Shown: positions 1 through 32,000 of the stretch, piece by piece | Layout: every line of letters begins with the position of its first letter | How positions within the stretch are numbered: position 1 is the first letter of the stretch | Source: Cereibacter sphaeroides 2.4.1 | GTDB taxonomy: Bacteria; Pseudomonadota; Alphaproteobacteria; Rhodobacterales; Rhodobacteraceae | DNA length: 32,000 bases | Assembly: GCF_000012905.2 (NCBI RefSeq) | Contig: NC_007493.2 | Coordinates: forward strand, 210,001 to 242,000 | Reading direction: 5' to 3' | The notes under the pieces: model-generated | What the model saw: only the letters and a program-made list of their open reading frames with translations | What the model was told of the DNA's origin: nothing | Database searches by the model: none | Position numbers and translations under genes: made by a program

Positions 1-2
1 GG

Positions 3-1037
3 ATGGGCGCGCACGACTTTCTGGAAAAGCCCTACGGTGCCGAGCATCTGGTCGAGGTGCTCGACCGGGCGGTCGAACTGCGCCGGGTGCGGCGCGAGGC
101 GCGGACGTCGCGCCGCTCGGATCTGGCCTCGGCCCGGATCGAGGGTCGCCTGGTGGGCGCCTCTCCCGCCATCGCCGCGTTGCGCCGGATGGTGCAGGAC
201 CTGTCGGACGTGGCGGTGGATCTGCTGATCCGGGGCGAGACCGGTTCGGGCAAGGAGGAGCTTGCCCGCACCTTCCACGATTTCTCGCGCCGGGCGCGGC
301 GGCCCTTCGTGGCGATCCATTGCGCGGGCCTGCCGGAGGCGCAGTTCGAGGCCGAGCTCTTCGGGCACGAGCGCGGCTATCTGGCCGGAACCGCCGCGGC
401 GCGGATCGGCAAGCTCGAACATGCGAGCGGGGGGACGGTCTTCTTCAACGAGATCGAGGCCATGCCGCTCTCGCTGCAGTCGCGCCTGCTGCGGGCCATG
501 CAGGAGCGCGGGGTGGAGCGGCTCGGGTCGAACGCGCTGCGCCCGGTGGATCTGCGGATCATGGCGGCGACGCGGGTCGATCTGCTGGCCGAGGTGGCGG
601 CGGGCCGGTTCCGGGCAGATCTCTATTACCGCCTCTCGCCCGTCACGCTCGACCTGCCGCCGCTGCGCGAGCGGTCCGAGGATATCCCGCTCCTTTTCCT
701 GCGCTTTGCCGAAGAGGCCGCGGCGCGCTTCGGCCGCTCCGTGCCCGCGCTGCGCGAGGCCGATCTGCGGGCGCTGCGCGGCGAGAGCTGGCCCGGAAAT
801 GTGGGCGAGCTGAAGGCCGCCGCGGAACGGGCCGTGCTGGGGATGCGCCAGCCTCCGATCGCCGCGGAGCCCGACATCCTGCCGCTGCCCGAGCGGATGG
901 CGCGGATCGAGGCGGGCCTCATCGCCGAGGCGCTGGAAGAGTGCGGCGGCTCGTCGGCGCTGGCCGCCGACCGGCTGGGACTCCCGCGCCGGACCCTGAA
1001 CGAGAAGATCGCGCGCTACAGGCTGCGGGCCAGCTGA
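3..1037 (+). CDS. NtrC/DctD-family response regulator (AAA+ enhancer-binding protein with C-terminal Fis-type HTH); 5' end lies outside the window
   Basis: Open from the window edge. End of receiver domain (GAHDFLEKPY), Walker A GETGSGKE, ELFGHERG motif, FFNEIEAM (Walker B region), C-terminal HTH (AADRLGLPRRTLNEKIARY). GC3-rich codon usage. Confidence 0.85.
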   Translation: MGAHDFLEKPYGAEHLVEVLDRAVELRRVRREARTSRRSDLASARIEGRLVGASPAIAALRRMVQDLSDVAVDLLIRGETGSGKEELARTFHDFSRRARRPFVAIHCAGLPEAQFEAELFGHERGYLAGTAAARIGKLEHASGGTVFFNEIEAMPLSLQSRLLRAMQERGVERLGSNALRPVDLRIMAATRVDLLAEVAAGRFRADLYYRLSPVTLDLPPLRERSEDIPLLFLRFAEEAAARFGRSVPALREADLRALRGESWPGNVGELKAAAERAVLGMRQPPIAAEPDILPLPERMARIEAGLIAEALEECGGSSALAADRLGLPRRTLNEKIARYRLRAS

Positions 1038-1247
1038 TCGAGCGGATTTCTGCCAGACTCGCAGCCGTTCTGGCGGCTGCTCGCCAGGCGACGCGCACGG
1101 AGGGTGGGGAAAACGGTCAACAACCATCTGCCGAACAATAGGAAAATGCCCGCCCCCGACCCTCATGCGCAAAATGCCACACGCATTTGCCTGCGATGCG
1201 TGGGTTGCTCACTCTCTAGGCAACGATCATGCAAGGGAGGAAATCGC

Positions 1248-2201
1248 ATGTTCCGCCGCACAACCCTGTCCGCGGCCGCGGCCGCTGCCGTGCTGAGCCT
1301 TCAGCCGCAAGTAGCCGCCGCGCAGGAATTCATCAACGTCCTGACCGGGGGCACCTCGGGCGTCTACTATCCGCTGGGCGTGGGCCTGTCCGAAATCTAT
1401 GCCGAGAACATCGAAGGCGCGCGCACCCAGGTGCAGGCGACGAAGGCCTCGGTCGAGAACCTGAACCTGCTCGCGCAGCGCAAGGGCGAACTTGCCTTCG
1501 CCCTGGGCGATTCGGTGACGCTCGCCTGGGAAGGCAACGAGGAGGCGGGCTTCCCGCGCCCGCTGAAGAACCTGCGCGCCATCGCGGCCATCTATCCGAA
1601 CTATATCCAGATCGTGGCCGACGCCGCCTCGGGTGTCACGACGCTCGAGGATCTGAAGGGCAAGACGCTCTCGGTCGGCGCGCCCGCCTCGGGCACCGAG
1701 CTCAATGCCCGCGCCATCTTCGGTGCGGCGGGCATGAGCTACGAGGATCTCGCCAAGGTCGAATACCTGCCCTATGCGGAATCGGCCGAGCTCATCAAGA
1801 ACCGGCAGCTGCAGGCGACGCTGCAATCCTCGGGTCTGGGCGTGGCCTTCATCAAGGACCTCTCCTCGACCCACGACATCAACCTCGTGAGCATTCCGGC
1901 CGAGGTGGTCGAGAAGATCGGCGCGCCCTATCAGCCCGCGGTGATCCCGGCCGGCACCTATTCCGGGCAGGACACGGACGTGCCCACGGCGGCGGTGGGG
2001 AACCTTCTCGTGACGCATGAGGATGTGAGCGAGGAAACCGCCTATCAGATGACGAAGCTGATGTTCGAGAACCTCGACCGGCTGAAGTCGGCCCATGCGG
2101 CGGCGGGCAACATCAAGCCCGAGACGGCCATCGAGGCGCTGCCGATCCCGCTGCATCCGGGCGCGGAGAAATACTACCGCGAGATCGGTCTGATCCAGTA
2201 A
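1248..2201 (+). CDS. TAXI-family TRAP transporter solute-binding receptor
   Basis: ATG at 1248 preceded by GGGAGG (1235-1240). Signal peptide MFRRTTLSAAAAAAVLSLQPQVAAAQE. TAXI-like motifs LTGGTSGVYYPLG, NLRAIAAIYPNYIQIV, HPGAEKYYRE. The track ORF start at 1104 is probably too far upstream. Confidence 0.85.
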   Translation: MFRRTTLSAAAAAAVLSLQPQVAAAQEFINVLTGGTSGVYYPLGVGLSEIYAENIEGARTQVQATKASVENLNLLAQRKGELAFALGDSVTLAWEGNEEAGFPRPLKNLRAIAAIYPNYIQIVADAASGVTTLEDLKGKTLSVGAPASGTELNARAIFGAAGMSYEDLAKVEYLPYAESAELIKNRQLQATLQSSGLGVAFIKDLSSTHDINLVSIPAEVVEKIGAPYQPAVIPAGTYSGQDTDVPTAAVGNLLVTHEDVSEETAYQMTKLMFENLDRLKSAHAAAGNIKPETAIEALPIPLHPGAEKYYREIGLIQ

Positions 2202-2214
2202 CGGCATCTGCCGC

Positions 2215-2238
2215 GGCCCGGGCGGCATCGCCCGGGCC
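2215..2238 (+). terminator. Intercistronic GC hairpin (possible attenuator) between the receptor and permease genes
   Basis: GGCCCGGG-cggcatcg-CCCGGGCC followed by CTTTCC. Lies 14 nt after the receptor stop codon. Confidence 0.35.
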
Positions 2239-2304
2239 CTTTCCCGTCGCTCCGGTTCGAGGCTCGGGCCTCGCCGTCGCGGCCCCGTCCTTTCGGAGAC
2301 AGCC

Positions 2305-4422
2305 ATGTCCGCACCCTCTGCCGCCCCCGGGCCGGCCTCTTCCGCCGTTCATGCCCCCGATGTCCACGAGGAAGTCACCGAGGGCCTGCCGCCCGGCTTC
2401 GGCCCCGGCATCATGGGCAAGGTGGCCTTCTGGATCGCCGTCGCCTTCTCGCTCTTCCAGCTCTGGACCGCGGGCTACGGCACCCTGCCGAGCCAGGTCG
2501 TGCGGGCGATGCATGTGGGCTTCCTGCTGCTTCTCGGCTTCGGCCTCGTGGGCAACCTCCTCGCCAGGACCGCGGTCACGCGGGCAATCTTCTGGGGGCT
2601 CGGGCTGATCGGCTTCGGCACCGGGATCTACAACTGGGTGCTCTACGAGGAGCTGATCCGGCGCACGGGCTTTCTCACCCATGCCGATCTCGTGGTGGGC
2701 ACCGTGCTCGTGGTGCTGGTGTTCGAGGCCAGCCGCCGGCTGATGGGATGGCCGCTCGCCATCATCGCGGGCCTCTTCCTCGCCTACTGCTTTCTCGGCC
2801 AGCACATGCCGCCGCCCTTCATCCACCGCGGCTACGATTTCGAGCAGATCGTCGAGCATTTCGCCTTCGGCACCGAGGGGATCTACGGCACGCCGATCTA
2901 TGTGAGCTCGGCCTATATCTTCATCTTCGTGGTCTTCGCGGCCTTCCTCGAACGGGCGGGGATGCTGAACCTCTTCAACGATTTCGCGCTCGGCCTCGTG
3001 GGCGGCGTGCGCGGCGGGCCTGCACAGGTGGCGGTGCTTTCCTCGGCGCTGATGGGGACGATCTCGGGCTCGGGCGTGGCCAATGTGGTGGCCTCGGGCC
3101 AGTTCACCATCCCGATGATGAAGCGCTTCGGCTTCAAGCCCGCTTTCGCGGGCGGGGTCGAGGCCACGGCCTCGATGGGCGGGCAGATCATGCCGCCGGT
3201 GATGGGGGCCGTGGCCTTCATCATGGCCGAGACGCTGAACGTGCCCTATGCCGCCGTCGTGCAGGCCGCGATCCTGCCGGCCGTGCTCTATTTCGGCGTG
3301 GTGTTCTGGATGGTCTGGCTTCAGGCCGGGCGCGACGGTCTGCGCGGCCTGCCGCGGTCGGAGCTGCCGAACCCGTGGCATGCGGTGCGCGACCAGTGGC
3401 CGCTGATCCTGCCTCTGGCGGCGCTCGTCTATCTGCTCTTCGCGGGCTACACGCCGATCTTCGCCGGCACGATGGGCCTCGCGCTGGTGGCCGTGCTGAT
3501 CCTCGGCACGCCGCTTGCTGCCATGATCGGGCCCATGGCCTTCCGGCTCGTCTTCTGGGTTGCGCTGGGTCTCGCCTCCGCCGCCTTCCTGAAGCTCGGC
3601 GTCAACTTCCTCGTGCTGGTGATCGGCCTTCTCGTGCTGGCCTGCGCCCTCTTCAAGGGCGCGCGCCCGACCATCGGCATCCTCCGCGATGCTCTGGCGC
3701 AGGGTGCGCGCAACGCGCTGCCGGTGGGCATCGCCTGCGCCATCGTGGGCATCGTCATCGGTACGCTGACGCTGACGGGCATCGCCTCGACCTTCATCGG
3801 CGCGATCATCGCCATCGGGCGGGACAACCTGTTCCTGTCGCTGGTCCTCACCATGATCACCTGCCTCGTCCTCGGCATGGGGATCCCGACCATCCCGAAC
3901 TATATCATCACCTCCTCGCTCGCGGGGCCGGCGCTTCTCGATCTCGGCGTGCCGCTTCTCGTGAGCCACATGTTCGTCTTCTACTTCGGCATCATGGCGG
4001 ACCTCACCCCGCCGGTGGCGCTGGCCTGTTTCGCGGCCGGTCCCATCGCCAAGGCGCCGGGGCTGAAGATCTCGCTGCAGGCGGTGCGTCTGGCGGCCGC
4101 GGGCTTCGTGATCCCCTTCATGGCGGTCTACACGCCGTCGCTCATGCTGCAGGACGGAGGCGCCATCGCCGAGACCTGGGGCTACCCGGTCGAGGTGGTC
4201 TATATCTTCCTCAAGGCGGTGCTGGCCATCGGCCTATGGGGCGTGGCGGTCGTGGGGCAGCTCTTCGGGCGGGCGACGATGCTCGAGCGGGCGCTTGCGC
4301 TGGCGGCCGGCGTGTCGCTGGTCCTTGCCCTTCCGGCGACGGACGAGGTGGGCTTCGCCCTCGCGGTGGCGACGCTGCTCCTGCACTGGCTGCGCGTGCG
4401 GCGCGCGGCGCGGGCCGCATGA
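2305..4422 (+). CDS. TRAP transporter fused 4TM/12TM permease (TAXI-associated type)
   Basis: 705-aa highly hydrophobic ORF. ATG at 2305 with GGAGAC 5 nt upstream. Directly downstream of the TAXI receptor gene. Its stop overlaps the next start (ATGA). Confidence 0.85.
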   Translation: MSAPSAAPGPASSAVHAPDVHEEVTEGLPPGFGPGIMGKVAFWIAVAFSLFQLWTAGYGTLPSQVVRAMHVGFLLLLGFGLVGNLLARTAVTRAIFWGLGLIGFGTGIYNWVLYEELIRRTGFLTHADLVVGTVLVVLVFEASRRLMGWPLAIIAGLFLAYCFLGQHMPPPFIHRGYDFEQIVEHFAFGTEGIYGTPIYVSSAYIFIFVVFAAFLERAGMLNLFNDFALGLVGGVRGGPAQVAVLSSALMGTISGSGVANVVASGQFTIPMMKRFGFKPAFAGGVEATASMGGQIMPPVMGAVAFIMAETLNVPYAAVVQAAILPAVLYFGVVFWMVWLQAGRDGLRGLPRSELPNPWHAVRDQWPLILPLAALVYLLFAGYTPIFAGTMGLALVAVLILGTPLAAMIGPMAFRLVFWVALGLASAAFLKLGVNFLVLVIGLLVLACALFKGARPTIGILRDALAQGARNALPVGIACAIVGIVIGTLTLTGIASTFIGAIIAIGRDNLFLSLVLTMITCLVLGMGIPTIPNYIITSSLAGPALLDLGVPLLVSHMFVFYFGIMADLTPPVALACFAAGPIAKAPGLKISLQAVRLAAAGFVIPFMAVYTPSLMLQDGGAIAETWGYPVEVVYIFLKAVLAIGLWGVAVVGQLFGRATMLERALALAAGVSLVLALPATDEVGFALAVATLLLHWLRVRRAARAA

Positions 4423-4787
4423 GCCTCTGCGTCGCGGCGGGGGCGGCGGTGCTGTCCCTCGCCGCCTCGAGCTTCACGCTGAGCTGGACGCATTCGGTCG
4501 AGCATGTGGAGTGGTGGGAACGCTGGGAGGTGACCGAGGCAGGCCTGCGCCCGGTCGAGGCCCGGATTCAAGGATCGGGGGCAGGGATGGAGCTTCCGCC
4601 CGATGCCTGGCGCGAGGCCGACGGCTGGCACTATGTGCCGCGCCTGCCGCCCCAGCGCGAGGTGCGGCTCGCGGCCTCGGGCATGACGGGCGGCGGCTGG
4701 CGGCTCTGCGCCGCCGGCCGGTGCCACGATCTGGGCGCCGCGGCGATCGAGGGGATCCGCCTCTGGCAGTCGGCGGACTGCGGCTGA
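4419..4787 (+). CDS. DUF1850-like small protein typical of TAXI-TRAP operons
   Basis: ATG 4419 overlaps the permease TGA (ATGA). Product MSLCVAAGAAVLSLAASSFTLSWTHSVEHVEWWERWEV..., 122 aa. Position and length match the DUF1850 partner of TAXI permeases. Confidence 0.7.
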   Translation: MSLCVAAGAAVLSLAASSFTLSWTHSVEHVEWWERWEVTEAGLRPVEARIQGSGAGMELPPDAWREADGWHYVPRLPPQREVRLAASGMTGGGWRLCAAGRCHDLGAAAIEGIRLWQSADCG

Positions 4788-4789
4788 AC

Positions 4790-5059
4790 CGGGCGCCCTC
4801 GCGGGGCCGCCTGATCCGCATGGCCCCGGCCCGGGCGATGATCGTCTTCGAGGTGAACCCGGCGCCCCTCGCCATCGCACTCGAACCGATGGCGCCCGAT
4901 GGGTCGATCCGACGCGATCGCTCGCGGTTTGCCCAGGTCCAGGGCCTTGCACACATCGGCCGCGGCGAACCACGGGTTGCCCTCGATCTCGACCACCCGC
5001 ACCGGATGGTCCTTGAAGTCGAACAGCGAGGGATTGAGCGGAGGCGTGGCTGGAGGTGG
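4790..5059 (-). pseudogene. Bro-N domain (phage antirepressor-type) remnant, frameshifted and 3'-truncated
   Basis: Minus strand reads LFDFKDHPVRVVEIEGNPWFAAADVCKALDLGK (5040->4920). After a frame change it reads KTIIARAGAMRIRRPREGARF, which parallels VMLISESGLNKLVMRPDKPEAKKF of the neighbouring intact copy. No ATG start. Similarity ends at ~4788, exactly at the DUF1850 stop. Confidence 0.55.
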
Positions 5060-5515
5060 TCAACAAGGCGCTCCTGAAGGGGCCCAGCGGGGGGTGACCT
5101 TCAGTTGTTTCCGATTCAACTGAAGGTCATCAGGCGGCGGGTCTTCGTTCAATCTGGTTAAAACAGAGGTATCTCCCTCGATCGGACCAACGCCCCCCGG
5201 CATCGTGTAGGTGCCCGTCTTGCGGATGCTCGGGAGAACCTCGCGGGTGACCCAATCTTGAAACTTCTTCGCCTCAGGTTTGTCCGGGCGCATGACCAGC
5301 TTGTTGAGGCCGCTTTCGCTGATGAGCATGACTTCCCGCGCGCCAGAACGGGAGACAACCTTCACTTGTATCCGATACAACTGAGCTTCATCGGAGGCCA
5401 ACTTGCGGGCCGCAACCGAAACGTTGGGCGTTTGGGTGCGGGGGCCGAGGTTGTAGCCGAGGGCGATCAGAACATCCCGCAGGATGAACCACGGGTTCCC
5501 CTCGAGCATCACCAC
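5060..5515 (-). CDS. Bro-N domain protein (prophage antirepressor family)
   Basis: GTG start. Motifs LEGNPWFILRDVLIALGY ... ISESGLNKLVMRPDKPEAKKFQDWVTREVLPSIRKTGTY match the Bro-N pattern. GC is lower than the flanks. The C-terminal 40 aa are of doubtful coding value because they contain a 31-nt palindrome. Confidence 0.65.
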   Translation of the reverse strand: MVMLEGNPWFILRDVLIALGYNLGPRTQTPNVSVAARKLASDEAQLYRIQVKVVSRSGAREVMLISESGLNKLVMRPDKPEAKKFQDWVTREVLPSIRKTGTYTMPGGVGPIEGDTSVLTRLNEDPPPDDLQLNRKQLKVTPRWAPSGAPC

Positions 5516-5727
5516 ACGGAGCGCGTGGGAGCCGAAGTGTAAGGTGGCCGTCTAGGGCTTCTCGGTGGCGGCTGCGGGCTGCACCGCGGCGGGAGCCGGG
5601 AGGGCCTTCGGGGGGGCGGTGGGCGGGCGTGACGGCGGCAACAATGGTCTGAAGCATTGGTCCGAGGCAATCAGACCCTATCCCCTAACCCTCGGAAACA
5701 TAGGAAAAATCGGTCTGTAGGAGGGAG

Positions 5728-5817
5728 TGGCGGAGACGAAGGGATTCGAACCCTCGAGACGGTTTCCCGCCTGCACCCTTAGCAGGGGTGTGCCTTCGAC
5801 CACTCGGCCACGTCTCC
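5728..5817 (-). tRNA. tRNA-Ser (anticodon GCU), type II with long variable arm, CCA encoded
   Basis: Reverse complement GGAGACGTGGCCGAGTGGTCGAAGGCACACCCCTGCTAAGGGTGCAGGCGGGAAACCGTCTCGAGGGTTCGAATCCCTTCGTCTCCGCCA. It has a 7-bp acceptor stem, anticodon loop CT-GCT-AA, a GGTTCGAATCC T-loop and a long extra arm. Confidence 0.93.
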
Positions 5818-6032
5818 GCCGACCCGTATAGGGGGCAAGGTTACGGAAAACAAGCGTCTTGTTGAGAGCCTGGGACCGCAGGCGCGTCGGCTCGCCTCGT
5901 CTGGATCTGGAGGTGCATCAGCGCAGAATCAGCAGTTGCCAGAGCGCGTTTTGACGGTCGCAGCCCGCGGCTCTTCTGACCGACAAGGCGGGCACCCTCT
6001 CAGATGTCGTCGTGGAATAAGCTGGGCGTCAG

Positions 6033-6230
6033 GTGCGCTCGATCCGCATTGGCTTCGTGACTGCCGTTCAGCATGCCGGCCTGACCCATGCCACCTCCCT
6101 TGTGCTGGGGCATACAGAAGCCGTTCACAATGAACGCAGCAGGCATCCCGATGCAAAGATCGCCAAGTTTCTCGGTTACTCAAGCTCGGCCATAACCGGG
6201 CGGACCTATGCCCGACGCTCGCCGAGCACC
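6033..6230 (+). pseudogene. Possible tyrosine-recombinase (integrase) C-terminal remnant
   Basis: AGLTHATSLVLGH...DAKIAKFLGYSSSAITGRTYARR resembles the box II region (HxLRHT...LGHSSxxxTxxY) of phage integrases. No intact upstream catalytic domain is present. Confidence 0.3.
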
Positions 6231-6364
6231 GGACCGATGGGAAGCACCCGGTTGTGGCCGCCTTCTGAGGCTTTGGTTCTTCGTCTGGCCAGCTGTCGTG
6301 ACTGACATCGTCTGTGGCGGATGGTGTTATGCGGCAAGAGAGTCTGGCGGGCATCAAGCGGTGA

Positions 6365-6690
6365 CGTCGCTGGTCGGATGCGGAGAAGCGGTCGATCCTG
6401 GCGGAGGTTGGTGTGAATGGGGCGTGGGTTGCAGATGTCGCCCGTCGTCATGACCTGACCCGGCAGCACATCTACCAGTGGCGGGCCGAGTTCCGGCGGC
6501 GGGGCGAAAGCCTGACGGAGGAGACCGGGTTCCTGCCGGTCGAGACGACATCCGAGAACTGCGTCCCGTCGGTTCCCGCGGCGACCATACCGGTCGAGGT
6601 CGTGCTCGTGAACGGCTGACGCCTGCGCGGGATCGAGGGTCTGTCGCCGGCCGCCTCGCGCAACTGATCCGTTTGCTGGAAGGCGCATGA
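6365..6690 (+). pseudogene. IS66-family accessory gene tnpA, disrupted (N-terminal stop and internal frameshift)
   Basis: RRWSDAEKRSILAEVGVNGAWVADVARRHDLTRQHIYQWRAEF is the typical IS66 TnpA HTH. A TGA sits directly upstream at 6362. The C-terminal LAQLIRLLEGA* is in another frame and ends in ATGA overlapping the tnpB start. Confidence 0.7.
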
Positions 6691-6749
6691 TCGGGCCTAG
6701 GAATGGCATGCGCGTGTTCCTCGCGGCAGGCACCTCGGACAGACCCTGA
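6687..6749 (+). pseudogene. IS66-family tnpB, N-terminal 20 codons only
   Basis: MIGPRNGMRVFLAAGTSD matches the conserved TnpB N-terminus (MIxxPxGxRVxLAxGxTD). It is then truncated at the junction with the IS5-type fragment. Confidence 0.55.
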
Positions 6750-7033
6750 TCAGCGGCACTCGCCGCGGGCTGACCCCGGCGCTGGCGAAGGCGCTCCGGC
6801 GGCGCAGCAGCATCGAGCCCGAGATCGGCCACATGAAGACCGACGGACGGCTCGTGCGCTGCTTTCTGAAAGGTGCACTCGGCGATGCGCTTTTCGCCGT
6901 CCTCTGCGGCTGCGGCCACAACATCCGCAAGATCCTCGCTCATCAACGGAGGCTTCTTGGAGCCGTCATCTCTATCGTCCTGGCGGTGCTCCGGAAGCAG
7001 CGAACCCAAGGTCACGGTCTTGCCGCGGCTTGA
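6740..7033 (+). pseudogene. IS5/IS1182-family DDE transposase, C-terminal fragment
   Basis: ISGTRRGLTPALAKALRRRSSIEPEIGHMKTDGRLVRCFLKGALGDALFAVLCGCGHNIRKIL is the conserved C-terminal signature of this family (RRRSxIEPxIGHxK...LKGxxGD). There is no N-terminal part. Confidence 0.7.
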
Positions 7034-7838
7034 TCGCGTTGTTCAGGCTGAACGAAGTAAGCCCTAAGAAGTCCTTGAATTTTAACGTATGTGATTGATC
7101 AACATAAGTGATTGATCCGTGTGGTGACCCCGGCAGGACCTCTGCAACCGCTGATTTTGCGGAGAAATTTCGGTAAATGGGTCTCCTCTAGCCCTGTGGG
7201 AGATCAATGACTTAAGGGGCGGGCTGTAAACGCCGGCTGGCCGCGGAGGCGCTGCGGCTTCGTCTGTTCCCCGTCCGCGCGTGCGCGCCGCTTGCCGGTC
7301 TTTCACCTCAGCCATATCCACTGGACTTCCAGATGGGTTGATCGGTCGCGGGAGGAGAAGACCCGCCTGTCCCAAGAGGTGCGTGCGCGCGAGAAGTGGA
7401 TCCGAGGTATTCCTCGGCACGCTTCAATATCGGGGGCGCACGCGAGCCGATCTGCCGGACGGCTGTTCCGGGCAGTTCGACTGGTCCTTCTACCGCTGGA
7501 TCAAAACACGCGGATCGCCAACCAAGCTCAGATCAAACGGCTTGTGGCTGGTGCGTCGAACGACAAGGTCATCTTCCGGCTGCGGAGCGCGAGCGAGGTC
7601 AGGATGTTCTTGGCGCGACTTGCTTTGAACTCAAGCACGCCCTCGTCCTGCCTGGAGCGCCCCTCGCGCTGAGGCGGTGAAGGTCTGAACCCAGGCCTTA
7701 TCAGCCCCTCGTAGTCAGCCCCAGGCCGACCTGCATGCCGAGGCGCGGAGGTACGAGATCAGCCCGAACCTGCCCATCACTATCATAGCGACTCGATGTC
7801 AAGCGCGCACGCGGTCCTGTACAGGCCGGTTCGGCCCC

Positions 7839-7868
7839 TTGAGAATCAAGCGGCTTCAAGACTACATA
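7839..7868 (+). promoter_or_regulatory. Putative sigma-70 promoter of the HD/NTase operon
   Basis: TTGAGA (7839-7844), 18-nt spacer, TACATA (7863-7868), ~48 nt upstream of the ATG at 7916. Confidence 0.25.
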
Positions 7869-7915
7869 AACAGTCTGAGACCTTCGGTGCTACATTATGT
7901 TGAGGTGCCTTGCAG

Positions 7916-9379
7916 ATGTCCGAGAGGAAGCCTACCCTGTGGTCGGAGAGTCGCCGTCCGCGTAAAGGTGAAGAAGAGGCTGGTGGCACTGAAGCTTCAG
8001 CTACCATTGATGAAGGCGACAAGCTTTCTTGGCGTTCTGTCTTCCAACGGGACTACGATCGACTTCTCTTCTCGACCCCGGTTCGCCGACTGTCTGACAA
8101 GACGCAGGTATGGCCGATGGACGAGAACGATGGCGTCCGTACGCGCCTGACCCACTCCCACGAAGTAGCTAACCTCGCCCGCTCCTTGGGGTCGAGGATT
8201 GCAACGCAGGAAGAGGGGTTGTTCAACGCTGACCTCCATCGCACGATTCAGCCAATTTTGTGGGCTATTGGCTTGGCGCACGACCTTGGGAACCCTCCGT
8301 TCGGGCACCAAGGTGAGGCTGCCATGGGGCGTTGGTTCAAGGATCGCGAAGCTTGGATATTCACACACGCTTCTGAAGAAGATGAAAAAGGTTTTGCTGA
8401 GCCGATACCTGAGAAACAGAGATTGGAGTTCACCAAGTTTGACGGAAACCCGCAAACTTTAAGACTTGTGACCCGGTTGCAAACTCATGCCCATGGCTTG
8501 GGCTTGGACCTCTCGGCAGCAACGCTCGCTGCCATGCTCAAATATCCTGTTTCTGCGGAGAACCGGAACAAGGACGTGCCTGCGCACAAGAAGGTTGGCT
8601 ACTTTGAAACCGAAAGAGATATTGTAAACTGGATTCGAGATGAGACAGGACTGAAGGAAGGGCAGCGACACCCTCTTACTTGGATCATGGAAGCGTGCGA
8701 CGATGTCGCTTACAGCATCTTGGATGTAGATGATGTGATGAAAAAAGGCATTGCCTCGCCTGAAGACATTCTGTCTCAGATGGGTGCCGAAGATCGTCTT
8801 AAAGATCATGCTTGCGTTGCGAAGATCAGAGAAGCTTTCAGGCGCGTGGATGAAGCAAAACACGGTGTGTTTGTGGCGCGCGATATCAAGATTGGTTACA
8901 TGAGGGCCTATTTGATGGAGGCGCTACTCGACGAAGCGGCTGCCAGCTTCATCGACAACGCAGCTGCCATTTTCGCTTTTGAAGGTGGGATGCTGCCAAT
9001 ATTGGAGGAGAGCGTCTTGTGCAATTTCCTCAAATCGGTTGCAAAGGATCACGCATTCTCCAATCCGGGAGTTTTGAAGTCGGAAGCAGTCGGCGCAGAA
9101 GCAATATCTCATATCATGTCCTTCTTCTGGGCTTCCATTAGAGATCGGGAGCACAATGACGACATCAAGTCGTGTCGCATGACCGCGGCATCAAAGTTTG
9201 CTTGGTCACTGGTAAGTCCGAACTACATCGAAGAGGCAGCGCGCTGCATTACAAAGCAGACGCCCCCGCAGCGGATCCGGTATGCTGAGATGCGCCTGCT
9301 TACTGACATGGTGTCTGGCATGACAGATTCTTTCGCAATGAAGCTCTGGGGTGACATTCGGGCGTTGCCGAAATGCTGA
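7916..9379 (+). CDS. dGTPase-family (Dgt-like) HD-domain deoxynucleoside triphosphate triphosphohydrolase
   Basis: ATG 7916 with GAGGTG 8 nt upstream (the track ORF starts at TTG 7910). Motifs FQRDYDRLLFSTPVRRLSDKTQV, RTRLTHSHEVANLARSLG, GLAHDLGNPPFGHQGE, ACDDVAYSILDVDD. Confidence 0.85.
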   Translation: MSERKPTLWSESRRPRKGEEEAGGTEASATIDEGDKLSWRSVFQRDYDRLLFSTPVRRLSDKTQVWPMDENDGVRTRLTHSHEVANLARSLGSRIATQEEGLFNADLHRTIQPILWAIGLAHDLGNPPFGHQGEAAMGRWFKDREAWIFTHASEEDEKGFAEPIPEKQRLEFTKFDGNPQTLRLVTRLQTHAHGLGLDLSAATLAAMLKYPVSAENRNKDVPAHKKVGYFETERDIVNWIRDETGLKEGQRHPLTWIMEACDDVAYSILDVDDVMKKGIASPEDILSQMGAEDRLKDHACVAKIREAFRRVDEAKHGVFVARDIKIGYMRAYLMEALLDEAAASFIDNAAAIFAFEGGMLPILEESVLCNFLKSVAKDHAFSNPGVLKSEAVGAEAISHIMSFFWASIRDREHNDDIKSCRMTAASKFAWSLVSPNYIEEAARCITKQTPPQRIRYAEMRLLTDMVSGMTDSFAMKLWGDIRALPKC

Positions 9380-10209
9380 TCGCTCGAGATGAAAGGATCC
9401 TCAAACGCAGAGTGGACGATTATCTATGGCGAGATAGGTCGAAGACTGTGCTGGCGCTTCGGCAGGTGCTAGTTGAAAAGTTTGGAGATTTCGAAAAAGT
9501 ATCGATTTTTGGCGGCATGATCCGCGACATCGCGCGCAATGGAAAGCGTGGATTTCGATCAGACGTTGATCTTGTTATTGACGCACCCGCTGCTGAGGTG
9601 AAGGACTTGGCTGACAGGTTGGCAGCAAAGCCGAACTTATTTGGCGGATTTGGGTACCGTACTGCGCGTTGGGAAATCGACTTTTGGGCTCTCGAGACCT
9701 CTTGGGCGCATAAGCATGGTCACATTAACGCCTCCTCTGTTGATGATCTGATGGAAGGGACATTCTTCGACTGGGATGCTGCGCATTATGATCTTAAGAG
9801 CCGTAAGCTTTACTTTCAGTCGGGATATTTGGAGAGGATCCGCAGCAGAACACTTGGCGTCAATCTTGTTGAAACGCCAAGTGCTGTGGGCAACGCCGTG
9901 CGCGCAGTGAGGCGTGTGTTGCTCTGGGATCTAAGAGCTTCTCCATGTCTTCTGGATTTCGTTGAGCATGTGGTGTCTAACGAGGGACTAGAGACGCTTT
10001 CGCGCTATGAAAAGCGAAAGCACCAAAGGTCCGTGTGCGAAGCTTACGTCGAGAGAAGCAGGTTGCTCGAAGCCCTTGCTGCAGGCAACAATAAAGTATA
10101 CTTTCTTCGCGGATCGCCAAGGCAGCTGGAGTTGCCGGGGATTTTCCTCTCCTCCACTCCGCGAGGATTAGCTAACAATTCGGAGCATCGGGCGAGTGCC
10201 CGCCTCTGA
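9373..10209 (+). CDS. Truncated CCA-adding/poly(A)-polymerase-family (Pol-beta fold) nucleotidyltransferase, head and neck only
   Basis: Start overlaps the upstream stop (ATGCTGA). IFGGMIRDIA...SDVDLVID matches GGxxRD...DxD. FFDWDAAHYDL and GNAVRAVRRV align with the RDFTxNA and DPLRxLRAxRF motifs. At 278 aa there are no body or tail domains. Confidence 0.65.
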   Translation: MLIARDERILKRRVDDYLWRDRSKTVLALRQVLVEKFGDFEKVSIFGGMIRDIARNGKRGFRSDVDLVIDAPAAEVKDLADRLAAKPNLFGGFGYRTARWEIDFWALETSWAHKHGHINASSVDDLMEGTFFDWDAAHYDLKSRKLYFQSGYLERIRSRTLGVNLVETPSAVGNAVRAVRRVLLWDLRASPCLLDFVEHVVSNEGLETLSRYEKRKHQRSVCEAYVERSRLLEALAAGNNKVYFLRGSPRQLELPGIFLSSTPRGLANNSEHRASARL

Positions 10210-11244
10210 GGCATAAGGATAAAAGCGGTCAAACTCTTCACTATAGATTTGCGTTATCGACTTTATATCTTCGCCGCTTAATCCGAGCTCTTGCCGCATG
10301 GCTTTAATGATGGTTGGTAGAACCGTTGGTCGATCATGCTCGAAGTCAAGGTTTGCCGGCTCTCTTGTCTTCCATCCGCGCGTGGCGATTTGCTGCCAGA
10401 GATATCGCGCCTGATTTGGCGTAATAATCTTCTCGCGCTGGATGGCGTAAAGAATGCCTTGCATTGAAACTCGCCATTCGGGTTTCAGTGCTGCTAGGAG
10501 CGCCAATGTAACCTTCCTTCCGCGAAGCGCGTCGTTAAGTTCTTTTCTCGGCAAAAGAAAGTTCGACGCAAAGAGGTTTGCTTCCTCTTCCATGTTTGGT
10601 GTCGGGAACCTGTGCATCACCAAGTGCCCTAGCTCGTGAGCAAGGGTGAAACGTACACGATCCGCCGGATGCGAAGGGTTAAGTAGGACGAGGGGTGGTC
10701 GTCCAGGTACGGCAAAAGTAACACCACTGACATTGGCGCCCCCGAAGTCAGAGTAGCCGACGACTACACCTGCTCGCTCGACAAGTCTGGTCAAGTTCTT
10801 GATTGGTCCCGATGGAATTTTCCAATGTCGCCGCAGTAGATCTGCAATATCCGCTGGAGAGCCGTATTGCTCCAGGTCGAAACGTCGGAGATCTAGAGAT
10901 GGCTTTAAGTCCATTTCCTCTAGGAAGCGGCGCAGATTAAACATGCGAACATTAAGCTCCGCCGTGATCATATCCAATTCGCGCGCAGTTACGTCAGAAT
11001 GCCCCCGCAGCATTGGATGAATGCTGACGGGCGGCCCGTAAACTGTATCGGGAAGGTCGAAGAATCCAGGAGGAAGATTAAAGGCTCTTGATGCCACCCG
11101 TATGCACTCATCGTCAACTTCGACAAGATCATTTTCCATACGAGAATATACGGCCTGAGCAACGCCTAGTTGCTCCGCCGTCTTTTTCTGCGTAAGTCCT
11201 CTGAGATGCCGCGCCAATCGCAGCATGTTTCCACGAGTAGCCAT
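10168..11244 (-). CDS. XRE-family HTH fused to an ImmA/IrrE (COG2856) zinc metallopeptidase
   Basis: N-terminal LRLARHLRGLTQKKTAEQLGVAQAVYSRMEND (HTH_3-like). Central RFTLAHELGHLVMH (HEXXH) followed by EEEANLFASNFLLP. 358 aa. Start lies 3 nt after the upstream stop. Confidence 0.8.
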   Translation of the reverse strand: MATRGNMLRLARHLRGLTQKKTAEQLGVAQAVYSRMENDLVEVDDECIRVASRAFNLPPGFFDLPDTVYGPPVSIHPMLRGHSDVTARELDMITAELNVRMFNLRRFLEEMDLKPSLDLRRFDLEQYGSPADIADLLRRHWKIPSGPIKNLTRLVERAGVVVGYSDFGGANVSGVTFAVPGRPPLVLLNPSHPADRVRFTLAHELGHLVMHRFPTPNMEEEANLFASNFLLPRKELNDALRGRKVTLALLAALKPEWRVSMQGILYAIQREKIITPNQARYLWQQIATRGWKTREPANLDFEHDRPTVLPTIIKAMRQELGLSGEDIKSITQIYSEEFDRFYPYASEAGTRPMLRIVS

Positions 11245-11247
11245 TAC

Positions 11248-11892
11248 TTAGTTGCCGTTGCTGTCAGAGGTGTCGTCGTCGCGCTGACGTTTGCGGAGAA
11301 CAACTAGTTCTTCGCTTGCTTCAGCCGCATCTTCCAGCGGCTCGGTCGACATCGGGAGGAGAGTAATGCCAGTGCCACTAGACGTGCTAGCAGCGCTCGG
11401 GACAATCTCATAGTGCCAAAGTAGCTCGTCACCGTCACGTGCTGCAACAACAACCCGCTCTATGCGGTCCTCGATCTCATTAGCGGTATAGAGCACTTCC
11501 ACCTTGGTGGCACTGGGAGGCATGCCCGGCAACTCGCTTTGAATGCTCACAAAATCCAAGACTGCTTGCGTGGGGTGATTGCGGCCCAGATTGTCTTCAT
11601 CACCCTTTTTAAACCGCGCTAGCACCACGTCCTTGAAGCAAAACTTTACTGTCTGCGCATTGGGATAAACCCGCACCTCTGGATCGGCGCTGAATTCGGT
11701 AATGGCATGTCGAGCGATAGCGTCAAAGACGTAGTTAGCGGTCGTTCGCGGATAAAGAACTGGCCCAGTACCACTCGATGCCATGCTGCGCTTAATAGAT
11801 GCCCACTCGCCGTAACCTTGCTCTATGACGCGCAGGATACGATCATGGTACGGGTTCAAGTGCTCCCTAACCTCATCTTCACCGTACTGCAC
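11248..11892 (-). CDS. Hypothetical protein (214 aa), first gene of the ImmA-fusion operon; acidic, serine-rich C-terminal tail
   Basis: GTG start with AGGAAG 6 nt upstream and a near-consensus promoter further upstream. No motif I can recognise. Same low-GC composition as its partner. Confidence 0.6.
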   Translation of the reverse strand: MQYGEDEVREHLNPYHDRILRVIEQGYGEWASIKRSMASSGTGPVLYPRTTANYVFDAIARHAITEFSADPEVRVYPNAQTVKFCFKDVVLARFKKGDEDNLGRNHPTQAVLDFVSIQSELPGMPPSATKVEVLYTANEIEDRIERVVVAARDGDELLWHYEIVPSAASTSSGTGITLLPMSTEPLEDAAEASEELVVLRKRQRDDDTSDSNGN

Positions 11893-11924
11893 GTGCTTCT
11901 TCCTATTACTGATGGATCTAGGTC

Positions 11925-11953
11925 ATCATAGGTGCCGCGTTTTGCAAATTCAA
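11925..11953 (-). promoter_or_regulatory. Near-consensus sigma-70 promoter driving the 214-aa/ImmA operon
   Basis: On the minus strand: TTGAAT, 17-nt spacer, TATGAT. The -10 element ends ~32 nt upstream of the GTG at 11892. Confidence 0.5.
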
Positions 11954-12073
11954 GATAAATTATTCAGTTCGTATTCTGACGCGTCCGGCTTGGGAGCTAC
12001 GCAAGCCAGATGAGACGTGCTGCTGTACCGAGCGTCACGTCCGCAACATGTGCATGGCGGTCCTAGGGGCGTG

Positions 12074-12094
12074 GCCCGTGACAGCACCACGGGC
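12074..12094 (-). terminator. Hairpin just downstream of the last prophage gene (weak terminator candidate, no U-tract)
   Basis: GCCCGTG-acagcac-CACGGGC, 12 nt beyond the stop at 12106. Confidence 0.25.
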
Positions 12095-12105
12095 ACGCGC
12101 CATGC

Positions 12106-12588
12106 TCAGAACTCAGCCGCCTGGGCAAGCCTGGACCGGACCAGCACATCGAGCGTGTCCGCCGGCGGGGCCAGCTGCTGCAACGCATCCGGTACAGAGT
12201 TCCGGACATAGCTCGAAACAAACTGGGTCGCCGCATCAGGGGCAAGCTTCCGGGCTACCGCCACCCGCGCGGCGGTCATGATCGCCGAATGCAGCGCCTC
12301 GCGATGCCGTGCCTCGATCTGGATCCCGGTCCAACGCTGGAAGCGGACGGTCGCGAGCCCGATCAGCGCCGTCAGGATCACGCCCGCCAGATCTAGGAGG
12401 CTGGGCGTCAGCGCGGTCAGAAGGTCGCTGCCGGTCGAGGCAGCTGCGGGCACGGCGAGCGCGGCGAGGATCGAGGCCGAGATCGTCGAAGCGGCCAGCC
12501 GCGCCAGAGCAGCGACCAGCGGCCAGCCGATGAGCAATATGAAGGCGAACGCGCAGAGGGCGAGGGCAAGGATGAAGATCAGGGACAT
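12106..12588 (-). CDS. Membrane protein downstream of the endolysin (possible holin or lysis accessory protein)
   Basis: AGGAGA RBS 5 nt upstream. N-terminal half has ~3 hydrophobic helices (SLIFILALALCAFAFILLIGWPLVAAL...). C-terminal half is soluble. Confidence 0.6.
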   Translation of the reverse strand: MSLIFILALALCAFAFILLIGWPLVAALARLAASTISASILAALAVPAAASTGSDLLTALTPSLLDLAGVILTALIGLATVRFQRWTGIQIEARHREALHSAIMTAARVAVARKLAPDAATQFVSSYVRNSVPDALQQLAPPADTLDVLVRSRLAQAAEF

Positions 12589-12600
12589 GGGTTCTCTCCT

Positions 12601-13410
12601 TCAGAGGCGGGCGAACTGGAAGTGCATCCAGTCGCGGTTGCAGGCGCGGCCGAGGCTCGTGGCGCCGGCGGCTTCGACGATGGTCCAGAAGGGCTCATAG
12701 GCGGGTGCGGCGAAGCTCGCCCGGTCGCGGCCCCAGCGGAGCGGGTTGCGCTCGGGGTCGAGGTCCACGGCGATGCCCCAGGCATGCATCGAGAGGGCGG
12801 AGCCGCCGCGCATGGGCCGGTGGTTGAAGCAGCCGCCGAAGAGGTTCAGCCGCAGCCGCTCGAACTGGACGGCGCCGTAGTGCGCCACCGCCTCGCGGAA
12901 GATCCGCGCCATCGGTGCGACCACGAGCTTGTGGCAGCGGAAGCTCGTGATGCTCGTGCCGGGATCCCAGGCGAGGCGGAACGGGATCGGCAGCTCGACG
13001 ATCCCCGCGGTGCAGTCGGGGCCGCCCGCGACGCCGTAGAAGGTCGCGACAGACTCCTGCCGCGGATAGGCGCCCTGGGCATCGGCCACGCCATGGCCCG
13101 GCAGCGGCAGCCGCTCGACGGTCGCTCGCACCGGCCCGGAGGCCCAGGCGGTCAGCGCCTCGCGGGTGTTGGGCCCGAGGAGCCCGTCGATCCGGCCCGG
13201 CGCATGGCCGAGCCGCGCCAGCACCGCCTGGCCGGCCGCGATCCGCTGCCGGCGGAAAGGCCAGGTGCGCCAGGGCACCGCCTCTCCCTCGAGCGCCGCC
13301 TGTGCGGCCGCCTGGGTCAGCGGCCCCGCGTCGCCGTCGATGGCGCCGCGGTAGAGCTCCGCGGCTGCGAGCAGCCGCTGGATGTCGGATGTCGTCACGT
13401 CTTTCTCCAT
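12601..13410 (-). CDS. Endolysin: peptidoglycan-binding repeats plus M15-family peptidase
   Basis: Two PG_binding-like segments (LYRGAIDGDAGPLTQAA; GHAPGRIDGLLGPNTREAL). The C-terminus has SMHAWGIAVDLD ... NRDWMHFQ, typical M15 zinc ligands. The ATG at 13410 is preferred over the track TTG at 13416 because a terminator hairpin abuts it. Confidence 0.8.
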   Translation of the reverse strand: MEKDVTTSDIQRLLAAAELYRGAIDGDAGPLTQAAAQAALEGEAVPWRTWPFRRQRIAAGQAVLARLGHAPGRIDGLLGPNTREALTAWASGPVRATVERLPLPGHGVADAQGAYPRQESVATFYGVAGGPDCTAGIVELPIPFRLAWDPGTSITSFRCHKLVVAPMARIFREAVAHYGAVQFERLRLNLFGGCFNHRPMRGGSALSMHAWGIAVDLDPERNPLRWGRDRASFAAPAYEPFWTIVEAAGATSLGRACNRDWMHFQFARL

Positions 13411-13414
13411 ATGC

Positions 13415-13438
13415 AAAAGCCCCGCACGAGGGCGGGGC
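13415..13438 (-). terminator. Rho-independent terminator after the methylase gene
   Basis: Minus strand GCCCCGC-cctcgt-GCGGGGC followed by TTTTG. Confidence 0.5.
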
Positions 13439-13463
13439 GTGGGTGGTCGGACCGGTGTGGTTT

Positions 13464-14270
13464 TCAGAGCAGGGTCGCGATCCGCTCGCGGTTCGAGACG
13501 AGGAGCTCCTGCGCCTCGGTGCTGCCCGAGGCGGCGACCGAGTAGCTCAGCCGCACCGGCTCGAGGTGGAACCGACCGAAGAGCGCCCGGATCTCCGGCG
13601 TGTCATTGATCGACAGGAGGAAGGCGCCCTTCAGGCCGCCGAGGATCTCGGCGATCCGCGCGAACTGCGCCCGGTCGAAGATCCCGCGGCCGTAGTCGTT
13701 CTCGCCGCCGAAGTAGGGTGGGTCGAGATAGAACAGCGTCTCGGCCGTATCGTAGCGCGGGATCAGCTCGGCCCAGTCGAGGCACTCGAAGACGACGCCA
13801 TCGAGCCTCGTGCGGGCGGCGTCGAGGAGCGGCTCGAGGCGGGCGAGCGAGAAGAGCGGCCCGTTCCCAGGCGAAATGCCGAAGCTGCCGTTTGGCTTGC
13901 CGCCGAAGCTCAGCCGCTGGAGGTAGAGGAACCGCGCGGCCCGCTCGAGGTCGGTCAGCGTGGCGGGATCCGTCACGCGCAGCCGATCGAACTCGCGCCG
14001 GCTGCAAATCTGGAAGCGCATGATCTCCAGGAGCTGGGGGTAATGCCGCTGCAGGATCCGGAAGAGGTTGATGATCTCGCCGTTGCGGTCGTTCATGACC
14101 TCGAGGCGGGGCCGGAAGCGGCGGCGGAGGAAGATCCCGCCCATGCCGACGAAGGGCTCGACATAGGCGCGGTGCGGGATGGCCTCGATCCGCTCGAGGA
14201 TGAGCGGGTGGAGACGTTTCTTGCCGCCGAGCCACGGGGCGACCGGGGCGGCGGGAGGTACTTGTTTCAT
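13464..14270 (-). CDS. Orphan Dam-like (D12 class) N6-adenine DNA methyltransferase
   Basis: PWLGGKKRL near the N-terminus, EPFVGMGG (AdoMet site), FYLDPPY catalytic motif. No adjacent endonuclease gene. Alternative GTG start at 14288. Confidence 0.85.
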   Translation of the reverse strand: MKQVPPAAPVAPWLGGKKRLHPLILERIEAIPHRAYVEPFVGMGGIFLRRRFRPRLEVMNDRNGEIINLFRILQRHYPQLLEIMRFQICSRREFDRLRVTDPATLTDLERAARFLYLQRLSFGGKPNGSFGISPGNGPLFSLARLEPLLDAARTRLDGVVFECLDWAELIPRYDTAETLFYLDPPYFGGENDYGRGIFDRAQFARIAEILGGLKGAFLLSINDTPEIRALFGRFHLEPVRLSYSVAASGSTEAQELLVSNRERIATLL

Positions 14271-14671
14271 AAGGTGATTCTGCCTCACAAGGCGCCTGCC
14301 CTCGCGAGGGGTGGCAGGCAGTCTGAAAGGCGACGGACAGGCTGGCGCGGTCGGAGGTGGTACTTTGGCCGCGTGGTTCGGGCTGTTACACCAGCCCGGC
14401 CCCTGCCTGAGGGGCGCTACGGGCGCCCCGAGGAAGGGGCGTTCCGGATCTCGATTGTTGAGGCCGTAGACCCCATGTGGGAAATGCTACGGCAGAGCCT
14501 TGGCGTCCGCAGCTCGACTTCCAGCGTCACATTCCCATGCGACCAAAGGCCAAAGCCTCGTGGTCCGCATGGGTGCTGCTTGATGAGCGCATCAGGGAGT
14601 GCCACAAGGGCAAGATGCGCGTGCGGTGAAGGCTCCGATAATTACAGCAGATCAGTTGAGAAGGAACTCAA

Positions 14672-15670
14672 ATGGACCTCGATGATCTATACCGCCTTCT
14701 GCGTGTATCGCACGTGCAGGCTCAGGGCATCGTCGATACCATCCGGGACCCGCTGCTCGTCCTCGCAGGCGATCTGACGGTCATCAGCGCGAACCCGGCC
14801 TTCTACCGGACCTTTGCGACCGACCGGGACAGCACCATCGGCCGCCCGCTCTACGACCTCGGTAACGGCCAGTGGAACATTCCCGAACTGCGCATGCTGC
14901 TCGAGAACGTGATCCCGAAAAGCGCTTCTATCATGGATTTCGAGGTGCAGGCAGGATTTCCGGAGGTGGGCCTGCGGACCATGCTGATCAGCGCGCAACG
15001 CCTGATCCACCCGGACAATGGGCAGCGTGTCCTCCTCCTCTCGATGGTGGATGCGACGGCCCGGCGTCAGATGGAGGCCGCGAAGGACATCCTGATCAAC
15101 GAGCTCGATCACCGCATCAAGAACCTGATGTCGGTGACACAGGCTCTGACCCGACAGACGGCCGTCGAAGGCAGAAGTGCCGGCGAATATCGCACCGCGC
15201 TCCTCGGACGGTTCGATGCTCTGGCGCGATCACTCGAAGTGGCGTCGCACAAGCAGTCGTCGCAGCTGCGGGACCTGGCCGTCGCCGTGATGGAGCCATA
15301 TCTGGAGGCGGCATCCGCCGTTGTCATCGCGGAAGGGCCGGCCGTCCGGCTCTCCCCTTCGCAGGCCACCCCGCTTGGCCTCGTTCTTCACGAGCTGGGG
15401 ACGAATGCCACAAAGTACGGAGCCCTGTCCACGTCGAGTGGAACCGTGACACTGGACTGGAAGGTCGTCTCGGACGGGGAAGGCCGGAAAAAAGTGCATT
15501 TGCGATGGCAGGAACGAGGGGGGCCGAAGGTGGCGGCACCCTCGAAGACCGGCTTCGGCACCCGTCTCATCAAATTTACCACCGAATTCGAACTGCGAGG
15601 TTCCGCGGAACTTTCCTATGAGCCTGATGGTTTCGTGGCGAAGTTGAGCTTTCCGAGCCAGAACCCCTGA
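14672..15670 (+). CDS. Soluble PAS-domain HWE/HisKA_2-type histidine kinase
   Basis: AAGGAA RBS. PAS-like N-terminus (IRDPLLVLAGDLTVISANPAFYRTF). H-box ELDHRIKNLMSV. N-box HELGTNATKYGAL. WQERGGP...GFGTRLI. No transmembrane segment. Confidence 0.85.
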   Translation: MDLDDLYRLLRVSHVQAQGIVDTIRDPLLVLAGDLTVISANPAFYRTFATDRDSTIGRPLYDLGNGQWNIPELRMLLENVIPKSASIMDFEVQAGFPEVGLRTMLISAQRLIHPDNGQRVLLLSMVDATARRQMEAAKDILINELDHRIKNLMSVTQALTRQTAVEGRSAGEYRTALLGRFDALARSLEVASHKQSSQLRDLAVAVMEPYLEAASAVVIAEGPAVRLSPSQATPLGLVLHELGTNATKYGALSTSSGTVTLDWKVVSDGEGRKKVHLRWQERGGPKVAAPSKTGFGTRLIKFTTEFELRGSAELSYEPDGFVAKLSFPSQNP

Positions 15671-15682
15671 CCCGAGTATACC

Positions 15683-16072
15683 ATGCCGAACGAGCCGGCC
15701 GAGCCTCGTCCGAAGCAGGGCCTGCTCGTCCTTGTTGTCGAGGACGAATTCCTGACCGCCATCGACCTGCAGTCGATGCTGGAGGATGTGGGCTACGCCG
15801 TACTCGGGCCGGTTGGCACGGTTGATGACGCGCTCAGGATCCTGGACGAGACGCGCCCGGACGTGGTGTCGCTCGATCTAAACTTGCGAGGGCAATCCTC
15901 CATTCCGGTGGCCGAGAAACTCCGCGAGCTCGAGGTTCCGTTTATCGTCACTTCAGCCTACAGGACCTTCGACTTTCCCGGCGGCGAGATTCTGACTGGC
16001 GTCACAGCGATCGGGAAGCCCGTCCACCCGCGCATGCTGATCGAGGCCCTGAGCCAGGCGTGCGGATCATGA
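15683..16072 (+). CDS. Single-domain response regulator (receiver only)
   Basis: VLVVEDEFL, DVVSLDLNL (phospho-acceptor Asp region), FIVTSAY, GKP. 129 aa with no output domain. Confidence 0.8.
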   Translation: MPNEPAEPRPKQGLLVLVVEDEFLTAIDLQSMLEDVGYAVLGPVGTVDDALRILDETRPDVVSLDLNLRGQSSIPVAEKLRELEVPFIVTSAYRTFDFPGGEILTGVTAIGKPVHPRMLIEALSQACGS

Positions 16073-16142
16073 TCGACGGAGCCGCTGCAGGGAGGCCTTT
16101 GTCCGATCCCGAGCGGCACCCTGCTCGCTTCAATATCGTCGC

Positions 16143-16460
16143 TCACCCCGCGCTCCGTCCTCGCCAGAGCCGCTCCAGCATCGCCGTCGTCCCGCGCGGG
16201 CCGAGATAGGCCAGCATAGCCACGAGGCCCATCGCCGCGCGGCCGTCGAGGTCGAGATACGAACTTAGGGCCTCGCCGATGAAGGCCATGGCGACGAGGG
16301 CGGGGATCTCCCAGAGGAGTTCGCGGCCGAAGAAGGCGCGGCGGCGGGCGCGGACCTCGCCGGTGTGATACATGAGCCGGCCCATGGCGGCCGCGATCAG
16401 CGTGGCGATGGCCCCGCCCCAGAGCGCCGTGATGGTGTCGATCAGTCCCTTTTCCGGCAT
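16143..16460 (-). CDS. Putative phage holin (small protein with three transmembrane segments)
   Basis: 105 aa with hydrophobic segments ITALWGGAIATLIAAAMG, LLWEIPALVAMAFIGEAL, AAMGLVAMLAYLG and a basic C-terminus. Sits at the end of the tail module. Confidence 0.5.
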   Translation of the reverse strand: MPEKGLIDTITALWGGAIATLIAAAMGRLMYHTGEVRARRRAFFGRELLWEIPALVAMAFIGEALSSYLDLDGRAAMGLVAMLAYLGPRGTTAMLERLWRGRSAG

Positions 16461-16593
16461 CGCGCCGCTCCTGTTGTGCGCGCGTCGCGCGGGTCTCGTC
16501 CCGGCCGGGGGCGGCCGGGTCCTGTCATGATGATCGGGAAGGCGGGGGCGCCTCAGGCGGCCGACTGCTTGACGCGCGCCTGCTCGATGAGAC

Positions 16594-16932
16594 TCACAGC
16601 CTCACCTCTGCGGCCTCGATGAACAGCCGGTCGGTCTCCTCCGGGGAGAGGCCGAGGAGGAAGGCCAGCGTGTCCGTCGTCTCCGAATCCCGGACGAGCA
16701 CCGTCGCGCCGCGCAGCGCGGCCCGCATCGCCCAGGGGTAGGCCGCGTCCTCCGCGATGGCCATTGCCTGGCCCCACTTCTCCTCGCCGACCACGATCAT
16801 GGCCTGGAGGACGCTGATCTCGGCCGGCCCCCGCGCGCGGGCCTCGGCCTGCGCCCTGATGTCCCGGGCCTTCACGAGCCTGCTGTAATCGATGGTCGCG
16901 CTTGTCATCGCTGCTGCTCTCTTTCTTGCCAT
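16594..16932 (-). CDS. Hypothetical phage protein
   Basis: 112-aa ORF with GC3-rich codons, tightly packed (3-nt gap) after the upstream gene. Confidence 0.5.
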   Translation of the reverse strand: MARKRAAAMTSATIDYSRLVKARDIRAQAEARARGPAEISVLQAMIVVGEEKWGQAMAIAEDAAYPWAMRAALRGATVLVRDSETTDTLAFLLGLSPEETDRLFIEAAEVRL

Positions 16933-16935
16933 GGA

Positions 16936-17253
16936 TCAGCCCTCCGCGAACGGCGGGAGATAGGGCGGGATCGGGATATCCTGATCCTCGACCTCGAGGA
17001 TGCCGGGGGTCGGCAAGGGCAGGTCCCCGTAATAGCCGTGCGGGAAGACCACCTCGAACTCGAGGACGCCGTTCACCCGGGTGACGTTGCTCGTGACCCA
17101 CGTGTTGTCCATGGCGTCCCAGGGCAGCACATCGCCCTCCTCGACGCCGCTGAAGTCGTAGACCATGTCGTTGCAGGTCAGGGTGTCGCCCTGCACCCGG
17201 AAGACGGTCAGCTCATACATCCGCCGAAGCGGAACCATGCGAATGCGCATCAT
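16936..17253 (-). CDS. Hypothetical phage protein downstream of the fibre gene
   Basis: 105-aa ORF, 6 nt after the fibre stop, same strand and operon. Confidence 0.5.
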   Translation of the reverse strand: MMRIRMVPLRRMYELTVFRVQGDTLTCNDMVYDFSGVEEGDVLPWDAMDNTWVTSNVTRVNGVLEFEVVFPHGYYGDLPLPTPGILEVEDQDIPIPPYLPPFAEG

Positions 17254-17259
17254 GGCGGA

Positions 17260-18744
17260 TTACCTCCAGCGGCCGGTGACGAGAAGATCGACGGTCTGCG
17301 TGGCCCCGTAGGACGTCGGAGCCAGCAGCATGTAGGCGGCCACGTTCGAGGCCCCCGGCCGGCCGAGGAGCGAGATCACCGAACCGCCCCGGCAGCCGCC
17401 GGTCACGCAATGGCCGTTCAGGGCCGCGCTCACGAACTCGACGGGCAGCGTCACCGTCTGCCATTCGGTGCGATAGAGCGACCCCTGCGGCGTGGTCGGA
17501 CCCGGAACCCCGGTCTGGACCAGGCGGCAGAGCTGCGTCCCATCCGCAAAGCGGACATATTCGGCGCCAGCGGTCTCGCCCTTTTCGATGATGCCGCCGC
17601 GCGGAAAGCCGGAGGCCCAGCTGACGGCGCCGACGATGTTGCGCTGGTCGTAGGTCAGGAACCAGTCGCCCCAGCTGGTATCCTTGTGCCGGCACCAGCG
17701 CCCGGTATCGGATGCCGTCTGAGGATAGGCGATCTGCACCGCGCGGGCCGCCCCGTGCTGGATGTGCTGCAGGGTGCCGACGCCCATGCCGGCGGGACGG
17801 TTCAGCGTGGCGCCCGTCACCTGATAGAAGCCGGTCGTCCCGATCTGGTCGGCATCGTTGCCCGGGATCGGGCGCGCCGTGCCGCCGAGCCCGTAGTCCC
17901 CGACCTTCAGGAGGCGCCCGGGCGTGGTGTCGAGATCGCTCTGGGTCACGGCCGTGCCGGACAGGAGCCCCTGCAGCTGCATGCCGGAGGGCGTGAACCG
18001 TGCCCGCTCCGTCCCCTGACAGGTGACGCCGATCTCGTTCTCGGCCGCGAGGAAGAAGCCGGTGTTCGAGCCGACCTCGCCGTTGAAGGTGAGGCCGGGG
18101 AAGGTCTGGGTCCCGTCCGGCACGCTGAAGGGCACGAGCGCCGCCGCGCGGCCGGAGCCGACGCGGAACCGTTCCTCTCCCCCGGCCGCGATCCCGAGCA
18201 GGTCGGCCGCGGCCCGGAAGATCCCGGTGTCGAGATCGCCCGCGAAGGTGAGGCCGGGGGCTCCCGCCGCCCCGCCGGGAAGCGCGGCCGGCAGCGTGGA
18301 CTGGAAGTGGGTGGTGGAGAAGAAGCCACGCGTCACGCCGCCGGTGACGAAGTGGAGGACGTCCGCCCCATCGCTGCGGATCCCGGTGTTGGGATCGGCC
18401 TCGAACGAGATCCCCGGCGCCGCGGCCGTGCCGAGCGGCGCCCGGAGCGGCACGGTCGAGGTGAGCGCGAGGGCCGAGACCGTGAGCCGGAGGACGCCGC
18501 CGGCCGTCACCCCCACCGCGTTGCTGCCCGGCCGGAAGAGCCCGGTGTCGGGATCGCCCTTCCAGACGAGGCCGGGCGCGGCCGCGGTGCCGTCCCCGAA
18601 GCCCGCGCCGGTGAGATAGGGCAGAAGCGCGTTCAGCTCGGCCACGAAGGCCGGGAACCAGCCGAGGAAGGCGTCGGCATCGTCGTTGAAGGTGCCGGGG
18701 TTGCCGCTGTTCGGCGGCGTCGGCGGGGGAGAGAAGAAGTCCAT
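17260..18744 (-). CDS. Tail fibre / receptor-binding protein with four 53-aa tandem repeats
   Basis: ATG 18744 with AAGGAA upstream, 17 nt after the previous stop (track start 18804 would overlap that gene by 44 nt). Repeats of the form G-x-AAAPG-[LI]-x-F-x-x-D-x-[DN]-TG-[IL]-[FR]. Distinct C-terminal domain. Confidence 0.75.
   Translation of the reverse strand: MDFFSPPPTPPNSGNPGTFNDDADAFLGWFPAFVAELNALLPYLTGAGFGDGTAAAPGLVWKGDPDTGLFRPGSNAVGVTAGGVLRLTVSALALTSTVPLRAPLGTAAAPGISFEADPNTGIRSDGADVLHFVTGGVTRGFFSTTHFQSTLPAALPGGAAGAPGLTFAGDLDTGIFRAAADLLGIAAGGEERFRVGSGRAAALVPFSVPDGTQTFPGLTFNGEVGSNTGFFLAAENEIGVTCQGTERARFTPSGMQLQGLLSGTAVTQSDLDTTPGRLLKVGDYGLGGTARPIPGNDADQIGTTGFYQVTGATLNRPAGMGVGTLQHIQHGAARAVQIAYPQTASDTGRWCRHKDTSWGDWFLTYDQRNIVGAVSWASGFPRGGIIEKGETAGAEYVRFADGTQLCRLVQTGVPGPTTPQGSLYRTEWQTVTLPVEFVSAALNGHCVTGGCRGGSVISLLGRPGASNVAAYMLLAPTSYGATQTVDLLVTGRWR
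17980..18591 (-). repeat. Four in-frame 159-nt (53-aa) tandem repeats inside the fibre gene
   Basis: The P-G dipeptide of the motif recurs at ORF residues 77-78, 130-131, 183-184 and 236-237, an exact period of 53. Confidence 0.7.
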
Positions 18745-18760
18745 GGGGAGGTTCCTTGCG

Positions 18761-19651
18761 TCAGGCGAGGCTCTCGACCTCGGCGCGGCCGTCGCAGATG
18801 GCATGGCCGAGGGTCAGGTCGTAATCGCGGAGGATGCCGGCGACGGTGGTGCCCCAGAGGTCGACCCCTTCGCCGGCATAGAAGACGGCGAGCCGGCTCG
18901 AGACCCGCTCCATGATCGACTGGACGCGCGCTGCGCCCTCGAGCGGGACCTGGAAGGCCAGCGAGACGGTGCGGGTGACGGGGCGCGGCACGATATAGAG
19001 CCCGCCCCATTCGTCGCGCTGCTTCACGGAATAGTCGACGAGGCCGAGGCCGGTGCCCGCCACCGTGGTGCCGACCGGCGTGTCGCGGCCCATCACGATC
19101 TCGCCCACGCGGGTGACGGCGCCCCCCGTGACCGTGATGTCGAGCGTGGCCCCGGCCGGCAGGGGAGCGGCCACGATCACGTTCGGGGTGAAGGCGAACT
19201 CGGTGAAGACATATTCCCAGAAGGTGCCCACCGGGTCGCGGGCGACGAGACCCTCCGTCCGGTCGTGGATCGTCACGCCTGCGGGGGTGGTGACCTTCAC
19301 CCGGACGGAGGCCGCATCGAGGTTGAAGAAGGCGATGCGGTTCAGCGTGCGCGGCAGCCGGATGGAATAGGTTATCGTGGGGCCGCCGACCGTCTGGCCG
19401 CCGATCCGTTCGTCGAAGGCGCGCCAGCGGTTGGTGGCCCCGATCCGGAGCCACCAGCTGCCGAGCACGTCCGCCGCGGGATCGTGACCTGTGTTTCCGT
19501 CGGCCACGCTCTCCCAGACGCCGTGATGGGCCACCACGCGCGCGCCCCGGGCGTAGGTCGCGCCTGCGCCCCAGGCGGGATGATCGTCCTCGGGGATGTT
19601 GCTCGCGAGGAGTGCGGCCGGCGTGACCGGGGTCGGCAGGATGATCCGCAT
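18761..19651 (-). CDS. Minor/distal tail protein
   Basis: ATG overlaps the tape-measure stop (TGATG). 296 aa, immediately after the TMP as distal tail proteins are. The N-terminal W...Y..G..V...VW.S...N motif resembles a small carbohydrate-binding module. Confidence 0.6.
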   Translation of the reverse strand: MRIILPTPVTPAALLASNIPEDDHPAWGAGATYARGARVVAHHGVWESVADGNTGHDPAADVLGSWWLRIGATNRWRAFDERIGGQTVGGPTITYSIRLPRTLNRIAFFNLDAASVRVKVTTPAGVTIHDRTEGLVARDPVGTFWEYVFTEFAFTPNVIVAAPLPAGATLDITVTGGAVTRVGEIVMGRDTPVGTTVAGTGLGLVDYSVKQRDEWGGLYIVPRPVTRTVSLAFQVPLEGAARVQSIMERVSSRLAVFYAGEGVDLWGTTVAGILRDYDLTLGHAICDGRAEVESLA

Positions 19652-22600
19652 CAGACGGCCTCCGTCGGGTCGATCCGCACCCCCACCGTGCCGATCCGGC
19701 GCAGGTCCTTCGCGGTGGCGGTGGAGGCCTCGGCGCCCTTGCGGGCCCAGACCTTCATCTCGGCCAGCTCGCGCGCGATCTCCGCATTCTCGGCCCGCAG
19801 CGCCACGAGCTCGGCCTGCAGATCGCGCACGGCGCCTGCCACCTCGGAGGCGCCCATGGCGGCGCCGCCGAGGATGTCGGCGGTTCGGCCGGCGCTGTGG
19901 ATCCGGCTCGGGCCGGTGGCCTCGAGCTCAGGCCCGAGCTCGCCCACGAGGCGCAGGCCGCCCGCATGCAGCCCGCCCGCGGCGAAGCCCGGGACATCGA
20001 GGCCGATGGCCGACCAGTCGAACACCTCCGGCTTGAAGGGGCGCAGCCCCGCGAGGATCGCCTCCCGGCCGTGGTTGCGGTAGTGGATGGTCGGGTCGTA
20101 GCCGTACTCGTCGGCCGCCACGTCCGGATAGAGCCGAAGATAATCGGCGGTATCGAGCGGAATCCGGCCCTGCCGCTGCTGGAAGAGGCTCCAGAGGTAG
20201 TCCTTCAAACTCCCCGGCAGCCGGCGGATCGTCTCGATCCCGTCGGTGGTCGAGAAGCCCTCGATGGCCCGCATGATCTGGGCTGTGGTCTTGCCGGTCG
20301 TGTCGATGCCCGCCGTCTTGGCCATGGCGCCGATCTGGGCATCCGTGGCCAGAATGTCCCCGGCGGCATTGGTCGCGAGGCCACCGGCGAAGGCCGACAG
20401 CGCCGCTCCGCGCTCGCGCTGCCCGGCCGCGCGCTCTTGGGCCAGGATCGCGTCCCTCAGATCGTCGAGCGCGGTGCGCAGCGCCGTCATCGGCGCCGTG
20501 AGCGTGGTCCGCGTCGTCGTCTCGAACCAGCTCGAGAAGCCGGTCGAGGGGTCGAAGGCGAAGCTGCCGCCGAGCGTGATCCGGCCGCCCTGGGCGCCGA
20601 GGGCCTTCAGGAGCTCCGCCATGCCGAGGTCGGAGGCGGGCCTGTCCATCACCAGCGCGAGCCGGCGCACCGACTGCGCCACGCGGACGGTGGCGAGCGC
20701 GCGCAGATCCTCGGGCAGCGCCTCGGTCTTCGCCAGAAAGTCGATCCGCGCGAGATGGTCGGAGGAGGCCTTCGCCGCGATCCAGACCAGATCCGGCGTG
20801 AGATCCATCCGCCGCAGCACCATGTTGAGCGAGACCTCGACGCCGCTCGTGGCATTCCGGAGGATGCGGCGCAGGTCGGCCGGAATGTCCGCCGTCGCCA
20901 TCAGCCCCACGGTCACATCGATCCGCTCGCGCAGCGCGGCGTAGGAGATCTCCTTCGCCGCCGCGATGGCGCCTTCGAGGCTCCCCAACTGCGCATTCAG
21001 CGCCGCGATCTGCTCGGGCTTCAGCGCCTCGCCACCGGTGAGGTAGTCCCGCACCTCGGTCAGGAGATCGACCTGCTCCCGATAGAGGCTGGCCAGCACA
21101 TCCTCCTTCGCCCCCTCGAGGCCGGTCACGCCCTGCAGGAGCTGGAGGTCGGAGAGCACCTGCGCCTGTGCGCGCGCCACATCCACCGCCGACCGGGCCT
21201 GCCCGCGCACGGCCTCGATATAGGCCGAGGCCGCGCCGGAGACGGCTTTGGCGGCCTCCTGATCGCCTGCCATCGCGCTCGCCAGCATCGTCTGGTAGCG
21301 CGCCTGCGACTGCGCCGCGGCCACCGCCGGGCCGATCAGCTCGGACGCGGCCGAGCGCAGATCGCCGATATAGGACCGCAGAGACAGCGTGACCTGATAC
21401 CAGCCCTTCGCCGCCGCGGCCGCCGCGCTCTGGGCCTCGGCCGCGCCGGAGATCATCCCGTCGAGATCCGTGGTGATCGTGCCCACGAGGCCCGCCAGCT
21501 CGGCCGAGAGGCCGGCCACGCTCGGCAGGATCTGGTCCATCACGCCGGCCATTCCCACGAGGGCCGCGTAAAGCTCCCGGCCCCGCTCGGTGGTGAGATC
21601 CTGCGCCTCGACCAGCCGGCGGTATTCGGCGCGGGTCTCGGGCAGTGCGATGCCCATCCGGGCCAGCGCCTCGGTCGCCTGCCGGGTCGCGGTCTCCATC
21701 CGCTCGGCCTCGCTATAGAAGGCCTGATAGTAGGAGGAGGTGGCGGAGACCAATCCCTCGAGCCCGCCGAAGAGCGCGGCCAGATCCGAGGCCATGCCGG
21801 CCGTCACCATGTCCACGGCACGGAAGCTCATGCCCAGCGTGTCCATGACACCGTTGACCCCGGACATGGCCGCACTCAGCCGCTGCAGCGCCTCGACGAA
21901 GCTCTCGCCCTCCTTGACCAGAGCGGCGAGCTCGGGGCGGGTCGAGACGAGCGTGTTGCCCGCGATCAGCTCGGCCAGGTCGCCCTGCCGCTTCCGGCCG
22001 AGGAAGGCGGAGAGAATCTTGTCGCCGAGGGATCCCTTGAGCCCGCTCACCACCGCATCGGAGGTGCCCTCCGCGATCCGCTTCTCGAGGTCCCGGATCG
22101 CCTGGTCGTTCCGGCCGACATAGCCGAAGGCGCGGGCGGCGAAGCTGTCGCCGAGCTCCGCGAGCTTCTCCTGCAGCTTGGTCCCGATCTCCTCGTCCGA
22201 CAGGCCCTTGGTCGAGAATCTGACCGAGGCTGCGAAGCCCTTGAACGCCTCGGCGCCGATGCCGAGCGTGTCCGCCACATCCATGACCGAGGCCTGCATC
22301 TGGCTCACGGCCTTGACGATAGGGCCCGCCACCGCGCCGTCCGCGAGGCCATAGCTCGTGCGCCGCGACTTCGAGAGCCCGCCGAACCGGAACTTCTCCA
22401 CCTTCCGGTAGCTCTCCACCATCGCGTTCAGTTCGCGCACCGTGACGCGGAGGCCTGCATCGAGGAGCTTCGTCTTCGAGCCGAAGAAGGAGAAGGCCGC
22501 CGCCACGGCGGCAATGGGGCCGAGGATCGCGCCCGCCGCCTGCGCGAAGCCTGCGAGGCCGCTCGTCGCCATGCTCAGAGACTGGCCGATATAGGCGAAG

Positions 22601-24657
22601 CCCCCGGAGAGGCCGCCCGAGAAGAAGTTGCCGAGCGAGCCCAGAGCGCCGCTGCCGAAGGCGCTGAAGGCATTGCCGATGCCGCCCAGGAACCCGCCAC
22701 CGCCCCCGCCGCCGAAGAGGCTGCCCAGCATCCCCAGGCCGCCGCCGCCCATGCCCGGCACGCCCGCCGCCGCGGTGCCGGCCAGGCCGCCGGAGCCCAG
22801 CCCCATCCCGATGACGATCCGGTTGCGCGCCGCCGTGGCGATCATCTCGGCCAGCATGCTCTTGAAGCTTCCGAGGACGTTGCCCACGAACCCCTTGAAG
22901 TCCCTGAACCCGCCGGCAACGAAGTCGCCCCACGCCGTGGCCACGTCGCCGATGATCGGGATGCCCTCGCCGAGCTCCTTATTCAGCTCGCCGATGGCGC
23001 GCCGGTGCTCGTCCGCCGAGAGCAGGCCCTTCTTCGAGAGCTCGCCCAGCTTCGCGATCTCCTCGCGGTACTTCTCAACCGGCGTCTTCAGCCGCTCCTT
23101 CCACGCCTTCGCGGCCGTGACGAGATCGGAGAGCTTCTGCTTCGCCCCGCCCGCGGCGGCGCCGAGGTCGGACAGGTTGTCGCCGAGATCGGAGACGGGC
23201 GGCGCCGCCCCGTCGGCGGCCTCCCCGGTGCCCGTCACCGCGGAGCGCAGCTCGGCCGCGGCGGCGGCTGCGGCCTCGAAGCCCTCCGAGGCGAGCGCCC
23301 GGGCCTCCTCCTTCAGCGCCTGCGCCTCGTCGCGCGCACCCTCGGCGGCCGAGGTCAGGGCATGGACGCCAGACCCGGCGAGGATCGCCATGTTGCCCAC
23401 ATCGAGCGCCGCATCGCCCATGCCGGGGATCGCGGCCATCCCCTGCGACAGGTTGCGCAGGAAGTCGGTCCATTTGCGGGCGACGGCGGCGATCATGGTC
23501 AGAAAGCCCGCCTCGACCGTCTTCCAGACCGCGTTCAGCGCCGGGCCGAGGGCGGTGGCGCTGGTCTTCATCCCCTCCCAGACGCCGCGGGCGACCCGGC
23601 CCATGATCTCCATGGCAGCGCCGAGCCCGCCCACCGCCTTGACCGCGCGCGTGATCTGGAAGGCCAGCTCGCCCACGGCCACGACAGCGATCCCGAGCCC
23701 GGTGCGGATCAGGGCCGCGCGGGTGGCGACGAGCCCCGCGACAAACGCCCAGGCCGCGCGGGTGGCGACGATCAGGGCCGGCGTCATCGAGACGGCCAGC
23801 GCCGCCGCCGCCGTCGCGGTATAGACCGCCAGCCGGTCGATGTTGTCCGCCACCGCGCCGGCGACCGCACCGATCCCGTCGATCACGCCGCGCAGGAGCC
23901 CGCCCTCGCGCATGGAATTGGTGAAGGCCACGGCCATGGCCTCGACCGCGGGGGCGAGCTCGGCCGCGATCCGGTCGCGGGCGGCCGAGACCGCCGTGGC
24001 CATCTGCCCGAGCGCGAGGTGCGCGTCGCGGAGCGCGGCCACCGCCTCGTCGCCGAGGATCGCGCCGAGGTCGGCCGCCTGATCCCCGAGCCGCTCCATC
24101 TCGGCGCCGTTGTTGCGCAGAAGCGGCAGGAGCAGGGTCGCGTCGTTGGCGATGGCCTCCATGTAGAAGGTCATCTCGGCCTGCGAGACGCCGGCCTTCT
24201 CGAGGCTCGAGACATAGAGCTGCAGCGCCTGGGGCCCCGAGAGGTTGCGGAACTCCTTCGCCGTGACGCCGACCTTCGGCGCGATCTTCTCGAAGAAGTC
24301 CTTCATCTCGCCGCCGCCTGTCGAGAGGAAGTCGCCCACCTTGTCGTTCACGTCCTTCAGGATGTCGGCGAGCTTCTCCTGCTCGATGCCCACGCTCTTC
24401 GATGCGGCCGACCAGCGCTGCAGCGTCCCGGGCGTGGTGTTCGCGACCTGCGCCAGCCGCGAGATCTCGTTCGCGGCCCGCGCGGTCGGCACGACGATGC
24501 CCGTCATGGCGGCGCCGACCGTGGCGCCGATGGCCGAGAGCGCGCCGAAGGCCTTGGCCGCCGCCCCGAGAGACGATTGCGCCTTCTTCAGGCCCTTCTG
24601 GAACTCTGCGCTGTCGAGGCCGAGGTTGACCCGGAGCGCGCCGATGACTGCCGACAT
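19651..24657 (-). CDS. Tail tape measure protein (1668 aa)
   Basis: ATG 24657 preceded by AGGAGG (track ATG 24672 lies inside the RBS region). Long Ala-rich helical protein. Gly-rich hydrophobic segment GGLGMLGSLFGGGGGGGFLGG. C-terminal VGELGPEL motif. Positioned after G/GT. Confidence 0.9.
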   Translation of the reverse strand: MSAVIGALRVNLGLDSAEFQKGLKKAQSSLGAAAKAFGALSAIGATVGAAMTGIVVPTARAANEISRLAQVANTTPGTLQRWSAASKSVGIEQEKLADILKDVNDKVGDFLSTGGGEMKDFFEKIAPKVGVTAKEFRNLSGPQALQLYVSSLEKAGVSQAEMTFYMEAIANDATLLLPLLRNNGAEMERLGDQAADLGAILGDEAVAALRDAHLALGQMATAVSAARDRIAAELAPAVEAMAVAFTNSMREGGLLRGVIDGIGAVAGAVADNIDRLAVYTATAAAALAVSMTPALIVATRAAWAFVAGLVATRAALIRTGLGIAVVAVGELAFQITRAVKAVGGLGAAMEIMGRVARGVWEGMKTSATALGPALNAVWKTVEAGFLTMIAAVARKWTDFLRNLSQGMAAIPGMGDAALDVGNMAILAGSGVHALTSAAEGARDEAQALKEEARALASEGFEAAAAAAAELRSAVTGTGEAADGAAPPVSDLGDNLSDLGAAAGGAKQKLSDLVTAAKAWKERLKTPVEKYREEIAKLGELSKKGLLSADEHRRAIGELNKELGEGIPIIGDVATAWGDFVAGGFRDFKGFVGNVLGSFKSMLAEMIATAARNRIVIGMGLGSGGLAGTAAAGVPGMGGGGLGMLGSLFGGGGGGGFLGGIGNAFSAFGSGALGSLGNFFSGGLSGGFAYIGQSLSMATSGLAGFAQAAGAILGPIAAVAAAFSFFGSKTKLLDAGLRVTVRELNAMVESYRKVEKFRFGGLSKSRRTSYGLADGAVAGPIVKAVSQMQASVMDVADTLGIGAEAFKGFAASVRFSTKGLSDEEIGTKLQEKLAELGDSFAARAFGYVGRNDQAIRDLEKRIAEGTSDAVVSGLKGSLGDKILSAFLGRKRQGDLAELIAGNTLVSTRPELAALVKEGESFVEALQRLSAAMSGVNGVMDTLGMSFRAVDMVTAGMASDLAALFGGLEGLVSATSSYYQAFYSEAERMETATRQATEALARMGIALPETRAEYRRLVEAQDLTTERGRELYAALVGMAGVMDQILPSVAGLSAELAGLVGTITTDLDGMISGAAEAQSAAAAAAKGWYQVTLSLRSYIGDLRSAASELIGPAVAAAQSQARYQTMLASAMAGDQEAAKAVSGAASAYIEAVRGQARSAVDVARAQAQVLSDLQLLQGVTGLEGAKEDVLASLYREQVDLLTEVRDYLTGGEALKPEQIAALNAQLGSLEGAIAAAKEISYAALRERIDVTVGLMATADIPADLRRILRNATSGVEVSLNMVLRRMDLTPDLVWIAAKASSDHLARIDFLAKTEALPEDLRALATVRVAQSVRRLALVMDRPASDLGMAELLKALGAQGGRITLGGSFAFDPSTGFSSWFETTTRTTLTAPMTALRTALDDLRDAILAQERAAGQRERGAALSAFAGGLATNAAGDILATDAQIGAMAKTAGIDTTGKTTAQIMRAIEGFSTTDGIETIRRLPGSLKDYLWSLFQQRQGRIPLDTADYLRLYPDVAADEYGYDPTIHYRNHGREAILAGLRPFKPEVFDWSAIGLDVPGFAAGGLHAGGLRLVGELGPELEATGPSRIHSAGRTADILGGAAMGASEVAGAVRDLQAELVALRAENAEIARELAEMKVWARKGAEASTATAKDLRRIGTVGVRIDPTEAV

Positions 24658-24719
24658 GGGAAGCCTCCTCATGGAGAAGGCCGCCCGGAGGCGGCCTGGT
24701 CAGTTGCGATGGTGGGGGA

Positions 24720-25091
24720 TTACCCGCGCCCTCTGAGCGCCATCCCGATGAGCAGGCCGCGCACCCGCTCATGGTCGGTGTCACAGGCGGTCTCCGCCTT
24801 CCGCGCGGGCGGCGCGCTTGCCTCTGCCGGCGGCTTGTAGTCCGGCATCTTGCTTGGCTGGTGGAAGGCGAAGGCCACGAGGGTCGCGAGCTCGTGCTGC
24901 AGGACGCGCCTGTCCTCGATCTCGCGCCGGCGCCGCTTGTAGTCGCCCTCGAGCACCCCCAGCACCTCGCGCGGGGTGAGCCGCCAGAAGGGCTCATACT
25001 CCTGCCCGGCAGCGAGCCACCGGGCGAGGAGGTCTTCGATCAGGCCGCGGCCGGCTTGGCTTTCGCTCTGGCCGGCGCCGGGGCGTTTCCC
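24720..25091 (-). CDS. T-part of the tail assembly chaperone GT, reached by a -1 frameshift from G
   Basis: The -1 frame is open from 25100 to the TAA at 24720 and has no start codon of its own until 24965. Slippery heptamer at 25085-25091. Confidence 0.55.
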   Translation of the reverse strand, partial: GKRPGAGQSESQAGRGLIEDLLARWLAAGQEYEPFWRLTPREVLGVLEGDYKRRRREIEDRRVLQHELATLVAFAFHQPSKMPDYKPPAEASAPPARKAETACDTDHERVRGLLIGMALRGRG

Positions 25092-25420
25092 TCGGGAGCC
25101 TCAGCCTCGGCCCGGGCCGCCTCGGGGAAGGCGGCGCGGATCGCGTCGCCCAGCAGCCGCGAGGCCTCGGCGAGCCCGATCTCGTCGATCAGGTCGCCCG
25201 CCGCATCCTCGCTCAGCCCCTCGTGGCCCATGCCGGCCCAGATCAGCCGCCGGAGCCGCAGCATGTCGCCCTGCGAGGCCTCGCCCTGCATCGCCACGAT
25301 GGCATCGACGAGGGTCTCCCCGGCCCGCTCCTGATAGCGGACCTGGGCGTTGGTGGTGAGCCGGAGGAAGCGCGCGCGCCCCTCCGCCTCGAACGGGATC
25401 GCGCCACGGATCATGTTCAT
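25040..25420 (-). CDS. Tail assembly chaperone G
   Basis: ATG 25420 overlaps the tail-tube stop (ATGA). Product MNMIRGAIPFEAEGRARFLRLTTNAQVRYQERAG..., 126 aa. Sits between the tube and tape-measure genes. Confidence 0.7.
   Translation of the reverse strand: MNMIRGAIPFEAEGRARFLRLTTNAQVRYQERAGETLVDAIVAMQGEASQGDMLRLRRLIWAGMGHEGLSEDAAGDLIDEIGLAEASRLLGDAIRAAFPEAARAEAEAPEGNAPAPARAKAKPAAA
25085..25091 (-). promoter_or_regulatory. Programmed -1 ribosomal frameshift slippery heptamer G_GGA_AAC
   Basis: Plus strand gtttccc = minus strand GGGAAAC. It is in X_XXY_YYZ register with the G frame (gag gga aac), 14 codons before the G stop. Confidence 0.55.
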
Positions 25421-25857
25421 GCCTCCGTCCCCCGCGTCCAGGTGGGCGCGCCGGTCCCGCGGATGTTGAGGTTGATGCCGACCGGGGCGCCGAGGTCGCC
25501 CGCCTCGAGCTGCGGCACCGGGAAGCCGCGGAACTCGAACACGTCGCCCGTGCTCTGATCCGGCGCGGGCTTCATCGTCACGCGGTAGTAGATCGGGTGC
25601 GCGGCCTCCTGATCGGCGATCATGGCGGCGTAGCCCGCCGAGGTGTAGCCCATCGGGATGGTGATCTGGCCGATGTCCTTCAGCCCCTTGATGTATTCGC
25701 GATAGCCGCCCTCGCTGTCGAGCGAGGTCACGTCCTGATAATCCTGCTCGACGGCAGGCACGGCGATCCCCTTGGCTTCCGGGATCGCGCTCCAGGCGGC
25801 GCCATCGGTGGAGCGCTCCACCTCGGCCCCGTAGGCGATGATCTGTTTCGAGGCCAT
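25417..25857 (-). CDS. Major tail (tube) protein
   Basis: 146 aa, positioned between the DUF3168 terminator protein and the chaperones. Beta-rich sequence typical of siphovirus and GTA tube proteins. Confidence 0.7.
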   Translation of the reverse strand: MASKQIIAYGAEVERSTDGAAWSAIPEAKGIAVPAVEQDYQDVTSLDSEGGYREYIKGLKDIGQITIPMGYTSAGYAAMIADQEAAHPIYYRVTMKPAPDQSTGDVFEFRGFPVPQLEAGDLGAPVGINLNIRGTGAPTWTRGTEA

Positions 25858-25866
25858 CCGGCCCTC

Positions 25867-26247
25867 CTATGCTGAGTAGATGGTGAGAAAGTCGAGCGAG
25901 ACCCGGAAGGGCCGCCCGGTGTCGTCGCCCGGCTCGCGGAGGTCGCGCGCGCCGTCGAGGAAGACACCTCGGAACCCGCCGCCGCTGTGGCCGTGGAGCA
26001 CGGCGCGCACGGCGCGGGAAAGCTGTTTGGCTGCGCCGTAGCTTTCGGCGTAGCAGTCGATCTGGACGCGGGCCCGCTGCAGCCCGTCCGGCCCGGCGAG
26101 GGTCAGCCCCTCGCGGTCGCTCACCGTGGTGAGCACCAGCGCCGGCAGCGGCTCGCCCTGTGGATGGCGGCCGAAGTTCACGCGGCGGCCGACGAGGGTC
26201 GTCACCGCCGGCGCGCCGAGGAGGAGCGCGCGGAGGGCCTCTTCCAT
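25867..26247 (-). CDS. Tail completion/terminator protein (DUF3168-like)
   Basis: MEEALRALLLGAPAVTTLVGRRV...PLPALVLTTVS...ARVQIDCYA pattern typical of DUF3168. 126 aa. Confidence 0.7.
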   Translation of the reverse strand: MEEALRALLLGAPAVTTLVGRRVNFGRHPQGEPLPALVLTTVSDREGLTLAGPDGLQRARVQIDCYAESYGAAKQLSRAVRAVLHGHSGGGFRGVFLDGARDLREPGDDTGRPFRVSLDFLTIYSA

Positions 26248-26250
26248 GGG

Positions 26251-26418
26251 TCAGCCGTCCGAGGCGGGGCGGGGCGCGCGATAGATGTGGCACGGCACTG
26301 TGATGCCGACCGGCGTACGGCTGACGAGCTCGACCGCCATGAGGCCATAGCCATGCTGCGCCGCCAGATCGGAGAGCTGGCGCACCACCGCGTCGGGGTG
26401 CTTCTTCTCATCGGTCAC
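26251..26418 (-). CDS. Small hypothetical phage protein (55 aa), absent from the ORF track
   Basis: GTG overlaps the upstream stop (GTGA). Product VTDEKKHPDAVVRQLSDLAAQHGYGLMAVELVSRTPVGITVPCHIYRAPRPASDG. Strong GC3 bias. It exactly fills the gap between neighbouring genes. Confidence 0.45.
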   Translation of the reverse strand: MTDEKKHPDAVVRQLSDLAAQHGYGLMAVELVSRTPVGITVPCHIYRAPRPASDG

Positions 26419-26888
26419 TTCGCTGCTCCTTTCGCTGCGGCCCGCGCCGCGCGTTTCTCGGCGCGGGTGATCGCCTTCGAGATCTGTTGCCAGAGATCGG
26501 CGCGGAGGCGCTCGAGGAGGGCCTCGCGGTCCTGATCCCAGGCCGGGCGGAGGAAGGGCTGGGCCGCCATGTGGATGTTGCCGAACTCCTGATTGTGCGC
26601 GCTCGGCAGCGGCCCCGCGCCCACGAACATCTCGACGCTGGCCCGGTCGTCGCGGAACATGCGGCGGTGCCGCTTCGCCTGCCGCTTGCTGAGGCGCGTC
26701 CCGACCGTGATCGAGGGCGCGAGCGTTCGGGTGTCGCCGACCGGGGCCTTGCTCTGGGCCAGATCGGCCAGCGGCTGCGCCGCCGTCTTCAGCGCCCGCC
26801 GCAGGGCTGCCTTGCCCGCGGCCTTCGAGAGCTTCGCAAGCTGCGCCTCGATCTCGCGGAGGCCTGTGACGGAGACGGTGACGCTCAT
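26415..26888 (-). CDS. HK97 gp10-family head-tail joining protein
   Basis: MSVTVSVTGLREIEAQLAKL...PVGDTRTL...NQEFGNIHMAAQPFLRPA, a characteristic gp10-family pattern. ATGA overlap with the upstream gene. Confidence 0.75.
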   Translation of the reverse strand: MSVTVSVTGLREIEAQLAKLSKAAGKAALRRALKTAAQPLADLAQSKAPVGDTRTLAPSITVGTRLSKRQAKRHRRMFRDDRASVEMFVGAGPLPSAHNQEFGNIHMAAQPFLRPAWDQDREALLERLRADLWQQISKAITRAEKRAARAAAKGAAK

Positions 26889-27217
26889 CGGTCGGTCCTC
26901 GCGGAACAGGTCAGTTCGAGAAAGCGGCCGCCGGCGCCGCTTTCCTTGATGCCGGAGATCTCGAAGCTGCGCCCCTCGCAGAGGAGCCGGTCCTTCGGGG
27001 TGAGGCCCCTCGCGAAGGCGGTGCGGTGGAGCGTGAAACGGGTGGTGACGCTGGCCGCGATCTCGCCGGCGCTCCAGCGCTCGCCGTCGCTCAGGTCTGC
27101 CTTCGCAGCCCAGATCGGAGCGCCATGATCGGCCCAGACCTCGACCGAGGCGAAGCCGTCGTCGGCGAGCGTGGCCCGCCGGATCTGCACCCGGCGGTCG
27201 AAGCGCGGGGCTCTCAT
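26885..27217 (-). CDS. Head-tail adaptor (head closure) protein
   Basis: FDRRVQIRR...VWADHGAPIWAAKADLSDGERW...FTLHRT...RLLCEGRSFEISGI is typical of the SPP1 gp16 / HK97 gp9-like adaptor family. 110 aa. Confidence 0.75.
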   Translation of the reverse strand: MRAPRFDRRVQIRRATLADDGFASVEVWADHGAPIWAAKADLSDGERWSAGEIAASVTTRFTLHRTAFARGLTPKDRLLCEGRSFEISGIKESGAGGRFLELTCSARTDR

Positions 27218-27720
27218 TCCGACACCATCGGCCGGGCGTAGCGGGCCTGACGGATCAGGCGCTGGATGCCGAAGGAGAGGGGCGGCGCGCTCTCAACGGG
27301 GCCGATCCCGGCGTCATGCCATTCCTTGGCGAGCAGGATCACCGCCTGGCAGAGGCCGCGCGGGATCCGGGCCGGATCCTCGTGGCCGCAGAGCGCGGTG
27401 AGGCTGACCGCGCCCTCCGCCGCCGTCCGCTCGAGCGCGGGCTCGGTGAAGCCGCGGACGAGGCGGGCGGCGGGGGCGGAGATCTCCACGAGCTCGATCA
27501 CCGGGGCGATGGGCAGGTACCAGCGCGACCAGCGCCCGGCCGGGGTCTCGAAGGCGACCAGCCGGGGCATGAGGGCGCGGCGGGCGGCGGTCTCGACCAC
27601 CTCGGTGGCGGCGGCGAGGAGCTCGGCGATCAGGAGATCGTCGTCCGGCCCGTCGAGATGGACCGCCCGCTTGAAGGCCTCGACCGACACCGCGAGCGCC
27701 GGGGGCTCGATCACGCGCAT
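27214..27720 (-). CDS. gp6-like head-tail connector protein
   Basis: ATG at 27720 (the track ORF extends spuriously to 27915). VSVEAFKRAVHLDGPDDDLLIAELLAAATEVVE is the typical N-terminal helix pair of gp6-like connectors. Confidence 0.65.
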   Translation of the reverse strand: MRVIEPPALAVSVEAFKRAVHLDGPDDDLLIAELLAAATEVVETAARRALMPRLVAFETPAGRWSRWYLPIAPVIELVEISAPAARLVRGFTEPALERTAAEGAVSLTALCGHEDPARIPRGLCQAVILLAKEWHDAGIGPVESAPPLSFGIQRLIRQARYARPMVSE

Positions 27721-27724
27721 GGGC

Positions 27725-28015
27725 TCACTTCCGCCGGCCCTGCACCGGAAGATCGGCCGTGCCGGGTGCGGCGGCCGCCGGCGCGGTCTCGGCCGGCGTC
27801 TCGAGCGCGGCCATGGCGGTCTCGAAGCTCGGGGCGGGTTCCGCTGGCGCGGGGGCAGGGGCGGCGGCCGGGATCGCGGCGGGCGCTCCTTCCGCGGGCC
27901 GGTACGGCACGGCATGGACGCCGATCAGGCCTGCGGCCGTGGCGGGATCAAAGCCCGCGGTCTCGCCGCGGTTGTAGCGGTTCCAAGGGCGGATGAAGGT
28001 CACGATGGTCTTCAT
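27725..28015 (-). CDS. Small hypothetical phage head-module protein with a Pro/Ala-rich tail
   Basis: GGAGAG RBS 4 nt upstream of the ATG at 28015. 96 aa. Confidence 0.5.
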   Translation of the reverse strand: MKTIVTFIRPWNRYNRGETAGFDPATAAGLIGVHAVPYRPAEGAPAAIPAAAPAPAPAEPAPSFETAMAALETPAETAPAAAAPGTADLPVQGRRK

Positions 28016-28076
28016 GGATCTCTCCGGGAGAATGGGGGGGAGGCGCCGGGGTGGAGGGGACGGGACGCCGAACGAG

Positions 28077-28104
28077 TTCGGCCCCGGGGAGCGCCGGGGC
28101 CGAA
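28077..28104 (-). terminator. Perfect 11-bp stem hairpin immediately after the major capsid gene
   Basis: TTCGGCCCCGG-6 nt loop-CCGGGGCCGAA, 44 nt after the capsid stop. On the minus strand it is followed by CTCGTTCGG. Confidence 0.45.
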
Positions 28105-28147
28105 GAGGGACGTGGACAGGGGAGGGTGGCGCGCCGCGATCCGGGCG

Positions 28148-29482
28148 TCAGAGCGTCCAGCCCGAGGCGTTGAAGCCGGCAAAGGCCTCGTCATGCGCCG
28201 GCGCGAAGTCGTGCTCGGAGATCGCCCGCATCAGCGTGAGGTCGTTCTGGAAGGCCGAGACGGTCGCCCCGTTGCCGTCGACGAAGGAGGCGTCGGTGGA
28301 GGAGCCCACCACCAGCGCCATGCTGTCGCCGATCATCGCCTCGTCGAAGTCGCCGAAGTAGATCTCGGTCTCGTCGCCGCCCGCGCCCAAGTTGTCGGGG
28401 ATCTGCGAGCTCGTGCGGATCGGGAAGCCCATGAGCTGGGCCGACGCGCCGATGGAGGGAAAGAGCGGGTTGCCGTTCGCGTCCTTCAGGCTCGCGAGCC
28501 AGTTCTTCGTCGAGGCCCGCATGATCCAGCCGGGCGAGACCATGCCCACGTCGGCATCCTCCACGAGCGAGACCGCCCGCCGGATCGCCGCCTCGGCCGC
28601 CGCCGGCGTGGCCGCGACCGGTGCGGCGGACCAGTTCGCGGGCAGCATCCAGTGACGCAGACCCTTCGGCGTGTCGGCGCTGCCGTCGCCGCGCAGGAAG
28701 GCCAGATCCTCGCGGAGCGCCATGACCTTCAGGAGATCGTCGCGCACGAGCTGCGCCATCGCCACGCCCGAGTGCCGCAGGAGCGAGTTGCCGATGGGCA
28801 CCATGCCGACGAGCTTCTTGAAGCTCTGGTCGATCTTGTCGAAGCTGGGCTGGCTCGGCGCGATGGCGGCATTCTCGGCGGCATAGGCGGCGACCGCCGA
28901 GCCCACCTGCTTGGCGTGCCGCATCTCGCCCGCGGGCATCGGCAGGGTGCGGGCGCCCGAGGCGCGCACGACGACCCGGGCGCGCAGCATCTCGATCAGC
29001 TCGGCCGCCTGGGGACGGGGGATGGTGACGCCGCCCGCGCCTTCGCTCGCGCCCGAGAGCGCGGCCGAGATCGCGCCATGGCCCTCGGCTTCGAGGAGAC
29101 GGGCGGCCTTGTCCCGGTCGCCCTTCGTGCGCGCGAGCGCCTGGACCATGAAGCCCGCTGCCACCCCGCGATGCGCCGGATCGGTGGCCACCGCCGGCAC
29201 GGCGTCAGTGCCGGCGGCACCCGTTCCACTCCCGCCGCCCGCACCGTCGCCCTGAGCTGCAGCCGCCTGCGCGGCCTCCACAGCGGCCGCGCGCGTCACG
29301 GCGGCATCGGCCCTGGCGAAGGCGGCTTCGGCGGCGGCAAAGGCCGCGGTCTCGGCCTCGAGCGCGGCGGCGTCCGGTGTCTCTGCCGCCTCGAGCGCGC
29401 CGATGCGGGCGGCCACCGCGGCCATCGTGTCGGCCGCGGCCTTCCGGGCGCGGCGCAGGTCGTCGAGATTCTGTCGTGCCAT
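28148..29482 (-). CDS. HK97-family major capsid protein with N-terminal delta (scaffold-like) domain
   Basis: ATG 29482 with AGAGAGGA RBS. Ala-rich coiled-coil N-terminus (~95 aa). The fold region has LVGMVPIGNSLL, LREDLAFLRGDGS and YFGDFDEAMIGD patterns. Confidence 0.88.
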   Translation of the reverse strand: MARQNLDDLRRARKAAADTMAAVAARIGALEAAETPDAAALEAETAAFAAAEAAFARADAAVTRAAAVEAAQAAAAQGDGAGGGSGTGAAGTDAVPAVATDPAHRGVAAGFMVQALARTKGDRDKAARLLEAEGHGAISAALSGASEGAGGVTIPRPQAAELIEMLRARVVVRASGARTLPMPAGEMRHAKQVGSAVAAYAAENAAIAPSQPSFDKIDQSFKKLVGMVPIGNSLLRHSGVAMAQLVRDDLLKVMALREDLAFLRGDGSADTPKGLRHWMLPANWSAAPVAATPAAAEAAIRRAVSLVEDADVGMVSPGWIMRASTKNWLASLKDANGNPLFPSIGASAQLMGFPIRTSSQIPDNLGAGGDETEIYFGDFDEAMIGDSMALVVGSSTDASFVDGNGATVSAFQNDLTLMRAISEHDFAPAHDEAFAGFNASGWTL

Positions 29483-29735
29483 GGGATCCTCTCTTGGCAG
29501 GGCTGCATCCGCGCAGCCGAAAGCCCCCGCCACGGGCGGGGGATGGGAAGGGGTGAAGGCTGACCGCCTGGCGTGGCTCAGCTCAGAGGTGGATCAGGTG
29601 CAGGCCTGCTGCGGGGCGCCGGCGAGGCGGAGAGGCGGCGGTCCGGCTCGCACCGCAGGTTCGGAGCGAGCGGCTTCTCTTGGACCCGGTCTCCGGATGC
29701 GGCATAGGTGAGACGTCGCAGGCTACGAGGTCGTT

Positions 29736-30479
29736 GTGAACGGCGAGGCGCTTCTGCTCTCGGGGGCATTTCTGGTGACTGCCCTGCTGTATGCGGCGGT
29801 CGGGCAGGCCGGAGCATCGGGTTACATCGCCATCATGGGTCTGGCGGGCTTCGGCCCGCTCGCGATGAAGACGACGGCCCTGTCCCTGAACCTGCTGGTG
29901 GCCGCCATCGGCACCGCCCTCTTCCTGCGGGCAGGACGGCTCTCATGGCAGAATGTCTGGCCCTTCGCCGTCCTGGGCTTTCCCTTCTCGCTCCTCGGAG
30001 GGGCGATCCATCTGCCGGAGGGGATCTACTTTCCGGTTGTCGGCGCGGTTCTCATCCTGTCCGCCCTTCAGATGGCCCGCGCCGCGATCCTGAGCCCGGG
30101 GGTCGGTCCGGCAGTGGTCGGCCGCCCGCCCTTCGCCGCAGCCCTGGCCACGGGGGCGGTCATAGGGTTCGTCTCGGGGACCACCGGCACGGGTGGCGGG
30201 GTCTTCCTTGCCCCGATCATCCTGACGATGAAGTGGGGATCGGCGCGGCAAACGGCAGCCACGACAGCAGTTTACAACCTCATCAACTCCTCTGCGGCCC
30301 TGCTTGGGACTTACGCCGCCTGGGACCAGGCTCCCTCGGCGCTTCCCGTTTGGCTGGTCGCCGTCGCTGTCGGTGGGACCATCGGCGCCTATATCGGGAG
30401 CCGCTATCTGTCTGACCGCTGGCTCCGCGGGACGCTGTCGGTCCTGCTCCTGATGTCGGGCATCAAGCTGATCTGGTGA
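29736..30479 (+). CDS. TauE/SafE (DUF81) family anion-exporter-type membrane protein
   Basis: GTG start. 247 aa with ~7-8 transmembrane helices. Duplicated GxxGGG-type motif (GFVSGTTGTGGGVFLAPIIL). Opposite strand to all flanking phage genes. Confidence 0.85.
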   Translation: MNGEALLLSGAFLVTALLYAAVGQAGASGYIAIMGLAGFGPLAMKTTALSLNLLVAAIGTALFLRAGRLSWQNVWPFAVLGFPFSLLGGAIHLPEGIYFPVVGAVLILSALQMARAAILSPGVGPAVVGRPPFAAALATGAVIGFVSGTTGTGGGVFLAPIILTMKWGSARQTAATTAVYNLINSSAALLGTYAAWDQAPSALPVWLVAVAVGGTIGAYIGSRYLSDRWLRGTLSVLLLMSGIKLIW

Positions 30480-30489
30480 GGAGGTGCCC

Positions 30490-31449
30490 TCAGCTCCGGG
30501 CGAGCGCTGCCGCGGCTGCGGCGCGGGCGGCGAAGGCGCGGCTGGGGCTGCGGGGCTTCGGCGCGGTGCGGGCGGTAAGACGGGCGTAGAAGGCGGCTCG
30601 GGTCTCGCTGCGGTCGGCGAGGCCGCGGCGGATGGCCGCGGGGGCGCGGAAGGTCGCGCCGCCGTCCTGCGGATCGTCTGTCACGCTGAGGCGGGCGGCG
30701 AGCTCGGCCGCCGGGATGGCGCGGCCGGTGGAGACGGCAGCGTGGAAGGCGGCCTCGGCCTCGTCGAGGCTGCGCTGGAGCTCGGCGCGGCCGGCTTCGG
30801 TCGAGGCGTCCGGGCGCTTGGCGCGGGCGTGGCGGGAGCTCATCTCGAAGATCTGCGCGCCGTTGGCACCCGGCTGGACGTGGGCCGCGGCGGTCAGCGC
30901 GATGCCGATGGAGCCCGCCACCGCGCCCGGCGTCATCACGATCTCGGAGGCCTGCGAGGCGAGCCAATAGGCGGCGGACGCGGCCAGTGGCGAGACGAGG
31001 GCATGGACCGGCTTCACGGCGGCCGCGGTGGCGATGGCCTCGGCCGCGGCCTCGATCCCGCAGACGAGGCCGCCGGGGCTGTCGATCTCGAGCACGATGG
31101 CGGCGGCATCCTCGCTGGCGGCGAGGTGGGCCAGCGTCTCGGCCAGACCATGGTAGGTGGCCCAGCCGAACCAGCGCTCGTACTGCGCCATGTTCGGCGT
31201 GAGGATCCCGCGCACCGGCACCACCGCGAGGCCGCGCGCGACGGTGAAGCGGTCGGGGACGGTCGGGCCGGCCGTTGGCCCGTGCGCGAGGGCGGCGGGC
31301 TCGGTTGCGGCCGACAGGATGCTCTCGGAGGGGGCCGATCCGCCGACACCGCCTTCCGGAATGGCGAGGGCGAGGAGGGGCGCCGCGAGATCCTCGGCCA
31401 GCGCCATGGGCTGCAGGGGGCCGAAGAGGCTGGCGAGCGTGCGGGTCAT
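30490..31449 (-). CDS. S49 (SppA/ClpP-fold) prohead maturation protease
   Basis: AIVLEIDSPGGLVCG, PLAASAAYWLASQASEIVMTPGAVAGSIG (Ser nucleophile region). Start overlaps the portal stop (ATGA). Confidence 0.85.
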   Translation of the reverse strand: MTRTLASLFGPLQPMALAEDLAAPLLALAIPEGGVGGSAPSESILSAATEPAALAHGPTAGPTVPDRFTVARGLAVVPVRGILTPNMAQYERWFGWATYHGLAETLAHLAASEDAAAIVLEIDSPGGLVCGIEAAAEAIATAAAVKPVHALVSPLAASAAYWLASQASEIVMTPGAVAGSIGIALTAAAHVQPGANGAQIFEMSSRHARAKRPDASTEAGRAELQRSLDEAEAAFHAAVSTGRAIPAAELAARLSVTDDPQDGGATFRAPAAIRRGLADRSETRAAFYARLTARTAPKPRSPSRAFAARAAAAAALARS

Positions 31450-32000
31450 GGGTCTGTCTCCTCGCTGCGGGTCATGTTCGGCGCCGGGTTCAGCCGGTCG
31501 CCGCCCTCGATCGGATCGTAGCCGTCGATGCGCCTGGCCTCGTTCGGGGTCAGGATCGGGCCGCCCACCGCCTTGGCGAGCGCCTCGAATCTCTCCTTGG
31601 TTGTCGGCCGGAGCAGGGCCCCGAAGTCATGGCGGAAGAAGAGGCCCGCCCGCCGCTCGGCCTCGGTCAGCACGCCGAGCGCGAGCTGGTCCTCGACCTG
31701 TTTCGCCCAATGGAGGAGGCAGTCGGTCAGATAGTCGATGGCCTGCTGCTCGCCATTGGCCTTCACCCCGTATTCCATCATCTGAAGCTTCGCCGGCGGC
31801 ACCCGGTAGATCGCCGCGATCTGCTCGCGGTCGAACTTGCGGCTCCCGAGCAGCTCCTGATCGGCAGCCTTCATGTCGAGCGTCTGCACATCCTCGCCCT
31901 CGCCGAGGATCGGGAAGCCCTCGACCTCCGGCGCGCGGAGGGCCGCGGCCACCCGGCGGGCGCTCCTGACGCGGGCCTCGTCATCCTCATAATCGTCGCG
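31446..32000 (-). CDS. HK97-family portal protein, C-terminal part (5' end outside the window)
   Basis: The frame stays open through position 32000. REQIAAIYRVPPAKLQMME...LTDCLLHWAKQVEDQL...ILTPNEARRIDGYDPIEGGD is the conserved portal C-terminus. Confidence 0.85.
   Translation of the reverse strand, partial: RDDYEDDEARVRSARRVAAALRAPEVEGFPILGEGEDVQTLDMKAADQELLGSRKFDREQIAAIYRVPPAKLQMMEYGVKANGEQQAIDYLTDCLLHWAKQVEDQLALGVLTEAERRAGLFFRHDFGALLRPTTKERFEALAKAVGGPILTPNEARRIDGYDPIEGGDRLNPAPNMTRSEETDP

Follow-up and report, generated by a model that had tools for sequence, protein, structure and literature searches.

Two named kinds of anti-phage system are the closest described relatives of the locus presented here. 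Clover is composed of CloA and CloB (Yamaguchi et al., bioRxiv 2025.07.09.663793, 2025 preprint; PDB 9P8S-9P8V); in the described system CloA forms an octamer and is toxic alone, characterised Clover systems function as two genes (PMC12265719), and an alphaproteobacterial example comes from Methylobacterium (Yamaguchi et al., bioRxiv 2025.07.09.663793). The HD dGTPase superfamily and the logic of dNTP depletion are shared by the stand-alone anti-phage dGTPase (Tal et al., 2022), represented by Shewanella SpdGTPase (PDB 9P8W), a single-gene, constitutively active hexamer without a nucleotidyltransferase partner. RosmerTA (RmrT/RmrA; Millman et al., 2022; Ernits et al., 2023), whose family definitions are given in 10.1101/2022.05.11.491447 and PMC10440598, is an operon of two genes, the upstream one small and the downstream one encoding a helix-turn-helix (HTH) plus ImmA/M78 zinc peptidase protein. 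The toxin-first order is the commonest in this family, the RmrT toxins are mutually unrelated (PMC10440598) and phage-encoded examples are known (Gordonia phage Kita). The window analysed here, 32,000 nucleotides of Cereibacter sphaeroides 2.4.1, very probably contains at about 7840-11976 a mobile, phage-borne accessory cassette in which a Clover system and a RosmerTA-type pair stand tail to tail as independent anti-phage modules. It is a real defence islet, with both pairs of already named kinds and no novel system type, and the general picture of defence islands is left unchanged.

The islet is a 4.1-kb cassette at a prophage end, and its four genes form two convergent, tightly coupled pairs. 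In pair 1 (plus strand) cloA and cloB overlap by 7 nt; in pair 2 (minus strand) the gene of a 214-aa protein is separated by 3 nt from an rmrA-like gene, and the 3' ends of the pairs (cloB and the rmrA-like gene) overlap by 42 nt. The GC content is 0.522 in positions 7861-11966 vs. a mean of 0.703 (sd 0.021, minimum 0.659) in 93 other 4.1-kb segments of the window, a genuine drop well beyond the window's own variation, and GC3 is 0.51-0.58 in the four islet genes vs. 0.83-0.93 in the flanking genes. The right edge is abrupt, GC rising from 0.43 at 11900-11999 to 0.67 at 12000-12099. On the left GC changes stepwise, from 0.634 (5001-7040) through 0.602 (7041-7860) to 0.52, and the edge lies at about 7840-7860; DNA homology to the same cassette in other contexts begins at 7836-7861 and stops at about 11966, and a search of 7040-7860 for coding signal found none. 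The left flank carries tRNA-Ser(GCT) (5728-5817, minus strand), a weak C-terminal integrase fragment (6033-6305, E 0.011) and an IS3-type HTH_Tnp_1 fragment (6413-6619), and the right flank a minus-strand prophage that encodes an endolysin (12601-13416), a Dam methylase, a tail fibre, a tape measure protein, a major head protein and a head protease. The first-pass annotation had described a GC fall, four genes in two convergent coupled pairs and flanks of this kind, which was borne out (for the flanks largely so), and the horizontally acquired, defence-type islet that it proposed at a prophage end is supported. Its sharp boundaries at about 7040 and 12010 hold on the right; the left one was set some 800 bases too far out.

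The first gene of pair 1, cloA (7916-9379, plus strand), is predicted from homology and conserved residues to encode a Clover dGTP triphosphohydrolase of 487 aa with an HD domain. An ATG start at 7916 is favoured over the TTG at 7910, and this ATG and its context are conserved in the alignment; a Shine-Dalgarno sequence (GAGG) lies at 7902-7905 on the same strand. Further upstream, a promoter-like element (7839-7868, plus strand), with a -35-like TTGAGA (7839-7844), an 18-nt spacer and a -10-like TACATA (7863-7868), is kept in the aligned upstream regions of the window and of loci L057, L056, L001, L059 and L117; being a consensus match only, it is regarded as putative. The protein matches the PADLOC dGTPase model (E 3.4e-68), and its best PDB matches are the octameric entries 9p8s-9p8v (E 8e-89 to 2e-85), followed by weaker ones to E. 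coli Dgt (4x9e, 3e-45) and SpdGTPase (9p8w, 8e-24, confined to N-terminal residues 42-142). Entries 9p8s-9p8v are taken as CloA because the residue numbering of the Clover paper fits 38 of 39 named residues and because the matching Salmonella protein, P0241, adjoins a CloB homologue in locus L060. By sequence comparison, then, the window dGTPase is nearer to CloA than to the housekeeping Dgt or to the stand-alone anti-phage dGTPase, and it shares 43% identity over 427 aa with Salmonella CloA.

All six catalytic residues of CloA (H82, H124, D125, D264, H133 and E136) are kept, and they are invariant, bar one gap at H69, in a set of 58 CloB-paired dGTPases (that of the window and 57 others extracted from fetched loci). 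The dTTP pocket (R47, D61, Q172, K256, S418, N420, A444, T449, Y452) is identical at seven of nine positions; Y452 is replaced by F and A444, a main-chain contact, by M, as in 48 and 53 of the 58 proteins, respectively. Seven of ten positions are also identical in the p3diT pocket (T25, R29, R34, D37, R38, F41, N75, N181, Q311, R314), including the three arginines and both second-thymine contacts. K replaces T25, D replaces N181 and G replaces Q311, and E stands at H263, an octamer contact. Across the CloB-paired dGTPases the dTTP pocket is almost invariant, and two p3diT contacts (R34 and Q311) vary, with Q and G equally common at position 311 among relatives. Since Q311, the first-thymine reader of Salmonella CloA, is G here, the inhibitory ligand or its reading could differ, and the variable R34 and Q311 beside a near-invariant dTTP pocket may point to ligand variation.

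Homology, motif and fold likewise identify the second gene as a predicted cloB (9373-10209, plus strand), encoding a Clover accessory nucleotidyltransferase of 278 aa. Its identity to Salmonella CloB (L060:7370-8200) is 31% by BLASTP (E 6e-27), and hhalign extends this to full-length homology (probability 99.8% over 247 columns). The gene lies beside cloA in the same direction, and its product has the [DE]h[DE]...h[DE]h active site; the motif GG[ML][IV]RD...SD[VI]DLV is invariant, as are the predicted catalytic carboxylates D64, D66 and D103, the first two of which align with D71/D73 of Salmonella CloB. The AF2 model (pLDDT 86.5) finds class II CCA- and A-adding enzymes as its best Foldseek matches (E 1e-8), and residues 242-278, at the C-terminus, lack conservation and have low model confidence. 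Among the genome loci with a CloB relative, a CloA-like gene stands immediately 5' of it in 50/50.

Pair 1 (7916-9379 and 9373-10209, plus strand) is thus, as read from its sequence, a Clover system. The dGTPase gene comes first and the overlapping nucleotidyltransferase gene second, with the same order and overlap in the Salmonella locus; the HD motif, the HE dyad, the dTTP pocket, the three arginines of the p3diT pocket and the catalytic DxD of CloB are all kept, and the locus is accessory, low in GC and mobile. It differs from the described systems in the CloA substitutions at T25, N181, Q311, Y452 and H263 and in its setting, joined to a RosmerTA-type pair at a prophage's lysis end. Assignment to the stand-alone anti-phage dGTPase was rejected: the scores stay below the cut-offs of NF041026 (NCBIfam antiphage_dGTPase; 185.6 bits, cut-off 400) and NF003701 (151.5 bits, cut-off 383), and the gene is always paired with CloB. 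One might instead see in pair 1 core-genome housekeeping nucleotide metabolism, i.e., a Dgt-like dGTPase with a tRNA-nucleotidyltransferase-like enzyme, given that the dGTPase passes the general TIGR01353 model (291 bits, cut-off 152) and that CCA-adding enzymes are the nearest fold of its partner. However, the pair has a GC content 18 points under the host genome, sits at a prophage end and has relatives in many unrelated contexts, defence clusters among them; the dGTPase reaches 312 bits vs. the 439 cut-off of the housekeeping equivalog models, and the nucleotidyltransferase consists of the head and neck regions only and is a CloB homologue, all of which makes a housekeeping role extremely improbable.

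For this Clover pair, the mechanism characterised in Salmonella and E. coli (PMC12265719) would imply that in the host the CloA dGTPase remains inactive before a rise in dTTP, such as some phages cause when they remodel the pool of dNTPs, and that activated CloA would deplete dGTP and so halt phage DNA replication. CloB would make the dinucleotide p3diT, which would bind a neighbouring pocket on CloA and raise its activation threshold, protecting the uninfected cell. An alphaproteobacterial, prophage-borne Clover orthologue is now available in a strain that appears to be in wide use in laboratories and mock communities, and it offers a test case for dTTP sensing and p3diT inhibition outside the enterobacteria. 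It is a convenient second model, because an identical CloA protein is recorded in 126 blocks of public assemblies.

The second gene of pair 2, rmrA-like (10168-11244, minus strand; 358 aa), was characterised with Pfam, PADLOC and phrog models and encodes a candidate antitoxin and autoregulator. An N-terminal XRE HTH (HTH_3, E 1.1e-8) is fused to an M78 (ImmA/IrrE) zinc peptidase (Peptidase_M78, E 4.2e-21) whose HELGH motif is intact. The protein has matches to 14 PADLOC RmrA models, the best over nearly its full length (residues 6-340, E 4e-52), and also matches phrog_2439 (E 4.7e-76), the PADLOC capP model (7.6e-18) and PDB 7t5t (CapP, 0.0034). A combination of XRE HTH and M78 protease beside a defence or mobile-element operon recalls CapH/CapP of CBASS and ImmR/ImmA of ICEBs1; in the window, however, both domains are fused in one protein and the gene is convergent with Clover, not divergent. 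CBASS with CapH/CapP was rejected: the nucleotidyltransferase folds like class II CCA-adding enzymes (CdnD match E 3e-3, TM 0.26), the gene layout is convergent and the HTH-M78 gene is linked to the 214-aa gene and not to Clover. It lies immediately 3' of the 214-aa gene in 48/48 testable metagenome loci and 6/6 viral loci, and because its constant partner is the 214-aa gene and not the defence operon, the rmrA-like protein is not taken as a Clover regulator.

The partner gene (11248-11892, minus strand), a candidate RmrT-type toxin gene by operon architecture, encodes a soluble protein of 214 aa with a conserved core of about 165 aa, an acidic disordered tail and no transmembrane segment. No match was obtained in Pfam, PADLOC (E ≤ 0.1) or NCBIfam, and 61-62 divergent family members gave none in Pfam or PADLOC (E ≤ 0.01 for PADLOC); phrog_15813, of unknown function, matches at 2.9e-8. 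Foldseek with the AF2 model (pLDDT 79) returned nothing below E 1e-3. The toxin role is only positional, since no known RmrT model or fold matches. The family comprises at least 1338 clusters at 50% identity (E ≤ 1e-3), and most of its conserved residues are basic (R48, R92, K94, K95, N104, T107, R151, with an RFKK motif included). It is conceivable, at somewhat under even chances, that this is a large undescribed set of soluble RosmerTA-type toxins, spread on IS1-family 'transporter' insertion sequences and phages; what is flagged here is a partner family of RmrA-like proteins that is very large, lacks annotation and is carried by IS1-type elements, and current defence-finding tools would overlook pair 2 or call only part of it.

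A conserved promoter/operator of pair 2 is proposed from the alignment at 11925-11976 (minus strand). It comprises GAATA (11976-11972), TGAATA (11966-11961), a -35 TTGAAT (11953-11948), a -10 TATGAT (11930-11925) and the palindrome TTTGCAAA (11948-11941), a candidate operator. These motifs are invariant in alignment with L057, L051, L062 and L063, the proteins of which are only 54-80% identical; a promoter scan also matches the promoter, although the number of its matches in the region is not above chance. The conserved site may be the operator of the RmrA HTH. Under the presumed mechanism, the 214-aa protein would be toxic and be neutralised by the HTH-M78 protein, which would repress its own operon via TTTGCAAA, and infection would free the toxin.

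By its architecture and RmrA homology, pair 2 (11892-11248 and 11244-10168, minus strand) is a RosmerTA-type module with a presumed toxin of an uncharacterised family. It shares the operon of two genes, the small first gene, the toxin-first order and the downstream HTH-M78 protein that matches RmrA models at full length. It differs in that the upstream protein matches no PADLOC RmrT model and has no recognisable fold, lacks a transmembrane segment, unlike the RmrT of Kita, and rides with its partner as cargo of an IS1-family element in other genomes. Since RmrT toxins are mutually unrelated by definition, the absent RmrT match is compatible with the RosmerTA architecture. A rather unlikely but serious alternative is that pair 2 serves mobile elements as a stabilising or regulatory module, i.e., an addiction toxin-antitoxin or an ImmR/ImmA-like switch on IS elements and phages, and not anti-phage. 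An IS1-family transposase lies directly 3' of pair 2 in at least 12 loci, and in L062 terminal inverted repeats of 21 nt bracket a small ORF, pair 2 and the transposase; such frequent carriage fits a plain addiction module equally well, and ImmA-type proteases regulate mobile elements (PMC10440598). Guilt by association also gives pair 2 no defence support, because around it, in 18 long loci, housekeeping genes predominate and defence genes are few and not enriched. Yet the RmrA models that the HTH-M78 protein matches belong to RosmerTA systems validated in defence, the toxins of which are unrelated to one another, and pair 2 adjoins another defence system in a phage accessory slot. Anti-phage protection is the favoured reading; the two readings are mutually compatible. 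The first-pass annotation had called the families correctly (dNTP hydrolase, Pol-beta nucleotidyltransferase, ImmA/IrrE-XRE protein), and was mistaken in matching neither pair to a named system, pair 1 corresponding to CloA and CloB of Clover and pair 2 to the RosmerTA architecture.

It had left undecided whether the four genes are one composite system or two adjacent ones, and their distribution answers for the latter. Out of 50 CloB genome loci examined, 49 extend beyond cloB, and pair 2 is absent within 10 kb in 49/49; conversely, pair 2 is kept in 48/48 testable metagenome loci, 47 without and 1 with Clover. Clover without pair 2 was also found in metagenome contigs L056, L059, L115, L117 and L119, including relatives at 60-79% identity, next to a type I RM system and TniQ (L115), a Z1/AIPR/Mrr cluster (L056, L059) or resolvases (L117). 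Each pair mostly occurs without the other, and therefore they are two independent systems. A single four-component system, in which the HTH-M78 and 214-aa proteins regulate or back up Clover, would find support in the intact block, present at 68-82% identity in at least three contexts, and in the overlap of the 3' ends of the pairs in two variants: besides the window, the block occurs at 81.5% DNA identity between an HNH gene and a terminase in the IMG/VR phage contig L057 (identical with contig L121, with L058 and L061 as further assemblies) and at 68-76% identity in another context (L051-L053). Each pair is far commoner alone. Against a composite system stand this distribution, the work of characterised Clover as two genes and a variable junction between the pairs (overlaps of 42 or 8 nt, or a gap of 295 nt), and it is judged very unlikely. 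As reconstructed from the sequences, the two independent pairs came together in a single lineage and today travel as a unit, also within a phage contig. Recurrent welding of Clover and pair 2 as functional layering, e.g., one guarding the other against phage inhibitors, is a weaker and less likely proposal. The mobility of Clover also shows in its composition: in 45 of the 46 genome loci compared, the pair is poorer in GC than the sequence on either side.

The low-GC islet at the end of the prophage is real and, judged by the homologies of its genes, of a defence type, as the first-pass annotation had proposed. The annotation had added that neither of its two gene pairs matches a named system, and this did not hold, since the components are assigned by homology to known kinds, namely Clover, described in 2025 (first pair), and RosmerTA, described in 2022 (second pair). 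The PADLOC run that had been recommended matched the product of the first gene, cloA, to the dGTPase model (E 3.4e-68) and the 358-aa product of the rmrA-like gene to RmrA models (best E 4e-52).

Mean GC of the whole window is 67%. At 7861–11966 the GC content is 52.2%, against a mean of 70.3% (sd 2.1, minimum 65.9) in 93 other windows of 4.1 kb, which bears out the GC drop seen at first reading, and GC3 is 0.51–0.58 in the four islet genes versus 0.83–0.93 in flanking genes. Sharp limits had been placed at ~7040 and ~12010. The right edge is indeed abrupt (~12000), but the left one is stepped, from 63% (5001–7040) through 60% (7041–7860) to 52%, and homology to copies of the cassette elsewhere starts at 7836–7861; the islet therefore extends over ~7840–11976, not 7040–12010. 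No ORF in 7040–7860 gave a signal in a Pfam scan. An AT-rich stretch at 7075–7130, with a tandem-like repeat of GTGATTGATC (tgtgattgatcaacataagtgattgatccgtg), coincides with the GC step at ~7040–7130 and could be an old element end or a remnant of an attachment site; no partner for it was found within 5000–13000, and the search around the cassette for direct or inverted repeats acting as att sites or IS ends gave only short pairs at chance level.

The layout of four genes in two tightly coupled, convergent pairs was confirmed. On the + strand, cloA (7916–9379, 487 aa counted from the conserved ATG) overlaps cloB (9373–10209, 278 aa) by 7 nt; on the − strand, the 214-aa gene (11248–11892) and the rmrA-like gene (10168–11244, 358 aa) are 3 nt apart, and the two pairs overlap by 42 nt. 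This last overlap (10168–10209) is where a C-terminal extension of cloB (~20–35 residues) runs into the 3′ end of the rmrA-like gene. The extension is not conserved, relatives stopping near ...PRQLELPG, model confidence is low from residue 242, and it looks like a by-product of module fusion.

The cloA product is a dGTPase-family HD protein (TIGR01353, 291 bits). CloB has no family match; its relatives, every one annotated as hypothetical, share the invariant motifs GG[ML][IV]RD...SD[VI]DLV and TFFDWDA, and its AlphaFold model (pLDDT 86.5) is matched best by class II CCA- and A-adding tRNA nucleotidyltransferases. When genomes were scanned at one per GTDB species, relatives of this nucleotidyltransferase turned up at 50 loci, in Alpha-, Beta- and Gammaproteobacteria and a single MAG of the Negativicutes, and in all 50 a dGTPase homologue lies directly upstream on the same strand. 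The combination of a dGTPase with a nucleotidyltransferase is the architecture of the Clover defence system, which gives E. coli a more than 10,000-fold protection from T5-like phages (Yamaguchi et al., bioRxiv 2025.07.09.663793, PMC12265719). In that system the dGTPase CloA has no activity on its own and needs dTTP to turn it on, the CloB product p3diT occupies a neighbouring pocket and suppresses CloA activation, and active-site mutants of CloB are toxic (PMC12265719).

The best PDB matches of the window dGTPase are the eight-chain entries 9p8s–9p8v (E 8e-89), followed by E. coli Dgt (3e-45) and the stand-alone Shewanella anti-phage dGTPase 9p8w (8e-24); 38 of the 39 residues named in the Clover paper fit the numbering of the 9p8s sequence. 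Window CloA is 43% identical to Salmonella CloA over 427 residues and keeps all six catalytic residues. Seven of nine residues of the dTTP pocket are identical, with Y452 replaced by F, as are seven of ten in the p3diT pocket, including R29, R34 and R38, where T25, N181 and Q311 are changed. The same pattern is found among 58 CloB-paired dGTPases, the dTTP pocket being nearly invariant and R34 and Q311 variable. Salmonella CloB is encoded by the 277-aa gene downstream of cloA in the Salmonella reference locus L060; window CloB is 31% identical to it (E 6e-27), and the family profile matches it with 99.8% probability over 247 columns, D71/D73 aligning with D64/D66 of the window protein. By these likenesses the first pair is classed as a Clover system. 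The composition of Clover pairs points to a foreign origin: in 45 of 46 genome loci their GC content lies below that of the flanking DNA (median difference −6 points).

Two side observations concern the published system. The data availability statement of the preprint (PMC12265719) prints the CloA codes as 8P9S–8P9V; the matching eight-chain 'DNTP triphosphohydrolase' entries of the PDB are 9P8S–9P8V, beside 9P8W (SpdGTPase), and the codes were probably transposed in print. The Salmonella operon itself (L060:1–11245, Salmonella enterica, JAMTVR010000004.1) lies between two IS3-type transposases and a phage-type integrase, and its neighbours carry PfkB/nucleoside 2-deoxyribosyltransferase, QueC, Ogg-HhH and D12 methyltransferase domains, which may form a DNA-modification cluster.

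In the second pair, the 358-aa protein fuses an XRE helix-turn-helix to an M78 zinc peptidase with intact HELGH, and is matched by fourteen RmrA models of PADLOC, the best over nearly its full length. By definition a RosmerTA system joins a zinc-peptidase antitoxin of this sort to a toxin whose function is unknown (10.1101/2022.05.11.491447; PMC10440598); the toxins are mutually unrelated and gene order varies, the toxin being first in 58% (PMC10440598). A full-length rmrA-like gene directly follows the 214-aa gene in 48 of 48 metagenome loci with at least ~120 bases of downstream sequence, and likewise in six viral contigs. Upstream of the pair lie conserved promoter-like motifs (−35 TTGAAT, −10 TATGAT); at 11941–11976 (−) the palindrome TTTGCAAA overlaps the −35 and is preceded by two GAATA repeats. 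All are invariant across distant copies, even where the proteins are only ~55% identical; this is consistent with autoregulation by the helix-turn-helix domain, and the region is a likely operator for it. On this architecture the pair is assigned to the RosmerTA type.

The 214-aa family is the sole unexplored element of the islet. The protein has no match in Pfam, PADLOC or NCBIfam, only one to a PHROG of unknown function. Among 1.84 billion representatives its family accounts for 1338 clusters (E ≤ 1e-3), whose proteins all have a single domain and a length of ~200 aa; 62 divergent members gave no Pfam or PADLOC matches, and a profile search of PDB sequences gave nothing. In the model (pLDDT 79, core >90) a beta-alpha-beta unit comes after two long helices, and Foldseek found nothing for it at E < 1e-3 in the PDB or BFVD. 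Weak matches (E 0.01–0.5) recur to tRNA-splicing endonuclease and PD-(D/E)XK-type nucleases and are only a hint of an endonuclease-like fold; nuclease identity is not claimed, because the acidic catalytic signature is missing from the matching strands.

The second pair might also serve mobile elements simply as an addiction module, a reading that does not exclude defence. In 18 long loci its neighbours are mostly housekeeping genes, and in at least 12 loci an IS1-family transposase comes after it, the DDE transposase coming directly after the pair in the comparison loci L062, L063, L065, L074, L087, L100, L104, L105, L108, L109 and L112. At L062:5428–8637 a 21-nt terminal inverted repeat (GGTAGTGTCTCAGTTTGAAAT) bounds the pair together with a small ORF and the transposase, and this unit appears to be a 3.2-kb insertion sequence with a toxin-antitoxin pair as cargo; the window does not contain the repeat. 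Because of these neighbours, transposases and inverted repeats the addiction reading stays live, and a defence role is a weaker claim for the putative RosmerTA pair than for Clover.

It had been left open whether the four genes are one composite system or two adjacent ones, and their co-occurrence across genomes had been proposed as a check. The block is also found in a phage contig, where an HNH gene flanks it on one side and terminase/portal genes on the other (81.5% DNA identity; assembled from three samples and present in IMG/VR), and in a third context (68–76% identity), and therefore it moves as a unit within one lineage. Searches with the cassette DNA gave nothing in a phage collection; a Rhizobium plasmid yielded a single weak XRE match. 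Mostly, however, the pairs occur separately. The second pair is absent beyond cloB in 49 of 49 genome loci with sequence there, and Clover from 47 of 48 metagenome loci bearing the second pair. Clover relatives at 60–79% identity occur without it next to a Dcm/Z1/DUF4420/AIPR/Mrr cluster, flanked by TniQ and a type I RM system, or beside resolvases, and the pairs meet in different ways, with a 42-nt overlap at one extreme and a 295-nt gap at the other. This distribution argues against one composite system and for two independent modules turned neighbours.

The flanks are largely as first described, IS/integrase debris with tRNA-Ser on one side and the prophage end on the other. The left flank holds non-coding DNA, an IS3-type HTH fragment, a weak integrase C-terminal fragment, tRNA-Ser(GCT) (5728–5817, −; the sole match in an Rfam scan), a BRO-N gene and host TRAP-transporter genes. 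The BRO-N anti-repressor-like gene (5060–5515, −) lies beyond the tRNA relative to the prophage, adjoins the TRAP-transporter genes and is faced by the 3′ end of the tRNA. To the right, nearly all prophage genes are on the − strand, in the order membrane protein (phrog_17576), endolysin, Dam methylase, tail fibre, tape measure, connector proteins, major head protein and head protease. The stretch that separates the Dam methylase from a holin gene has a lower GC (0.60–0.64) and encodes, on the strand opposite to the prophage, a PAS-domain HWE histidine kinase (14672–15670, +) and, just downstream, a response regulator (~15683–16072, inferred from the comparison locus L129). A related assembly (WSNV01000001.1, L134) has a different gene after the methylase, and this site is therefore probably a second variable cargo slot of the prophage.

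Follow-up and report, generated by a model that had tools for sequence, protein, structure and literature searches.

Within a 32,000-nucleotide window of the Cereibacter sphaeroides 2.4.1 genome (the whole stretch of DNA that was analysed), a dGTPase-like gene is followed by an overlapping open reading frame for a nucleotidyltransferase-like protein at the end of a prophage. On the basis of sequence comparison, we consider that these two genes, cloA (7916..9379, plus strand) and cloB (9373..10209, plus strand), most likely constitute an anti-phage system of the Clover type, which the prophage carries as a moron, with a probability of roughly 0.87. This assignment is based on homology to both Clover proteins, the conservation of catalytic and ligand-binding residues, the gene order and coupling, and a mobile setting of the defence type. 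The pair represents a divergent version of the known Clover system and not a system of a new kind.

Clover, composed of CloA and CloB, was described by Yamaguchi et al. (bioRxiv 2025.07.09.663793 / PMC12265719; cited as 2026 in a review). The dGTPase/nucleotidyltransferase architecture had already been pointed out in 2023 (Nicastro et al., cited through PMC12265719), the mechanism was solved in 2025 (PMC12265719) and a review followed in 2026 (PMC13434031), so the novelty implied in the preliminary description of this locus is not supported. For the orthologues from Salmonella and E. coli, CloA was shown to be a triphosphohydrolase specific for dGTP and without activity by itself, and CloB to be a template-independent Pol-beta nucleotidyltransferase that constitutively joins two dTTP molecules into 5'-triphosphothymidyl-3'5'-thymidine (p3diT) (PMC12265719). 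By binding at the dimer interface of CloA, p3diT holds the enzyme in an inactive state and so protects the host, until dTTP raised by the phage fills an adjacent, mutually exclusive allosteric pocket and completes the CloA active site; activated CloA then degrades dGTP, which brings the replication of phage DNA to a halt (PMC12265719). Mutation of the HD motif abolishes defence, and inactivation of CloB results in CloA-dependent toxicity, CloB itself being protective and not toxic (PMC12265719). One of the two alternatives offered in the preliminary description, that the nucleotidyltransferase gates the hydrolase, is essentially this published mechanism.

Both open reading frames were recovered as first described. 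Although an in-frame TTG is present at 7910, the downstream ATG is preferred as the start of cloA because of the spacing of a Shine-Dalgarno-like GAGG read from the sequence (7902..7905, plus strand, 10 nt before the ATG) and because the alignment with a Paenirhodobacter homologue begins at residue 1 of the protein translated from this ATG. The 487-aa product of this start, the putative effector, carries the motifs originally listed (RDYDRLLFSTPVRRLSDKTQV, RTRLTHSHEV, HDLGNPPFGH and DDVAYSILDVDD), and its placement in the dGTPase family of HD triphosphohydrolases was borne out by the TIGR01353 dGTP triphosphohydrolase subfamily model (291 bits against a cut-off of 152) and by the PADLOC dGTPase model (E 3e-68). 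The best PDB sequence matches were entries 9p8s-9p8v, the octameric Salmonella CloA (291-302 bits, E 8e-89), compared to 158 bits for E. coli Dgt and 87 bits for chain 9p8w, which is taken to be SpdGTPase because its name is that of a dGTPase-like protein and its deposition accompanied that of CloA. The 9p8s-9p8v entries are annotated as 'dNTP triphosphohydrolase'; with a numbering offset of 2, all residues named in the Clover paper were recovered, and the sequence rebuilt from their alignment is 99% identical to a Salmonella enterica protein (P0121). Window CloA and E. coli H5 CloA share 37% identity (E 4e-102), and the NCBIfam match profile of window CloA equals that of Salmonella CloA, with equivalogs passed by neither.

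The start codon of cloB lies within the 7-nt ATGCTGA that also holds the cloA stop codon (9373..9379, plus strand), an overlap that points to translational coupling. Its 278-aa product, a predicted Pol-beta-fold nucleotidyltransferase and the putative regulator, contains the FGGMIRDIA...SDVDLVID, FFDWDAAHYDL and AVRAVRRV motifs as quoted, except that 8 residues (RNGKRGFR), and not the 11 first reported, separate FGGMIRDIA from SDVDLVID. As the reference for CloB we used the 277-aa open reading frame directly after P0121 on the Salmonella contig, in which D71 and D73 within SDIDLV correspond to the catalytic pair mutated in the Clover paper. Window CloB matched this protein at 31% identity in BLASTP (E 6e-27) and with 99.8% probability over 231 columns in hhalign (E 2.7e-29), and it matched E. 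coli H5 CloB at 32% identity (E 6e-27). D64 and D66 align with D71 and D73, and D103 is the invariant third aspartate of the [DE]h[DE]...h[DE]h pattern. The invariant set of CloB comprises G47, G48, R51, D52, D64, D66, N88, G91, G92, D103, W105, W111, D135, P169 and R177, of which G47, G48, R51, D52, D64, D66, D103, D135 and R177 are shared by the window clade, Salmonella, Phaeobacter and Bacillus. Overall, identity to the tested proteins is modest, at 37-39% for CloA and 31-32% for CloB.

Mapping of the residues named for Salmonella CloA onto window CloA shows that the catalytic residues and most of the ligand contacts are conserved. The catalytic residues H69, H117, D118, D242, H126 and E129 correspond to H80, H122, D123, D262, H131 and E134 in the window, and this set, the H...HD...D metal site with the H/E dyad, is invariant in all 22 related loci. 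At the dTTP-activator site, seven of nine contacts are kept (R47, D61, Q172, K256, S418, N420 and T449, corresponding to R58, D72, Q189, K276, S434, N436 and T470), with Y452 replaced by F473, which retains the aromatic stack, and the main-chain contact A444 replaced by M465. D61, Q172, K256 and N420 are not conserved in E. coli Dgt. The putative allosteric activator pocket is thus conserved in window CloA. Seven of ten p3diT contacts are likewise identical (R40, R45, D48, R49, F52, N86 and R330, corresponding to R29, R34, D37, R38, F41, N75 and R314), including five, R29, R34, D37, F41 and N75, that are not conserved in E. coli Dgt. The remaining three are substituted (T25 to K36, N181 to D198 and Q311 to G327). 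Additionally, H263, which stacks in the octamer interface of Salmonella CloA, is a glutamate in the window and an aspartate in most relatives, and the window clade carries an insertion of about 13 residues after the HD motif.

The residue map thus reveals natural variation in the p3diT pocket. On the basis of the three substituted contacts, among them Q311, the reader of the first thymine, the inhibitory ligand or its affinity could differ in this protein. Taken further, the alpha- and beta-proteobacterial clade might represent a biochemical variant of Clover, in which another inhibitory (di)nucleotide, or another activator or activation threshold of CloA, serves the same logic of effector and restrainer. 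The substitutions do fall at base-reading and phosphate-contacting positions, 21 of the 22 relatives carry Q or H at the R34 position, and CloB shows only the low identity to the tested enzymes given above. However, most of the p3diT contacts are kept, as is nearly all of the dTTP pocket, Clover-specific residues included; a distantly related Xanthomonas CloB still makes p3diT (PMC12265719); and an alphaproteobacterial Methylobacterium operon was shown as a representative Clover (PMC12265719). We regard a change of chemistry in this clade as unlikely.

CloB was also labelled a truncated nucleotidyltransferase of the CCA-adding or poly(A) polymerase type in the preliminary description. An AlphaFold (AF2) model of window CloB showed a pLDDT of 87, with the C-terminal residues 243-278 disordered. 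Class II CCA- and A-adding enzymes and poly(A) polymerase were the best Foldseek matches of this model (E 9e-8 to 1e-4, TM 0.40-0.53 on the query), with alignments that span only the head and neck; the model stops after the neck, and the body and tail are absent. The label thus holds at the level of the predicted fold. It did not extend to the family level, as CloB scored 13.8 bits (E 0.076) with the Pfam PolyA_pol model, below the gathering score of 23; failure with this model was among the outcomes that the first description had named as refuting its proposal, but the result touches the family filing of CloB only and not its fold. No model of Pfam, NCBIfam, PADLOC or PHROGs reached its threshold with window CloB, and no NCBIfam model matched any CloB, whether reference or window. 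A PDB sequence search with the single CloB sequence gave no match at E<=10, and the best match to the CloB family profile was a CCA-adding enzyme at only E 0.28. No CloB structure appears to have been deposited in the PDB.

This fold neighbourhood and the weak PolyA_pol match are what would favor the second alternative of the preliminary description, in which the nucleotidyltransferase is itself a toxin or RNA 3'-end-modifying effector, of the MenT/AbiEii kind or tailing tRNA as CCA-adding enzymes do, and the HD enzyme is an antidote or processes the substrate. Against it, CloB lacks the RNA-binding body and tail, and Pfam and PADLOC toxin nucleotidyltransferase models left it unmatched at E<=0.1, on which ground an identity with the MenT/AbiEii toxins was rejected. 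In the tested system, moreover, CloB yields a deoxy-dinucleotide, its inactivation and not its activity is toxic, and the HD motif is required for defence. Such a role for the homologous window protein is very improbable.

Support for a two-gene Clover system also comes from synteny. In all 22 genome loci that encode a homologue of the nucleotidyltransferase, the dGTPase gene lies directly upstream of it, and the same order was found on Phaeobacter and Bacillus plasmids and in Salmonella and E. coli H5. The two genes nearly always overlap or abut: the 7-nt ATGCTGA-type junction recurs in the Paenirhodobacter locus (L001), and in most other loci the genes overlap by 4-47 nt or have abutting starts. 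Such consistent pairing goes far beyond what chance would produce, and both the co-occurrence of the genes outside this genome and the proposed obligate dGTPase/nucleotidyltransferase defence operon, distinct from single-gene dGTPase defence, were upheld. Several related loci are situated among known defence genes. The CloB family forms 1366 clusters at 50% identity (E<=1e-3). A tblastn search of CloB against 50,697 phage genomes returned no match and thus provided no evidence for carriage of Clover by sequenced free phages.

The genomic setting is that of a mobile element. The cloAB genes are located at the prophage end in an islet of low GC content (7750..12100; composition profiles give about 50-55% GC compared to about 70% for the genome, with 52% for the islet), in which the four genes show GC3 values of 0.51-0.58 compared to about 0.9 in flanking genes. 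The other two genes form a convergent module on the minus strand. The first (10168..11244), whose 3' end overlaps that of cloB by 42 nt, lies outside Clover and encodes a protein with Pfam HTH_3 and Peptidase_M78 domains that matches PADLOC RmrA of RosmerTA over its full length (E 4e-52). Upstream of it, a gene for a 214-aa protein (11248..11892; phrog_15813, function unknown) encodes a candidate toxin partner, which has 171 homologues, matched no Pfam, NCBIfam or PADLOC model (RmrT included) and gave no significant PDB match in a fold search. The same four-gene convergent cassette was found on metagenome contigs (L027-L029), and the RmrA-like gene and its partner occur without Clover in Inquilinus (L030). 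That this HTH-M78 cassette is functionally coupled to Clover, and not merely adjacent, is a second, weaker possibility.

The islet is hosted by a prophage late region on the minus strand (12106..31952; Pfam and PHROGs scans), comprising genes for an endolysin (12601-13416), a Dam methylase (13464-14288) and a tape measure protein (19651-24672) along with major tail, connector, major capsid, protease and portal genes. A tRNA-Ser(GCT) gene (5728..5817, minus strand; ARAGORN and Rfam) marks the left edge of the mobile region and is likely its integration site; it was also the only Rfam match in the window. An IS transposase fragment was identified at 6413-6619 (Pfam HTH_Tnp_1). Promoter and terminator counts over 7300-12200 were not above those of shuffled sequences, and only short, chance-level matches emerged when 5600-12700 was searched for repeats on either side of the islet. 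Given the synteny and this context, the view that gene 1 is an ordinary housekeeping dgt followed by an unrelated hypothetical open reading frame, as its matches to generic dGTPase models and the RefSeq labels of such pairs ('dGTPase family protein | hypothetical protein') might suggest, was rejected, since the adjacency with its overlap is conserved over three proteobacterial classes and Bacillus, the pair sits in a low-GC prophage islet of a GC-rich genome, and gene 1 falls below every housekeeping equivalog cut-off.

By homology to the Salmonella and E. coli orthologues, window CloB would make p3diT from dTTP and thereby keep window CloA off. A phage that remodels the dNTP pool would raise dTTP and switch CloA on, leading to loss of dGTP and a replication stall. 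The ATGCTGA coupling may ensure that the toxic CloA is never made without its restrainer.

With this locus, Clover, which was described from enterobacteria in 2025, gains an alphaproteobacterial example that is carried by a prophage. The case also indicates that a first-stage reader could recognise, from the DNA letters alone, both a genuine defence architecture and a plausible logic for its regulation. Clover operons are invisible to standard annotation because neither Pfam nor NCBIfam nor PADLOC 2.0 has a model for CloB, which RefSeq lists as 'hypothetical protein'; the invariant CloB residues could seed such a model.

Compared to Clover of Salmonella enterica SA20044414 and E. coli H5, the window pair shows the same two-gene order with overlapping genes, full-length homology of both proteins, all catalytic residues, most dTTP- and p3diT-site residues, carriage on a mobile element, and a CloB that is equally without a Pfam, NCBIfam or PADLOC model. 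It differs in K36, D198, G327, the F in place of Y452, the missing H263 and the insertion of about 13 residues. The location also varies, as the window copy belongs to a prophage at tRNA-Ser and has a Rosmer-like pair as its neighbour, whereas the enterobacterial islands are at tRNA-Sec beside a PfkB/QueC/OGG/Dam cluster.

Housekeeping E. coli Dgt (PRK04926; PDB 4x9e/6oiy) belongs to the same TIGR01353 family and shares the catalytic residues with window CloA at 30% identity. However, window CloA scores below the housekeeping equivalogs PRK04926 (268 compared to 405) and PRK01096 (312 compared to 439), and it has the Clover-specific D61, Q172, K256, N420, R29, D37, F41 and N75 (Salmonella numbering) that Dgt is without. 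The single-gene anti-phage dGTPase (Tal et al. 2022; Shewanella SpdGTPase; NF041026) shares the HD fold, the active site and defence by dGTP depletion; it is constitutively active, hexameric and without a nucleotidyltransferase partner (PMC12265719), whereas in the window and in all 22 related loci the dGTPase is paired with the nucleotidyltransferase, and window CloA reaches 185.6 bits with NF041026, below the cut-off of 400.

For CloB, class II CCA- and A-adding enzymes and poly(A) polymerase (PF01743) have in common the GGxxRD...DxD motif and a motif D-like xxAVRAVRR helix. CloB remains below the Pfam threshold, and its predicted structure has no body or tail, so it would not be expected to bind tRNA; the product of the characterised CloB is a free deoxy-dinucleotide, whereas these enzymes extend RNA 3' ends. 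Finally, while their nucleotidyltransferase families, signals and effectors differ from those of Clover, Hailong (HalB, oligo-dA) and Panoptes (2'3'-c-di-AMP) follow the same logic, in which the product of a constitutively acting nucleotidyltransferase keeps a toxic effector in check until infection lifts this control (PMC12265719).

The two coupled genes of the window, gene 1 (487 aa from an ATG, 7916-9379, plus strand) and gene 2 (278 aa, 9373-10209, plus strand), constitute, with a probability of about 0.9, a Clover system, the published two-gene anti-phage system composed of the dGTPase CloA and the nucleotidyltransferase (NTase) CloB. A GAGG lies 10 nt 5' of the gene 1 ATG, and the junction reads AAATGCTGA, with the gene 2 ATG overlapping the gene 1 stop (7 nt). 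All motifs quoted for the two proteins in the preliminary description were found, and the spacer between GGMIRDIA and SDVDLV, described as 11 aa, counts 8 residues. Together with two convergent genes, the pair occupies an islet (~7750-12100) of 50-55% GC in surroundings of ~70% GC; third-position GC is 0.51-0.58 in the four islet genes compared to ~0.9 in flanking genes.

Gene 1 matched Pfam HD, the PADLOC dGTPase model (E 3e-68) and an NCBIfam dGTP triphosphohydrolase subfamily model (291 bits, cut-off 152), and fell below every equivalog model in the NCBIfam scan. It scored 268 against 405 and 312 against 439 for the housekeeping Dgt equivalogs, and 186 against 400 for the single-gene anti-phage dGTPase model. 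An assignment as housekeeping dgt is contradicted by synteny, composition and these model cut-offs. Gene 2 had no match in PADLOC, NCBIfam or PHROGs. Its 239 homologues among 5.8 billion proteins searched come from Alpha-, Beta- and Gammaproteobacteria, are 250-280 aa long and lack a Pfam domain, all source-named ones being called 'hypothetical protein'; their alignment showed invariant GG..RD, SDxD, a third Asp, FFDxD and R..R.

Clover was defined by Yamaguchi et al. (bioRxiv 2025, PMC12265719), work that a 2026 review lists as Yamaguchi et al. 2026. By itself the dGTPase CloA is inactive; it is turned on by dTTP, the level of which goes up as T5-like phages remodel the dNTP pool (PMC12265719). 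The Pol-beta NTase CloB makes the dinucleotide p3diT, which suppresses CloA by binding at its dimer interface (PMC12265719). CloB active-site mutants are toxic, and defence is lost in CloA HD mutants (PMC12265719). More than 650 Clover operons were reported from proteobacteria, Bacillus, Clostridia and Myxococcia, with a Methylobacterium operon shown as one representative (PMC12265719).

Among PDB sequences, gene 1 matched best to four entries of eight chains each, 9p8s-9p8v (E 8e-89, 291-302 bits), compared to 158 bits for E. coli Dgt and 87 bits for 9p8w. We take 9p8s-9p8v to be SeCloA on sequence grounds, because subtracting 2 from their chain numbering yields the residues that the paper names (T25, R29, R34, R38, H117/D118, H126/E129; PMC12265719) and a search with the sequence rebuilt from their alignment led to P0121, a Salmonella enterica protein of 99% identity. 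Salmonella CloA gave the same NCBIfam match pattern as window CloA, and the window dGTPase is 37% identical to E. coli H5 CloA (E 4e-102).

In an alignment of Salmonella CloA, window CloA, 22 relatives and E. coli Dgt, conservation extends to every metal-binding and catalytic-dyad residue. In the predicted dTTP activator pocket, R47, D61, Q172, K256, S418, N420 and T449 (Salmonella numbering) are identical in window CloA; conservation of D61, Q172, K256 and N420 is informative because E. coli Dgt differs there. Two positions of this pocket are changed, A444 (a main-chain contact) to M and Y452 to F, the latter keeping the aromatic ring of a stacking residue whose Ala mutant kills CloA activity (PMC12265719). 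In the putative p3diT pocket, R29, R34, D37, R38, F41, N75 and R314 are identical, with R29, R34, D37, F41 and N75 again different in Dgt; T25 is changed to K, N181 to D, and Q311, which reads the first thymine of p3diT (PMC12265719), to G. The octamer-interface residue H263 is E. By transfer from the characterised orthologues, dTTP would be the trigger, p3diT the brake and dGTP depletion the outcome in the window system. On this analysis the ligands are probably exactly dTTP and p3diT, a statement made less firmly than that of membership because of the three p3diT-pocket substitutions.

For the partner protein, the Salmonella contig carries, after P0121, an overlapping 277-aa ORF without a Pfam match, whose D71 and D73 within SDIDLV are the pair mutated in the published work (PMC12265719). 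The window NTase is 31% identical to this Salmonella CloB by BLASTP (E 6e-27), and hhalign of its family profile gave 99.8% probability (E 2.7e-29, 231 columns); identity to E. coli H5 CloB is 32% (E 6e-27). Residues G47, G48, R51, D52, F61, D64, D66, N88, G91, G92, D103, W105, W111, A112, D135, L165, P169, R177 and L193 are invariant across the window clade, Salmonella, Phaeobacter and Bacillus. The AlphaFold model of window CloB (pLDDT 87.2) is confident except for a disordered tail (243-278), and in the PDB it most resembles class II CCA-, CC- and A-adding enzymes and bacterial poly(A) polymerase (E 9e-8 to 1e-4; query TM 0.40-0.53; ~190-250 columns aligned to targets of 340-460 residues). 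The suggestion of a truncated CCA/poly(A)-polymerase NTase thus holds for the fold, a class II head and neck without body and tail, but the PolyA_pol HMM stays sub-threshold (13.8 bits, E 0.076, gathering score 23). In class II CCA enzymes, motif D (EDxxR) templates the incoming nucleotide. Since the GNAVRAVRR helix of CloB is presumably its counterpart, N174 and R177 of window CloB may play this role for dTTP. Reading the NTase instead as an RNA-tailing toxin or RNA 3'-end-modifying effector conflicts with the absence of RNA-binding domains and with the CloB mutant phenotype.

Coupling of the two genes extends well beyond this genome. In each of the 22 loci with a gene 2 homologue that came from a scan of one genome per species, the dGTPase region identified by tblastn with the window protein runs up to the NTase start or stops a few bases from it (identity 44-84% for the dGTPase, 33-76% for the NTase). 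Most junctions overlap by 4 to 26 nt, Salmonella by 47 nt; sphingomonads have abutting GTG starts, and small gaps occur only in the most distant plasmid examples. In Phaeobacter and Bacillus plasmids a distant NTase homologue follows a gene annotated as dGTP triphosphohydrolase, so a pair confined to this genome, which would have counted against the preliminary description, is clearly not what is seen. A near-full-length Salmonella-type operon is scarce in E. coli, with only 8 carriers among 5426 complete genomes. What is observed for the window pair itself is homology, conservation of catalytic and allosteric residues, the conserved coupling and the genomic setting.

The Clover operon occupies the lysis-proximal end of a siphovirus-like prophage as a moron-type insertion, because the islet adjoins endolysin and Dam methylase genes followed by tail, connector, capsid, protease and portal genes (to 31952). 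Chromosomal sigma-54 activator and TRAP transporter genes (1-4400) precede two Bro-N ORFs (4631-5002 and 5060-5515, minus strand) on the chromosomal side of tRNA-Ser(GCT) (5728-5817); on its far side an IS3-type transposase fragment (6413-6619) is accompanied by decayed ORFs (region 4631-7100). The left end looks eroded or composite, because the stretch from the tRNA to the prophage late genes shows no integrase gene. A tandem 17-nt duplication (AACGTATGTGATTGATC / AACATAAGTGATTGATC, 7084-7117) lies in non-coding DNA upstream of the islet. Between the Dam methylase and tail genes, a PAS and HWE histidine kinase gene on the opposite strand (14672-15670, plus; third-position GC 0.76, somewhat below surrounding phage genes) may be another moron. 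A 514-aa ORF of high third-position GC (17260-18804, minus) between this gene and the tape-measure region has no Pfam match and presumably encodes a distal tail or host-recognition protein.

Convergent with cloB is a two-gene module (10168-11892, minus strand) encoding a 214-aa protein and, 4 nt later, an HTH and M78 peptidase protein. The latter matched PADLOC models of RmrA, a component of the RosmerTA system, over full length (E 4e-52); the former matched phrog_15813, with no other family recognised and no PDB fold match, making the module a candidate RosmerTA-like pair with an unrecognised toxin. All four islet genes recur in this convergent layout on three metagenome contigs (~80% identity). 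We read Clover and this pair as two separate modules in one islet, because the pair occurs without Clover in Inquilinus, beside T4SS-like genes, and other Clover loci lack it. Among 140 neighbouring ORFs scanned, IetA, CBASS effectors, GajB, DrmD, DRT, CARF and TnsB proteins near several of the 22 loci agree with a defence-island or mobile setting.

Outside the window, one gene cluster directly adjoins cloAB in 5 of the 24 Clover loci, spread over three classes of proteobacteria (Salmonella, E. coli H5, Lampropedia, Sphingobium and Sphingomonas), in varying position and orientation (reference loci L023, 489-4671, and L031, 1-2616; compared loci L012, 9221-12810, L015, 2393-5982, and L016, 9376-13023). 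Its members are a ~110-aa ORF, a fusion of PfkB kinase and nucleoside 2-deoxyribosyltransferase, a QueC-like protein, an uncharacterised ~224-aa protein and an OGG-type glycosylase, with a Dam-like methylase added in enterics. The pairing of QueC with PfkB is mentioned in a 2026 survey of the QueC family, from which the word dGTPase is absent (PMC13329287). The cluster may be a defence system that travels along with Clover or a guanine-nucleotide add-on.

Compared to known systems, the window pair belongs to a family with an already published mechanism, and a paired system whose NTase regulates the hydrolase had been correctly sensed from the DNA. Of value is that CloB proteins, that of the window as well as the experimentally characterised ones (L023, L031), have no match among Pfam, NCBIfam (June 2026) and PADLOC 2.0 models and are 'hypothetical protein' in RefSeq, despite a family of 1366 clusters at 50% identity. 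Also of value is the natural variation of the p3diT pocket in the window clade.

Follow-up and report, generated by a model that had tools for sequence, protein, structure and literature searches.

A predicted Rosmer-like toxin-antitoxin cassette with a new putative effector family in a prophage of Cereibacter sphaeroides 2.4.1

What is encoded by a gene pair in which a 214-aa protein of no named family is followed, within three nucleotides, by a 358-aa protein that joins an XRE-type helix-turn-helix (HTH) domain to a zinc peptidase? The pair lies on the minus strand of the window (the whole stretch of 32,000 nt, or 32 kb, that was analysed; contig NC_007493.2, positions 210,001 to 242,000). 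The 214-aa open reading frame (ORF) occupies 11892..11248 (-) with a GTG start, the 358-aa ORF 11244..10168 (-) with an ATG start; their junction reads TAA-GTA-ATG, 3 nt from stop to start and in the same frame. A read-through fusion across this in-frame junction was considered and dropped, as homologues differ in gap length. Gene callers in public assemblies begin the second ORF at Met7, giving 352 aa; homologues align from Met1, and M1 and G5 are invariant, which makes Met1 (358 aa) the better choice of start. Beside a tRNA-Ser gene, the cassette sits at the lysis/attachment-site end of a prophage, which is a place where cargo genes sit and not the lysogeny module, and it adjoins a dGTPase-type gene. 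A preliminary description of this DNA had put forward the two ORFs and their 3-nt spacing, a good ribosome-binding site, the promoter, the XRE HTH and the HELGH (COG2856) peptidase core, the absence of a recognisable motif in the 214-aa protein and its acidic, Ser-rich tail; all of these were borne out by the ORF coordinates, the reading of the junction and the searches given below.

The two genes occur together. Loci found via the 214-aa protein carried an RmrA gene (named for the antitoxin component of Rosmer systems) directly downstream in 43/43 cases (32 genome loci, three phage/plasmid records, two further contigs, and six viral contigs); viral loci found via the fusion protein carried a member of the 214-aa family directly upstream in 74 of the 79 that were informative, and in three further viral RmrA loci the upstream gene encodes a remote relative that shares the F-x-F-K-K...N..T signature. 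An RmrA relative seen on two identical contigs (L104 and L115) had no 214-aa partner, which fits an orphan antitoxin and equally a plain regulator. The intergenic gap is usually 2-6 nt and lies between -20 and +31 nt in 69 of 70 non-redundant pairs; across the 70 pairs the two proteins co-diverge (r = 0.92). The tightly coupled cassette of two genes is conserved in about 70 non-redundant loci, which belong to prophages, phages, plasmids, and chromosomes, and its neighbourhoods are unrelated (metabolic genes, plasmids, temperate phages, prophage ends); among them are a conjugative Rhizobium plasmid, a small Polaromonas plasmid, and Acinetobacter phage ABMM1, in which it lies close to repressor and antirepressor genes. 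By these counts, the pairing is near-obligate within the sampled loci. A small autonomous bicistronic cassette with a patchy distribution on mobile elements, as present here, is a classical trait of type II toxin-antitoxin systems. The preliminary description had named, as a refutation of its idea, a 214-aa ORF that is not conserved with COG2856 partners in other genomes; the loci clearly show the opposite.

The 358-aa protein consists of three folded parts and a linker. The XRE-type HTH domain (residues 5-60; 11065..11232, (-)) was delimited by Pfam HTH_3 (residues 8-61, E 1e-8) and by Foldseek, in which its matches are the DNA-binding domains of DdrO, ImmR, CapH, and P22 c2. The M78 (ImmA/IrrE-type) zinc peptidase domain (10444..10779, (-)) was recognised by Pfam Peptidase_M78 (residues 156-267, E 4e-21), by Foldseek matches to CapP (7t5t) and IrrE (3dti/8sln) at probability 1.0, and by its invariant residues: HELGH is formed by residues 203-207 (nt 10638-10624), the third ligand is E219, and H203, E204, H207, and E219 are invariant among homologues, leaving the zinc site intact. 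The superposition covers only about 160-175 residues; unmatched is the C-terminal domain (residues about 268-358 plus stop; 10168..10443, (-)), all-helical in the secondary structure of the model. Between HTH and peptidase lies the linker motif VYGPPVSIHPMLRGH (residues 68-82; 10999..11043, (-)), marked by conservation and by low pLDDT: G70, P72, S74, H76, and R80 stay unchanged in homologues of as little as 39% identity, and residues 78-82 form a flexible loop with pLDDT below 50. IrrE cleaves DdrO at EL/RGK (PMC6868357), and MLRG(K) in the linker resembles this site, by which the linker may be a candidate internal cleavage or pseudo-substrate site.

As a whole, the protein is matched by 14 PADLOC RmrA models, the best with E 4e-52 and 175 bits over residues 6-340 against profile positions 5-331 of 363; phrog_2439 matches at E 5e-76, and the NCBIfam spr1629 antitoxin model at E 6e-28, below its cutoff. 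By these profiles the fusion is an RmrA-type protein (Rosmer antitoxin) of XRE domain and M78 zinc peptidase, the latter predicted to be active; the moderate RmrA score (about 175 bits over 330 residues) points to a separate RmrA clade.

The 214-aa protein is the new component. Its family comprises 1341 representative clusters at 50% identity, with members each about 200 aa long, spread over alpha-, beta-, and gammaproteobacteria and their phages and including a very common prophage gene of Acinetobacter baumannii. Searches against Pfam, PADLOC, and NCBIfam returned no family, and the only PHROG match is one of unknown function. The profiles used were those of the PADLOC v2.0.0 models, with which only the RmrA partner matched and the effector did not: the 214-aa protein gave no match to PADLOC profiles, RmrT included, at E up to 1, and 53 close, 50 distant, and eight further members gave no consistent RmrT match, a single marginal one (0.024) being treated as noise. 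Apart from this, close, distant, and very distant members gave scattered single matches to PADLOC and Pfam, such as Cas8a in 4 of the 53 close members, which were likewise set aside as noise. In Dataset S1 of NetFlax, an A. baumannii pair D25:M62 (toxin-antitoxin order) and Afipia pairs D25:D41 are present, which could represent the 214-aa family.

In the AlphaFold2 model, the folded core (residues 1-165; 11398..11892, (-)) is built of two long helices and, after them, a beta region of six strands, with pLDDT above 90 over most of its length. A structure search of this protein had been proposed with the preliminary description; it was run with Foldseek on the model, and nothing below E 0.06 was obtained from PDB and BFVD (the top matches, a tRNA-splicing endonuclease and ATV ORF273, were discarded at TM about 0.19). 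The family profile found nothing among PDB sequences. The helix-hairpin and three-strand start of the model had prompted a RelE/ParE idea, which was rejected after hhalign against RelE gave a probability of 2%. No known toxin superfamily was thus recovered from Pfam, NCBIfam, PADLOC, PDB, BFVD, or the RelE profile. Among 102 diverse members, R49, A52, R93, K95, K96, N105, T108, and W159 are conserved family-wide, and no acidic residue or histidine is. The protein has no transmembrane segment (maximum Kyte-Doolittle value over a 19-residue window, 0.89). Overall, the core is acidic, an uncommon trait among toxins that target nucleic acids. The C-terminal tail (residues 166-214 plus stop; 11248..11397, (-)), delimited by pLDDT and charge, is Ser-rich and predicted to be disordered, with a net charge of -6 and pLDDT 48-59; it carries the short hydrophobic-basic motif ELVVLRKR, and 37 of the 102 tails contain the pattern [LIVF][LIVFT]x[PL][KR], versus 4.2 in shuffles.

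Candidate expression signals of the pair lie upstream of its first gene. A ribosome-binding site AGGAAG (11899..11904, (-)) was read directly in the sequence, 6 nt before the GTG of the 214-aa gene. The promoter TTGAAT-17-TATGAT (11925..11953, (-); -35 at 11953-11948, -10 at 11930-11925) was located by a consensus scan and matches the consensus at 9/12 positions; three promoter-like sites were found in the region versus 2.6 expected, a count not above chance. Position and sequence of the -35 region and the adjoining TTTGCAAAA are kept in 28/33 homologous loci, and the predicted promoter is therefore very likely real. The 8-bp palindrome TTTGCAAA (11948-11941, (-)) overlaps the -35 and the spacer, and the TTGAtTTTgCAaAa core (at most four mismatches in 14) recurs in 28 of 33 loci, mostly 41-59 nt from the start codon, and occurs once in the 32-kb window. 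A tandem direct repeat GAATA-N6-GAATA with an 11-bp period (11961..11976, (-)) is a candidate operator for the HTH domain; 36 of the 82 non-redundant upstream regions have it in the form RWATA-N6-RWATA, versus 1.4 in shuffles, and it clusters 76-87 nt ahead of the start codon across the family. Tandem repeat and palindrome stand at a fixed position in the upstream regions of the family. The sole copy of GAATA-N6-GAATA in the window is that at the promoter of the 214-aa gene.

Taken together, the cassette is probably (we would put it at roughly 0.6) an autoregulated, Rosmer-like toxin-antitoxin or abortive-infection module, carried as prophage cargo and equipped with a new soluble predicted effector. 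The preliminary description had raised the idea of a 214-aa effector or toxin under the control of the fusion; this held in its partnership part, given the RmrA-type fusion and the about 70 paired loci, and the comparative tests all favour it, with toxicity as a predicted property. Counted against this reading are the lack of a toxin fold or RmrT match for the 214-aa protein, its acidic core, the RmrA relative that lacks a partner (L104 and L115), and direct repeats, which are an unusual operator for an XRE dimer.

In the mechanism that we propose, the first gene would encode a soluble effector of an unnamed family, roughly 165 residues long and extended by the disordered C-terminal tail, and the second, translationally coupled, an RmrA-type XRE repressor fused to an M78 zinc peptidase. 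The HTH domain would bind the tandem GAATA repeats and the TTTGCAAA palindrome and so repress the operon, and RmrA would keep the effector harmless after translation, most likely through its peptidase cleft acting on the C-terminal hydrophobic-basic motif. Infection or DNA damage would inactivate RmrA, possibly via cleavage at the invariant linker; the effector would then be released and over-produced, and the cell would stop. The effector itself would not act on the membrane; its pocket may be a metal-independent one of Arg, Lys, Asn, Thr, and Trp, and its target phosphate-bearing, a nucleic acid or nucleotide. A stricter version, which we regard as rather unlikely, makes RmrA a proteolytic antitoxin: it would dock on and cut the tail motif of the effector and not sequester it, would cleave itself at the VYGPPVSxHxMxRxK linker on infection or DNA damage, and would restrain a metal-independent R49/R93/K95/K96/N105/T108/W159 enzyme whose fold has no solved relative. 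The reading of linker and tail motif as candidate cleavage sites rests on short-motif resemblance.

Several known systems share parts of this arrangement. HTH-COG2856 proteins were predicted as partners of toxins in 2009 (Makarova et al., PMC2701414), and RosmerTA anti-phage systems have since been validated (Millman et al. 2022, 10.1101/2022.05.11.491447; PMC10440598): Rosmer systems defend against phages, an RmrA deletion could not be transformed (10.1101/2022.05.11.491447), and the partners of RmrA are diverse toxins (PMC10440598). With RosmerTA the cassette shares an XRE HTH and M78 fusion of about 360 aa that aligns to RmrA over its full length, a two-gene operon whose partner protein has no assigned function, and a prophage or defence-island site next to a dGTPase-type gene; it differs in that the 214-aa partner and its relatives match no PADLOC RmrT profile and that, within this RmrA clade, the partner is fixed rather than swapped. 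Defence and toxicity are predicted properties of the present cassette. Xre-COG2856 modules with PIN or RelE toxins (PMC2701414) are likewise predicted operons of a fused HTH-COG2856 protein and a toxin on phages, prophages, and plasmids, but the partner here is neither PIN nor RelE (2% in the profile comparison above). The RmrT(D5)/RmrA(D25) pair of Gordonia phage Kita (Ernits et al. 2023, PMC10440598), validated as toxin-antitoxin and as narrow-spectrum anti-phage defence, likewise combines a phage-borne M78-type antitoxin with a toxin without detectable family; the Kita toxin is membrane-targeted and depolarises cells, whereas the 214-aa protein, which lacks a hydrophobic segment, is predicted to be soluble alpha/beta, and the native Kita operon runs antitoxin then toxin (according to the vector description), whereas the putative toxin comes first here. 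In RipA/RipB (Spr1630/Spr1629) of Streptococcus pneumoniae, an operon of toxin RipA and HTH-M78 antitoxin, RipB is essential only because of RipA and needs ClpX to counter it, as would be expected if neutralisation were proteolytic (10.1101/2025.09.02.673660). The reported target of RipA is the sliding clamp, and its action is reported to depend on ClpX, whereas nothing ties the 214-aa protein to DnaN. With IrrE/DdrO, ImmA/ImmR, and CapP/CapH, the 358-aa protein has in common the M78 fold, the zinc site (HEXXH and downstream Glu), and the XRE domain; unlike in those systems, repressor and protease are one polypeptide, with no separate small XRE gene in the cassette, the regulated gene belongs to the same operon and precedes the fusion gene, and no further operator-like copies occur in the 32-kb window.

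This last group suggests another explanation: the fusion could be a self-cleaving, damage- or infection-sensitive repressor in the manner of CapH/CapP, and the 214-aa protein a stress-inducible defence or accessory factor that is neither a toxin nor restrained after translation. The closest solved structures are indeed CapP and IrrE, two proteases by which XRE repression is lifted after DNA damage (PMC6868357), the flexible linker has an invariant motif similar to the site at which DdrO is cut, an operator-like element is conserved at the module's own promoter, and the 214-aa protein has no toxin-like fold. We nevertheless consider this explanation unlikely. The regulators of CapH/CapP and IrrE/DdrO sit upstream of or apart from the genes they regulate, whereas in this cassette the cargo gene comes first and the regulator gene follows in translational coupling, which is the toxin-antitoxin stoichiometry layout; RmrA-type proteins are antitoxins by experiment, as the failure to transform an RmrA deletion and the need for RipB in the presence of RipA illustrate; and the 214-aa family was never without its partner in the loci sampled via the 214-aa protein. 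Control of lysogeny or of a mobile element in the manner of ImmR/ImmA, with the fusion governing prophage induction, excision, or superinfection immunity and the 214-aa protein as anti-repressor, sensor, or co-factor, is less probable still. The domains are those of ImmR plus ImmA, and the pair lies inside a (pro)phage both in the window and in ABMM1; but the same cassette also stands among metabolic genes with no phage genes nearby and on the two plasmids from Rhizobium and Polaromonas, the pair is found at the lysis/attachment-site end of the prophage and not in its lysogeny module, and the operator-like element was not found elsewhere in the prophage part of the window.

As an alternative, the preliminary description had offered a role of the fusion as infection-responsive switch of the entire island, the facing HD/NTase operon included. 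In this reading the four genes (214-aa, 358-aa, HD/dGTPase-like, and 278-aa) would be one system. These genes do form a single low-GC block (52% versus about 70%), the 3' ends of the RmrA gene and the convergent 278-aa gene overlap by 42 nt, and all four stay together in one close relative, viral contig L044, whose proteins are about 80-92% identical. It is the only such relative, however, and its two convergent genes do not overlap; the other 42 loci have no HD or 278-aa genes near the cassette, and the HD/278-aa pair is kept on its own, without an HTH-M78 neighbour, in three distant genera (Alcaligenes, Agrobacterium, and Pseudomonas). No copy of the operator-like element was found in the promoter region of the facing operon at 7680-7915. 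The facing dGTPase/278-aa operon is a separate conserved pair, and the island-wide switch is therefore unsupported; we consider it very improbable. An autoregulated Rosmer-like module confined to the two genes remains the preferred reading.

Many surveys of defence systems include Rosmer systems in their counts, and the toxins of these systems are a mixed collection; we know of no established mechanism for them. The system concept is already known, and the new parts are the effector family and the cis-element: the cassette brings a new partner family to an established kind of system and is not a new kind. To the Rosmer systems it adds a large, well-defined putative effector family; a dedicated RmrA clade whose zinc site is intact and whose flexible linker is invariant; a conserved operator-like DNA element; and short conserved motifs in two disordered regions, which suggest where the peptidase may act. 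Should the effector be simply another growth-arrest protein, the cassette would be a routine extension of a known family.

The gene of the 214-aa protein (11892-11248, minus strand, GTG start) is followed by that of the 358-aa protein (11244-10168, minus strand), the junction reading TAA-GTA-ATG; the promoter TTGAAT-17-TATGAT (11953-11925, minus strand) and the ribosome-binding site AGGAAG, 6 nt before the GTG on the same strand, precede the first gene. The two-ORF layout, promoter, and good ribosome-binding site of the preliminary description are thus confirmed. Taken as a whole, the pair is read as a toxin-antitoxin or abortive-infection system, with a probability of about 0.6. Its architecture, an RmrA-type protein with a partner gene, is shared with RosmerTA, in which RmrA is the antitoxin (its deletion could not be transformed; 10.1101/2022.05.11.491447) and its partner a functionally uncharacterised toxin, and which defends against phages (10.1101/2022.05.11.491447; PMC10440598).

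The 358-aa protein comprises HTH_3 (residues 8-61) and Peptidase_M78 (156-267) domains (Pfam), and all 14 PADLOC RmrA profiles align to it full-length (best E 4e-52); phrog_2439 matches with E 5e-76, the NCBIfam spr1629 antitoxin model with a score below cutoff. H203, E204, H207, and E219 are invariant in 47 homologues, so the zinc site is intact. In the AlphaFold2 model (pLDDT 88, pTM 0.88) the peptidase part resembles CapP (7t5t) and IrrE/PprI (3dti, 8sln), the HTH part DdrO, ImmR, CapH, and P22 c2 (Foldseek). Within the interdomain motif VYGPPVS(I/V)HxMxRxK, G70, P72, S74, H76, and R80 are invariant even in homologues at 39% identity; residues 78-82 are the lowest-confidence internal stretch of the model, with comparable values elsewhere only at C-terminal residues 347-350. 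The family's linker consensus MLRGK bears a resemblance, and a resemblance only, to EL/RGK, at which IrrE cuts DdrO (PMC6868357). The extreme C-terminus RPxLRIV (residues 352-358, window 10168-10185; P352 and R355 invariant) is also kept, and is modelled as a short strand.

For the 214-aa protein no match was found among Pfam, NCBIfam, and PADLOC families, the sole hit being PHROG phrog_15813 (E 3e-8, function unknown). A word-indexed search returned 171 matches and a profile search 1341 representative clusters (50% identity level); of the 150 best hits listed, most are stand-alone and about 200 aa long. Judged by sequence comparison, the protein is a member of a large, real family. The AlphaFold2 model (pLDDT 82.5, core mostly above 90) consists of two long helices, three strands, a short helix, and three further strands, with a tail disordered from about residue 170. 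Foldseek against PDB and BFVD gave no relative (best E 0.06, TM about 0.2), and the family profile had no match among PDB sequences. Hydrophobic segments are lacking, and the core is acidic (pI about 5). Among 102 diverse members, R49, A52, R93, K95, K96, N105, T108, and W159 are kept in at least 85%, with no acidic residue or histidine at that level; the family signature is F-(R/L)-F-K-K-x3-4-G-x2-N-x2-T. Tails differ in sequence, and 37 of the 102 carry a short hydrophobic-basic motif (4.2 in shuffled tails).

An RmrA homologue lies directly 3' of the 214-aa homologue, on the same strand, in all 32 loci from representative genomes, and likewise in a conjugative Rhizobium plasmid, a Polaromonas plasmid, two further contigs, six viral contigs, and Acinetobacter phage ABMM1 (22% identity). 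The reverse search from RmrA gave 80 viral loci (identity down to 29%): a 214-aa family member stands directly upstream in 74, a remote relative bearing the family signature in three, no partner in two identical contigs, and one locus is truncated. Co-conservation of the 214-aa ORF with an HTH-M78 (COG2856) partner is thereby borne out from both sides. Copies of a single Acinetobacter prophage account for many of these viral loci; de-replication left 70 pairs. In 69 of them the stop-to-start gap falls between -20 and +31 nt, with 2-6 nt the usual length. RmrA is better conserved than its partner in 68/70 (median identity to the window proteins 53% vs 40%), and the two identities correlate (r = 0.92). 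Since the settings of the cassette are mutually unrelated (metabolic, restriction-modification, helicase, and phage genes), it moves as a unit.

The vB_AbaM_ABMM1 pair (contig L033, 3986-5691; also L070-L094) is a 22%-identical version from an Acinetobacter baumannii prophage that is very common; each of its two proteins occurs on at least 1000 contigs. At about 2000-3000 of the two partnerless contigs (L104, L115) an RmrA relative, 38% identical, is preceded by another ORF, about 125 aa long, no 214-aa family gene being detected upstream; the relative is an orphan antitoxin, or else its partner has been swapped.

Upstream of the first gene, aATAGaAnnTGaATAnTTTnnGTTGAtTTTgCAaAa is kept, though intergenic DNA between loci is otherwise not alignable; 28 of 33 loci retain its 14-nt core with up to 4 mismatches, and the distance to the start codon is 41-59 nt in most of these. 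Across the wider family the element resolves into a direct repeat of GGAATAtttt, its two copies 11 bp apart, directly 5' of the -35; of 82 non-redundant upstream regions, 36 contain RWATA-N6-RWATA (1.4 in shuffles), which clusters 76-87 nt ahead of the start codon. In the window, GAATA direct repeats (11976-11961, minus strand) are followed by the -35 and the 8-bp palindrome TTTGCAAA. For this conservation of a candidate operator, alongside a highly conserved HTH, autoregulation is the best explanation. An ORF some 80 aa long, ending ...GRRGGKARAESLTPERRAEIARKAAxxRW, terminates just upstream in roughly one quarter to one third of the genome loci (L006, L011, L012, L014, L020, L021, L027, about 70-90 nt before the 214-aa homologue; also L042, 7688-7927), its stop codon falling within the first repeat; it matches no NCBIfam family and is not present in the window.

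The preliminary description had alternatively proposed the fusion as a switch for the whole island, including the facing operon, a conserved pair of overlapping HD (489-aa) and 278-aa genes (7910-10209, plus strand). This is not supported: HD and 278-aa genes are again adjacent and overlapping in Alcaligenes, Agrobacterium (A. vitis), and Pseudomonas with no HTH-M78/RmrA gene nearby, and the 32-kb window has no second copy of the operator-like element, nor anything similar in the 7680-7915 promoter region. All four genes occur together only in L044, the closest relative, in which the proteins are about 80-92% identical. The operons are therefore independent modules co-travelling in this lineage. 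Among PADLOC models the HD protein hits dGTPase (E 3e-68), and it also hits dGTP triphosphohydrolase models; its scores for anti-phage dGTPase stay under the NCBIfam cutoffs. The 278-aa protein matches no Pfam, PADLOC, or NCBIfam family, has more than 239 homologues, and bears a GG..RD...DxD nucleotidyltransferase-like motif. Together the two may represent dGTPase defence in a two-component form. At 10168-10209 the 278-aa gene shares its last 42 nt with the 3' end of the convergent 358-aa gene; since 278-aa homologues measure 250-266 aa and the genes do not overlap in L044, this looks like a local C-terminal extension.

GC content of the four-gene block (7.9-11.9 kb) is 52% against a background of roughly 70%. 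Near-identical public contigs give the order phage tail genes, holin, Dam methylase, M15 endolysin, 160-aa protein, 214/358-aa pair, convergent 278-aa and HD genes, insertion-sequence remnants; with the tRNA-Ser(GCT) gene at 5728-5817 (minus strand), this order marks the pair as cargo at the end of a prophage where the attachment site lies. Beside the tRNA gene, 5900-7700 holds a run of overlapping ORFs, one with a transposase-like HTH in related contigs; together they are probably the attachment site and decayed border of the island or prophage. Within the prophage, between Dam methylase and holin, lie an HWE-type histidine kinase (PAS_4 + HWE_HK) and a single-domain response regulator (14672-16072, plus strand); one otherwise near-identical genome (L037) lacks both, and they look like a moron cassette with signalling genes as cargo.

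By analogy with RosmerTA, the 214-aa protein would be the effector (putative toxin) and the 358-aa protein both autorepressor and neutraliser, their ratio fixed by translational coupling in toxin-first order. Neutralisation might proceed via the peptidase, as suggested by the intact zinc site, the conserved effector-tail motif, and the reported ClpX dependence of the related antitoxin RipB (10.1101/2025.09.02.673660), and the linker motif could serve self-inactivation on signal, as in CapP and IrrE relatives; this specific proteolytic mechanism is considered improbable. Given a soluble protein, its conserved Arg, Lys, Asn, Thr, and Trp residues would point to a phosphate-bearing target, not to the membrane.

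The earlier proposal of a fusion-controlled effector gains from the RosmerTA architecture and the conserved pairing; as a concept it is not new, the idea going back to predicted Xre-COG2856 modules (PMC2701414), and the system type is already known and widely catalogued. NetFlax Dataset S1 lists A. baumannii and Afipia pairs, in toxin-antitoxin order at the same antitoxin node, and these may be earlier, unvalidated predictions of this very family; the A. baumannii prophage pair may be WP_000658761.1/WP_001095788.1 (D25:M62). What is new is an effector family without Pfam or PADLOC v2 entry or fold relative in PDB and BFVD, an RmrA clade dedicated to it, and a conserved candidate operator.
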